Below, one piece after another: positions 1-64,000 of a stretch of DNA of 64,000 nucleotides. This DNA comes from Auanema rhodensis (lineage: Eukaryota; Animalia; Nematoda), in the NCBI GenBank assembly GCA_964057225.1, contig OZ059898.1:6324001-6388000 (forward strand), in the 5' to 3' direction. Within the stretch, counting starts at the first letter, position 1. Each line of letters begins with the position of its first letter. Made by a program: the position numbers and the translations under genes. The notes under the pieces are model-generated. The model saw only the letters and a list, made by a program, of their open reading frames with translations, was not told the origin of the DNA and did not search any database.

Positions 1-3000
1 CCAGGTAGTGGAACAACCACTTCTCTTGGAGATTCAGAATCTACGACAACTTCCAATGCTTCTGAAGTCTCAAATTCAAGCAGTGTCACAACCACTTCCC
101 CTAGAGCTTCAGAATCCACAAAATCTTCCGATGATTCCGAATTGTCGACTCCAAGCAGTGTCACAACCAGTTTGCCTGGAGCTTCAGAATCTGCAAAGCC
201 TTCTGATGAAACTAAAACAACCTTTCATCCAAAACATCTGAGTTTTTCGAGAGTTCCTGATGAAAAATCAACCACACCAACTGAGAACATCGTAACAGCC
301 ATATCCCACATGATTTCGAACGTTTTCTCGACTACTCCAAGTGCTCCAACAACACGAATGGAGGATGTTATGGGATTGGAGATCATGAATCCCAATAAGT
401 TTTCCCAAAATCCGAAATTCGTAGCGAAAACAACCACAGCTTCTGCCAAATCTGTCCTAGACTCTTCTACCCTTCCATCTTCTTCTGAAGTTTCAATTAC
501 TGAAGATTCTGGTGAAGAGCCGACTACTGTGATGGAGGATAAGATGGGCTTGGAAATTATGATTCCACGAAGACCAAATGTAAAATCAACCTTAGGGCCA
601 CAGCTTACTTCCTCTTCAGCAAATCCGAGCGATACTGTTTCTGCTTCATCTACTTCAGTAACTCCTGAAGGTGAAAGCACTGTCTCAGTTTCATCCGGCT
701 CATCAACTACTCCAGGTTCTGAATCTAATATTCCAACATCTACCGGAGCTTCAGTAACCCCTGGAGATGAAAGCCCTGTCTCAACTTCAACTGGAGCATC
801 AACTACTCCAGGTTCTGAATCTAATATTCCAACATCTACTGGAGCTTCAGTAACTCCTGGAGATGAAAGTACTGTCTCAACTTCAACTGTAACTTCAACC
901 AAGTCTGTTGTTGAAGCCTCGACTCCAACTTCTACTAGAGGTTCCGGAGAAGAGCTAACTACCGTAATGGAGGATAAGATGGGTTTGGAGATTATGAATC
1001 CACGAGGAACACAGGTGACATTCTCATCAAAACCGACATTCTCTGGTGATGTAGCATCCACTTCTTCTCCAACCGGAGTACAAACTACTGGAGATGCTGG
1101 AATCAGCTCATCATCACCACCTAGAGGTTCAACAGCTCCTGGTGATGTAGCATCTACTTCTTCTCCAACTGGAGTACAAACTACTGGAGATGCTGGAATC
1201 AGCTCATCATCACCACCTAGAGGTTCAACAGCTCCTGGTGATGTAGCATCCACTTCTTCTCCATCTGGAGTACAAACTACTGGAGATGCTGGAATCAGCT
1301 CATCATCACCACCTAGAGGTTCAACAGCTCCTGGTGATGTAGCATCCACTTCTTCTCCATCTGGAGTACAAACTACTGGAGATGCTGGAATCAGCTCATC
1401 ATCACCACCTAGAGGTTCAACAGCTCCTGGTGATGTAGCATCCACTTCTTCTCCAACCGGAGTACAAACTACTGGAGATGCTGGAATCAGCTCATCATCA
1501 CCACCTAGAGGTTCAACAGCTCCTGGTGATGTAGCATCCACTTCTTCTCCAACCGGAGTACAAACTACTGGAGATGCTGGAATCAGCTCATCATCACCAC
1601 CTAGAGGTTCAACAGCTCCTGGTGATGTAGCATCCACTTCTTCTCCAACCGGAGTACAAACTACTGGAGATGCTGGAATCAGCTCATCATTACCTAGAGG
1701 TTCAACAGCTCCTGGTGATGTAGCATCCACTTCTTCTCCATCTGGAGTACAAACTACTGGAGTTGCTGGAATCAGCTCATCATCATCACCTAGAGGTTCA
1801 ACAGCTCCTGGTGATGTAGCGTCCACTTCTTCTCCAACTGGAGTACAAACTACTGGAGATGCTGGAATCAGCTCATCATCACCACCTAGAGGTTCAACAG
1901 CTCCTGGTGATGTAGCATCCACTTCTTCTCCATCCGGAGTACAAACTACTGGAGATGCTGGAATCAGCTCATCATTACCTAGAGGTTCAACAGCTCCTGG
2001 TGATGTAGCATCCACTTCTTCTCCATCTGGAGTACAAACTACTGGAGATGCTGGAATCAGCTCATCATCATCACCTAGAGGTTCAACAGCTCCTGGTGAT
2101 GTAGCGTCCACTTCTTCTCCAACTGGAGTACAAACTACTGGAGATGCTGGCATCAGCTCATCATCAGCACCTAGAGGTTCAACAGCTCCTGGTGATGTAG
2201 CATCCACTTCTTCTCCATCTGGTGTTCAAACTACTCGAGATGCTGGAATCAGCTTGTCATCCCCTGGAGGTTCAACAGCTCCTGGTGATGTAGCATCCAC
2301 TTCTTCTCCATCTGGAGTACAAACTACTGGAGATGCTGGAATCAGCTCATCATCATCACCTAGAGGTTCAACAGCTCCTGGTGATGTAGCATCCACTTCT
2401 TCTCCAACCGGAGTACAAACTACTGGAGATGCTGGAATCAGCTCATCATCATCACCTAGAGGTTCAACAGCTCCTGGTGATGTAGCATCCACTTCTTCTC
2501 CATCTGGTGTTCAAACTACTCGAGATGCTGGAATCAGCTTGTCATCCCCTGGAGGTTCAACAGCTCCTGGTGATGTAGCATCCACTTCTTCTCCAACCGG
2601 AGTACAAACTACTGGAGATGCTGGCATCAGCTCATCATCAGCACCTAGAGGTTCAACAGCTCCTGGTGATGTAGCATCCACTTCTTCTCCATCTGGTGTT
2701 CAAACTACTCGAGATGCTGGAATCAGCTTGTCATCCCCTGGAGGTTCAACAGCTCCTGGTGATGTAGCATCCACTTCTTCTCCATCTGGAGTACAAACTA
2801 CTGGAGATGCTGGAATCAGCTCATCATCATCACCTAGAGGTTCAACAGCTCCTGGTGATGTAGCATCCACTTCTTCTCCAACCGGAGTACAAACTACTGG
2901 AGATGCTGGAATCAGCTCATCATCATCACCTAGAGGTTCAACAACTCCTGGTGATGTAGCATCCACTTCTTCTCCAACCGGAGTACAAACTACTGGAGAT

Positions 3001-6000
3001 GTTGGAATCAGCTCATCATCATCACCTAGAGGTTCAACAGCTCCTGGTGATGTAGCATCTACTTCTTCTCCAACTGGAGTACAAACTACTGGAGATGCTG
3101 GAATCAGCTCATCATCACCACCTAGAGGTTCAACAGCTCCTGGTGATGTAGCATCCACTTCTTCTCCAAACGGAGTACAAACTACTGGAGATGCTGGAAT
3201 CAGCTCATCATCACCACCTAGAGGTTCAACAGCTCCTGGTGATGTAGCATCCACTTCTTCTCCAACCGGAGTACAAACTACTGGAGATGCTGGAATCAGC
3301 TCATCATCACCACCTAGAGGTTCAACAGCTCCTGGTGATGTAGCATCCACTTCTTCTCCAACCGGAGTACAAACTACTGGAGATGCTGGAATCAGCTCAT
3401 CATCACCACCTAGAGGTTCAACAGCTCCTGGTGATGTAGCATCCACTTCTTCTCCAACCGGAGTACAAACTACTGGAGATGTTGGAATCAGCTCATCATC
3501 ATCACCTAGAGGTTCAACAGCTCCTGGTGATGTAGCATCCACTTCTTCTCCAACCGGAGTACAAACTACTGGAGATGCTGGAATCAGCTCATCATCACCA
3601 CCTAGAGGTTCAACAGCTCCTGGTGATGTAGCATCCACTTCTTCTCCAACCGGAGTACAAACTACTGGAGATGCTGGAATCAGCTCATCATCACCACCTA
3701 GAGGTTCAACAGCTCCTGGTGATGTAGCATCCACTTCTTCTCCAACCGGAGTACAAACTACTGGAGATGCTGGAATCAGCTCATCATCACCACCTAGAGG
3801 TTCAACAGCTCCTGGTGATGTAGCATCCACTTCTTCTCCAACCGGAGTACAAACTACTGGAGATGCTGGAATCAGCTCATCATCACCACCTAGAGGTTCA
3901 ACAGCTCCTGGTGATGTAGCATCCACTTCTTCTCCAACCGGAGTACAAACTACTGGAGATGCTGGAATCAGCTCATCATCACCACCTAGAGGTTCAACAG
4001 CTCCTGGTGATGTAGTGACTGGAGATGGTGGAATCACATCATCCACTGTATCAGAAAACACAACTAATACCCCTGTTATAGTTGAAAGTACGGTATCATC
4101 CAATTTTGTTGTCATTTCCTCTAAAACAATTAAAGAATTTGAAACAACAACAACACATGATGGTACAACTAATACTGATATGCCAGTTGAAGTTGATATT
4201 GTGCAACAAATTGTCACCAAGTCTGGAAGACAACCTGATAGCTTTACTGCAAGCCCTTCGTCTAAATTTAAAATGCTTTTCTTAACTCCTGATGACAGTG
4301 ATGAAACTGAAGATTCTTCTCAAGAACAATTAGTAAAAACCAGTACTCCATCATCCTCGTTATTCCTAAAAATTAGAAAAGATCAAACGCTTTCTGGAAA
4401 ATCAACATCAACTACAATGACAACTCAATCAAAATCATTCACAAAATCATCTTCAGAAACTCATCTAACAACAAGAAATTCTAAATCTGTATCAGATGTA
4501 ACAACAACCACGAAGCCAAGTAATGAAGAGAATGTAACGCCTTTCTTCCGAAGTACAATGGCTTCATCAAGTCAAGAACCAGAACCAATTGTTGAAATTA
4601 TGTGGCCAGACATTTTAGAAACGGATGTTGTACAAGATATTAGTGTACCAACACCAGGTACATCAGTTCCAACTCAAAAGCCTATCAAGACAGCAACCTC
4701 TTCAACTATATCTATTGAAACCAAAAATTCACATAAGCCAAAGGATTCAAAACATAAACCAATATCAACCGTTGCACCAAAATTACAAAAACCAATTACT
4801 TCAAAATCAAAATTACCAAATATTATAGAAACAACAAAAACTCATAAATTGGTAATTTCGAAAGAATATCCAACATCAACTATGTTTACGCCTTTTCCAA
4901 TTGATACTAGCTTTACCAACTATTTGTCACCGCTTTTCACAACTGCACAATCACATATTAATGATGACACTGAGAGCACCTCCACAACACTAGATCCTCT
5001 TGCAGAAGATAATCCATATTTTCCAGCTCATACTACTTCACCTTCTAGTGATATTGAAGTTCACAACAATGAGTTCCACCGTGGTTCTCCCAAGTTGCCA
5101 CACGGAAAGTAAGTTCTTTCTTAAATTCGTTTAAAATTCATATAATCTCTGTTTAGATGTTCTGAAGAAGATCGCAGCCAATGTCATGAATTTGCTATTT
5201 GCCAAGTTTCCACCGGAACTTGTAGATGTAAAAATGGCTTTGAGGGTAATGGATATAACTTCTGCCGGTATGTTGCTTTCTTCAGTTTTCTAAATTATTT
5301 TTTTTTGTTTTCAGGCGAGTTGATGCTGTTGACTGTGTCGCTAATTCGTCTATCTGTCATGCATCCGCTTCATGTGATCGTCATAGTCGTCGCTGTCAAT
5401 GTCCAGCAGGACATATCGGTGATGGCATTCTCTGTTCACCAGATCCACAAGACTGTTTGTTGCGTGAAGACTTATGTTCTCCTGATGCTATTTGCGTCGG
5501 AAGACGTTGTCAATGTGTTGAAGGATTTACTGGTGATGGAGTCAAATGTGTATCTCTTCATCAGCGATCGGCTAACTGCTCAGAATGTGATGTTAATGCT
5601 CAGTGTAATCATGGAGTTTGTGAATGCAATGTAAGTACAATAATCTTAAATATCAAATATAATATCATTATCTTCAGAATGGATATTTCGGAAACGGTTT
5701 ATGCTGTGTACCAGATCCACGTGATTGTATTCATTTCCCTGGAGTCTGTCATCCATCTGCTACTTGTAACAACCAAACCCGTCAATGTGCATGTGATGAA
5801 GGATATCTTGGTGATGGAATTCAATGCTTCCCTCGCTTATCCTGCCGCACTGATCCATCTGTCTGTCATCGTAATGCTTTATGCTTACCATCCGGTCAAT
5901 GTATGTGCCAACATGGTTATGAAGGAAATGGCCATCATTGTGAAAAAAGTAAGAAAAATCTTCATTAACTATAGTTAAATAATTTATTTTTAGTCTCATC

Positions 6001-7705
6001 ATTAGCTATGCGTAGACCACAAGCTCTTGATTCACCAAATGCTTGTAACAACAAGTGTGATTCATCTTCCGAGACATGCACAAACGGATCTTGTCAATGT
6101 AAAAACGGTTTTGAACGTAAATCGGATAACAAGTGTTACGGTATGTGTTGAATAATTAGAAATAAAATTTGAATTCAATTAATTTTCAGATATAAACGAA
6201 TGTACTGATAGATCCGTATGCCATCATCTTGCTACTTGTCACAATCAGCCAGGATCATACCGTTGTGAATGTCCAGAAGGATACGTTGGAGACGGAAAAA
6301 TCTGTGTACAACATCTTCGTGTTGGAGAACTTTCAGGTAACTATTTTTGGTTTTTATTTAACCAATTAAACAAAATATTTTAGTTTTCTGTGAACCTGAT
6401 GGCATGACATTGGTTCTTGGAAATGAAACAGAATTATTCGAAGGACGTATCTTTGTACGTGGACAAGCTGAAAATCCTCACTGTTCTAAGATGTTCTCAT
6501 CTCTTCAACAGAATGTTAAACCATATACATTCAAAGTACCATTCGAACATTGTAATGTACATCTTGAGAATCATGTAAGTTATTTATATTTATAACTAAT
6601 ATTCATATAATTAATATAAATTATTTTAGGATACATTTGCTACTACTGTTATTGTTCAAAAACATCCAATGTTCATAACAACATCAGCTGATGCTTATGA
6701 TCTGAAGTGTACTTATCCTGTTGGCGTACGTGAAGTTGAATCTCATGTCAACGTATCAGAACTAGCTGCAACATCTACGTTATCTGATAAAACAGAAGGA
6801 CCATTATGCAAGATCAGTGTAATGAATGAGAAAGATGAATCGATTAATGCTGCTACTGTTGGCGAATCGTTACGTCTCCGATTAGAAGTATCACCCAATC
6901 AAACATATTCCATTCTACCAAGAAACTGCTTTGCCATTAACATTGAAACTGGTGAACGATACTCTTTAACTGATAAGGCTGGTTGTGCTATTGATGATCA
7001 GCTCTTCCCAGAATGGATTAGAGTTCGACCATCAGTGACTGAAGCTGTTTTCAAGTAAGTTCCTTTAATATTTCAAATTTTATATAATTATTTCTTTTTT
7101 CTTTCAGAACATTTAAATGGCCCGATAGCTCTATTATTCGATTCCAATGTGACTGTAGTGCTTGCGTTGGTGATTGTCCAGCCGTTGATTGTGGACGTCG
7201 CCGTGAAGCTGCTATGCGAAGATTCCGTTTCCGTCGTGCTCACTCAAATAACGATACTGAAGTGATTGAAACCGAAAAAGATGAAGAAGAAGAAAATCTT
7301 GATGCACAAGTAGTAACATCTCAACAGATGGCTTTCTCTTCTCTTGTCCAAGTACATGAAGGCGATGAACAAGTTCGTGCTCAAGAACAAGTAGAACATT
7401 GGCGTCGTGGAAGTAAGTTATCGTTTATTATAATTAATTAATATTCATATATGTATATCTTTATTAATTTTATTAATTTTTAATTATTTTCAGGCCCATC
7501 AAATGGAGTTGTGATGAAATCAACAGCTACCTTATCTGAATCCGTCTGCGTACGAACTATTCTTATAGTATTATCTGCTCTTAGTTCAGCATTCTGTCTT
7601 GGTTTCCTTATTATTCTTCTCATACTCCGTTGTCGTCGCCGTGATTCTCAAATTCCCAAAGATATATTATCAACTGATTCTCCTATTTCCGTTATCAGTT
7701 ATTAG
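1..7705 (+). CDS. fbn-1: Fibrillin-like apical ECM protein FBN-1 (5'-partial): Ser/Thr mucin region, EGF repeats, ZP domain, furin site, TM
   Basis: Frame is open from base 1. Manual exons: <1-5108, 5157-5267, 5315-5630, 5678-5948, 5994-6140, 6190-6336, 6384-6574, 6630-7054, 7108-7412, 7494-7705, all GT-AG. EGFs include CQCVEGFTGDGVKC and calcium-type DINEC. The ZP domain (FCEPDGMTLVLGNET..FEGRIFVRGQAENPHC...ILPRNCFAINIETGERY...TFKWPDSSIIRFQCDC) closely matches C. elegans FBN-1 as I recall it. RRFRFRR precedes the TM helix. Confidence 0.9.
661..900 (+). repeat. Older degenerate 96-bp coding repeat (~2.5 copies; STTPGSESNIPTSTGASVTPGDES)
   Basis: CCAGGTTCTGAATCTAATATTCC occurs at 712 and 808. 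Confidence 0.85.
1045..4014 (+). repeat. Coding tandem repeat: ~31 copies of a 96-bp (32 aa) unit, GDVASTSSPTGVQTTGDAGISSSSPPRGSTAP, with five 93-bp variants
   Basis: GGTGATGTAG recurs at 1045, 1141, 1237 ... 3910, 4006. Shorter units start at 1621, 1906, 2191, 2476 and 2665. Confidence 0.97.
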
Positions 7706-8665
7706 AGTTTCTAATTTAAATTAATATCAAATAACTTTTATAATATCTGACAACTTATTCAACAAACTTGACAACTTCTCCTAAAACTTAGACAAACTAA
7801 TATTTTTAATGTTATCTCATTTTGTTACATAAGGGTATAGCTAGCTTAACTATTTTTTATTTCAAATATCTTGTCATTACAGTAATCTCCATGATCTTTA
7901 TAATTCTATTTTATGTGTCTTCAAAGAAATTTGTGTTAAAATTTAATAATTCTATATAATTTATATTATATAGTTAGAATAGTTATATTGTGCTTGATGT
8001 ATTTCCTATATTCGACTTGATTTCATTCCTATCAGAGTATATCTATGTTTTGATCTTTCCAATTACCGCCTGGATTGTGCACACTAGATATATCTGTACA
8101 TTGGTCTCGGCTGGAAGTTTGCCATTAACTATAATTTACTCAGTTTGCGAAGCCAATTTGTTATATTTGGGAATTTTTCTTGTAAATTTAACAATTTGAT
8201 TTGTTTCCTTTCTTGTTTTTGTTCTAAGATTGCTTTCCTAGAGAAACTTCCCAATTTCTGTTGTATTGCCTAATAAAAATAAATAATTAAAAAGATTTAT
8301 TGAATAATTTGAAGAATCACATGCAATAATAATACTTATAGCTATACCAAATACAGTATACGCATACGAGGGGGGGGGAGTGTGAGGTACTGTAATATAC
8401 CGTACTCCCGCATCGGATATCCATATTCATAAATTAAGATTAAGGATATTCAAAATAAAATTTATATAAAATTTAAAAAAATAAGAGAATAAGTAAAGAA
8501 AAATAAAAATATATTGATTATAATATTTATTAAATAATATACATTAATGAGAACAATTGAATAAAAAATCAAAATATTGATACAAACATTGATTCCAAGA
8601 AGCACAAACTAATGAAACTAATATTAATGAATATATGTAAATAAATTATATTATATGTATACAAA

Positions 8666-10975
8666 TTAAAATATAAAATTAGATGGATAAAACCATTTGA
8701 AGATATTTCTTGCAAATTTAAATTGTTTCTTCTTATCATTTATATTTTGATTATCAGACCATTTATTCCATTTATGTGTTATTGCTGGAAATCTAAAACA
8801 AACAAGAAAAAAGATTAAAATATAATAATTAATATATAAAATACCTCCAGATTGTTGGTTGACCATAATGTGGAACATCATGACGTAATGGAGATATATC
8901 CCAATTGAATATTGGTGTTGGATTATTAGTTGGACCTGATATAGCAGTGAATTCAAATGATTCAACTAATTTTGAATTAGTTGCCTAAATCAAATAAAAT
9001 TTGAATTAATCATATGAATATACATATATACGAATAGTTAAAAGAATTACCTTCATATCTGTTGCTCCCATATCTATAAAGCCTCTGTCAGCAATTGGAT
9101 ATGTTCCATTTGGATCATTCAGTTCACTTCGAGCAGCTATTGCGCTTTCAGCTGAATACGGTGGATTGCATTCCGGACAACGTGAAAATTTGTCAGTTTT
9201 ATAGTTATTTGATCTCATTAATTGTATTAAAGTCCACATATCAACAACAAAATGATGATCTCTTCTGAATATATTTGCTCTTGGAGCATGATCATAACTA
9301 AAAAAAAAGTTTTTCTTTTCAAAACAGTAATCAAACTTTACCTATACCAATCACCAAATTCTTTTTGCATTTTAGCTGAACCACTTATTTTAAAAATATC
9401 TTGGAAATATCTGAAAAGAATAAGTTTAAAATATTAAAACAAAGTTTAACTAAAACTAACGGTCTGTTATAACTTGGCCAATAAGTTGTTTCAAATAATT
9501 GATGAGTTTTATCGTTTTGAACAATCATTCCTCTAAATAATAATTATGTTTTATTAATTATACGTATATAATTAAACTAACGGCATTTGTTCTAAAACAT
9601 ATAAAAGACCTAATGATTGAGTTTTTTCTCCTTTTTGAAATAATTTATAGTCTAATATGACAAATTGATTATTATATGTTCCACTATTATGCTTAGAAAA
9701 TGTTTTTGCCCAGAATGAGCCGTTTCCAGCAACACGAGTAGCAACCTAATATAATTATTTTGTAAAAAATAATTGATTAACAAATAAAAAACCTGAGTTC
9801 TCATAAACGTTGGTACACTTTCTGGGATCATTAATTTGTATAATTTTTCATCATGTACTTCTATTGTTGTTTCAAATATTGCCAATTTAGCCGAATTAAT
9901 TAGAAAATCATCAATAGAATTTACAGTTCCTAATATTAAAAAAAATAAATTTGTTATTCTTTTATAATATTTTTACCTGGATATCCACTAAAGCTGTATG
10001 TATGTCCTGGTTCCATGGTATGAAATGAGAATTTCTTTTGAATTCTTAACATACTTGAGTAAGTAAACCATGTTACATGTGAGAATAAAATATCAGAATA
10101 ATCAGGTAAAATCTTAATTTTTTTAAATAAAAATATAAAAATATTAATGTTAAACCTTAACAATAGCTGAACAATGTGTTCTACTTGTCTTAATTGGTCC
10201 ATCGTTCTTGCCAAACTTTTTCTCTAAATCCATAAAATCTCCAAGCCATTGTAATAAACTAAACAAAAACAAAGATAGATAAATATAAAATAAATATAAT
10301 TATACTAAATTGGATGAGAAACAATCTTTTCAACAGGTAAATTACGTCGTCTGGTTCCATCATAAGCATCCATAAGTCCATGAATTTGATTTAATGTTAA
10401 ATTAACCTTTAAATATAATAATTATATTTTTTTTTAAATTTAAATTACTTGTTGCCAATATGAATCAGAATGTTTCTCAATTTGATTTTTCATCCAAATA
10501 TAATTTTTTTGCAAGTGTTTTGCTAATCTTGCACAATACACACTGTTTCCTTTGCAATATGGATCAATCATATTTTGGATATGAAGTTTGATTAAGTTTC
10601 GAGTTGCATGTCCTTCAGCATATCCGGCATAATATCCTTGATCAGCTAAACTCATAGAATTTTCAATAATCTTTACATCCAGATATGCCCATCTATAAGT
10701 ATTTTAATTTAAAATATATAAATAATTATAATAAATTAACCCTGTTTTATTAATTTCATTATTATATGAAAGTTTAACTTTAGGCTTTTCACATGAATCT
10801 TCTTTCATATAATCAATAATTGATATATGATCATCATCCTTATTTACTGATTCACATAAAAGAATCTGAATCTTATTTATAATTTATTATTAAAATTTTA
10901 TAAAAAACTTACATTTTTTTCACAAAAAACATTTGAAATTATATAAAATAGCAGAAAGAATAATATTTTCTGCAT
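8666..10975 (-). CDS. Phospholipase B-like protein (PLBD1/PLBD2 family, Ntn-hydrolase), many short exons
   Basis: ATG at 10975 starts a signal peptide (MQKILFFLLFYIISNVFC). Motifs: GWAYLD, QGYYAGYAEG, HCSAIVK/ILPDYSDILFSHVTW (catalytic Cys after autocleavage), SFSGYPG, HNSGTYNNQ, LMRSNNYKTDKFSRCPECNPPYSAESAIAARSELN, GATDMK, AISGPT, HHGQP. Stop at 8666-8668. The terminal exon choice is less certain. Confidence 0.88.
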
Positions 10976-11761
10976 TTTTCTTTAAGACGGTCACTAGATG
11001 GTCAGTTCTGGATTGATATGATGTGATAATAAAAAGAAATAAAATGATAAAATGATAAAAATATAGATATGAAACATTATAAAATAAATAAATACATCAT
11101 CTTATCAATTGTAATCACAAAAACAATTGATTTTATAAGAAAAATAGAACAAAATTTTCAAGAAATAACTATTGAGAAGCTTTTGCTAAGAAATTATTTA
11201 AGATTCATGATATTGAAAGAATTTTCTTTTCATTTGAAATAAGTATTGTGTTGTTTATTATCGGTTAAAATACTTTTAGTATTACACAAACACCTTGACC
11301 TTTGTTCATATGATTGTAGTCTGGTCAACATGTTGAAAATTTTCTTTTTTTCTTCCGAAATATTTGAAAAGATAAAGCTTGAATAGAAACTTTATTAAAA
11401 CATATTGTATATTAAATTATAATATAATTATATATTATTATCATATAATTAATATAAAAACATGAATATCTATCTATCTATAGTATATTTCAGTATTTTT
11501 TATAAATAATTATGTAAATTTATAATAAATATTATAAATGAATTATAATATAATTATAATTTATTTTTCAGCTTATCTACACATATAAAAGAAATTCACG
11601 AAATTCCTCGTTAATTTCTTTTTATAGAGCGGCTTTGTTATTAAACAAACTTTTTATTTTATTTCTTCGCGATCTTGTATCTGAAATCAATTATAACAAC
11701 AAGGACGATATAGCAAAGTATTAAGAGACAGAGAGACACAAAAAAACGAAAAAAGAGGCAT

Positions 11762-11764
<3 letters not shown>

Positions 11765-11813
<49 letters not shown>
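11765..11813. repeat. (GA)n microsatellite
   Basis: Perfect dinucleotide run of ~24 units. Confidence 0.95.
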
Positions 11814-11820
<7 letters not shown>

Positions 11821-13862
11821 AAGAACTTTATATGTATATAGAGTTAGAAAGAGACCACTAGCCGGTTAGTTATTCTTTATGGTTTCACGCTTCTATTAGA
11901 CTACCCCCCCCCTCTCCCCATTTTTTTCTTTTTTTTTTCAGAATCAGATGGTTGAACGTCGAATAACCGACCAACTATTCCTTCTTCAGATATACAGGTC
12001 ACCGCCGCTAAAATTATTTTGATTGTTCGTTTGTTTGTCGATTATAGCCTTTCGATTACTTCAATAAACTACTAAATATGATGACTGTTGCTTGAAATTA
12101 TATTTTCAAAAATGATTTTTATAGAAACTTTAAAATATTTGAAAGCAAAACTAAAATTATTGATATTTCATTTGATATATAAATATTTTAATTAATTTGT
12201 TGCACTTTTTTTGATTAATGATCATTTTACATTATCTTGAAAATTAACTTTTTTTTTGTATATATTTAATATTTTTTTAAATTTTTATTGGAAATAATAA
12301 TAAATAAATAAAATGAGATAGAAAGGCTTGGGGGGAGGATATTCGAAAAACTTCAAATTGCATGTGTTTCATCGCAATTTATCTTAATTTCGTAATTATC
12401 CATTCATTTCACATGTTACATTATCCATTAATCTTCAATAATATTATTTTTTATTTATAAATATTCAAACTTCATTTCAACTTTTATTTCAAATATCAAA
12501 CTTTTTTTTGGAACTTGGGATTGTCCTCGTCTAAATGTCGGTGTATCTTTGAATTTTCCACAGTAATTTTTGTGAAAACTATCCGCCTTTACCTGAATGA
12601 CCTTAACATTTCTAAAAATCCATTTTTTATGAATTTCGATTCGAAGAACAATTTATTAATACTATTCATCATTCCGCTTTTATAAATGTAAAATCATAGC
12701 TTCATTGGCATTCAATTTTTTTTCTTTTTTTTTGGCACAATGACAACTTTCTTCTTTTTTTTCTTGAAGTTATATGAAGTTAATAATATATTTAAATAAA
12801 AAATTATTCATATATCACATATATATTTCATTAATTGTCAGAAAGAAACTATAATGCAACTATTTTTGGTAAAAAATTCGATTTTTTGTTTCAAAATTTT
12901 GAAAAAAGACTGTTTATCAGATAACTGTTTATATTTAAGTTGACTGCCTCGACTATAAGAGTCTATCAGATTTGGGACGATAGAAGAATTTTAGCAAAGC
13001 AGGTCAGATCCGGTTAATAATTGGTCTTTTGTTGATGCTTTTCAATATCCACAATAAGGTTAAGAAAGATCGGGTGTATTAAAAAGATAGAAAAGGCGAA
13101 AAAAAACAGTAAAAATGTTGTTTTTAAAAAAAAAACCTTGAATTAACCCAAAAGATTTAGAAAGTAAGTAATTCATACCAGATGAATGTATTCTATTGAA
13201 TTAAACTATTCATTAATTCATAAAAAAATATATTTTCATTCCTGTTTGACTAGAATATTTTGTGTGAAATGTGTTTACTTCAAGTAAGTTTTTGATGTTT
13301 CTTCAACAATTTAGATTTTCTTTTTTGAATTATAGCATTGTAAAAGATTCTTAAACTATCAATTGATTATTATAATCATAATCATATTAATAATAATTCT
13401 TTTACAAATTCTTAAGTTGTTTTATAAAAAAAAAAGAAAAGAAAGAGAACGTTGGAGAGAGTTAAATAAATCTTAAAAACTTATTTCTATTGAATAGGTG
13501 ATACCTATACATGGCTTGTTTACTGTATACCTAATGTTTTTTTGTATCACAAGAAACGGAAAAGTATTTCGTCTTCGAATAAACGGATGGGAGGTGAAAT
13601 AAAAATATGAAAGAGAGTGAGAGAGAGGGGCTAAAAGAGAGAGGGACTAGGAGAGAGAGAGAGAAAGAGAGAGTAAGAGAACGACAGAAAGTTTGTATGA
13701 AAAATGCTGGTCATTCTCTCGTTTCATATTTGTACATACATATGGTACACTAAACCAAAAAAAAAGAAAAAAATGAGAAGAAACGAGGAAACAGAACATC
13801 AAGAATATTAAAGAAATAAAGAAAAAGTGAGAGAGAGATAAAGAGAAAGAGTTAGATAAATG

Positions 13863-13863
13863 A

Positions 13864-13914
<51 letters not shown>
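13863..13914. repeat. (GA)n microsatellite
   Basis: Near-perfect run. Confidence 0.9.
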
Positions 13915-13916
<2 letters not shown>

Positions 13917-15804
13917 TAAAAGGTAATGGTAATAACCAACAATTCACTTTTCATATTTTCGAAAAATCTTCCTTTTTTCTTTTATTATGTGTGTTGTTGT
14001 CCATATACTAAACAAATTTATATGAAATTCATCGTTTTCTTGTCAATTCTATCATATATCAAGCTTTTCATAATGTTTTTATAAAGCTATAGTAGTTAGA
14101 TATATCGTAATATTTTAAACAAAACACTATAATTCATTTTATTTTTAAATTTTAAAAATATTTCTTAATCTTTTTGTATATTTTATCTATTTTAATATAT
14201 AATATATACGTGTATTTCATTAGAAACCTTACACTTTTTCTTGAACAATCTTCAGATTTGAAAGACACACACACATACATACACACTCGTGATTTTAGAT
14301 TTTTCTTTTTCAGTTTCAACTATATTTCCAATAGATGCTATCCATATTCAATTTTATTTTATATTAGAATTCAAATATTATTCAAAATTTTATTATATAA
14401 TTTAACTATCTACAATCTAAATTCATTAATCTCTTTTTTTTTATATTTTTATTTAAAAAAAACAATAAATTTTAAACAAAAAAAACGTTTTTGATCATTA
14501 CGTAGATAAATATATATTTATATGTATATAAAACTATTTTTAAAAGGTTTTTCATTCTTTAATCTTTTAAACTTTTCTTTTGACAATTAAGAAAACTGAA
14601 AATTTCTTCATTTTACTATAATAATTCTTTGAGTAATCAATTTGATTTTCCCACAGAGCAGCTCATCCCATTTTCAGCTCCTTCTTGAATGCTTTTATGA
14701 CTTTTCAAATAGAATTTCTTTATGCTTTTACGTAAAAAGCGGATTAGTTGAATTGATGTTCTGATGTAACTTAACTAACTAAATGTTTCTTCTGATCTAA
14801 AACTTGTTTTCTTTTGTTTTTTTTTTGATTTTAAAGAAATTTGTTTGTAAATCTGTTTTTGTTAATTCATTCAAATACAAATAAATCGTATTGCTAATTA
14901 GAAAAATTAATTAATTAATTTTAATCATTACCAGATTGAATTGGATTTTTCAAATAAAAGAAAATTGAAGAATGAATGAGTCTCATAGAAAAGAAAACAT
15001 TCACCCAGTTTCTTTTTTTTTTTGACTGTTGAAAGCCCTTTTCCGATTAAGAAGAAGATGTGGCTATCTACCGGTCTCTAGATCAAAGCAATCCGGTTGA
15101 AAAATTCAAGTTTTCATAAAAATCTTCCTCAATTTATTAAAGAAATTAATATTTTAATGTTTTTATAAACAATTTTCTTACCAAATCAATTAATGTTTAT
15201 ATAGAATCAAATTAGTTTTTAAATTCTTTGCTAACGCTATACGGCACAGCTACAACCGTTCGACATCAATCATATCCCATGAATGAGCTAGCCAAGTAGT
15301 GAATGCCAGTGAATTCGAGAAACCGACCATTACCGGCTAATATACAGAACAGATCTCACAACGATCTCACAACGATTTTCAACTTTTTTTTTCTGGATAA
15401 AAATAGAAAAATGAAAAAACGGTAATAGTTTAGGACCTGGATGGATATTTCATTATTTTGTGCTGACCGGCCTTGAAATTTGGCGTCTATTTCTATTCGT
15501 CTTCCATTGGACATCACGTTATTTGGAGAAACAATTCTCTCTTTCTCTATATGTCGTTCTCCCTCTATCTATGGCTCAATATGTCTCACATCCCCCCCGC
15601 ACCTCTTTTGGCCTCTCCTAATTCCTTATTCTCTGTGTTTCCTGTTAAAAAAGTTTTTGAAGAAAAAAAAGGAAAGAAAAGAACCGAATGGTTTTGGATG
15701 TAATAGATGGATGGGTATTGGTGGATAGTATGGTTAGAAATAAAGAAATGTCTTTATGTCTGTACGTACACGTTTTTCTAGGAGTATTATATGATTCTGA
15801 CCCT

Positions 15805-15805
<1 letters not shown>

Positions 15806-15862
<57 letters not shown>

Positions 15863-15875
15863 TCTCTCCCTCTCT
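15806..15875. repeat. (CT)n microsatellite
   Basis: Long TC run; produces spurious SLSLSL ORFs. Confidence 0.95.
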
Positions 15876-18800
15876 TTTCTTATCCTGTATCTATATTTTC
15901 ATGTTTTTTTTACGTGAGAACTTATATGAAGAAAGATGAATAATATAATTCATCATATAGTAAACAGATTAACTTTTATTTCATTTTCTTTTATCATAAC
16001 CTAAAACTTTTTTTTTCTATCTCTCAATAGCTTGCTGACTTAGATCAGCTGACGCATCTTTTGATGTCATTCCTATCATTCTTTTTAATGATTATGTAGT
16101 CTCCGTTGATGTCGTCTTCATTTTTATTTAATTTTTCAAAAAAAATAAATAATTTAATTCATAATGTATTGTTTAAAATTAAATAAAATGAATAACCATT
16201 CATATATAACATCTTCTACATCAACATCCTCATCATCATCATCTTCATCATCATCATCATCATCGACATCACAACTACCTCATCTTCACTCTCTTCAACG
16301 CTATTGTAGATATGTTGAACTCTTTTACATTTACAAAATTCACCATCATTAGACATCATCAGTGTGACAAAAATAAAAAATAGTCTGAATGTTACATCTG
16401 TATTTCTTCATTCTATCCTCTTTGCAAATTATTTTCATAACTTATATACCGACAAAAACATTTTTTTTCTTTCATTTTAGTAGAAATTTCTCTCATCTCT
16501 GAGTTAAACTTTTTTTAAATTTGACCAGAGGAAAAGACATGTACATATCTGAATTCTTTTGTCTTTTTTTTTCTGTTTTTTTGATCAAAAAAAAAATCTT
16601 TCTTTCAATGTTGTGCCACTAACATATTACATAGAAGATGTGCATATAGTATATTCTATTCTTTTGTTACAATCTATCTATCTATCTATCTATCTATCTA
16701 TATCTATATATGTATAAATATAAATGTTTATATCTTATAAATTAATGAATTTTCACATTTTTCTTCCACAAAAAAAAAGAAAATTCTTTATCATCAATCA
16801 GTTTAAAACTATTTTCTTCGTTTTAAATAACGAACGTGTTTGGTCATATATTTAGGATTTTGGCAACTGGCCGAATGATCATCGACATCGACATCCAGTT
16901 TTTGAGATACTAACATAGACCACAGCCAATTTTGGCGACACTTTCATCTATCCTCTGAACAGCTGAAAATTTTTCTTCATATAGTTAGAATGAATAAAAT
17001 AATCAATAATCCATAACTATACTATTTATAAAAATATTTTTTTATATATTTCTAATTCTAATTAATTAATTTATCTTATTATTATTTTGAATTATCTTCA
17101 TATGTATTCTGAAGCTATGATGATGATGATGATGATGAATTGACTCATTTTTACATTTTTTGAATTTGAAGACAATCAAACAGAAGAAAAAAAAACATTT
17201 CCATCAATTCAAAGTTGTAAAAGAAAATAAATTATTTTCTAATGACTCAAAGAAGCAGTTTGTTTTTTTTTTCTTTTAATTTCGATTGTATATGCCATAT
17301 TCTAGGTCATAGTCATTTTTATTATAAATAATAAGTAGTATACTATATTCTATTTTTTCTTTTTTTTTTTTAAATTTTATTCTTTATATTTTTCTTATTT
17401 CTTTTCTTTATCTTTACATATTTATATTCATCTGATACATATCTTAATATCCATTAACTATATATTTTTTAATTTTAAAAATATTTTTTTATATAATTAA
17501 CATAAAATATATTTTTTTTCAAATATTTTATCAAAGATTTTGGAATGTTGTTTGTCTATGTTTTTAACAATAAAAAAAAACCCATTTTTCCAGCCCTATT
17601 CTAACAACAGTTTTAGTTAGTATACGTTGGACGTAAAAGGTCATCTGTCCAATCAAAAAATACACAAACTCTTCAAACCATCTTCTTGATTTCATTTTTC
17701 GTTATATGGAGAACCATATAACCATACCTCTTCATCCGGTTTTCATTTACAAAAAAATCGAAATTTATGGCATTAAAACGTTTTAGCTTCCTTCCTTTAT
17801 CTGATTTTTTTCACATTTTTTTCCGTCCAAATATATTTTCTACATACATTTCATTCACACAAATACATAGATAGATAGAAGATACATACTATATGTATAT
17901 ACATATCTATATGTATATTTGACCTTCATTTCATTAATTTTTTATAAAAATTTTGATTTTTCTAATACGATAATCTAATGTTTAGATTGAAATATATCTT
18001 CTTGACCTCTTCTATTAATTACAATTTTAAAATAAAAAAAAAAGAAAAATAGTATTTCTTTCTCAAAAGAATATAATTAGTTTAACTTGAAATCTGATTG
18101 ATAATCCGATTTTAATCTATCTTCATGTCATTTATAATCTATAATCTAATATATACATATATGTATATCTAATGTCATCCATACTATACTAACAATATGT
18201 TTTTCAAATTTCTAAAGCCTTAAAGTTATAAAATACAATATAAACTATATTTTTGTATATTTGAAATCAAATATAAAAATTTTGAAATAATCAATCATAT
18301 ACCATATTGGATTTTTTTATAATTTTATAAATACAGTAAGACATACAGACATGTATGTTTCAACTTATTATAACTTAGACGATAGATTTTGAATTGTTCA
18401 TTCTCATACGTTTCCCAAATTTTTTTCCTCAAAATATTTTGTGTTGTCCTTTATATTTTTTTGAAAATATAAGTTTGATTGGATGGACTCATGTGTGTCA
18501 CCTTTTGGAAAAATTCTTAAAAGACTTCCGAAAAATGAAATGATGTAATTGTTTTAATCAAAGAAAGCAAGAAGCAAATGGACACTTGATCTCTCTCTCT
18601 CTCTCTATTTCTCTTTATTTCTTATATTCTTTTTGATATTTTTCAAAATCAATTAATCAATCAAAAAATTTCTATTTTAAACTTATATGTATATAACTAT
18701 TTTCTTATTTATATATAAATCTATAATTATTTTAAAATTTAATGTAATTAATTAATATTTATTATTATTATTATTATATAAATAATAATATAGTATATAT

Positions 18801-19967
18801 ACATATACATACATATGTTTCTTTTTTTCTTAATAAAAAAAAGTTTTTATTTTATTTAACATAGTATATCTGTTGATTAATTATTTTATTAATCCAGCTG
18901 TTTAAATACATTCAACTTCTTCTTCTTTTTTTTTTGTAAAATTTTGATCACAAATATCTATTTATATTCAATATTTAATATATTAAGTATTAAACATTCA
19001 TTATTCATTTCTGAAATAAGTAATTAGAACTTTAATGCCCTCAAGGTATCTTAGTGATTTTTTTCTTCTTGTAGCCTCTAGAATATGTCTTTTCTCTTTC
19101 TTCTTCTTATGCATTGTCTTCTTCGTCTGTTTAATATTTCTTTTCCAAATAAAGGCATAATTAACAATCAAATCTTTTATAATATAACCTATATATTACA
19201 TTCATACTAATAGTTAGAAAAAAAAAACAAAAAAAATGAATAATTAATTAATTTTTCCGCGAAAAAAAAAGAAAGATTTGAACATCACCTTGAATTCAAT
19301 TTTTTGAATGAATTTATTGGATATGTAATGATGAAATACATTCATGAATAGAATTCAATCTGATCTTACAATCCAAACATATTTCTTCATGTTCTAGTTA
19401 AATGTCCTCTCAGTATTATTCTAAGCTTTTTCAGTTTTTCTTTATTATTATTCTTAAAACCAATATCATGAAACATTTAGTTTTATAAAAGAATTAGAAT
19501 GTAAAATAATATTTTCTTGAGAAAAAAAAAGCAAAAGAAATAAAATTTTTCTTTTTTCTATAAAAAAAAAGATTTGTTCACATAGTATGCTTAACTATAC
19601 TAACTTTTCAAAAACATTTTTACCATTTAGCCTTTCTCTTAGAAAACTGGGTTAATATTAGATTTTATTATCGTTTTTTTGGAAATAAAGTTTTATGAAT
19701 AAAATTGGTTATAACATAAAGTACATATCGTTAACAGGATATATGAATATATACATATATACATCTATATATATACTAAATGTATTATAAAAGAATAATT
19801 TTAAATGTTTTCCTTATATACTTTATCGTTTTTTATTTTTTTTTTATTCTTCATCTTCTTCGTCTTTCTTAACTCCTCTTCTTCATACATCTTATGACAA
19901 ATCTTTAAACCAGCAGAATAAAAGAGAGAAAGAGGTAGTACAGGAGATCAATGAGACAAAAAGAATT

Positions 19968-19971
<4 letters not shown>

Positions 19972-20020
<49 letters not shown>
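19972..20020. repeat. (GA)n microsatellite
   Basis: Perfect run of ~24 units. Confidence 0.95.
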
Positions 20021-20023
<3 letters not shown>

Positions 20024-21621
20024 GGTAGAGGGAACAGGATCATTATACAAGATAGTGTGCTTTAGCTACTTTTACGATAATTCTTTTTCCTTTAATCATC
20101 TTGGTTTTTTTTAATCTACATTGATCCTTATTCTACCATTAATAATATAATATAAATTATTTCATAATAAGTTTCTTGAATAATCTATAAAGTTGAGTAA
20201 AAAAAAAATATTATTCGAATAAAAAAAATGTTCATAAATGGGATTATTGCACATTCCGACCATCTCCAATGAAAAATCGAATATACATACTTACATATCT
20301 TACCCACCAAGTATTCTTTTTCATTCAATTTAAATTTTCTTTCATAAAATAAAAAATATTATTATTAAATAAATTTAGATATAACATATCCTTCTATTTA
20401 CAATTATTCTTCTTTAATTCAAAGTTAAATATATTTTTTCTAATATTTATAATATATATTATATATTATATGTATATAATATTCTAAATAATATAAAATC
20501 TATTTTATAAGAAAATAATAATTAAAGCTTGTTTCATCTTGTATGACGATCTTATGAATATCATCTTAAAATCTTTAAATTCCATTTTATTTCCAAAATA
20601 AGTTTTACTAAAGTTTACAAAATCTTTTCTCAAATACACACATACTTTCATAGAATTTTTTTTAATTTAAACAATCTATTCATTTTACGTATTTGGAAAT
20701 ATGAGAACTTTTCTTTGAGCATAATTAAATTTCTGAAAAAAAAAATTTTTTTTTTAATATTACAAGAGAGTTGAACTTGGGTTTTCGTCTTTTCTTTTCT
20801 TCAGAGTTTCTTTTCACATTGTATGTATATACAAGTATATCTTTAAGATGAACATTTCATTATATAATCAGGTTTTATTTTATTTTTACTTTTATAGTAA
20901 TGTACATCTCTATATACATATAGTATATACATATAGTATATTTCCATATTTATACTATATTAACTATTTATTTTATATTTTTTCTTTATTTATTATTATT
21001 TTTTTCAAAGAATATACATATATGTGTATAGATATTTATATATTTATATAATATATTTATTTATAGATCATCTATCATATATTCTTTCACTTCTACTAGC
21101 CATTCACCCCCACCCTTCTCTCTCTCTCTATCTCTCTCTCTTCTTTTCTTTTACTCCCTTTTTCGTCTTCTTTTTTTTATTCCAAACAGGACCATATAAA
21201 GAAGAAGCATTATCACTATCTCTTTACTATATACTATGCATAGTATACATACTGTTAACATGGTCAAATATATTCATTCATAACTATTTCTATATTGAAT
21301 ATTAGTTTTGTTATCCAACAACCTTACAACCTATACCACATTTTTCAATTCAAATACATATATTCTTCAAACTAGCAGCAGCTAACTCATTTATACCTCT
21401 TGGAATTAACTCAAACAATTGCTATTTCTATCGTGATCATCTATCCGCACATAGAACTACTCTAAACATCTGGTTATAAAGCAATAAGCAGTTATTTTTT
21501 TTTTGCTGAAAGAATAATTTTATTAATATTACATCTCTGAAATCTCTCTAAAAATGACAGAAATAATAAATTTTATACTAGTTTTCTTCAATCTTTTCTC
21601 TATTATATCTTACTCTTTATA

Positions 21622-21622
21622 T

Positions 21623-21674
<52 letters not shown>
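21622..21674. repeat. (CT)n microsatellite
   Basis: Near-perfect run. Confidence 0.9.
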
Positions 21675-21678
<4 letters not shown>

Positions 21679-24600
21679 CATACCATTCCTTTTACTTCTG
21701 ATGAACACCCTCTCAAAACTTTTTTTTCTCTCCCTCTAACTAGCTTCTTTAAATTTCTTTTTTTGTCTTTTGTCTTTCTCTCTGCCCTCTCTCAACATCT
21801 GTACTTTGTTATAGACGGAAAGCTCAACGTCGTGTGAAGTTCCCATGAATGGCAATGATTTTCAACCGAGTAAAATCCAAATATTTGGATGAAAATTGCC
21901 TTTTCCTAATATTAAAAAATATGTTTTCATATTCCTATTTCTATCTTTGTCGTCCATATTCGTCTTATAGAATATTATGTATATAATGATATATAATAGT
22001 TATCTATATAAACTATATGAATAGTATTCATATCCAATTTATAGAAGACAAACATAACAGAAAAACTTATTCGTACATCAAGTTCATGAAATTAGTATCC
22101 ATTTTCCTAGATCTCAATGAACAATGATGAGTATTGGGACATGATCATCAACTATTCGCTTATATCGTCTCTTGTACTAATCCTTTTTCTGATAATTTAA
22201 ACTTTTTTTATAGTACATATAATGTTTAGATAGATCATTTTCTCTCTCTCAAATCTCTCTCAATTCTCTCCCTCCCAATTATCTCTCTCTCTCAATTCTC
22301 TCCCTCTCAATGATCTTTCTCAATTTTAACTTTTTATCAGAATATATGATTGTTTGTAAAAAAAAATTCAATTCGTTGCTCATCTGATAATTATTCTATC
22401 TATACTATCATTTCCTTTTTTTAAATTTATCTTTTAATTATATAATATAGACATACTATAGTTTATGATTAGAATTGACAAGATGATATGAAAGGAATCG
22501 TTTACTTGTAATTCATGAAAAAACTAAAATCTTTATTTTGCCATTGAATTGACCATGAAAATCACAGAATTGTCTTCTTCATTTAATAGTTTTTTTTTGA
22601 TTTTTATTTAAAACTTAAAATTTTATAATTCATCATATAGTTTAATACAATAAATTTTATTAGTATTTATTATATGTTATAAATTAATTTTAATAGCATA
22701 TTCCTTAGCTTAATAAGCTAGATTATCTAATTTTTTATGTTGATCATCTGATTTCATTTTCGTTATTAATCTGATTCTCATTCTATCTAGTTTTCTTTGA
22801 GTACGAATAATGAATTTGACTTCAATCATAGTCTCTGTCTCCAAATTCCTATTGTATATTCAGAAAATTTATTTGTTGAACAATGTTTTTTTCTATTCAT
22901 CTTCAAACATTTTGATTAATTCGATTTTTTTTTCTTCAAAATCAGTTGACTGAAACTAAAAAGTTGAAGATTAATATATATATATATATATATTTATTCA
23001 AATTGATCATCACACGTGATATCAAAATGATTTCATGTCAAATATTTTATTTTTTAGACTTAAATCATGAGGAACGGTTGTATTGTTTGTCACTTTTTCT
23101 CTTCAATAGTCTCTCTCTCTTCCTCTCTCTCTCTCTCTCTCTCTCTCTTCTACCCTCTCTCTTCATTTTTCAGTTGAAATAATCCAAGTTCATTCATATA
23201 AACTTTTCTTTTGAATACTCACAAATTTTCAATGACATCCATTAATAAATTCAAATTTAATCTAATTTATTAATGAAATAGTTAAGAAATAAATGTAAGA
23301 AGAAGAAAATATATCAAGGAAATAGCTTCTGAATGGTTTAGTTTGCCTTTTCCTTTGAGAAATTCATATTACTGTCTTCTTCCCATCAAATCCGGCCCAT
23401 AAAATTATATCTCTTCTGATGTCTCTCTCTCATAAGATGAACGTTGTCGTCCAGCAGCCGGTCCGATACCGTTTTTTTTGCCGTTCCGTTCAGTTCAGCA
23501 TCGTTTCGCATTAATTTTACGTGTAAAATAATCGTAAACGGGCAACAAAACGAGTAAAAAAAAGATGAAAAAAAGAAAGACTGTAAGATATTTGAGAATG
23601 AGAAATAGTCAAATGAATATTGAATTTGAAGAGGGTGTTAGAAGAATTGAACTTCTCTAACTATTCTCTTCAATCATTTGGCTAATCTTTTTATATTTTC
23701 TTTACTTTTTTCCCATTTACTCTATTTCTCTCTTTTTCTCTCTTTCATTTCTAACATTACTTATTTAATCTATCATTTTCTTATTCTCTATCTCTCTATA
23801 TACTTCTCCCTCTCTATATCTCTCTCTCTCTCTCTATCTTTTCTTTTTTTTATAAGTTTATATTCTTTATTTCTCTTCTTAACCATTTTCCATTTAATTC
23901 TATGTCGTTCTTATAATCAAAAGTTGGCTGCGTGGGATCAAGTTGACCACCCAAACAGTCATACCACAATCTTTTTTTAAAATGAAATATCTTTTCAAAT
24001 GTATTTCTGTTTGCCATAATAAAGTTTCCTCTTTGTCATTATTGTCGTTTTCATCATCATCATCATCATGATTCTCTTCTTTTTCGTCTTCTTCTTCATT
24101 TTCTTGACCATATACTGTTATTTTTCTTTTCTTTTGTATTTTATATACAATACTATAACAAAATATATATTGATATTGAAAATATAATTAACTAAATTAT
24201 GAAAGAAAGAAAAATATTTTATTTTTTTTTGCCAACAAAACACAAAATATATTCTGATGTATGTTGTGTTTGAACAAAATATCAAAAACTTTAAAGAATT
24301 TATTGTTTGATTTGTTTTAGATTAAGAATTTTTTCTCATTCAAATCTCTATCCAATTGCTCCAAAAGTATTTTTTTTATGACATTGTTGCTAGTTATTTG
24401 AAGTATTGGGGATGAAATGATGATTTCAAGTATTTCTTGTTTCCTCATTTTATTAGAAAAAAAAAACATTTGAAATCTAATTGTATGAAAAAGCTGGATG
24501 ATTCGAGATGTATATTCATGAAATCTTATAGATATGAAGGCTACTTCTCTTCTAGCTTTTCTCATCATCATCTTCGAAATGAATCGCCATCGCACATCGT

Positions 24601-27138
24601 ATACATCTTTCTTAGATTTTCTTGTAAGGATCATCAATATGATTATTAGAATATTCTTTTGGAATGAACAAAAATGTGTTTTCGGACAAGCAACCGAAGA
24701 CACTTTTACAGATTTGAATGAGATGATGACGTTCTACCAGTTTTCATATCAGCTTTTTCCGATCTTCTATTCGATCCCTCCGATAGTTTTTGTATCACTT
24801 TTGTATATTAACTATATGTATACTTATATTATATATTATATAAATATACTATATATGAGACATTAACTTAACTATATCATATATTTAATTACTATAAACA
24901 TAACTTACATATAGTTAGTTATTTATATGTATTTTTCATGAACATTCATGTACATACATATATGTACATCTATAGTTTCTTTGTGATGATTTGGAAACTA
25001 ATTATTTCTAGAAATTTATGGAACGATTGTAGAAAAGACAAGTAGTCATCTAAGGGAAAAGCCGTAACTATACGGTAGAAACGAAGAGAGGTGTTCTTGT
25101 ACCCTTTTTAACTGCTTCCCTTCTCTCTCTCTCTCTCTCTCAAGTCCCCCTCCCTTTCTCTCTCAAGTCTCCCTCCCTCTCTCTCTCTCTCTTTATCCCC
25201 CACCCCTCTCTCCTTCTATGACATTCATTATCTATCTATCTAGTTATATTTACTCGATTATGTGCTCTCAATCGTATTCTCTCTATTTATCTCTTTTTCT
25301 TTTTTTTCTTTCCTTATCCTTAACTACCAGCTGTTTTTGACATTTTTATTCATTTTTTCTCTTCTTCTCTCACCTCGATTTTCATCTCTCTTCAAATCCA
25401 TCCTCATTTATTCCCTCTTTCGTTTTCTTTTTTTCTTTTCATCATACCATCCCTCTCTCTTTCTTACTCTCACTATTTCAGTCAACATCTTTTCTCTTTT
25501 ACTATTATTTCCAGTTTTGTTAGCTAAGATATATTCTTATATAGTTTGCCATCAACATAGACGACAGACATTTTCGTCAAAAGCTAATTTGGTTTTCATG
25601 TGTATAACCCTTTTCGAGTAGTACAGTGTGACTGTCTGGTCCTACAACTACAATCTTCCTCTACTCTTATATCGTCATCTGCTACTTCTGCTTTTGCCCT
25701 TCTTCATCATCCAATCTTATTACTTTAGCCAACCAAGTCGAAGTTGATTCATAAATAGAACTGTATAAAGTATGAAGAAACAAACAGAAAGCTTTTATCT
25801 ATTCAGCTCATCTTCCCACCCCCTCTCCTTCCTATTTCCTCTCTCTTAATCTTTTTCTCTCTTTATATATATCTCTCTATCTTTTCCTTTTTTAACTATT
25901 ATCTTCATAGTTACTTTCTATAAATCTATCTCTTTATATTCTATTTCTCTTATTCTCTTACATTGTGTTTATATTTCACAAACATATTACTTCATCTATT
26001 CATAATTATTTTTTTCTTTTCAACTCTCATCCCTTGTGCTAACTGTTTCATCTACTTCTATACTTCTTCTCTTATTCCATCACTACATTCACTTCTATCC
26101 TTATTTCTTATTTGGACAACGGAATGCCAAAACGATTTCCAGTTCTTTTGCCATCGGGCTGGCTTTGCAAAAGCGAATCTGAGTGGGCTTTCATACATGT
26201 TCAAGCAACGGTCTCAATTTCGGTAGCTCCTCCTTCATCTTTTACTCCTTTTGTTTTTCAAATTCAATTTTATTTGTTTTTTTCAAATATTTTGAATGTA
26301 AATATATAAAGTTTCAATAATTTTTTTTATGAAAGATGCAGAGAGATGCATGCATAGCTTACTGCTTATACGATTTTTTTTCCTAAAAACAAACATTTAC
26401 ATTGATATTTATTTTATTTTAATTTCTTATTTTCTTATAAAAAATATTTATATGTATATATATTCAGAAAAAAATAATAAATTTTCTTGCTTACATCCTT
26501 AACAGCCTTATCTTATGTTCGCATCCCTCAGCACAGTGTAATGTACCGGTTTGTACCATCTTCAAACTATAGTTAAAATCTTTTTTTTTTTTTTTTTCAT
26601 TTTTGAAATCATTTTTATCATAATTTATAATTTAAACAACAAACTATATTAAATATAATTTATATTAAAATCTAATATACATATGTATATACATAAATAC
26701 ATATATGTATATATATATGGAAATATGATAAGCAAATTCCATAACAATCTTGCTTACTTACATCTCTTTATCAAATAATTAATGTTTATTACTTATATGT
26801 ATATATGAATATTAATTATAATCAATATATTTTAAATTGGTAATCAAACTCTTCTTCTTCATTTTCATTTCTCTTTTTCTCTCATTTTCTGATTATATTC
26901 TTCTTCTGATTGATTATTTTTCTGTTATCAGAATATTTCCATAGGTGATTTGATAACTTGCTCGTTTTTAATTTCTTCAATCACATAAAAATCATTTTAT
27001 TTTCAATTTCATTACAAAATGCATATTTTTCCATTTATTTTCTTAAATTTTTTAGTATTTTATTCCTTAGTTCTATGTAATTTATTTATTTCTATTCTAT
27101 TATTTAACTATAATTTGATTTTTATTTATTTTCATCTT

Positions 27139-27145
27139 ATTTCAG
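27139..27145 (+). promoter_or_regulatory. Probable SL trans-splice (or 5'UTR intron) acceptor of the BED gene
   Basis: ATTTCAG lies 3 nt before the ATG, after a long U-rich outron-like stretch. Confidence 0.55.
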
Positions 27146-27148
27146 CTC

Positions 27149-30100
27149 ATGAGCTCACTGGTCAGCGGAAACAGTATTTTGCACATAGCTAACCGATTGA
27201 GCGATCTCAAGAAAGAGACGCCAACATCGGATGAAGATGAGAATTCTTCTCATTTTCTATCAAGTTTTAGCTCATCATCTCCAGTTGATTTGATGGATGA
27301 TGTTACTAAGCCATCAGAAGATATTGACGACGAAACAGAAGATAATGAAGAGGATGATATGATCAGAGAAACATCAACTCCACCAACAGAGCAGATGAAC
27401 GGTAAAACTTTTCGTTATCTCTAACTATAGTAAAGAAAAGCTTGACCAATGCATATTTCTACGTACAAGAATTTTTTTTTCTTTTCAACACAAAAAATAG
27501 CAAATAATCCTTTTTGCTGATATCATATTGCCAAAAGAAATTATAAAAGTAGATATATAGCACAGGGAAACAGTTTAAAGAGTGTGAGAGATTGTAAGAT
27601 AGGGTATAGTGTACTAGAACCTATCCGCTTATGAAGTTCTTATGCTTTAATAGTTTTAAAAATATTTTGTATGTTAAATTAAGTTGTGAAGCTTAAAGCA
27701 ACCACTTAGTTTCTATCAAGAAGTCCTCCAATTTTTTTGTCAATTCAGTTTGAATTTTGGACATAAGCAGACAATAGAAAATCTCGTTTCAACTAGGGGG
27801 CCGATGAGGACGTTTACATCGAAAAACCTCATTCTTTCAAATTATTCAAGTTTAGTTGAAGCTTAAAGTACAAAATTGCTCTATATGTTGGTTATAATAA
27901 AGCTTCCGGCTTTTTCACTTTGATTTAGAATTCTTCAATTATTTTATAATTTTTTTTCAAAAAAAAAAAAAAAAAAAAGCTTCTAATCTGAATCATAATA
28001 AAATTTTTTTTTGCTGCAGACAACTTTAAAAGCTTTTTTTTTTTAAAGTAACACACATACATATGTATGTGAGTGAGTGCGCGTGAATATGTGTATGTGT
28101 GTACATGTGTCCATCTGGGTTATAAGATAATTTTGATATTTCTAGCTGACTAGACTACCATCTTTTTTAATTTTTATGTTCATATTTTTATGATATCACT
28201 GTAAAATTATGTGATTATGTGAAAATATTTAATTTTGAAATAAATTTATAATCATCATTACCACCTATCTATTTAATCATATTTTTTTGTTTTAGCTGAT
28301 ATGGAATCTGAATCATGTGTCTTAAATTCAAATGAAATTTCAAGCGATAATGATGTTAAGCTTAGCTTTTCCATGTTTTTAGATAAAATTACAGTAAGTT
28401 ATTTGTATATTTTTGAATATTTTATCTATTAAATATGAATTTTTAGCATCCACCATCACCATCTACTTCTACTAATCACAGCACAGATTCAATTCCTTCT
28501 CCAAATTTGGATTTACAATCAGCCGTTGCTCAGATGCAACAGCAGATTCTAGCTAGTCAGGTAGTGCTTCTTGAACTTTTTGAACTTCAACACGTTTTGG
28601 AAACTATTTAATTTGAAAAATAATTTCAGTCAATAATGAATAAGCAATGCGATGAAAATAATGGACATAATGTCTCACCAGGCTTAGGAGTTGAGCAAAT
28701 GGTAACAATGAGAGGTAAGCATTCACTTTTCTCTCTATCTCCTTCTCTCTCTTTCACTTTCTTTCCCTCCTTCTATTTCTCTCTTTATCTCCTTCTCTAT
28801 CTCACTCCCTCTCTCTTTCTCTCTCTCTTTCTCTCTCTTTTTCCTATTCTCTCTTTTAATTATTTATCTTCATCTTCATACTTACATTCACACCTTTTCT
28901 ATACTGAAATCTGGATTCTACCATATTAACGGATTAAAGTTTTAGATCTATTGCCTGGATATTCTCCTTGGCTTAGAAATGCAGGAAGAAAGAAGTCTCA
29001 TCCGGTCTGGGAATTTTTCAAAGATTTGAAAGATACAAGTAATTCCTTCAATACATTTCAAATACAATATTATTTTTTTAAAGAAAATTTACAATCTGAT
29101 GGAGCTGGAGGAGTAGTTTGTCTTCATTGTCCATGGACAGGAGATGATAGAAGCCCAAATAATTTACGGACACATCTGAAAAAGTTTCATTCAGCTGATG
29201 GCATTTTTGCTCAGTTCAGTCAGAAGTTAGCACAAGTAAGTTATTGAACTGAGTGAAGAATTCGGGAGAAAAGTTCAAAATAAATATAATTTTTTACAAA
29301 ATTTGGAGAAAAAAATGCTGAATATGAATTATTGAATGAGTTCAAAATAAGGTCTAGGACATATACACACATGTGTGTGTGTATGTATGTGTGTGCATGT
29401 GTCTGTGTGTATTTTTAAAAGAAAATAATACATCAAACATCATTGACTGCTTATACTTCATCATATACTCATGTTGAAGACTACTGTTAGATTGTATATT
29501 CATGCTATCGAATATGGATGCCTAGAGGGGCAATCACTGGTTCCCGTGGATACGAAATCTCTTTTGAGCTTTTCCCTAATCTTTATATTTCTCTCACCCT
29601 ACCTTGCACCGTCGATTTTTCTCACTCACTCTCTCTCTCTCTCTCTCTTTCTTTCTCTCTTTCTCTCTCTTTCTAACTTCTTCTATATAAGTATAATCCA
29701 TGGATAACTATATATAGATATATATATATAGTTTTTAATCAAATGTTTTTGAAATATTATAATTAAAATACAAAAATGATTTTTTCATAAAAATATATTA
29801 AAATAGAAAAGTAGAAGTAGAATTAAACAACAAATCAATTCTTCTTTTTTTTCTTTTCTTCATTCTTTATAATTAAATAATATCGTTAAATCATTATAAA
29901 TTATAATAAGTTTTACTGAAAGCTTGTTTCGTTTCTCATCGTCGTACATATCTTAAATCAGTCTCGTTTTATTTCTTTCGACTTCTTCTTTGAATATACC
30001 AAATGAACTCCTATTTCTTCCCTTTTGCATTAACGCCCCCCCCCCCCGTTTTTCATTCCCAAACCCCTATATGTCAATTCTCCCCCCCCCCGTGTGTTGA

Positions 30101-30999
30101 TTTTGATAAATACCATAATGTGTCGTCAACAGACCCAGCGGGGAGGACCTAAGGGTCCGTCCTTGAGCCTTGTATCTTCTAATACTGACTTCGTTCTAGC
30201 AACTCCTCTCATTATTTCTCATTTTCTCTCTGTCTCGTTTATTTCTATTATCTTTCATATTTATGATCTAGTTCGATGTATGTAATCTTTTTCGGCCGTT
30301 TCAACTCAACTCGACCAGTCAGTCACCCCTCCCTTTTCCCCCGTCTCCTCCACTCCCGCTTCGTCCCCCTCTAACTCCCCCCCCCCCCGTTCTTCTCATA
30401 GTTCAACCACCAATTCGCCCCCCTCCCCTTTTATGTGTACCTCTTCTCTCCCCCGTATGTATGTTCATAGGACCCGCAGAACGAATTGAACTACCGATAG
30501 AAGCAAGCAGAGAGTGAAACACAGACATCTGAACAGAAAAAGGAACAAAGATAAATCGAGAGAGAGGGAGAGAGAGAGAGAGAGAGAAGCGATGATGAGA
30601 TGGTCCAATACATAGACAACTGGACGAAGAACGTCTAATGTCTTCGGCCGTTTGTGTCTCTTCTCCTCCTTGAACGACGCGCTGACGATAGGGGCTATTC
30701 GCTGTCGTTAGGCCGACACTCGTCCCACACCCCCGTCAGACGCTTTCTCCTATTTTTTTCCTTCACAAAACCTCTTTTGGTTCCTTTTATTGAAAGCATA
30801 TTTCTATAACTTATTATCATAAATTTAAATTAATTTTCTAATAAGTATTGTATAATATAAATATTTTTATATATATTATCATTTATCTATATTTACGTTT
30901 TAGAAATGTATCATCATTCTCCTCATCTGTTCATTGTCATATGAAGGAAACACATACGACAAAGACTTGAAGACGGGTACCAGAGCTGGTCTCCATTCC

Positions 31000-31033
<34 letters not shown>

Positions 31034-34000
31034 TTTTTCTTCTTGTTGTCTTTCATTCTGCAATAGCGTTCCTTTATTTCGTTTCACATCTATCTCCTCC
31101 TCGTTCTTTTCCTACTACTTCTCAACCACCACCAAAACCTTGCCTTTCCCTCCCCCCCCGCTACATCATCTCTTCTAGTTCATCCATTACCATAGTCAAT
31201 CTTCATTTTGCTTCTCTTCTTTTACTCCAAGCCCTCCTTTCACGTACTTCTAGAAACTCTTCTATTTCTGAATTCTTACATCATCTTCTTACTCTAATAC
31301 CCATTTCTTCTATTCAAGGTTTGAGTCATAGCTTATGTTTAAAGAATTTAAACTCTTCGAAATCAGCTAATTATATGTTTTTTTCGAATTTAATTTGATT
31401 TTCTTTGTACCATTTGAAATATGTCAATGATATTAACTTACTTTTCTTCATACCATGATCATTCCAACTTTACTCCCAAGGTCTTCTCAATATTAGCTGA
31501 ACAAGTTGACATACAGACGATCGGACAGACTCCCCTACTATACTTTTCTCACCCCTCCACTCACACCCTCTCTTTCTCTTACTCTCTCTCTTTCTCTCTA
31601 CTTCTTTTTCTATATCTCTCCTCATATCGCTATCTCAGTTCCTCTATTTCTCCCTCTCTATGCCTTTTTCGATCTCTTATACTATTTTCAGTCCATTTAC
31701 TTTGACATTATCTGGGTTTCTTCGGTCCTTCAGAAAGCTTGATTTTTGCTAAGAACGATTATAGTGAAAACAAAGAATTCTGTAAAGCAACTAAATAAAA
31801 ATTACGTTAAGCATGGTATAAGATTAGATCAGTAGAGACTTTTCCTACTCTTCAGACTCAGATATAGCACCTTCTGGAGCTCATTTCAGACTGGTGTGGT
31901 AAAGATGAGGAAACGGTGAAAAAACGAAGATGATGAACAGAATAAGAATGTCTCTTCTTCTTCGCTTTCTTCGCTCTTCCCTCGCTTTTTCATATTCGCG
32001 ATGTTCTCATCTCTTCGTATGCTTCGTGGTGATGACGGTGTGAGAGGAAAGAAGGGGGGAGAGGTGGCTGAGAGGGGAGGGCGAAATAGGGGGGGGGGGT
32101 TTGTGTGTGCTGTGTGCGGACCCCGTCTATCGATTCGTGGGGTTGTTTCCAGTCTCCCTCCCTTTCTCTCCTTCTCTCTCACATCCCCTTTTGCTATCTT
32201 CAACATCCCCCCGTTTGGTTGTCTATCTGACTGTCTGATGTCTCCTTATTCAAATAATGACTATGCCCCGTTCAGTCTTCTATACTCTCTAACCGGGTCC
32301 TTATTCTCTGCCGTTTCGTCCCGTCTACGTAGGTGACGTCGTCGTAGTCGTCGTCGTCGTCACGTCTTGTCCTTCTACTAGCAGCAGCACGAAGACGAAG
32401 TCAACTAATGCTTCATTTACTATATGATTACCAATAGCCATGATCAGCAAGACTGTGTTCTAAAACTATTTCATTTTTCATTGTATTGTCTCGCTTCATT
32501 GAATTAACTTTGAGAATTTCCTCGAATTCTAAAGAGAAATGGAAAAAAAATTAATCTGTCTGGAAAGTTATATTTAAACATATAATATATATTATACATT
32601 TCATATTATTATATTATTTTCACACTGTAATTTTTTTTTATTTCAATTTCTTAGAAATTCATTTATTTATTTTGAAAATGACTATACAAACTTTTGTATA
32701 TATCAAAGCTTTTTAATCATTTTCACATAAAGTTTTTGGACATTTACTACGTATTTCTCTGAATTCTAATTGATGAAACGGTTTTAGACAATTGTTTCCA
32801 TCTGAAACCGTCTTTTATCACTTTTCTTTCTTTTTTATTCTTTTTTATGTATGTGTATATACTATACTATATAAATGTATTTATATACATAGTTCTTGTC
32901 CACTTTCCTTTCCTACATTTCAACTTCCTCAGTTTTGCTTCTCTCTCTTTCCCTTTGTCTTTTTATCTCTCTCTATCTCTTTTTCTCTTTCTCTCTATGT
33001 CTGGCTTTCCATGAATCTTTCTAATATTCTATATGAAGGTGGTGTAAAGCTTTTGTACTTCTTCAACAACTTGCGTATTCCATTTATTAGATTTTTCTAA
33101 ATTATTAGTGCTCTTTTTGCCTCATAAGCATTTCTTATTTCATACGTATTTATTATTTTTCTTGTCAGCTCGAAACTTTATTCTTTGGTTTTCTTGAAAG
33201 CAACAAAAAAAATTTTTTTTTCTACAGCTTATCCAAATATCCTGCATATTGGAGTGAAAATATTGTGAAAAATATACAGAACTTCACATCCATCTCTAAT
33301 AATGGAAGTGGTTTCTGTCAATTCCGAAGAAGCATTGAACTCTCTTATCATCGCTGATGCCTTCCATGCATTAGCTGGAGCTAGCACATCGTCAGCATCA
33401 ACCTCACAACAACCAAAAGCAATGCTGAAATCACAGAAGACGAATAAGAAATCATCTGAAATTTGGGATCACTATCGTCTTCTCTCTGAAGCTCAGAATG
33501 TAGAGTGTGTGCATTGCTGGCGAGTCCTTAAACGAGCCGATAGCTCCACCAAGAGTATGTGGGGCCATATGAATGCTTTTCATCAGGACCAGCTAGCAGA
33601 AACAAACAGTCGAAAGAAGAGAAGAATATTATCTATTGTCAAAGATGAGGTCCGACATACTGATAGTTCAGCCTTTTTTTACTCAATTTCAATCATAATT
33701 TCAATCAGACAGCATTACAAAATTGTTGTTTGTTGTTATGAAAAAAAAAACAATTTTATTTTCAAAATTTAAAAGAAAAACTTTTTTTCTTTTTTTTTTA
33801 AATCACACATATCGTTTTTCAGACTCCCACTCAGCCATATGTAAAACGGGCGCGTGCTGGAGCAAGTCAGCAGCAGCAACAACAGCAACATCAGCAGCAG
33901 AATCATAGTACAACATCGTCATCTCAGCCAACATCCCAGGCTGATGATGTTGCTATGGTAATACAACAACTTCAGAATGCTGCAAACAGTAGTAACTCAA

Positions 34001-34869
34001 TTAAGCCTGTAAGTTTATTATTATTATATGTTTAATCATTGAAAAACTATTTTTTTAATTTTTCAGATTACAACTAGTCCATTCAATTTTCTTGACAACT
34101 TACCAAAGTCCAATGAAGTCATTAATATCTCTGCTGGTTTTGGGAAAGGTGACGACGAAGAAGAGAGTGTAGAGAATACGAATGAGGTACGAATTCTTGT
34201 TGATGACCTTTCTTTAACTTTTCGTTTGTTTTAAGCCTGGTTCATCTGGAGCATCAGCATCGGGAGAAAGAGCTGTATCTGATTCGCCAATAGAAGAAAC
34301 AAGTGGAGGAAGTCCTTCAGTTTCATCAACGAATCAACTGAATGCCTTCATGAATATGGCTACTAATCCTTTAGTATGGAATGCAATGCTGTAAGTTTAC
34401 AATTTCTGTCGTCAAAAACTTTATTTTATTATTATTACAGTGCAAACTCATCACATGGTTCAGCATTTTCATTAAATGATGGACAATGTGTATCAATGCT
34501 AATGAAAATGGCTTTAGATTTGGATTTAACTATGTCATATCATAAACGAAGGTAATCTTAATGAATAAACAAATAAAAAAATATATTTTTATTTATTTTA
34601 GAGGTGAAATTGAGTTATGCTTTGAAAGTAATAGAACAGCTGAAAAGTCGGGCGGACGCGGAAAAATTTTATGTTTAAGTGATATGCAGAGAGAAATTAG
34701 GTAAATTCTATACATAAACATTATATTTATATAATAATATATTTATTTTAGGGTAACAGAGCGTGTTAATGGTGCTCCTACAGATACAGAATTATGGACA
34801 AAAACAGATTTTAACCAATTTCATTGGGCCATTCGTGGTAAATGTCAAAAGGTTTTAGTTCGAGCATAA
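27149..34869 (+). CDS. BED zinc-finger protein, long isoform (BED-1), with acidic N-terminus, polyQ tract and globular C-terminal domain
   Basis: TTTCAG-CTC-ATG start. Exons: 27149-27401, 28296-28393, 28447-28560, 28630-28714, 28946-29235 (possibly split by intron 29039-29083), 33823-34008, 34067-34186, 34236-34390, 34441-34551, 34602-34700, 34752-34869, all phases compatible. BED: SHPVWEFF...CLHC...SPNNLRTHLKKFH. No transposase catalytic domain follows. Confidence 0.82.
33302..33649 (+). CDS. Second, alternative BED-finger exon (BED-2) inside the 4.6-kb intron of the BED gene
   Basis: ATG at 33302. Sequence KKSSEIWDHYRLL...VECVHCWRVLKRADSSTKSMWGHMNAFH followed by basic NLS-like RKKRR. Phase-0 donor GAG|GTCCGA at 33649/33650 is compatible with the phase-0 acceptor at 33823. 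Confidence 0.75.
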
Positions 34870-37064
34870 CCTTATTATCTAGTAAATAATCGCAAAATGT
34901 CTTTCATAAATAAGAAATATTGGCCGTTCCTTACTTGTTAAACATTTTGAAAAACTACTACTTCCCTATTAAAATCTCAGATATTGCCTTCATTCGTTTA
35001 TTCTTTCTCACAATGTTTCTTCTTTTTTTTCTTCTTTTCTTCAATTTAATTAACAAAATTATTTTTTATTTCATATTTTTGATTTAAATAATTTTTTATT
35101 TTTCTTCAAACATCGTCTATCATCATATCATTATTCAAAAAGCCAATCAATTCATTTATTTCTCATAACACTGTATACACCTAATCACATAACCTCCAAG
35201 GTAGAATCATCTATTTTATGATTATTTTGCTTTTTGAAACAAATTTTTTGATCGTCTAGACATGAACTTATGATGTTTATTTTGTTTTTTTCTTTATTAT
35301 TATCTAAGTGATGAAGACGGCAACGGTCCAAGCTTCTAGTAGCTCTCGTATAGCTTTCGTTTTCGGGTATCTCGCCATCATTTTGACCTTTTGGAATTTT
35401 TCACCATTTGATATATATATTTTATTAATATATACATATATGTATATATTATTACAATATAATAAATAATGAAATAATTCATAAATAATCAAGTGATATC
35501 AGAATAATGTGTCATTCAAATCCATTTTGCTTATAGTAAGAGCTATATTTCACTGTTTCATTCATTTTGGCTGAAAACCTATCATCATCATTATCATTAC
35601 CACCCTCAATTTGTGTGTCTATTTTGCCTTCTGAAAGTGCCTTGTTTCATGATTCTCTGAAAACTTTTAAAAATTGTTTTATTTTTGATGAAAATCATCA
35701 AACCTTTTGATAAGTTTTCGGTTGTAATCTCATGAACATCTAAAAAATTTTGTTTCTCTGATCAAAAACCTTATACTCTAGATATCTCAAATGATTACAT
35801 TCTTATAATATATATATATATATATATATTGGTTATATTGTTTATATTTTTAATTATTATTCTATTTTTTTTTTAAAATTAAACATAAAATATAAACAAT
35901 ATACATGTATATCTATGTATATTATGAGAATGTATGATGTATTATTTACTTTCAATATCTTACTATCTTTGTTTTTGAACATTGAAATCTATCTTTCACT
36001 CAATAGAATATAATCTCTGATAACTTTTATAATTATGTTGACATACATACATATATCAATTTGAAAATCATATAATTATTTTTCTTTTACTTAATAGTTT
36101 TTTGAATATGATTACTGCCAATGACTTAAATAGATCTTCCATATGATTATTACTATATATATATAGTTATGTTCTTAATATAAAACTATATGAATATAGT
36201 TTAAAAACATTTTTTTATATAATTATTTGTTTTATTTAAATAATGAGCATAACATATATAGGTAATATCTTATTCCATTGTATAGTTAATAAATTCTTAA
36301 TCACTCACCTTATCTATACTTACATCTGATACATTTCAATTCATCTAATACATTAACTATACATATAATATTATATGTATAGTTAAATGAATATTCAAAT
36401 AATTCTTCATATATTTGTTTTTTTTTGTCTCAAAAATATTTCTAAAAATTACTCAGTTCCAATAATATGCATATATCATGTACATCTCATATATCGTGTA
36501 TATCCCATTTTCTTTCTAATTTCTTTGATATAATCTTAACACCCGGTGTGTTCGAACTTCGTTATTAACATGTCTATGAAAAATTGTTTTTTTATTGTTT
36601 ATAATGTCAACAACAACAACAACAACAATATGTAATATAATAAAATTAATATATTTATTCTTATTTGTAATTTTAAAAAAAAGATTTATCGTAAATCTGC
36701 CAAGTACACATTATATGATATAGTAATAACAAAATACATAACTTATAATATTTAATATAATATCTCTATAAATGCCTAAAATACTTTAATTCATCTCATG
36801 TAATTGTTAGTTTTTTCAAAAAAAAATTGATCTCATCATATTGTTTTAGAATTTGTTTTGAAAATTATAAGTATAAAAGAATATTTAATATAATATAAAA
36901 TTTTATTTTTGACATTATTATGAAACAAAAAAAAACCAAAATGCTTATACAAAACAGTAACAAAACACAAAATTATGAATTATAAACAAACAAAAAACGA
37001 GACCATTTCATTCAAATGTAATATGATACATTATTATAATTAATAATTTATATATTTTCTTAAT

Positions 37065-37926
37065 TTATGTAATTTTGAAAATACCTTTAATTTCTTGTCT
37101 TATATAAATTTCTTTACTTTTTTCATTTTTTAATGAAGTATATATTGAAAGAATTAAAAACAATACAGATGATACTATAGCTTCAAGAACTAGTAACCAT
37201 AAAAATTCAAAATCTCTCTGAATAAGCTTATTATTAGAATAAGTTTTAAAAATTAAAAAAAAACCTTATTAGTTGAAGATTTTAAACAATCCAAATCAAA
37301 TCTAAAGAATAAACCAATGAGCATTGTAGTTCCCCAAACAAATGAGAAGAATAATGATAAAGATGAAATTCTATAAATATTTTTTTATTTTTTTTTAATA
37401 AATCAATATATAACTTACATGATTAATGTAGAACATTGTGTGCATTTTCTTTCAATTTTTTGTAGTTCACTTTCACTTTTTCTTGGAATAAGTGGAATTA
37501 GAGAACAAAGTCCCATAATAGCAAAAACACCTGATGAAATAGCTAAAACAACAAATATAACAACAAATTCAAAAATAACAACAAATTACCATTTGAAATA
37601 TTAAGTATTAAACCACTAGTACCACATTTTGAATATGTGTGTGATGGCCAATCTATACTATATAGTAGACAGGATATACATAAAAATATAAAATTGATGA
37701 GAAATATGATACAAATCCAGGTAATAGACGGAATAGCCATATCTAAAATAATAATAATAATTATTATAAAGTATGTAGAATATTATTATGTAATATATAA
37801 TACAAATAAAAATAAAAATAAAAATATAATTATAATAAATAAAAAATATTTTAAAATAAATACTCAATTGACAATCACAATATTACCAAAAGAAAAGTAT
37901 CTTATATCAAAATGATATGAATTCAT
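37065..37926 (-). CDS. Small (~190 aa) four-transmembrane protein of unknown family
   Basis: Five manual exons: MNSYHFDIRYFSF|DMAIPSITWICIIFLINFIFLCISCLLYSIDWPSHTYSKCGTSGLILNISN|AISSGVFAIMGLCSLIPLIPRK..KCTQCSTLI|ISSLSLFFSFVWGTTMLIGLFFRFDLDCLKSSTNK|RDFEFLWLLVLEAIVSSVLFLILSIYTSLK. Introns are GT-AG and in phase. First exon and stop are uncertain. Confidence 0.65.
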
Positions 37927-38440
37927 CTTTATATAGTAAATGGATTTAATTGATAACACAATTGCTGGAAACTCTTCTTTCTTCAATTGATCATTTCAAG
38001 AACTTTGTACTCACGATATACAAAGTTTTTTTGCGTGGGTTCAATGTTCTGTTGACAGCTCTTTGCTCTGGCCGTATCTTCATGAACAAAGGGGTCAATG
38101 TCTAATCAGCTTAACACTTGGAATTACTTCCGTTGATTGACAGATACTTACAGCTTGAATATTTCAAATTATTAAGTATTTTATTTGATTTTTCATATAA
38201 ATAGATGTATGCTATGTGTTTAAGTTTAAATATATTCATCAGATCTATTATATGTATTTTGATTTGTCAAACCAATTTTGTATGAGCAAGTTCAATCTAA
38301 TCTATTATCATTCAAAGTACAGATAAAACTACCAACAATTTATTTTTTAATGACGATATATATGATTTAATAATTAGATAAAGACAAGAAATGAATCATT
38401 TGCTTCTGTACATTTCTATAGTTTATAATAATAGTAATGA

Positions 38441-40022
38441 TTAGTCATCAATACAAGTCTCATCTAATAATTCCGGTATCTGCAATTCAGCAGATTTATG
38501 TAATTGCTTTGATTATTATATACTTTGAACTATTTTATGTGAATATATACAAAGAATCTTACATCTTCTGGTCGAACGTATGATGCTGGATAGAGTTTTC
38601 GGAGTGTAAGCCAACGATCACCTATAGGTAAATGTTTCTCCAATGATAAAGGTCGAACTGTCCTGTAACAATCAAAGTATGAAATCAACAAGCTTTTCAA
38701 TGAAAAAAAAAGTTTTTTATTTTATTTTTATTCATGTCATTCATACTTTCTTTTCTTATTATCACATTGTTTTTAATTTTAAATCTTCCAGCCATATTGG
38801 CACCAACATTTTAGAATTTTCAAATGTTAATCCAACAATTGAATAAGAAGATAAGAAAAGAAAATTATATTTCAAAAGTAATTACGATACCTGGGTCCTT
38901 CAAATATTGTGTAACAAGCTGATACGAAACCAAGAAGAAGAAGAAGAGCAATAAGTGGTGAATAATAGAATAATGTCCAATATATAGCTGATTGAATGGG
39001 TACTAAAACAATCATATACACATATATTTTACTATATATATATAGTATATACTATACCATCACAAAAAGTTCCTGTATATTGAGGCATACATAAGCATTC
39101 AACATATTCAAAATGATTTGTACTCATAGCATTTTTAACTATACATTTACCATAATGACATCTAAATAATAATAATATAAATAAATATTATAATAAAGAA
39201 AACAAACGGATTTCTTCTATTTAAACTGTTATCATCACCAGAACAATCTTGTATAACTGAAAATATTTTAAAAGATGATTTAAATATAAATTAGAATAAG
39301 ATGTTTACCTATACGAGCACGTGAAGCTAGAACTCCTGTAAATAAATATTATATGTATAGATTATATATATATAATCTATATTATATATATTATAATATA
39401 TAATAACCTCTATCATCAGCTAATTCAATATAACATTCAAGTAAGAGATCATCATGAACACGTTGTAATGCAAATCCATAAAGATCAAAATCATTTTTTT
39501 GATATTGAACTGGTTGATAAATATTATTCAAAGGATCATATTTTCCTGTCTTAGTAAATTCTTTATAATAAAAACGTTGACCTCTTCTTCTAGCTCTAGA
39601 TGATAAGATATATTATAAGAAATAATTAATAATAAAGCTACTTACTCTGTAGTATTTACTGGAAATTCATGAAGTATTCCAAATTCATCAATTTTTGATA
39701 TTCGCCATCGAGCTTTTGTTATCTAAATGATCAATTTCATAATTTTATCTAATTCTTACAGAAAAAAAAATTATAACATCAGCAATAAGAAAAAAAAAGT
39801 TAAATAATCTACCAAAGCATTTCCAGGACTCAGAGCAATTTCGCAAGGAAATGAATGATGATATCCTAATGGTACATATGAGATAGTTTCTATTAATTCT
39901 TTAATACATGAGGTAAACAGCTTATCACACTACTTATAGAATTATGAACAAAACACACCATTAGATTGAATTTCTAAGAAATTGATAAAGATTAAGAACA
40001 GCAACAGCATCATATGTTTCAT
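38441..40022 (-). CDS. Single-pass membrane protein: signal peptide, Ig-like domain, one EGF domain, TM, short cytoplasmic tail
   Basis: About ten short in-phase exons. Signal MKHMMLLLFLIFINFLEIQSN. Ig-like YVPLGYHHSFPC...ARW...LLLECYIEL. EGF DCSGDDNSLNRRNPCHYGKC...VECLCMPQYTGTFCD. TM IYWTLFYYSPLIALLLLLGFVSACYTIF. Tail ends LLDETCIDD*. The Ig assignment is from C/W/C spacing only. Confidence 0.72.
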
Positions 40023-43000
40023 TCAAATAACAATACTAAATCATGTATTACCGCCACTTTTTGTTACCTTCATTAGCATAAATTATGTTAGTTAGAATAA
40101 GAATAACATAATAAGTATTTTCAAATAACTTATATATATATGAATATTATTAATTATAAAATCAATAATATAGTATATTATATATTCATATAACTAATAT
40201 ATAATAAAATTAAACGAAGGTAATTATAACATATTGAATGCAACCATTTGTCATATTTTTAAAGTTTAAAATGAATTAGCATTTGCTTGATGATACTTCA
40301 TATTTACGTGAAAATTAGAATCTCAAATTATCTTTCTTCTTTTTCTTTTTTTTTCAAATAACGATCACGCAATCATTTAAACTATTCATATAGTTAGTCT
40401 TACGTATATAATAATCAATTCATTCATAAATATTAGTAACGAATATCTATCTACAATTTATCCATCTCCACTTACTTAACACTCTATTTTATATTTTTTT
40501 TTCTAAAACATTTTTTTTTATTTTATTTAATTCTTCTATTTCCTAAACGTATATAGTTTCTCAATCATTTTTCATCTCAAGAATAAACATAAAGATATTG
40601 AATTTAAAATATTTTTTCTTTTTCTTCTTTTCATACAATTTTTTTCCTTTTTAGATACAACATATACTTTAACATATTGAATGTTTAAAAGATCATTTTA
40701 CAATTTTCTATTTAATTTGATTATGAATAACATCTAAGTAAATCAACATCTATCTATATATAGTATAGTATAGTATATTATACGTATATGTATACTATAT
40801 GAATATGTAGATGTACATATGTATATACTTATATATATTTCTTATTACTTATATTCATTTTTATTATATATTTTTATTGTTTTATTATATATATATATAT
40901 TTCTTTTTTAATTCTAGGATTAAAAGATCAATATATTATGTATGAAATATCAAATTTCAGAATAATTTGCTTTTATGTTTTATCTATTGAGCAATATTGT
41001 TTTTTTTTATTCAAAAAAGAAATAATTAATAAAGTTATTTGAGTATATATACTTAAACTATACTTATATAATATATATATATATATACTATGTTATTGTA
41101 ATAGAATATAATTTATTCTTCTATTTTGAATGTTATTTCTATATTTTTCAATAGATCAAAGGACAATATGCAATTAAGTTTAAATCTATTCATTTTACCT
41201 ATAATTTACATAATATATTAACTATAAACAATTAATTATTAATTTAAGATTTATACATTTAAAGCAAAAAAGAAGAATATTCTTTAAAATTAATAATTAT
41301 ATCTCTTTGAAGTCATTTAATAATAGAAGATGATTAAGGAATACATAAATGATCGTTATGAATACAATGAAAATCTTTAATATTCTTCAATATATTCTTA
41401 TTATAATAATATATATATAAATGTAGATGTTATCTATAGTATCATCTTTAATAGAAAAATTGAAGACTTAGTTTCATACTACTATTTCTTTTTTTTTATG
41501 TTTGAAAATACATGCTCAATAAATGAGCTTCATCTCACATGCATCTTCAATCCACTTTTCCAACTTTTTATCGTGAATTAACAAGTTTTTCCTTCAAAAT
41601 TTGTATTTCAATATATATATATATATATAGATATGTATATCATTTATACTTTAATAACTAGTTTTGCAGAATATATAAACATTCAAATAATTTTTGAAAA
41701 TCTCGCAAAAGTTAGAGAGTAAGAAAGTTCAATAAACATTAGTATATCATGAATGTTTTATTATATTCTTTTGTTAATTCTATTTTCTTTTTTCCAGTTT
41801 ACTTGACATATACTAATGTTCTTTCTGCTTCAGTAATTTAAACATTCAAAATCAACGTGCAGGTATAGAACCATTAGAAGAACTATATAGGATGTACATA
41901 TGACATACATAACATATAGTTATATACCTTATATGTATATTATTCATATAATTGAAAAGTAATCAAAATGATTTTTGAACTTTTAAACTTTTAAGAAAAT
42001 TATTTCTTTTTTTTCTTTAATTTAAATACATATACTATGTATTTATAAATTAATAAACTCTTAACACATAATCAATAATTATATGAAATACTAATAACAA
42101 AAAGATGTTATCTTTCTTTATCTTCCGGCTTATCCCTTCTTTTTCTTTTTTATACTTTCTCTCTCTCTCTTTCTCTCTCTTTTTCTCTCTCCCCCCCTCT
42201 CTCTCTTCTTCTTTCTCTCTCTCTCTCTCATCTTCGTCTTTCTCTCTATCGTATCTTCGTCTCTATGTGTTTCATTTTCTTATTTTCTTCTTTCAATATA
42301 CATTTCTTCCAGTCCGAAGTCTTCAGGATGACGGATATAGAGGGTGGATATTAAATTTCGCTGTACGTATTTTCCTTCCGTATGTTTGAATCTATTTCGA
42401 AGTCTCAGAGCTCATGAGTATGTCTGCCTATCTATCTACTTTCATCCTTGTATTCTCTGTCTCATTTCCTTCAGCTTCATTCATGTGAGCAAAAAAAAAT
42501 AGTTTGACATCCCTTTCCGGTTAGCCAAACGATTTTGCAGCATGATCATCTAATTTCTTAGAAGGAGTATGCATACGAATGTATATTAAACGTTTTAAAA
42601 TAAGTTTTACATTAGTTTTTTTTCATGAAAATTCAGTTAAAGCTTAAAGCTTTTAACATCATTCAACATCTTCTCCTCCAACTTAATTGCCTTTCTCTCT
42701 TTACACTAACTAAGTCTTACAGTTCGCACCCACCTTTTCGTTATTTGTTCGAAAGTAGACTGTAACATTGTTCTCAAAAAAAAAATATATTTTAAGTCTA
42801 AAAAGAATATTAAATATGTTTCTTTTTCGTACTAACTACTCAAATAAAATACGAAAATAGAAAATGCTCTAACTATTATAATCATTTTCTAAACATTTTT
42901 TTTGAATAGATAGAATATGTTTAAACGTCATGCTCTTGTTGTTATATTATAGAAATTGTCCGGAAAAAAAATGTTTAATACATAGTAGCTTTGTGAACAA

Positions 43001-43784
43001 ATTTTTCTCATTGATTTTTGCATTTAAGAAAATAATAATTTTTCTATAATATAATAAAAGTTTTTAGTTGCTGGAGCAATATATGTAGATAACCAGCATG
43101 CTTGGACTTGAAGCGTGAAAATTGTGGCAGCCTTAACTAATATTATATAATATAGTTTATTAAATTGATAAATAAAATAAATTTTTCTTCATTAATTGTT
43201 AGTCATTGATGTCTTTTTCTCATAATATACTATTTGATTATTAATATTTCATTGTTGTCTATTTAATATCGTTCTATTGAACTTGTTTTTATGCGTATTT
43301 TTCATTTCTTTTGAACTTTTTTTGTTGAATATTAATCTAAATTTTTGTACTCTAAAATATATATTCAATGAATTAGCCAAATATGAAGATTCATATGGCT
43401 CATCCATTTCATATGCAACCTATTCTCACTTCCAAGAAAACTTTCAGTTTAACAAAAAGACCAAATTATATGTATTTATATATACATGTATCAATCAGAG
43501 TTCGCAAGAAAAAAAAAAGAAAGATTTATCTTTGAATAGAAAAAGTATTTTTGTGATTTTTTTGTTATAGTATTATATAATTAATTATTTATTATATTAT
43601 TTAACGTCACAAATAATAATTATTGTCACATTCCGGAAGAGATATAACGTCACGTTTTCTATTTCCGGAGAAAATCAAACGGTGAAACACCTAATAGATC
43701 CATGCGTCACATGTGGTAGAAAGGTAGGAGGGTATAAGAGCTAAAGGAGTTGAAAAGATCAAGAATACTAGAGCATGAGTGAGC

Positions 43785-43948
43785 GAGAGAGAGAGAGAGA
43801 GACAGAGAGAGAGTAAGAGAGAGAGAGAGAGAGAAAGGGATAGGTAGAAAGCAATAGAAGGATAATTCAAGAACAAAATTATTAGTGAAAAAGTGAGAAT
43901 ACTATGAGAGTAAAGTATATAGTATATATTATACTATATGAAAATAGA

Positions 43949-43991
<43 letters not shown>
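43785..43991. repeat. Two (GA)n microsatellite tracts
   Basis: Runs at ~43785-43834 and ~43954-43991. Confidence 0.9.
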
Positions 43992-43994
<3 letters not shown>

Positions 43995-46900
43995 TCAGAT
44001 ACATATATAGAGAGAATAAGATAGATATAGAGAAATAAATTATTATTGAGTAAATCATGTACTGTGCGTGAAATGAGTTTCGAGGTCGCGCATCGGCTCA
44101 TCTGAATAGGATAATACGATACTAGAAGAAAGGCTCATCCATTGAGTGAACGCATGACTGAAAGTGGCTCATTCAGCCAATATCTACCTATACTTCATTC
44201 ACATCTTGTATAATCAGGATACATCTTATTTCCGTTCATTTCCGTTCCATTTGTGGTTGAACACTCTCATTTTGCCTTCCTCACGTATTACACGTCATAC
44301 GACATCTCATCTCACGTTTATACATGAATCTTATTTTATAATTTCAAAAGTTGCAGTTAGTTGCATATAAATATATTTAAATTATTTATTTTAATATTAA
44401 TTAATCTAATTTATTTCTATATATATATATATTACATATACATATATATTAATATATTCATTATATACTATATTAAACTATTTAGTTGTATTTTTAAAAA
44501 CTTATTTTTCAGCATTTTTCTCCAATATAACTATAACTATAACTATATATATATATTCTTTTGTCTTATAGCTTTTATATTTTTAGCCAATCTTTTTAAT
44601 TTTCCATACAAACACCGCAGGCAGCTACTATTTTCATTATAAACATTTTGGGAAATAATATTAGCTTCGATGTGTCAATGCGGTCAATTTCAAGATAACG
44701 TAGGAAGTCAAATAATAAACCTCATATTTGAATAAAAAAATTTCCAGAATATAAAAATTGTCAAAACAAAGAAAGAATAGTTTTCGTAGTGGGAAGCTTG
44801 AATAAAAAGAATATGACAATAGAAATGCAATTCGAATATGTGGGGGAAGTTGAGAGGTTTGCGAGAATACAGCTTTCCCCCTCTCTCTCTCTCTTTCTCC
44901 CCCCCCCCCTCTCTCTCTATCTCTCTCTCTTTTACCTTCCTCGTATATTGAACCCAATTTGAAGAGAAGGGTTGTATTTAGTATTTAGTTGCTAGTAAAT
45001 ACCTGTCAACCAGTTGATTTTTCACATTTCATTTCAACATTTCATATGTAACATAGTTTCATTCGTTTATTGAGTCAACAAATCAAAAAAAATGTTTTCT
45101 TGTATTGCTCTTTCTCTCAATAATTGTATTTGTATTATAAATCTTTATACATTATCTGCTTTCATCTGATCTTATTGGAATGTTTATTGTACTCGCCATT
45201 TGCCTCTCACTATGAGTACTTTCTATTAATTATAATTTCGTAATAATATAATTATATATTCATAATATTTTTCATTTAATAATTTAGAAAAATGTAGTTA
45301 TTTTGTGATATAACTATGATGATCATAGTTAATAGTAGATTATAAATATTGCTATATAGTACAACTGGATCATTTTTCTCAAAAATCATCTTATTTTCTT
45401 TGACATTTTGAATGAAAAAAAAATAAAAAAAATAATTAAACTACCCGCAATTTTGTTTTAAAATTGGCTTCTTGCCGTCCAGACTATGTTAGAAAGAGGG
45501 CAGATTATATATGAAGTTTTCATCATCGTGAGGAAGAGATCATCTCAAGTGGTGACTTAAGACCACCCAGCCTGCTCTATGCGTATCTTAAATCTGAAGT
45601 AAAGAAGTTATAACGATAACTATAATAGAAATAGACAACTAAGAAAAGTTATATCTCACATTCATTAACTATACTATATAGTATAGTATAGTTAGTTATC
45701 TTCATATATTCAAATTTATACAATTACTGTACTATTAAGATATTTTAATATTTTAAATTATTTTTTTACTTCTTTTTGTTATATAATATACTTATAGTAA
45801 AAGATTTTATTTGATATATCTATATTAATTTTGAGTCGACCTAATTGTCCTCATGGTCAAAAGAATTATTTGGAAACAGAATGATTGGATTATGAGCGTA
45901 CACAGGTCGTTTCAATGACTTCTTTCTTAATTGGAAATACTATTCTTTACTTTATTTTCTTTTTCATCGGCTTTCTTTCATCATCATTATATATTCGTTT
46001 TAAACTTTTTACATTCTTTTTTTTTCTATTTAATCTCATATAACATTGGAAAAAAGCACTTTGAAAACATAATTAATAATCATAATTCTTTTTATTTTAA
46101 TTTATTTGTATAACTATTCATATAGTTAGTTTCTTATATAACTATATTTGAATATATTTTACTAACTATTATTAAAAATTTGAATTTAAATATTTTTTTC
46201 ATTTCAACTTTATTTTACAAAAAAATATTATATTAATTTTTTGATTTTTAGACATGAAAACAACATTTGAAAACAATAAAATAAATTTATTTCTCTAATT
46301 ATATACATAATTATAATAAATTTACATATATATATATCTTATGTATTTAATATTTTTCGATAATTAGAATTCATTCTGTTCTATACTTTTCTTTTTTAAT
46401 TTCATCTTTTTTTCTCAATTTTTATTGACTCAATCAATATTATATAAAAAAAACTTAATGAAAAGTTATCTTCATTAATTATATTGAAGAAAAAAAAGTT
46501 TTTTCTTCTGTTTGCATCCTAAAAAAACTTATTCAAAGTAATTCTTCTTACTCTTTTTCTCAGTTTTATAGCTTTTTATAAGATGGCTTATTGACGGATG
46601 CTTGAGAAGAGAACTAGATGAGCTTAGTTGAGACATAACTTAGTATGGGGACAAACGTTGTTGCTTTTTAATGTTAACGTTTTCTGAAGAAATGCAGCGG
46701 AAATTCCCTGGTTTTCCATCTCCTCAGGCAAGATTTATAAATCATTTTGGTTGTAGGTTAGGCTATTTACACTTTCTTTTCGTGTGAAGCAACTCTGCAA
46801 TAGTTATAACTCAATCAATCATTAATTGTTAATTTAAATAGTGTCCAATGACCATATACAATCAGAACGAATTTATTTTATTTTTTTTTCTTCAATTTTC

Positions 46901-47497
46901 AAGAAGTTTCAGTTTTTTTAAACCAACAAAGAAAGATAAAAAAAAAGATGATTTTTCTAGATATTCCCTAAAATTCTGCTGCAATACTGGGTCTCGCTAG
47001 ACACGCCCTCTATTTATCATTCAACTTTCATTGTTTCAATACTTCTGTTAAAGCCTTTTTTCGTTTGTCCTTGAATTACTTCGTTGAAAAACGTATTATA
47101 TCATATCATATCTTTCAAATTCATTTGCTCTCTCACAGTTTTTTTTTCTCAAATAACTATGGACAAAGCATGTTATATAACATATAGTATAACATATATT
47201 TTTGAATAAAATAGCTGCTAATTAGAACGCCTCCAATATATTTTTCATCCAGCAGTTTAAAATATTTTGAAAAACCGTAAAATAAAATGTTCATTTTCAT
47301 TTTATAAACGAAATTTATATATGTGTACATCTTTCAATTATATAAATATATAGTATCTTTATATTCTCTCCGATATCGTCCTAGTTTTTTCCATATTCTG
47401 TTGTTCTTTTCCAATTTTATTTCAATTTTAGAAAAAAAATTATCAATAAATATTATATTGATGATTGAATTTTCGAGACAATCAGGTTAAATATAAT

Positions 47498-47501
<4 letters not shown>

Positions 47502-47551
<50 letters not shown>
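47502..47551. repeat. (CT)n microsatellite followed by a poly-C run
   Basis: Perfect run of ~25 units. Confidence 0.95.
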
Positions 47552-47554
<3 letters not shown>

Positions 47555-50500
47555 GCCCCCCCCCTCATTCCAACGTTTTTTTCCTGCAAACGTTCTCTCT
47601 TTCTCTTATGATTTTTAAATTGTATAATATACATTCCAAAAACTATATTCATCAATGTTCATTTGATATTATTTTTCAAATCTGGATTTTGATCTTTTTT
47701 TTTCTCCTTCATATACTACATTTCTTTTATATAGAAATATCAACTTGTACTTTAATAACAAAAATGAAAAGATATTTAATAAATTTAATTTTTTCTAAAA
47801 TATTATTAAATTGGACGAACATATTCAGCTCATAAATCTGGGCGGAGTTATGGTTAGGAGGTTCAGAAAGAGTAGGCGTGTCGCATCAAATAAACTTAAG
47901 TTTCACAACTTGAGAATCCAAAGATCCGTGAGACTTAGATCAATCAATTTTTGTTTTTATTCTTATTATATATACAATATATTTATTTATTTAATATTAT
48001 TATATTCTTAAATTAATATAATAATAGTCAAAGAAAAGACTTTTGTGTATTTTTTTCAAAAACAGTTGTGATAATCGTGTTTGGCTTACAAGGATTTTGA
48101 AAGCATATATGTAACACATTCATATATGTTCATATAACATATAATTCTTATTATTTTTTATTTTATTATAATATTATTAAAATATTAGAACTACATCTTA
48201 TTTTGTATTTAATTGCTATGCTAAATGTTACATGATAGCTTTTTTTTGGAAATTATATACTGAAATCTGATCAACAGACACTTTCTTTTCAATATCTTGA
48301 AGTAGCTTGTCAACATGTTTCATAATAAATTTCTCAATTTACAAGAAAAATTGACAAGTCTCTTTCGTTATTATGCATATAGTTAGCCATTTTCAGACTT
48401 AAAATGATATTGTTGCACAAATGAAAATCATTTTTCAATCAGAAAGGCAAGGAATGTTTGTGTGTGTGTGCAACTGTTTAATCTCTCTTTTCCTCTCTCT
48501 CTCATTCACTTCCATTCACTTCTTATTCGAATTCTCCATGTATTCATTACTTTCTCTCCTTCTCTTTATCTGTCTTTTCTCTCTTTTCATTTCCTCTTTC
48601 GTTCATTTATCTCTTGTCTCTTCTATTTTCCTCGGTATCTACTCTTTATTCGGGGTGTTTATTTACAAATTTCTCTACTATTTTAAAGGATATATGAAGC
48701 TTTAATTGAAAATCTAACATCTGCTAGATATGCCAGTTGACTTTGAATGTTCAAAAAATTAAATTTCTTCAGCTTTGTCTTATTTAGCAAACAACTATTT
48801 CTAAAAATTAATTTTGGCATCTATCTCCTCTTCTACTACTTCACATTTTCCTTTATAAACCTATAAAGCAACATATGTATGTCTGTATGTGTGTAGATAT
48901 GTGTACATATAGCTAACTATAGGCATATAGTATAGTTTATATAATATAATTAATAATTCAATGTTGTGCTTTCATATTTTTTAGTTGAAAAACCTTAAAA
49001 TCATATGATTAATGCTGGAGAGTAAGAACATCACCTCGTATTTCATGTATTATACATGTTGTTTCAATAAGTTGGATTGGTCAAACATGTACATACATAC
49101 ATATGTGTCAAATGTGTGAAAACTTTCGAAATAAAAGTTGTTTTTTCAAAAAAAAAAAGAAAAAAGAAAAGAAATGAAATCCAGCTTTTTATTTTAACTA
49201 TAACATATATTTTCTTTAGTATTTCAGAAATTAACTATAAATTTTATATTTATTTTAATTTAATAAGCTAATACAAGGTTTAAATAAATTAAAACTTTAA
49301 TTTAACGTATTTTACAAAATTTTCCGCTTAAAATTGCATTTGTTCTGTATTTTGGCAATTACTTGCATTGCCATCTATTTTTTCCGGGAACGGCCTGCAC
49401 TGGAACACATGAACTTTCAACTTTACTTGAGCTAATTGTCAGAATCAGAATCATTTGTGTCCTTGAACAGACGTAGGCTGGTTGTTTAATTTCTTTTTTT
49501 CCTTATTTTCTGGCACTCTCTCTCTCTCTTACTCTCGTTCTCTTTAGAATCTTGCTCTTTTTCTCTCTCTCTCTCTCTATCATTTTCTTTTTCTCTCTGT
49601 AACACCATTTGCAATATTGTCACTACACAAATTTTGAATTTTTTTTCTCTTATACTCCCTTCATTTCACTCAATTTCACTAAATTCGTGTATTATAAGAA
49701 CACTTATTTCATGTTCTTATCTGTATCTCTCTCTCATTTTTATTTAGTCTATCTCTATCTCTATCTTCCCAATCCCCCCTACTTCTTATAAGATGTTTAA
49801 CTTTCATGCTTCGTTCTCAAGCTAAAACCAACAGAATTTTAAGTTGATTTTGTTCTCCTTAAAAGGAGATTTCTCTTCTTTGACTTTCTCATCATTTTCA
49901 CATTCTCTTCTTTTTGCCTTTTAACTGCAAAAGTTGATTGGTCTATGTTTATACAGCTCCCCCCCCCCTAATCGTTGAGCTGAGCCGTCTGTTGGTCAGC
50001 CGTTCAGTTTTTGAGGAACATCTAATTGCATGTTATATCTCTATCTCAGTTATAGCCATCTCATTTCATTCAATTTAAACTGAACTTATTCCTTGAAAAA
50101 CGAAGTTTTATATTCAATGTATCTCAAAACTTTGCAAAAATATATTTTTTTTAGAAATTTTGAAAAAGAAATTTCTCTTCTGAATGGCTTCTCATCGGTT
50201 TTCTTCAAATAAACAACGGCTCATTAATCTTTTTTCTTTAAAATTTAATTTATATTTTAAGAAACCATGTTCTTGATTTTGCTTCTTTTTCATTTTTTGT
50301 CTAATTTTATGAATAATTATAAATATTTAATGTCTAAAGAGAAGAACAGCTAACATCTTGTTCTCATTAGTTTTGCACATTATAGTTTTCAGTTCATTTG
50401 ACCCTAAATCGAACTATAATTCATTCATTTTAAACAAAAATTTAAAATTTCTTAAACTAATCTGAGAATTTGAGTTGTGTCTTCATATAGTTTTGCTATG

Positions 50501-50755
50501 ATATTACCTAGATGTTGATACATCTTAGATGTACATGTGTATCCCTTCTTATCCTTTTCCTCAAGTTTTCGTTCAGGTAATTGATGTTTCGATCAACTTT
50601 TATCTTTCAGTTTCTTCTGAGTCTTTTGAAAATTCTTTTCATCTCTTTCTCCTTCTTATCATTATCGTTTTCTCTTCTTTTTATTGCTAAAAATACGTTT
50701 TTGCAGCTTATTCGTGTTCTCTAGACTAAATCATCTCATAAACGTTCTCATAATT

Positions 50756-53268
50756 ATGGATTTCTCAGAGGTAATAGATAACTATTCATAGATTGTAGTA
50801 AACTATTAGTTATAGTTAATGATATCTGAATGATTTTGATATAATTCTTTCAGATTACCTTGTTCTTCTTATTACTTTGTGTTTCTCTTTCCCAAGCAAT
50901 CAAATGTAAATGCACAAAAGAATCTGAAACTATAACATGTTATGATGGTGTTTGTGATGCTGAAGGAGGATGTAAGTTCATTAATATTTCTTATTTTCTA
51001 TTATTTCTTTTATATTTTTTATATTTTCTTCATCATTTTTTATATTCAATTATTTGTTCTTCACTTATTCACCCATTCTTTCGAATTGAATGATGGATGA
51101 GGCAGTTGCTCTAATGACAAAGTGCCATCGAACATCTCAACCTCAAATATTTTTTAAAATTTATTTTTTTCCTTTTGGTATATTATACATATTTTCTTTA
51201 ACTTTAAAATCTTTTAAAGAAATACCCTATTCGCTCTATTTAAAGTGAAGTAGAAGAAATTAAATGTCACCTAGACGTATTAGAACACAAAGCTCAAAGA
51301 ACTGCCAGAAGTTCAATGCTTCAAGATTACTCGATCGAAAAAAATAAAAACGTTTAAGCTAGTTTAGACTAGTCCATATAGGAAATGCAACTCAAATGAG
51401 TCAGAAACATTATCTTACTAAGAGTTGACCCTTTAACCATAACCATTAGTTGATATGTTTATATTTATTTGCTTTTCTCATCGTTATCCTAAACAAAAAA
51501 AAAGAAAAGAAAAGAGAAAAAGAATATAAACTAAGAATAGTACTGATTACTAAAGAACTTAATAAATAAATAAAATAGCTACATACATATACATACATCC
51601 ATATATAAGATTTGAAAAAAAAAACATTATAAATCTTTTCTTTAACTTTCTTTTAAATGTTATATTTAACTAAATATAGTATATAGTTTATATTATATTA
51701 TAAGTGTTCAACATTTATTTGATTATTGTATTAGTTGACCTTTTGAAAAAAAGTTTTACCTCTCTTCGCTCAATGCTGCTCCCTATCCCTTTTTCTTTTT
51801 CAAAACTGTATTATAGATTTGTTCGCAATTTATAATAGTGAATCATCACTTATTCAGATCTCTTGAAAAAGCACAAAATTTCTATTTTCCTAATATCATT
51901 TTTCGATCAAATATTCATTTCGTTCATTTTACTTGATCGAAAGGCGGAAACAAATGGTTAGCTTTCTTGAAAGAGTAAAGGAATAAGAGAGAGATATGAA
52001 TATCAAATTTCCATAATTAACAAATTTAAAAAGAATTTTGTTAAACAAGAGTATGCTCTTAATAGCATATTGACATGAAAATTATATTCTAAATACGAAT
52101 ATCTGAGGTCAAGACTCTTAATCTCTGCTATACAATTCACATTTAATTATATTCTTTTTGTTATAATATCAATATATATCGATATATAATATAAATAAAT
52201 ATAATTAATATAAATATCTAAATATACATATGTATATATCTTTCTATATATATATATAGTATATATAAGCTTAAGTATTAATATTGAAGACTATAAGATA
52301 ATATATATAATTTAGAAAAGGAAAAAAACAAATTATTATTATTTAGAAATAGTTGTTGTTCTTTTTAACATTCATTTTTAATATTTAATCTTTAGTTGCT
52401 ATGTTATATCATCAGTAGTAAACAGATTAAATGATGAGATTCACGAAACAGAAATAGTAATAAATTGCGAAAATCATTAGAAATATTATTTCTATCATAA
52501 TTTAACTATTTTTTTAAATAATACAAAACAAAATTTACATATAATTATATAGTAAAATAAAAGAAAAATCATTAAAATAATTTTCAGCTTGTTTAATGCT
52601 TGATCATCCTACTATGGGAGTTCATTATACATGTCATAACAAGAGTTTAAGGGTAAGTATTTCATATTCTAATGTTAATTTAACTAATACATATTTATAA
52701 AAATTAAAATTGAAACATTTATTTGATTTAGTTATCAAAGTTTATGTGAATATTTAATTAATATGAAGTGACAATGACATGTATTTATTGTATTCAGTCA
52801 TTACGTGACCTTTACAAAGTTCACGTGAGCAGTAATGGCATGATGTAAATAATCTAGTTAAGAAGATATACATACATATGCATGTTTTTCATATAATTAA
52901 TTAATTTACATTTATAAATATGTATAGTTTGATCTTTAATTATTCCTATTATTCATTTATAATTATTTTTTATAGGATGGAGCATGTCTATTCAAAACTT
53001 CCAAAAGTGGTGCTAATGTAAGAATCTGCGCATGTAATATAATGGATTTTTGTAATTATTCATATTGGCCTGAAAAGTACGTTTTTTTTGGATATTCTTG
53101 TTATTATTTATATATTATACTTATTCAAGGTCAACTAGATCAATCCCATCAGAACGTCGTACACAAGTTGCTCGCGATGATTCAAATACGGATAAACTAG
53201 GAACCTCAATCACAAGTCAAGTTTGCGTTATGATCAGCTTTTTGGCATTTGTACATCAAATAATGTAA
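50756..53268 (+). CDS. Small secreted/GPI-anchored three-finger-fold protein (Ly6 / activin-receptor-ectodomain-like)
   Basis: Exons: 50756-50770, 50854-50971, 52588-52652, 52976-53076, 53130-53268. Translation MDFSEITLFFLLLCVSLSQA-IKCKC...TCYDGVC...SCLML...YTC...GAC...ICAC..DFCN: 10 Cys with a terminal CN motif, then a polar spacer and hydrophobic C-terminus (VCVMISFLAFVHQIM*). Confidence 0.8.
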
Positions 53269-54414
53269 AATAATATTTTAAAAACGAATTAGGTTTCCAT
53301 TATAAGTTCAACTTTCGATGCGAACATTCTTTGAATTTTGTTTTGGAATATAGGTAATAGACAGTTTTTTCAACCATATGAAACTAGTTCGAAATATCAT
53401 TCCCTTCATATATAATGTAAAAAAAGTTTTGTTTTAATCATTTCTTTTTGATATTTTCTCAGAATGCTGTTAAATCTTATGTTTTTTTTTGAAAAGTTTT
53501 AGCAATTTGTAAGAAACTTTTTCACGTGTTCCAACAACTCCGTCCATACCTAAACCTATTACCATACCTATTTACAAATCTTTCAAGAACAAAAGTTTAA
53601 TTTTCTAAAAATTTTTAAAAATTATTCAATAACCTTATAATTTGTCATAAATTGTTATTTTCATATAATTATCTCATTGCTGTTTATATAATTAAACATG
53701 TTTGCTTTTTTTTGTATTGAAATGCTTAGCCAACAAGATTTGAGTCAGATAAGAGGTTACTATCTTCATGTTATTCCTAAGTTTCGATCATATTTAACAT
53801 TTGCAATAATTAATCTTTATATTTTATTTAAAAAAAACACATTTCAAATGATTAATAATGTAAAAAATGAGAATAAAGTTTCAAATATTTTTTACAAATA
53901 AAACCCAAAATTCATGACTTGGCTGACAGTTTATAGATTTATAATATATTATATCAAATAGTCTATTATGTATATGAATGAGAACAACGTCAATGATGTC
54001 AAAATAATTTTAGATTCTTATTTGAAATAAAAAATATTAGATATAATAAAATAAAATAAAATAAGAAAATCAAAGAATTAAAGTAACAATTGTAAGAAAT
54101 GTATACATTGAAGATATTGTATTAATATTTTTAAAATAATAATAATAATATTATTAATGAAATAACTGTATCCTGTTAATTATATGAAAGCTTAGCAGGA
54201 TTACGGTATTTACAGTAGGAACTCATATAAGAGGGTGGTTCTGATTGATTAATTATTTGATTGCTACAGTAATCTTTAGTAAAATAATAAGATATATAAA
54301 CCGGTTATGAACAAATAAAAGAAATATTATGAGAAAGTAAAATATATGTAGTAAACCAGCTCATGAAAAAAAACAACTCAACAAATGTTATATAAAAGAT
54401 TAAGAGAACTGAAG

Positions 54415-55137
54415 CTAATTCTTAAAAAAAGAAAATTCTTCTGATGATTCGGGCATACTTCGCTTGATGAATGGTGGCTCTTTCACTGGCACTGGAAGTA
54501 TAGGTGGATATGGCAATCGAAGTGATCGCTTTTTCAATGGAGGTTCACGTAATGGTACACGTAACATATCCAAAGGATAACTAGTTCTCCTTTCAACAAA
54601 GTAATCTTTATCTGATCTTAAAAAAAGAAAAGATAAGATAATAAGTTAATTATTCAATAATATATATTATATTATATAATTAAATATTATTATTATAATT
54701 ATATTTCTACATGTTATCATACCTTTTAAGAGGTGGTTCACGTAATGGTATGCGGGGCATAAGCTGACTTCCAGCTGATGGATAAACTGACATATCTCTT
54801 TTCAACTCATTATTTTTCTTTTCTGGAACTAAAACGTGTTGTTTGTTGATGTTACCTACTTAAATTCATTGACTTACGTTGAAAATATCGTAACTGAGGA
54901 ATTGGGAAATCAGCTCTTTCTAGCTCAACTGAAAAAATAAAAGAATACTTAAAGAATCTTATATACTTTGACGAGTTTAAATAGAATAATGAAACGATAA
55001 AATTATCACAAAATTTCAGTAAAAAATCCGTTCACTCAAATATTTTATTTTCATGAAAATAAAAAGCTCGTACCCCAATCAGATAGCTGATTAGCTTGTA
55101 CGGACACACATAGCAGGCCGATCATAACGAGCCACAT
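54415..55137 (-). CDS. Neuropeptide-like precursor with three P-[LV]-[RK]-EPP-[LF] peptides
   Basis: TTTCCAG-AA-ATG start. Exons: 55137-55074, 54928-54878, 54828-54723, 54616-54415. Translation: MWLVMIGLLCVSVQA NQLSDWVELERADFPIPQLRYFQLPEKKNNEL KR DMSVYPSAGSQLMPRIPLREPPL KR SDKDYFVE RR TSYPLDMLRVPLREPPL KKR SLRLPYPPILPVPVKEPPFI KR SMPESSEEFSFFKN*. Confidence 0.85.
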
Positions 55138-55139
55138 TT

Positions 55140-55146
55140 CTGGAAA
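55140..55146 (-). promoter_or_regulatory. Probable SL trans-splice acceptor of the neuropeptide gene
   Basis: TTTCCAG lies 2 nt before the ATG on the minus strand. Confidence 0.55.
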
Positions 55147-55683
55147 AAAATAGAGAAATTTGAAACAAAAACCATACAATTACAGAAAGAATAAAGAAAA
55201 CTTTTTATTATTATGACGATGATGATGATGATAATGATGATGATGATGCAGATAGACAAGTAAGGAAAAACAATGTAAAGTATAAACAGGAACCGGAAGC
55301 ATTTATAGTAAAAATGTGTAAATTAAGATTACTATATATACATTTTTTTGAATAGTTTAAATTTTTTTATAATTTTCTAGTTTACTTTGAGAACAAAACA
55401 TAACATTTGTATTGTGTGAAGTTTCATTTGTGCAATGGGGAGGAACAACATCATCATTCAGGTCATGAAATAGGTCCGCGATATTTCAAGTAAAGTTCAA
55501 AATTAATTATTTCATTTCGCTCGTTCACAAATGATGCTATTGAATAAGTTAAGATCAAATTGAGCATTATAATGTGTTGACAGATAAATAAAGGAAGAAC
55601 AAGTCAATGTACAAAAGTTTAAGCCTTTATAAAGGAAATATAGTTATACTTCCAGTTAATGACAACATTTTGCTGACGTAGTC

Positions 55684-55800
55684 ATTGCTAGCATGAGGTA
55701 TCCTTAGACTGAGTCGACACAAAGGAGGAAATATCTTGAAGCTTTGAGCAAAAATTTTGACGTCGGACTTGTACATGAGGACGACTTCCTTGCTAGCAAT
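55684..55800 (+). ncRNA. Candidate pre-miRNA-like extended hairpin (5' arm begins TGAGGTAT)
   Basis: Nested pairings: ATTGCTAGCA/TGCTAGCAAT, GAGGT/ACTTC, TCCTTA/TGAGGA, GAGTC-GAC/GTC-G-GACTT. No expression evidence. Confidence 0.3.
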
Positions 55801-58800
55801 TATCCAGAATATAGGTTAATAGATTAAAAAAAAGCTGAATGTTGGTGTATGATTCTGAATAAAACAGGTAGGAATACAAGCAAGTGTTTGTCTACGACAA
55901 TCTTAGTATTGTCGAGCAAATTCACTAAGGTGTAACTAACACACAACAAAAAAAAAATTCAAGCATACAAACTGGAATGATGCTGTCGCTCTATCAGACA
56001 ATCGGAAGAAAGCATAATCGTCTTATGAGAGAATATATTTTTAAAAGAAGGTATAAGCTGTAGTATAATGATTCAACTTGCAGAAAACAGTGTAGCTGAT
56101 AAGAGATGTACAATGAGATAACTCAACAGCTCATACATAGACTGAACAAAGACTAAGCTTTTAAAGTCAAAGGCGTTGGTAAACGTTACCAAGACGACAA
56201 TGTAAATTTATACTTTGTAAACTTAATATCTAATAGCATTAGAATAGTTGTTAAGTATTGACGTCTAAACTATAGCATCCAAGTGAGCACAGGAGAATAT
56301 ATTGAATCCATTTATGCAAGTAGCAAACTTGTGGGAATTCAAGTAGATATGAAAGAAAAAAACGAGAAACGAAGAGAGACAATAGTATAGAGGGTGTGGG
56401 TGAAAAGAAGATAAAAAGGAGGAGGTGTCCCTCCCTCGGATTCTGATTCCTAAAGCCGGAGGGCATCACGCGGCAACCAGCTCTTTTCTTTTCTTCACCC
56501 CATCATGTTTTGACGTTATTCACCTCAATCACTGGCAGAAATTCAAAGCGAAGCGAGAGAAACAAAGAAGAAAAGGCTTTATATTCTGTCTCTCATCAGG
56601 GATTTTTTTTTTCTCAAGATCAATCTTACAAACCATTCCACATCGTTGGCGAATTGGATGGCGAAGAGCTAGGTGACGTAAAATCCTGGAGCTACCGCTG
56701 AGCAAATGAATAGATCCTTGAACACATTAACCTCTAATCCAATAAATCATTTTAAACTATATTCAATAGAGTCGCCATATAAATAGCATGAACGTATGAA
56801 TATAGTTTATAAGAATAGTAATATATTCATATTTAACTATATATATATAGTTAATGAAGAAGTCAATAAGTATAAAAATGGCTTAAAAACAATATGTTTA
56901 AAGTATCAAAATGTAATTGAATTATATGTTTCAATAAAGCAAAAGATATGCTGAAAAATAAAAATATAAAATAATTATAAGACGATATGACAAAAATATG
57001 CATAAGTAAGTAATTATGTCAAAATAAATTTAAATTTAATTATTTTCTGTTCCTTTTATGTCATATACATACATACATATGTAGATTTATACATATTGGA
57101 TGTTCATATACAACACCTATATTACTTTTTTTTTTTTTTTTTTTTTGAAATAAAAAATTAAAATCGCTTAATCAATTAACTTTTGTATAAAAAATTTATG
57201 AAAATGAGACGGAGGAGGCGGGCGAGAAGGAGAAGAGGTGGGGAGTAGTCAGAAGGTATATCAAGTTGCAGAACTTTCATTACAAGAACTTTTAGAAACT
57301 TCAAAATAATTTACAGACACTCTCTTTAAATTTTTTTTTATTCATCTTTCATCTTTCATCTTTTTCATTTTTTTCCCTGAGGATTTCATTCGTTTTTCGT
57401 TTTCTTTACTTTTATTTTTTAAATGATTTTTAAACTTAATTGAGTTGCTCAATTCATTAACAGATTTTTTCTTTTTAGTAATAAATAACTGAAATACAGA
57501 TGTTCGAATGAAAATCTTCAAAAAATTGAATTTATAATTATTGAACTTTCAAACATTCCGACGACGAAAATATCCCTTGTCGTATTTTATAAATAATATA
57601 GTTAAGAACATCATAGTTAAATTCACAAAGGAATTATATTTGAGGTTTTCTCCATCTAATTATCATATAATTATAATAATATATAAAAATTTAATTGACA
57701 TACTATAATAATATACTGTATAAAAAAATTTAAAAGTAATTGAAAAAAAAATGAAACTTAATTATAATTTAAATTTGTTTCATTTAATTTGCAGCAAAAA
57801 ATAAGTTTTCAGCTTGTTTCCAATATGAAGCACTTATTAAAAATCTTAAATTGCGCATAACAAATGAAATAATCATTAACTATATATATATAGATAACAT
57901 ATATATATATATAATAAGAATATATGTTTCATGAAGTATAATGAAACTGAAATACATAACCATACATCACATTGGACAAGAAAGCAAAAACGAAAAAAGA
58001 AAATATGTTGGATGAATTTTAATCTGAATAACTACAAATAGAAATATTACGTAGTTAACTAAAAGAATAAATTATTCACAGTTGAACATCATTCAACAAA
58101 AAAAAAACTTTCAATCTTTTCCTTAGTCCATAATAACAATCACGCCTCGTCGTATACATTTGAAAGTTATTTTAAGGTTGCAAAGAAAAATAAACAGGAT
58201 TTCTTTCAAAGTTTTAAAAAAAATAATAATCTGAAATAAGGAGGAGGTATTTCTTTTTTTTTCTTTTATTATATTTTTCTAAATGAAACATTTTTCTTTT
58301 CAGTTTTTTTATAATGATCATCTATTATTTTATTAACTATTATTGACATAGAATAGGAAAATCTAGTAAAATAAGAAAAAAAAAGAAATATTGTGTCATT
58401 GGACGAGATGTCGGAATTGGTGATTCGAATAAGGAAAAGATCTTCACATTTTCTATCTAATTTCTCAATTTGAATGACAAAACATGGAAATTAGAAGGCT
58501 ATCTGTTTTCAAATATTTTTTTAAACTAAGACAATGACATATTTTTTTACCCTTATGTATGTATTCTCAATTTTAAGAAAATGACATTCTCTCATTTTCT
58601 ATAAAAATGAATGATAGTACATGTAAATAAGGAAATATACCTCATTGAAGAATTTGAAAAAGAAGGTACAACCAGATCTTGCACAGGAAATATAGATACA
58701 TATTTAATGTACATACATGTTGCAAGTAAAGGTACTATTACATTTTTGTTTATTTTTATTTAAACAAAAACCTTTCTTCGTTTATTTTCTTTCAAAAAAA

Positions 58801-61800
58801 TGTCTAGAATTAAAGAAATATGATGTAATATAATATATGACGTACATCTTAAAATAGAAAACAAACCGCATCATTGAATCACTAGCAACATCTAACCCAG
58901 TCATTTCATACATGCAAATAATACCGGATTAGAACGTATTTGATCTAGATTAATCGTAGACAAGACAATAATTCTCGAATTACTTAAGAAAGTGGTGAAA
59001 AGTCATATGAATACAACATAAAGCTTGCCACGTGTGAAGCTTTAAGCTCAAAACTTCATGCCCTCATTGCCCTGCGTGAACTTTGTACAGAATGCACATT
59101 GACTACGTGAACTTATCCATATTTCTGTACTCTCATAAATAATTCATATTAATATATTATTTTATATAATTAAGTAGATAATAATAAATTTATTTAATTT
59201 TTTTAAAAAATGTTAATTTTTTCTGATATAATATATGTACATACACAGATGTATATGTAGAAAGTATATATAAATTATGTGTATATCTTACATTTGCATA
59301 ACTAGTGAATATTAAAACAATGAGCAATCAAATAATTATAATTTAAAGTTTAATAAAGTATAATAATCAAATTAAAATTAAATTTAAAAGAATAATAATA
59401 TTGAATTATTTGAATTATACAGTTTATAATATTAATTAAAAACTTATTCAGCTTTTTCATATATGAAAAGGTTACTTTCAATAAATATCTACAAAACAAT
59501 ATTTTCTAAGTTTTAGAGCTTATTTATCCATGACTAAATAAAGTATTACTTCAACTACTTAGAAAGGAAAGTCACATAACTTTCATTTTTCTATTTCAGG
59601 AACTTTCTATTTTTAGATATTAAGCTAAGGACTTTAGGGGAGTTATTTGGTATAGATCTATAAATAAACTAAAATAAGAGCTTTAAAGCAGAAAAAAACT
59701 TTTTCCTTAGATTTTTGCAGAAAAAAAGAAAAAAAAGACAGTTAGCAATATATGAATATATATATATGTATATATATTTAAGTATAATAATTGAAATGGA
59801 TCAAAAATGAGAAAGTGTGCGCATAATTTTGAGCTGAGCTAAGCTAAAACTCGAAAAAGTAGAAAGAATGTAATATGAGAGATCAAAACCAGGAATCCTA
59901 TAAAAATTCTGAAAAAATAGGAAAAAAATATGTATTTGTATACACATATAAGTATGTATATTTGTAAATATATATATATCTACTTATATGTAAATAAAAA
60001 AATAATCAAAATTTGTCAAGAAAAATATGTGTGGAACTACAGAAATATTGGTGGACAACGACCGTTAATTAAAACAAATGAAGAAAAATAACTCAAGCTT
60101 GTTTATTTTTTTAATTTAAAGCTAGAAAATAAAATGAAATTTGAGTTTTACGTTATAAATATTCATTTTTAGTTGTATATGTCAATATATACTAAATATG
60201 TTAAATATGATAGACAAAAGTGGGAGCAAGAAGGAAGTAAAGGATTGAAGAGAATTCTAATTTGAATCACTTAACTCTAATGAACCCCATAGGTATAGCA
60301 TTACTTGGAGCTAGCAGTCTCAGCTTATGCTTCTGGCCTATGGGATACAATTAAGTCGACATAAATGACGCTATTTTAGTAAAGCCTTGCAATAATTCAA
60401 TTTTAAGAGAAAAAAAGAAAAGCGAAAGATAAATAATGATGACAAAGATATTGAAATGAACATTTGATTGATTTTACCGTAGAACCAAAAATAGAATAGA
60501 TAGCTGGCTAATTTGAAAAAAAAAAGAATAATTATGTAATATAAAGAAGAATATATAGAATGATTAGGCCAATGGTCAAGATATATGTATATATTATTGA
60601 AATATCTCATATACTATACATACAAAAATATGTAATAATCCGCTGATTCAAGAGTACTAAGCCGTTTTTCGTTGGATTTCTCGCAAGAAAACAGATAACA
60701 AAATTAAATTCACTCACGAAAATAGTAAAGAAATACATATTCTGGAGATGAAGAACACACAAGATGTGAGTGGGAGTGACTGAACAAGGAAGAGGCTGAA
60801 TGTAAAGACATAAGTGAAAGAAAATAGTCACATGTTATTCGTCTTGGTGGTGGTATTTTCCTAAATTTTTATTGAAACATACCAAAGCAATTTAAACAAA
60901 AGAGAAGAAGCATAATTAAAAGAATATTCATAAATATCTTTTTTTATATAAAAAGAAGAAAAATCTGTTGAATAGATTCATAGTTTTCTTTCAAGTAACA
61001 CAACAATCTATGTAGTTCTCATAACCAAAATTTTCAAATACACATTAATTTAGAAAATAAAATATAATTTACGTGAGAAACACTAGTATATATATATATA
61101 TAAATTTTTTTCTGTATAAAAGCCACAAAACGTACTGGAACTATATATAGAAATATATTTTATTTAAATGTTTTTTTTGGACGTCTTTCGATCAGCGACT
61201 GAATATTTTATTACTTTTTCTTCTTTTAAATGATTCCTTAAATTCATCTTTATTGTCAACAGATGCTAATGAAACTCCGAATTTCAAATCTTTTAATTTC
61301 GTTAAAAGATAGTTGTTGCTTAATAAAGATTTCAAGCAATGTTTTGCTTCAAAATTGTTAACACTATTCTTCCTGGAAGTAAGTTTGGAAACTTTTTGAC
61401 CAAACTATCAGCAAAAAACTTTCACAAAACTCAAAAAATAACTTATATTCAACATATTACATTCAACAATATATATATTTAGATTTAGAATACATTTTTA
61501 ACTAAAAATATTCAAAAGTTAGCAAATCAATCAGCATTGTCTGAAATGATCACAAACTATCTTCAGCATTCCCACACAAAATATTCATCCAACCTGACGA
61601 ACTATTTATGAAAACTGATGACGTCAATACAAACTGAATATAATAATGGAAAACTCTAAGTCTCTAACGCTAAGTTATATGAGCGAATATTTTTCCGATT
61701 TCCGGTCAAAATCTTTAAGTCAAAAGAATGCCAAAAATACTTTTTATTTCTCAATCTGTGTAGATAAGTCTGTTGCTCTTTCGTATTATATCTATTACTG

Positions 61801-62108
61801 TAAGTACTTATACACATATCTTTATTAATTTTCAATAAGAATCAAATAAGAAAGATATTTTTAAGAGAAAACAAATTAACAAAAACATATATAAATATTA
61901 AATTTCGAATACAATTGATGGCAAGAGATTTTGGTGCAATCGCTATTCTATGAAATAAGTATAACCGACTAATGACTGAGCTGAATGAAAAACATATATC
62001 ATCTGCATAAAAATAAACGAAATATTAAATACAAACATCATATGATTCTATGTATAAATTTTTTTCTAATATATTAAACATATTATTTGCATATGTTAAA
62101 TATATTTC

Positions 62109-64000
<1,892 letters not shown>

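Follow-up and report, generated by a model that had tools for sequence, protein, structure and literature searches.

A single locus in the window (i.e., the whole analysed stretch of 64,000 nucleotides of the Auanema rhodensis contig OZ059898.1, positions 6,324,001 to 6,388,000) very probably gives rise to two main proteins that carry different BED fingers on a common C-terminal part, as judged from its exons and from orthologous genes. Sequence comparison shows this locus to be orthologous to C. elegans bed-2, which encodes a BED-type zinc-finger transcription factor and occurs across nematode clades III to V. The two-finger isoform pair is already annotated in databases for C. elegans, C. 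briggsae, and Steinernema; in full-text searches, no paper discussing the two-finger design of bed-2 was found, the sole mention of the gene being in a list of differentially expressed genes.

Locus identity and the two fingers

The C. elegans gene WBGene00012943, to which the name bed-2 has been given (PMC10802606), is located on chromosome III and is represented by RefSeq entries NP_001362179.1 and NP_001362180.1. A word search with the C. bovis protein P0011 likewise led to CBN-BED-2, Ppa-bed-2, and C. elegans chromosome III products. In the two fingers and the C-terminal domain, the window is collinear with the BED-2 products of C. elegans, with identities of 80–82% for BED-1, 67% for BED-2, and 58–82% for shared exons C4–C6; in these comparisons, the window exons were searched individually, and the whole-protein steps were carried out on database orthologs (P0156, P0009, and others). 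The window also matches C. elegans bed-2 and its annotated orthologs (C. briggsae, S. hermaphroditum, Pristionchus, and Auanema sp. JU1783) exon by exon, including an N-terminal motif, a BED-1 finger in two exons, a multi-kb intron, a BED-2 exon with its own methionine, the same C-terminal domain, and a shared exon that begins with T-P-T-Q-P-Y-V-K-R. The linker of the window protein is short and lacks the long Ser/Pro insert of Caenorhabditis. Auanema sp. JU1783 is the closest relative in the databases.

All features of the locus lie on the forward (+) strand. In the long, BED-1-containing isoform, exon 1 (27149..27401) opens with an ATG at 27149, 4 nt downstream of an acceptor-like TTATTTCAG, and runs to a phase-1 donor; it encodes a conserved N-terminal motif, whose initial 29 residues share 93% identity with the beginning of the Auanema sp. 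JU1783 protein P0156 and resemble the N-termini of BED-2 proteins from C. elegans, Haemonchus, and C. bovis. Exon 2 (28296..28393; phase 1 in, phase 0 out) is acidic with an 'FSMF.DKI' motif and was located by tblastn with residues 69–95 of P0156, its boundaries being TTTTAG and GTAAGT. Exon 3 (28447..28560) is rich in S, P, and T before an 'AQMQQQ' stretch, and exon 4 (28630..28714) ends at a phase-1 donor, GTAAGC (28715).

The coordinates that the preliminary description gave for both fingers and for their donors and acceptors all hold. For BED-1, however, it gave 28946–29235 without noting that a 45-nt intron (29039..29083) splits this CCHH finger into two exons. The first half of BED-1 (28946..29038) receives one base from the phase-1 donor at 28714 and contains the R-N-A-G-R-K-K-S-H-P-V-W-E-F-F motif; all of its 30 residues are identical to P0156 (30/30), with 80–97% identity to Caenorhabditis, strongylid, and Pristionchus proteins and 69% to Steinernema. 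The second half (29084..29235) carries C-x2-C ... H-x4-H and is followed by a phase-0 donor, GTAAGT, at 29236. The residues encoded by 29039..29083 are absent from orthologs, and T. colubriformis matches the unspliced BED-1 translation only from residue 48 on; the intron had been overlooked because its length is a multiple of three and it is open in frame. In Auanema sp. JU1783, the acceptor of this small intron lies 15 nt further downstream; since the AG at that position has become TG in the window, the AAAG at 29083 would be the usable acceptor, and this shift adds about five residues to the finger loop of the window's BED-1.

BED-1 bears the W-x-F-F, C-x2-C, H-x4-H signature. Against the Pfam zf-BED profile (PF02892; gathering cut-off 20.6), the unspliced window exon scores 13 bits, and spliced BED-1 in orthologs scores 13.5–17 bits over profile positions 2–43/44, likewise short of the cut-off. 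BED-1 and BED-2 are divergent, with 32–33% identity over about 50 residues, and the translations of both show an aromatic W/F motif ahead of the zinc ligands C-x2-C ... H-x3-5-H. Elsewhere in the genome, there is one paralogous finger that resembles BED-1 (36% identity).

The BED-2 exon (33302..33649) comprises 116 codons from its own ATG at 33302, encoding a conserved N-terminal motif, the BED finger, and a basic tail, and is followed by a phase-0 donor, GTCCGA, from 33650. BED-2 passes the same cut-off with 32.8 bits (E 6.8e-8, profile 1–44), as its orthologs do with 26.8–38.2 bits. Its coding conservation starts at the ATG, the first 24 residues being nearly identical in Auanema sp. JU1783, and the protein models of more than 20 species begin at this methionine. 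Upstream lies a putative 5' UTR of the BED-2 isoform (33228..33301), behind a strong conserved acceptor (a T-run and CTACAG at 33227); this acceptor and the first bases after it are conserved in Auanema sp. JU1783, with the remaining leader diverging through indels. As previously described, an in-frame TGA at 33266 is situated 36 nt upstream of the ATG. In C. elegans, the acceptor is immediately 5' of the homologous ATG, with an in-frame stop just upstream.

Both fingers are under strong purifying selection, and the arrangement is not a product of chance. Synonymous sites are saturated relative to Auanema sp. JU1783 (pS ~0.68, pN ~0.03), with pN 0.028 and pS 0.68 for BED-1, and pN 0.03 and pS 0.68 for BED-2 (dN/dS ~0.02). 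These values also bear on the idea that BED-2 is a decaying hAT-type transposon fragment lying in an intron by chance. hAT transposases commonly carry BED fingers, BED-2 has a Pfam zf-BED match, and the BED-type CCHH finger (PF02892) is common to the window, dpy-20, bed-3, and ZBED or hAT-derived genes. However, BED-2 is single-copy in the 181-Mb genome, is 53–81% identical at an unchanged position across strongylids, Caenorhabditis, and Auanema, evolves at the low dN/dS given above, and Pfam scans detected no RNase-H-like transposase core or hATC domain. This origin has next to no probability, being refuted by the conservation and the copy number of BED-2.

Isoforms and the choice between fingers

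Both classes of ortholog isoforms join at the same shared exon, C1 (33823..34008), which in the window has a phase-0 acceptor, TTTTTCAG, at 33822 and encodes the T-P-T-Q-P-Y-V-K-R motif followed by polyQ. The preliminary description had noted that the phase-0 donors of both fingers fit the acceptor at 33823, which is the case, and had proposed that each isoform places one of the two fingers on a common C-terminus of polyQ and a globular part, a view with which both the ortholog isoform pairs and spliced C. elegans RNA agree. C. elegans bed-2 and its orthologs have one isoform per finger: NP_001362179.1 (542 aa) contains only BED-1 and NP_001362180.1 (473 aa) only BED-2, and the same pair is found in C. 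briggsae QX1410 (L3Y34_001104; 572 aa and 488/498 aa) and S. hermaphroditum (QR680_015224; 565 aa and 460 aa). In the 498-aa model of Auanema sp. JU1783, the BED-1 exon is joined directly to the shared exon, at the counterparts of 29235 and 33823. BED-1-only models joining at the T-P-T-Q-P-Y-V-K-R exon are recorded for Auanema (P0156), C. elegans (P0168), C. briggsae (P0154/P0173), Parelaphostrongylus (P0157), and three Pristionchus species (P0158–P0160); the motif is invariant in 8/8 aligned BED-1-only proteins and predominates in the BED-2-only set. In Steinernema, the BED-1-only model P0144 has its junction one exon further upstream, with a shared exon starting DVVTAETF. BED-2-only models from the homologous methionine are known for C. 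elegans (P0149), four other Caenorhabditis species, more than 10 strongylids, Mesorhabditis, Steinernema (P0019), and others, many of the ortholog models being automated predictions that are mutually non-independent. At the RNA level, the spliced C. elegans contig L009 proceeds from 4974–5114 to 7711–7998 of the locus L008, skipping the BED-2 exon (7065 onward); no spliced-leader sequence was recovered from the C. elegans Logan contigs, of which L010 and L011 are genomic, while L009 has an inverted 5' end. Given its sequence and orthology, the window species presumably uses the same junctions.

Most likely, the choice of finger depends on an internal promoter, with probable trans-splicing at 33228, and on skipping of the BED-2 exon. 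Transcription of the long isoform would begin upstream of 27149, and exons 1–4 and the two BED-1 exons would be followed by a splice from the donor at 29235 to the acceptor at 33823 that skips the BED-2 exon. The short isoform would be transcribed from a putative internal promoter within the 4-kb interval between the fingers; its RNA would be processed at the conserved acceptor 33227/8, most likely via spliced-leader trans-splicing, and translated from the ATG at 33302, with the BED-2 exon spliced from 33649 to 33823. Finger choice would therefore be set by promoter choice and exon skipping. The interval (29236..33227), an intron of the BED-1 isoform and the presumed promoter and outron of the BED-2 isoform, has counterparts of similar extent in T. 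colubriformis (4.4 kb), Auanema sp. JU1783 (2.8 kb), and C. elegans (1.9 kb). It contains two conserved non-coding blocks (~30266–30312 and ~32119–32163) that are 94–95% identical to Auanema sp. JU1783 despite saturated synonymous sites, the second being single-copy in the genome; neither block was found in C. elegans or T. colubriformis, and an Rfam search of 26500–35500 gave no match.

An alternative is a tandem main product with BED-1 and BED-2 in series, arising from cis-splicing of the BED-1 donor to a phase-0 acceptor at 33437 inside the BED-2 exon. The phase arithmetic at 33437 fits, and tandem models exist for C. bovis, C. brenneri, C. sp. 36, and Cylicocyclus nassatus, as well as in old C. 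elegans and C. briggsae entries. However, this acceptor matches only 4/7 consensus positions with a poor T tract, reads CAA rather than CAG in Auanema sp. JU1783, and its use would delete the conserved N-terminal motif of BED-2. Several tandem models (P0008, P0142, P0150, P0177) contain obvious junk bridging sequence, and the 761-aa tandem model of earlier C. elegans annotation has disappeared, the longest product now on record having 542 aa. The tandem models are confined to old or automated annotations. Nor are the fingers always in tandem among orthologs, as both BED-1-only and BED-2-only models exist. The earlier observation that BED-1 has no open join to the upstream acceptors is likewise borne out on translation: joining to the conserved strong acceptor 33228 leads to a stop after 9 codons, and joining to 33280 does not keep the frame. 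For the window species, a tandem protein is all but excluded, since BED-1 spliced to either acceptor meets stop codons, and a tandem product via 33437 is very unlikely. The 74-nt leader with stops before BED-2 sets the window apart from C. elegans, where the BED-2 acceptor directly before the ATG is in frame with BED-1 and a tandem product is formally possible; a tandem isoform may occur in species with such an in-frame acceptor. In the window, the weak phase-0 acceptors at 33437 and 33587 (the latter with a 5/7 match to the consensus TTTTCAG) could be a source of minor extra forms.

The locus could also be read as two separate genes that are never joined, the upstream one ending with BED-1 and the downstream one consisting of BED-2 and the C-terminus; such a split is found in the annotations of C. 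nigoni (B9Z55_009876/009877) and N. brasiliensis (Q1695_014067/014068). This reading is highly improbable: the BED-1 exon has no stop and ends at a consensus GTAAGT donor in the phase that fits the shared acceptor, BED-1 and the shared exon are spliced together in contig L009 as well as in the models of eight further species, and the upstream N. brasiliensis model continues into non-conserved read-through sequence.

A third route had been suggested in the preliminary description, namely mutually exclusive exons behind a single promoter, in which splicing from the donor at 28714 reaches an acceptor at 33374/5 and BED-2 replaces BED-1. The phases of 28714 and 33375 fit, with one base carried over and an open frame to 33649. 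However, the acceptor matches only 3/7 positions of TTTTCAG and is absent in Auanema sp. JU1783, which has TTAA instead of TTAG; splicing there would cost BED-2 its conserved first 24 residues, and none of the ortholog models employs this site or places the exon 1–4 N-terminus directly before BED-2. The suggestion is exceedingly unlikely and was abandoned in favor of an internal promoter with exon skipping.

The shared C-terminal part and comparison with BEAF-32

The common part would span about 260 residues, with a basic motif, polyQ, an acidic and serine-rich linker, and an alpha/beta domain of about 100 residues. Downstream of C1, it is encoded by C2 (34067..34186), with an 'NFL..LPKS.EVINI' motif; C3 (34236..34390), with a GTAAGT donor; C4 (34441..34551), where the globular C-terminal domain begins; C5 (34602..34700), with a 'ELCFESNRTAEKSGGRGK' core; and C6 (34752..34872), which terminates in a TAA stop. 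Exons C3–C6 are 100% identical to P0156. The C-terminal domain is predicted as a confidently folded alpha/beta (sandwich) domain of about 100 residues, the C4 region of the AF2 model of ortholog P0009 having pLDDT values of 80–96. Pfam searches of every shared exon and of whole orthologs returned nothing besides zf-BED, and no relatives emerged when profiles of both isoform classes were searched against PDB sequences. With the P0009 model, the best Foldseek match was the Fbxo7 FP domain (E 0.02, which is not decisive), and VIA-align gave the Med17 C-terminal domain (Z 8.1) along with frataxin-like folds and the FP domain (Z 6–8), a Z range that VIA-align itself rates as background. A protein-interaction role is presumed for this domain, and the two fingers would differ in DNA specificity.

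In the lola and mod(mdg4) genes of Drosophila, to which the locus was initially likened, the N-terminal BTB domain is constant and the C-terminal C2H2 or FLYWCH exons vary, with dozens of variants and, in part, inter-strand trans-splicing. The likeness holds insofar as a constant part is combined with alternative finger exons, but is otherwise loose: the window has two variants only, its variable part is N-terminal, and no BTB match was obtained in Pfam scans of exons and whole orthologs.

By its layout, the closest analogue and precise precedent is instead Drosophila BEAF-32A/B. This one gene yields two proteins distinguished solely by some 80 N-terminal residues, which in each case contain a single, different BED finger, with the remaining protein shared; the two are presumed to arise from alternative promoters, and their fingers bind different DNA (PMC5021357). 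The same design is seen in the gene structure and ortholog isoforms of bed-2 and, by extension, would apply to the window species. Outside the BED fingers, no sequence relationship is detectable: BEAF-32 has a C-terminal BESS domain and a leucine zipper, through which it self-associates, whereas Pfam finds neither in the window's shared part (with no BESS match in exons or whole orthologs), which has the alpha/beta domain instead, and the BED-1 isoform of the window has about 170 extra N-terminal residues. A bolder proposal, which is considered unlikely, is that bed-2 is the nematode counterpart of BEAF-32 in both function and layout; its isoforms would associate via the shared alpha/beta domain and, acting architecturally or close to promoters, recognise two different sets of motifs, or composite sites; the design would be older than the split of clades IV and V, and the leader stops would make the finger choice strictly exclusive in this lineage.

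A factor that swaps its DNA-reading module and keeps its effector part could serve two target programmes from one gene, and the switch in the proposed model, promoter choice, is easily testable. The two-finger design is kept in nematodes of clades IV and V and is present in the C. elegans gene models, which makes C. elegans bed-2 a tractable gene in which to knock out single isoforms and map binding sites, and one that lends itself to comparison with BEAF-32A/B. For the window genome, the practical benefit is a corrected gene model, which has two isoforms and to which a small intron and an upstream exon have been added.

Gene structure and identity of the locus

The gene structure was obtained by reading positions 28400–34900 of the window, which is AT-rich nematode DNA, on the plus strand, where all exons lie; the protein relatives found are all nematode. 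Exon 1 (27149–27401; ATG at 27149) is followed by exon 2 (28296–28393), exon 3 (28447–28560), exon 4 (28630–28714; phase-1 donor) and the two exons of the first BED finger, BED-1a (28946–29038) and BED-1b (29084–29235), the latter ending in the phase-0 donor GTAAGT. After an interval of about 4 kb (29236–33301), the BED-2 exon (33302–33649) begins with an ATG at 33302 and ends in a phase-0 donor, and the shared part follows in exons C1 (33823–34008), C2 (34067–34186), C3 (34236–34390), C4 (34441–34551), C5 (34602–34700) and C6 (34752–34872), with the stop at the end of C6. On re-reading, all coordinates and phases of the preliminary description were confirmed, including the in-frame TGA at 33266, and the translation frames bear out its statement that the BED-1 donor has no open join to acceptors 33228 or 33280. 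BED-1, which it gave as a single exon (28946–29235), keeps those ends but is divided by a 45-nt intron (29039–29083). This intron is open in frame, its residues are missing from orthologs, and the T. colubriformis match begins only downstream of it. In Auanema sp. JU1783 (hereafter Auanema), the acceptor of this small intron lies 15 nt further downstream (annotated ACAG; bed-2 locus L007, about 10968–11035); the same position in the window reads CTG (29039–29098 compared), with the AG replaced by TG, and thus AAAG at 29083 is the usable site. As read from the two loci, this acceptor shift adds about 5 residues to the BED-1 loop between W-x-F-F and C-x2-C.

For identification, window exons were searched one by one, and database orthologs were used for the whole-protein steps. 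Because a length-limited word search with the BED-2 exon gave strongylid fragments only, a large profile search was run from the alignment of these fragments, followed by a word search with a C. bovis protein that it returned. The matches of this last search include proteins named CBN-BED-2 and Ppa-bed-2, as well as the C. elegans chromosome III products NP_001362179.1, NP_001362180.1 and the older NP_499474.1; WBGene00012943 is bed-2. The closest protein is Auanema P0156, in which exons C3–C6 are 100% identical to the window. The top match of the profile search, P0007, is a protein of 3242 residues with 32 separate BED-2-like stretches (E 3e-128).

The two BED fingers and their isoforms in other nematodes

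The BED-2 exon scores above the Pfam zf-BED cut-off (32.8 bits), and BED-1 scores under it (13–17 bits) while carrying the aromatic motif, C-x2-C and H-x4-H; the two fingers align with 32–33% identity. Compared with Auanema L007, the closest relative available, synonymous sites are saturated (pS about 0.68–0.78), non-synonymous change is about 0.03 in BED-1 and BED-2 alike, and the stretch of 24 residues that follows the BED-2 ATG is nearly unaltered. The possibility that BED-2 is a transposon relic was ruled out: a search of the genome (181 Mb, 112 contigs) finds it in single copy, and it is kept 1.9–4.4 kb downstream of BED-1 in Trichostrongylus, Auanema and C. elegans. The sole other match to BED-1 in the genome (G000:C1:8513872–8514054; L003 1525–1683; 36% identity over 63 residues, E 3e-7) presumably belongs to another BED-finger gene.

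Sorting all returned proteins by the window exons they contain yields three classes. The first combines BED-1 alone with the shared part and comprises C. elegans P0168 (542 aa), C. briggsae P0154/P0173 (572 aa), Auanema P0156 (498 aa), Parelaphostrongylus P0157, proteins of three Pristionchus species and Steinernema hermaphroditum P0144. In all of these models except P0144, which joins the shared part one exon earlier, the BED-1 end is joined directly to the exon encoding the invariant T-P-T-Q-P-Y-V-K-R, a junction that by alignment is the counterpart of 29235–33823 in the window. The second class carries BED-2 alone on the shared part and begins at the homologous Met; it includes C. elegans P0149 (473 aa), more than ten strongylids, Mesorhabditis, Steinernema P0019, and C. 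briggsae, C. nigoni, C. remanei, C. angaria, C. japonica and C. auriculariae, with more distant BED-2-type proteins in Ditylenchus, Rhabditophanes, Parastrongyloides, Thelazia, Acanthocheilonema and Gnathostoma. The third class holds both fingers in tandem, as in retired C. elegans and C. briggsae entries, C. brenneri, C. sp. 36, C. bovis, Cylicocyclus, A. cantonensis and Haemonchus; the bridging sequence is plainly non-conserved in several of these models. The longest bed-2 product in the current C. elegans record is 542 aa, so the 761-aa tandem model has been dropped from it.

Both single-finger isoforms are assigned to one gene in C. elegans, C. briggsae and S. hermaphroditum. Moreover, a C. 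elegans contig from the public run SRR14076780 (L009) is a spliced mRNA that runs from the BED-1 exon (4974–5114 of the bed-2 locus L008) directly to the shared exon (7711–7998), skipping the BED-2 exon that starts at 7065. Since many ortholog models are automated and some are copied from one another, L009 and the multi-isoform annotations weigh most, and they agree with the earlier proposal that the locus yields isoforms with one finger or the other on a common C-terminus. As a fact, the isoform pair is not new, being already present in the public gene models of C. elegans and others; full-text literature searching found no paper discussing it, and the sole mention of bed-2 that it returned was in a list of DMD-3-activated genes. 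In Auanema, the public annotation lists the BED-1 isoform only; the intron nevertheless holds an intact, conserved BED-2 exon that the annotation misses, with its own ATG and 81% identity to the window (L007 13959–14321).

Splice acceptors and the interval upstream of BED-2

In C. elegans bed-2, the BED-2 ATG follows an acceptor without a gap, and an in-frame stop lies a short way upstream; in sequence, this is the usual appearance of a trans-spliced 5' end. The best window acceptor upstream of BED-2, a T run followed by CTACAG at 33227, is conserved in Auanema; the 74 nt from this acceptor to the ATG are unconserved there and contain stops. These 74 nt would form a 5' UTR behind a spliced leader or another 5' acceptor, with a promoter inside the 4-kb interval feeding the BED-2 transcript, and a transcript from the upstream promoter would have to skip the BED-2 exon to give a full protein. 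Internal initiation with trans-splicing is thus our suggested origin of the BED-2 isoform. Two non-coding blocks in the interval (about 30266–30312 and 32119–32163) are 94–95% identical to Auanema despite the saturated synonymous sites. They keep the same order in the two species, and their distances to the BED-2 acceptor downstream are about 3.0 and 1.1 kb. The second block occurs only once in the genome; Rfam gives no match for either, and neither turned up in C. elegans or T. colubriformis. Both are candidates for a promoter or enhancer of the BED-2 isoform.

The alternative of a mutually exclusive exon, joining donor 28714 to acceptor 33375 within BED-2, is disfavored by the acceptors themselves. 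All ten gene-model acceptors match at least 5 of the 7 positions of TTTTCAG, and the in-frame alternatives inside BED-2 are weak (3/7 at 33375, 4/7 at 33437) and unconserved in Auanema; the two fingers would therefore be effectively exclusive in Auanema rhodensis. A fairly good phase-0 acceptor at 33587 (TTTTCATCAG, 33577–33592; 5/7) immediately follows the final zinc-binding His of BED-2 and coincides with the start of the shared part in the S. hermaphroditum isoforms; if joined to the BED-1 donor, it would append the basic tail of the BED-2 exon to the BED-1 isoform. Its AG is absent in Auanema, so this acceptor is probably due to chance.

The shared C-terminal part and known systems

An AlphaFold2 model of P0009, the Ancylostoma ortholog, made from an alignment with 18 relatives, leaves the polyQ stretch and the acidic linker disordered. 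For roughly the last 100 residues it is confident (pLDDT 80–96), with one helix before five strands and another at the C-terminus. Fold searches with this model gave background-level matches only (Fbxo7 FP domain, Med17 C-terminal domain, frataxin-like folds), and Pfam and PDB sequence searches returned no relative of the shared part. A protein-interaction role for this domain is a guess; dimerization of bed-2 proteins and distinct DNA specificities of BED-1 and BED-2 may be expected.

The locus had been likened to lola and mod(mdg4), in which the N-terminal BTB is constant and the C-terminal fingers are numerous; on both counts these genes stand further from it than BEAF-32. Drosophila BEAF-32A/B, a single gene whose two proteins, presumably made from alternative promoters, differ in their N-terminal BED fingers and share all the rest (PMC5021357), is the nearest precedent and has the same gene layout. 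However, bed-2 lacks both the BESS domain and the leucine zipper and shows no similarity beyond the fingers, so it does not belong to the BEAF-32 family.

Elsewhere in the window, a very long Ser/Thr/Pro-rich tandem-repeat ORF occupies its start (142–5112, plus strand), and an ORF near its end (62420–62920, minus strand) resembles by eye a putative 4-hydroxyphenylpyruvate dioxygenase fragment.

What the first reader, a model, noticed from the sequence alone, without database searches (positions are those of the whole stretch)
54415..55137. Hidden neuropeptide precursor encoding non-amidated 'PLREPPL' peptides
Seen: a four-exon gene absent from the ORF track, with a signal peptide and dibasic sites (KR, RR, KKR). 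These release DMSVYPSAGSQLMPRIPLREPPL, TSYPLDMLRVPLREPPL and SLRLPYPPILPVPVKEPPFI. No C-terminal Gly, so no amidation. Established: this is the architecture processed by EGL-3/PC2 and EGL-21/CPE. I cannot match it from memory to a named flp/nlp family, so it may be an orphan ligand family with an unknown GPCR. Proline-rich ends suggest protease resistance (inference).
Basis: partly seen in the sequence, partly recalled or inferred. Interest (0 to 1): 0.75.

Follow-up and report, generated by a model that had tools for sequence, protein, structure and literature searches.

The report
Orthologue of nematode neuropeptide gene nlp-68
The stretch is a real, strongly conserved four-exon gene for a secreted peptide precursor, but it is not an unknown family: it is this worm's copy of the named nematode gene nlp-68, whose matching peptides have already been detected by mass spectrometry in Haemonchus contortus.

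Summary
The minus strand of 54415-55137 carries a four-exon, 423-base reading frame with canonical GT..AG introns. It has a hydrophobic signal peptide and three Pro-rich peptides ending in EPPL or EPPF. Each peptide is flanked by KR, RR or KKR, and none ends in Gly.

The "orphan, unnamed family" reading is not supported. A full-text search for PLREPPL led to H. contortus nlp-68, whose peptide DSYVYPSTNSQLSDRIPLREPPL was detected unmodified by mass spectrometry. Exon 3 matches that protein at 20/26 residues. It matches C. elegans "Neuropeptide-like protein 68" at 16/33.

An annotated Auanema sp. JU1783 protein has the same layout, with 97% (33/34) identity to exon 3 and 96% (51/53) to exon 4. 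Against Auanema, synonymous sites are near saturation (pS 0.53-0.75). Non-synonymous change is about 0.04, and the introns do not align.

The gene lies next to the 4-hydroxyphenylpyruvate dioxygenase gene in the window, Auanema, Heterorhabditis and C. elegans. It is single-copy in its own genome.

This lineage has a decayed copy of the otherwise conserved short peptide GxDPxSIPxLI[KR]EPPL. It also carries two extra C-terminal copies. No receptor or function for nlp-68 appears in the searchable literature.

Verdict: an ordinary new member of a known kind. Interest is low.

The parts
55140..55150 (-). T-rich acceptor-like site (tttttttccag) two bases upstream of the ATG; a candidate spliced-leader trans-splice site
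   Evidence: Read directly. The orthologues also have an acceptor-like site at or next to the ATG: C. elegans aattccag|ATG, H. contortus gttttcag|ATG, Auanema tttaag-aa-ATG. Trans-splicing itself is inferred.
55074..55137 (-). Exon 1: start codon (55137-55135) and signal peptide MWLVMIGLLCVSVQA (55137-55093), then NQLSDW plus the first base of a split codon
   Evidence: It has a hydrophobic core and V-Q-A before the predicted cleavage. It aligns with the signal peptides of P0001 and the strongylid proteins. The donor is G|GTACGA.
54878..54928 (-). Exon 2: fast-evolving propeptide region. ADFPIPQLRYFQ (54879-54914), continued by LPE-KK in exon 3, looks like a decayed copy of the conserved short peptide GxDPxSIPxLI[KR]EPPL
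   Evidence: In one search the corresponding Auanema stretch VPQLRLYRILSSPEKK aligns under IDPLSLPRLLKEPPLKR of the other species. Calling it decay is my inference from that alignment.
54723..54828 (-). Exon 3: KK and KR sites plus the family's hallmark long peptide
   Evidence: Matches: 20/26 identical to H. contortus NLP-68 (E 2e-11), 16/33 to C. elegans NLP-68 (E 2e-9), 33/34 to Auanema.
54728..54796 (-). Predicted mature peptide A, DMSVYPSAGSQLMPRIPLREPPL (23 residues, KR on both sides, no C-terminal Gly)
   Evidence: The orthologous peptide DSYVYPSTNSQLSDRIPLREPPL was detected by MS, unmodified, in H. contortus larvae. It sits at residues 82-104 of P0011.
54415..54616 (-). Exon 4: spacer SDKDYFVE (54592-54615), RR, peptide B, KKR, peptide C, KR, acidic tail SMPESSEEFSFFKN (54418-54459) and stop TAG (54415-54417)
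   Evidence: It is 51/53 identical to Auanema P0001. The tail after the last KR is not conserved: Auanema ends in NS.
54535..54585 (-). Predicted mature peptide B, TSYPLDMLRVPLREPPL (17 residues)
   Evidence: It is identical in Auanema. It aligns with LSFYPVSEQHRITVREPPL of Heterorhabditis P0003.
54466..54525 (-). Predicted mature peptide C, SLRLPYPPILPVPVKEPPFI (20 residues)
   Evidence: It differs by one residue in Auanema. It aligns with GSVFPMSIRVPLKEPPL of Heterorhabditis P0003.
62109..63312 (-). Neighbouring gene upstream on the same strand: 4-hydroxyphenylpyruvate dioxygenase (hpd-1-like). It serves as the positional marker for orthology
   Evidence: Pfam Glyoxalase match, E 4e-14. It is 92-97% identical to the Auanema gene and 75-87% to the C. 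elegans gene. The same gene neighbours nlp-68 in L003 and L004, and is fused to it in the Heterorhabditis model P0003.

Best explanation
The stretch is the single-copy orthologue of the nematode neuropeptide-like protein gene nlp-68. The genome is that of a rhabditid worm closely related to Auanema sp. JU1783.

The 140-codon product would enter the secretory pathway through a 15-residue signal peptide. It would then be cut at KK, KR, RR and KKR sites by a PC2-type convertase, and the basic residues would be trimmed by a carboxypeptidase E-type enzyme. This would release three non-amidated peptides with the C-terminal motif [RK]EPP[LF](I), plus spacer peptides. By analogy with other nlp products they would act as extracellular signals on a receptor that is not yet known.

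Shown here: the gene structure, the homology, the position next to hpd-1, purifying selection on the peptide-coding exons, and the presence of convertase and 7B2 genes in this genome.

Shown by others: the orthologous peptides exist as processed, unmodified peptides in H. contortus.

Inferred: processing and secretion in this species, neuronal expression, and signalling through a receptor.
For: - Literature: the string PLREPPL occurs in one paper, PMC8153747. It lists the nlp-68 peptides LVREPPLI, GIDPFSIPTLIKEPPL and DSYVYPSTNSQLSDRIPLREPPL as detected by MS and unmodified. That paper named its precursors by BLAST of the 82 C. elegans NLP precursors.
- H. contortus protein: P0011 holds exactly those three peptides at residues 50-57, 60-75 and 82-104.
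- Library-wide search: HMMER with exon 3 against 1.84 billion proteins returned five hits. Three are family members: Auanema P0001 (1.3e-13), Heterorhabditis P0003 (6.9e-6) and Nippostrongylus P0004 (4.7e-4).
- Profile search: a profile of the family reaches 'Neuropeptide-like protein 68 [Caenorhabditis elegans]' at 9.7e-13, and six other Caenorhabditis species.
- Pairwise BLAST.
- Position: nlp-68 lies next to HPPD in Auanema and C. elegans chromosome III. The two are fused in one gene model in Heterorhabditis. HPPD lies 7 kb upstream in the window.
- Selection against Auanema: pN is 0.04. pS is 0.53 in exon 3 and 0.75 in exon 4. The introns do not align.
- Own genome: one copy only. There are at least four loci with convertase P-domains and one 7B2 locus.
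- Language-model neighbours of P0011 are multi-copy neuropeptide precursors at scores of 0.87-0.90. This is a lead only.
Against: - No transcript, peptide or expression data exist for this species in the tools.
- No SignalP or NeuroPred run was possible.
- The short peptide conserved in Caenorhabditis, Strongylida and Heterorhabditis is not intact here.
- Many genes called 'nlp' are named for their architecture only, and some are not neuronal.
- No receptor or mutant phenotype specific to nlp-68 was found in the searchable literature. A triple mutant nlp-60; nlp-68; nlp-67 behaved much like the other multi-neuropeptide mutant strains listed beside it in a hypoxia food-leaving assay.
- Profile A1 included the Auanema protein, so its hit on C. 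elegans is not independent of that lineage. The pairwise results are independent.
Confidence: 0.9

Rival explanations
1. It is a real nlp-68 orthologue, but the peptides are not neuronal signals. The precursor would be made in non-neuronal tissue (gland, epidermis, intestine or reproductive tract), and its Pro-rich peptides would serve another extracellular role.
For: The 'nlp' label rests on architecture. No expression data or receptor for nlp-68 were found. One database gives the Nippostrongylus orthologue the automatic name 'Seminal fluid protein HACP016'. That label is unsupported by anything seen here.
Against: The dibasic-flanked multi-copy layout, very strong constraint on the mature peptides with free drift of the propeptide parts, and MS detection alongside classical neuropeptides in larval extracts are the usual signature of regulated-pathway neuropeptides. 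The peptides have no net positive charge, unlike Pro-rich antimicrobial peptides (read from the sequence).
Confidence: 0.08
2. It is a new, unnamed orphan neuropeptide family.
For: Pfam has no model for it. The word search with exon 4 alone was blank, although that search could see only proteins of 36-115 residues. Nearly all orthologues are labelled 'hypothetical' or 'uncharacterized' in the databases.
Against: There is direct homology and conserved position with C. elegans NLP-68 and H. contortus nlp-68.
Confidence: 0.01
3. It is a chance arrangement of short open frames, or a dead gene.
For: No single ORF exceeds 52 codons. There is no RNA evidence for this species.
Against: The frame stays intact over four exons with canonical splice sites. 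The coding exons are 97% and 96% identical in protein to Auanema while synonymous sites are near saturation and the introns do not align. Auanema carries an independently annotated four-exon model of the same layout.
Confidence: 0.01

Closest known systems
NLP-68 of Haemonchus contortus (HCON_00070810; P0011, 168 aa)
   Same: Both have a signal peptide and dibasic-flanked, non-amidated peptides ending in EPPL. The long peptide D..VYPS..SQL..RIPLREPPL is shared at 20/26 residues including its KR flanks. The H. contortus peptides were detected by MS as unmodified.
   Different: H. contortus has the order LVREPPLI, GIDPFSIPTLIKEPPL, long peptide, followed by a roughly 60-residue C-terminal extension ending in RIWWH. 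The window gene has only a decayed remnant before the long peptide. After it come two further EPPL/EPPF peptides and no such extension. No HPPD gene lies within 10 kb in H. contortus.
NLP-68 of Caenorhabditis elegans (P0032, 145 aa, chromosome III)
   Same: It is the same family by profile and pairwise match. It lies next to the HPPD (hpd-1-like) gene. The peptide GDVVYPSAAKQTVPLVRVREPPL corresponds to peptide A.
   Different: There are only two EPPL peptides, both encoded in the first exon. The C-terminal extension ends in IYTW. HPPD is convergent and 0.8 kb downstream, rather than 7 kb upstream on the same strand. Identity to exon 3 is 48%.
Auanema sp. JU1783 CAI4230369.1 (P0001, 132 aa, 'unnamed protein product')
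   Same: The four-exon layout, peptide order (A, spacer, B, C) and decayed N-terminal copy are the same. HPPD lies upstream on the same strand. Peptides A and B are identical, and peptide C differs at one residue.
   Different: The signal peptide and propeptide region are diverged. Auanema lacks the acidic tail after the last KR. Its intergenic distance to HPPD is 3.9 kb against 7 kb here.
Heterorhabditis bacteriophora UniRef100_A0A1I7XST6 (P0003, a chimeric HPPD::nlp-68 gene model)
   Same: Besides the Auanema protein P0001, it is the only relative seen with homologues of peptides B and C downstream of the long peptide. The adjacency to HPPD is the same.
   Different: It carries five intact EPPL peptides, including the two N-terminal ones that are decayed in the window. 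The deposited model wrongly joins the last part of HPPD to the precursor.

Membership tests
NLP-68 (nematode neuropeptide-like protein 68) | Significant sequence similarity to named NLP-68 proteins, with family members as the best hits in a library-wide search | tested here: met
   Exon 3 against 1.84 billion proteins returned five hits, three of them family members and two repeat proteins. Pairwise E-values are 2e-11 to H. contortus and 2e-9 to C. elegans NLP-68. The family profile reaches C. elegans NLP-68 at 9.7e-13.
NLP-68 (nematode neuropeptide-like protein 68) | Hallmark long peptide [DG]xxVYPSxxxQ...R[IV]PLREPPL, bounded by KR on both sides and without a C-terminal Gly | tested here: met
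   KR-DMSVYPSAGSQLMPRIPLREPPL-KR is read. The columns Y86 P87 S91 L93 R96 P98 L99 E101 P102 P103 L104 K105 R106 are invariant in alignment A1, and all are present in the window.
NLP-68 (nematode neuropeptide-like protein 68) | N-terminal signal peptide | tested here: met
   There is a hydrophobic core with Kyte-Doolittle means of 2.5-3.1, followed by V-Q-A. It aligns with the signal peptides of the orthologues. No dedicated predictor was available.
NLP-68 (nematode neuropeptide-like protein 68) | Positional orthology: the gene lies next to the HPPD (hpd-1) gene | tested here: met
   This holds in the window, Auanema, C. elegans and the fused Heterorhabditis model. It was not seen within 10 kb in H. 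contortus.
NLP-68 (nematode neuropeptide-like protein 68) | Typical but not universal feature: an intact short peptide G[IVL]DPxSIPxLI[KR]EPPL before the long peptide | tested here: not met
   The window has ADFPIPQLRYFQLPE-KK at that place, and Auanema has VPQLRLYRILSSPE-KK. No further EPP[LIFVM] frame lies within 50-60 kb. I read this as a loss in the lineage of the window species and Auanema, not as a reason to exclude the gene, because homology and position are met.
NLP-68 (nematode neuropeptide-like protein 68) | Peptides actually produced and processed in the animal | not testable with these tools
   MS evidence exists only for H. contortus. The C. elegans resource paper (Van Bael et al. 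2018) is not held in the library.
Regulated-pathway neuropeptide precursor (processed by PC2/EGL-3 and CPE/EGL-21) | The processing machinery is encoded in the same genome | tested here: met
   Convertase P-domain matches occur at four or more loci, and there is one 7B2 (Secretogranin V) locus. Carboxypeptidase E was not searched. Which convertase acts on this precursor is inferred.

The most novel reading that the evidence does not exclude
NLP-68 may be a still-orphan ligand family, seen so far only in rhabditine (clade V) nematodes. Its peptide complement appears to be remodelled lineage by lineage: two copies in Caenorhabditis, three to four in Strongylida, five in Heterorhabditis. The lineage of the window species and Auanema would have lost the short peptide that is otherwise conserved, yet kept two extra C-terminal copies under very strong constraint. 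If the copies address different receptors, this natural loss and retention pattern would show which peptide is the indispensable ligand. The long VYPS...PLREPPL peptide is the only one kept everywhere. That would guide deorphanisation in C. elegans and in parasitic strongylids.
Probability: 0.4. Interest if true: 0.3.

Novelty: new member of a known kind. Interest (0 to 1): 0.15.

Why it matters
The result mainly removes a false lead: the "hidden orphan neuropeptide" is the local copy of nlp-68. Three modest points remain.

1. It gives a firm four-exon annotation and predicted peptide set for a gene that ORF-based tracks miss.
2. It shows that the long VYPS...PLREPPL peptide is the invariant core of the family. 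The other copies come and go, which tells anyone seeking the NLP-68 receptor which peptide to test first.
3. It flags database errors in the family: a chimeric HPPD::nlp-68 model in Heterorhabditis, and spurious automatic names in Nippostrongylus and Heligmosomoides.

The family is present in major livestock and human parasites (Haemonchus, Ancylostoma, Necator, Teladorsagia). A receptor, once found, would therefore interest anthelmintic research, but that does not depend on this window.

Tried and rejected
- My first guess from composition was an insect, perhaps hymenopteran, neuropeptide gene. The window is about 25% G+C with CT microsatellites. I dropped this once the nlp-68 match and the Auanema relatives appeared.
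- The word-indexed protein search with exon 4 alone was blank. This is explained by its length limit of 36-115 residues, since all relatives are 128 residues or longer. It is not evidence of absence.
- Pfam scans of the exons and of six orthologues gave nothing.
- P0002 and P0005 from the big search are long tandem-repeat proteins that match only a low-complexity stretch. I rejected them as relatives.
- The UniRef label 'CRF domain-containing protein' on the Heligmosomoides orthologue was checked against Pfam and found no support.
- Supplementary tables of the H. contortus peptidomics paper and of the C. elegans peptide-GPCR screen are not held. The Van Bael 2018 paper is not held either. I therefore could not check whether NLP-68 peptides were screened against GPCRs or seen by MS in C. 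elegans.
- A search for extra EPPL-type exons around the gene found none.
- Intron positions are not conserved between the window or Auanema and C. elegans or H. contortus, so they add nothing to the orthology argument.
- All searches used single exons by reference. A search or signal-peptide prediction on the whole 140-residue product was left out.

Full report
**What is there.** The finding lies on the minus strand. Read from 55137 downwards, the sequence gives an ATG two bases after a T-rich acceptor-like site (tttttttccag-aa-ATG). Four exons follow: 55137-55074, 54928-54878, 54828-54723 and 54616-54415. They are separated by introns of 145, 49 and 106 bases. All three introns begin with GT and end with a nematode-type T-rich AG acceptor. 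The exon lengths sum to 423 bases, which is 140 codons plus TAG.

Each exon was translated by reference. Together they give:
- a hydrophobic N-terminus, MWLVMIGLLCVSVQA, followed by NQLSDW;
- a propeptide stretch;
- KR-DMSVYPSAGSQLMPRIPLREPPL-KR;
- the spacer SDKDYFVE, then RR-TSYPLDMLRVPLREPPL-KKR;
- SLRLPYPPILPVPVKEPPFI-KR;
- an acidic tail.

None of the three peptides ends in Gly. The first nine-residue windows have Kyte-Doolittle means of 2.5 to 3.1, and V-Q-A precedes the likely signal-peptidase site.

**More than chance.** The motif P[LVI][RK]EPP[LFI] occurs three times in the six-frame translation of the whole window. All three are in this gene, on one strand and in the spliced frame. 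A looser motif adds no further copy between 50 and 60 kb on that strand except one unrelated hit. In DNA of about 25% G+C, a seven-residue motif with four prolines is expected far less than once by chance. That estimate is my own inference from composition.

**What it is.** A full-text search for the string PLREPPL returned a single paper, the peptidomics study of Haemonchus contortus (PMC8153747). Its Table 4 lists three peptides under nlp-68 (HCON_00070810): LVREPPLI, GIDPFSIPTLIKEPPL and DSYVYPSTNSQLSDRIPLREPPL. All three were detected by mass spectrometry and all are marked "unmodified". The authors named their precursors by BLAST of the 82 C. elegans NLP precursors of Van Bael et al. against the H. 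contortus gene sets.

*Protein searches.*
- The word-indexed search with exon 4 was blank. It sees only proteins of 36 to 115 residues, and every relative found later is 128 or longer.
- HMMER with exon 3 against 1.84 billion representatives gave five hits. Three are relatives:
  - P0001 from Auanema sp. JU1783 (1.3e-13);
  - P0003 from Heterorhabditis bacteriophora (6.9e-6);
  - P0004 from Nippostrongylus brasiliensis (4.7e-4).
- The other two hits are tandem-repeat proteins and were discarded.
- A word search from P0004 found the family across the Strongylida, including H. contortus P0011. P0011 contains exactly the three MS-detected peptides at the published positions.
- A profile of eleven members then reached "Neuropeptide-like protein 68 [Caenorhabditis elegans]" (P0032, 9.7e-13) and six other Caenorhabditis species.

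*Pairwise matches.*
- Exon 3 matches H. contortus NLP-68 at 20 of 26 residues (E 2e-11).
- Exon 3 matches C. elegans NLP-68 at 16 of 33 residues (E 2e-9).
- Exon 4 matches the Auanema protein at 51 of 53 residues.

**Position.** In the window, a 4-hydroxyphenylpyruvate dioxygenase gene lies about 7 kb upstream on the same strand. Its exons at 62109-63312 have a Pfam Glyoxalase match.
- In Auanema the same gene lies 3.9 kb upstream of the orthologue on the same strand.
- In C. elegans chromosome III it lies 0.8 kb away in convergent orientation.
- In Heterorhabditis the deposited gene model fuses the end of that enzyme to the precursor, which shows that the two are neighbours there as well.
- In H. 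contortus no such gene lies within 10 kb.

The enzyme exons in the window are 92-97% identical in protein to Auanema and 75-87% to C. elegans. The window therefore comes from a close relative of Auanema sp. JU1783. The species itself cannot be named with these tools. Its assembly is 181 Mb in 112 contigs, and the gene is single-copy in it.

**Selection.** A DNA alignment of the window gene with the Auanema locus shows exons 3 and 4 aligning codon for codon, with changes mostly at third positions. The introns and flanks do not align. The counts are:

| Region | Synonymous differences | Non-synonymous differences | pS | pN |
|---|---|---|---|---|
| Exon 3 | 12.0 | 3.0 | 0.53 | 0.038 |
| Exon 4, first 53 codons | 28.0 | 5.0 | 0.75 | 0.041 |

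The ratio for exon 3 is about 0.04. For exon 4 synonymous sites are saturated. By contrast, the signal peptide and the propeptide region differ widely between the two species, as does the tail after the last KR. Tight constraint on the mature peptides and their cleavage sites, with drift elsewhere, is the usual pattern for a processed peptide precursor.

**How it most likely works.** The product enters the secretory pathway and loses its signal peptide. It is cut at the dibasic sites by a PC2-type convertase and trimmed by a carboxypeptidase E-type enzyme. This leaves free-acid peptides ending in EPPL or EPPFI.
- The genome encodes convertase P-domains at four or more loci and a 7B2 homologue, the PC2 helper.
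- The absence of Gly before the basic sites means there is no substrate for amidation. This matches the "unmodified" state seen by MS in H. contortus.
- Processing in this species, neuronal expression and action on a receptor are all inferred.
- A protein-language-model look-up with the H. contortus protein returned only multi-copy neuropeptide precursors as nearest clusters (PBAN, CAPA, FMRFamide-related, allatostatin, TRH and tachykinin), at scores of 0.87-0.90. That range is a lead and not evidence.

**How it differs from its relatives.** The family's peptide complement varies.
- Caenorhabditis has two peptides: GVDPMSIPRLIKEPPL and the long peptide.
- H. contortus has three.
- Ancylostoma and Cylicocyclus have four.
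- Heterorhabditis has five: two before and two after the long peptide.
- The window and Auanema keep the long peptide and the two that follow it.

Where the others have G-x-DP-x-SIP-x-LI-[KR]-EPPL-KR, the window has ADFPIPQLRYFQLPE-KK and Auanema has VPQLRLYRILSSPE-KK. I read these as decayed copies. The window and Auanema also lack the C-terminal extension ending in RLWR or IYTW that Strongylida and Caenorhabditis carry. The long VYPS...PLREPPL peptide is the only element kept in every species seen.

**What is known about function.** Only two papers in the searchable library mention nlp-68. One is the H. contortus peptidomics study. The other is a C. elegans note in which a triple mutant nlp-60; nlp-68; nlp-67 scored about the same as the other multi-neuropeptide mutant strains listed beside it in a hypoxia food-leaving assay. 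A 2024 review table of conserved peptide-receptor systems does not list NLP-68. The supplementary tables of the large peptide-GPCR screen are not held, so I cannot say whether NLP-68 peptides were tested or found a receptor.

**Limits.**
- No signal-peptide or cleavage predictor was available.
- The taxonomic range (only Rhabditina seen) rests on searches limited by word index and by query length. It should not be taken as the true range.
- A second in-frame acceptor 6 bases into exon 3 cannot be excluded without RNA data.

**Verdict.** This is a real, constrained, correctly described gene. It is an orthologue of a named family, with a lineage-specific peptide complement. It is a new member of a known kind, and its interest is low.

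Noticed in passing
window 142-7058 (+): A very large exon (1656-codon ORF) encodes some 35 near-identical 33-residue Ser/Thr/Pro-rich repeats of the type GDVASTSSPTGVQTTGDAGISSSSPPRGSTAP. It is followed by Cys-rich EGF-like ORFs (weak Pfam EGF_3 match) and a weak cuticlin C-terminal/ZP-type match. It looks like a mucin-like apical matrix protein of the EGF plus ZP kind. G+C is 46-48% here against about 25% elsewhere in the window.
   Followed up: partly
window 62109-63312 (-), L003 4202-6059, L004 11659-13614: The 4-hydroxyphenylpyruvate dioxygenase gene is a conserved neighbour of nlp-68 in the window, Auanema, Heterorhabditis and C. elegans. It is inverted in C. elegans. No such gene lies within 10 kb in H. 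contortus.
   Followed up: yes
P0003 (UniRef100_A0A1I7XST6), P0004, P0007: There are database errors in the family. The Heterorhabditis entry named '4-hydroxyphenylpyruvate dioxygenase' is a chimera of the enzyme's last part and the nlp-68 precursor. The Nippostrongylus and Heligmosomoides orthologues carry the automatic names 'Seminal fluid protein HACP016' and 'CRF domain-containing protein', neither of which has Pfam support.
   Followed up: partly
window 55195-55250: An ATG/ATC trinucleotide microsatellite (gatgatgatgataatgatgatg...) lies about 60-110 bases upstream of the nlp-68 start codon, in the presumed promoter or outron.
   Followed up: no
window 50860-51093 (+): A short ORF begins with a signal-peptide-like stretch followed by a Cys-rich segment (MFFLLLCVSLSQA IKCKCTKESETITCYDGVCDAEGGCKF). 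It may be the first exon of another secreted or receptor-ectodomain protein.
   Followed up: no
window 28951-29247 and 33302-33772 (+): There are two BED-type zinc-finger ORFs. The second has a Pfam zf-BED match (E 2e-7). They are the subject of a separate first-stage note and were not examined further here.
   Followed up: no
window 54823-54829 (-): Tandem in-frame acceptors (ttttag then ttccag) lie at the start of exon 3. Use of the second would remove two codons from the non-conserved propeptide region.
   Followed up: no
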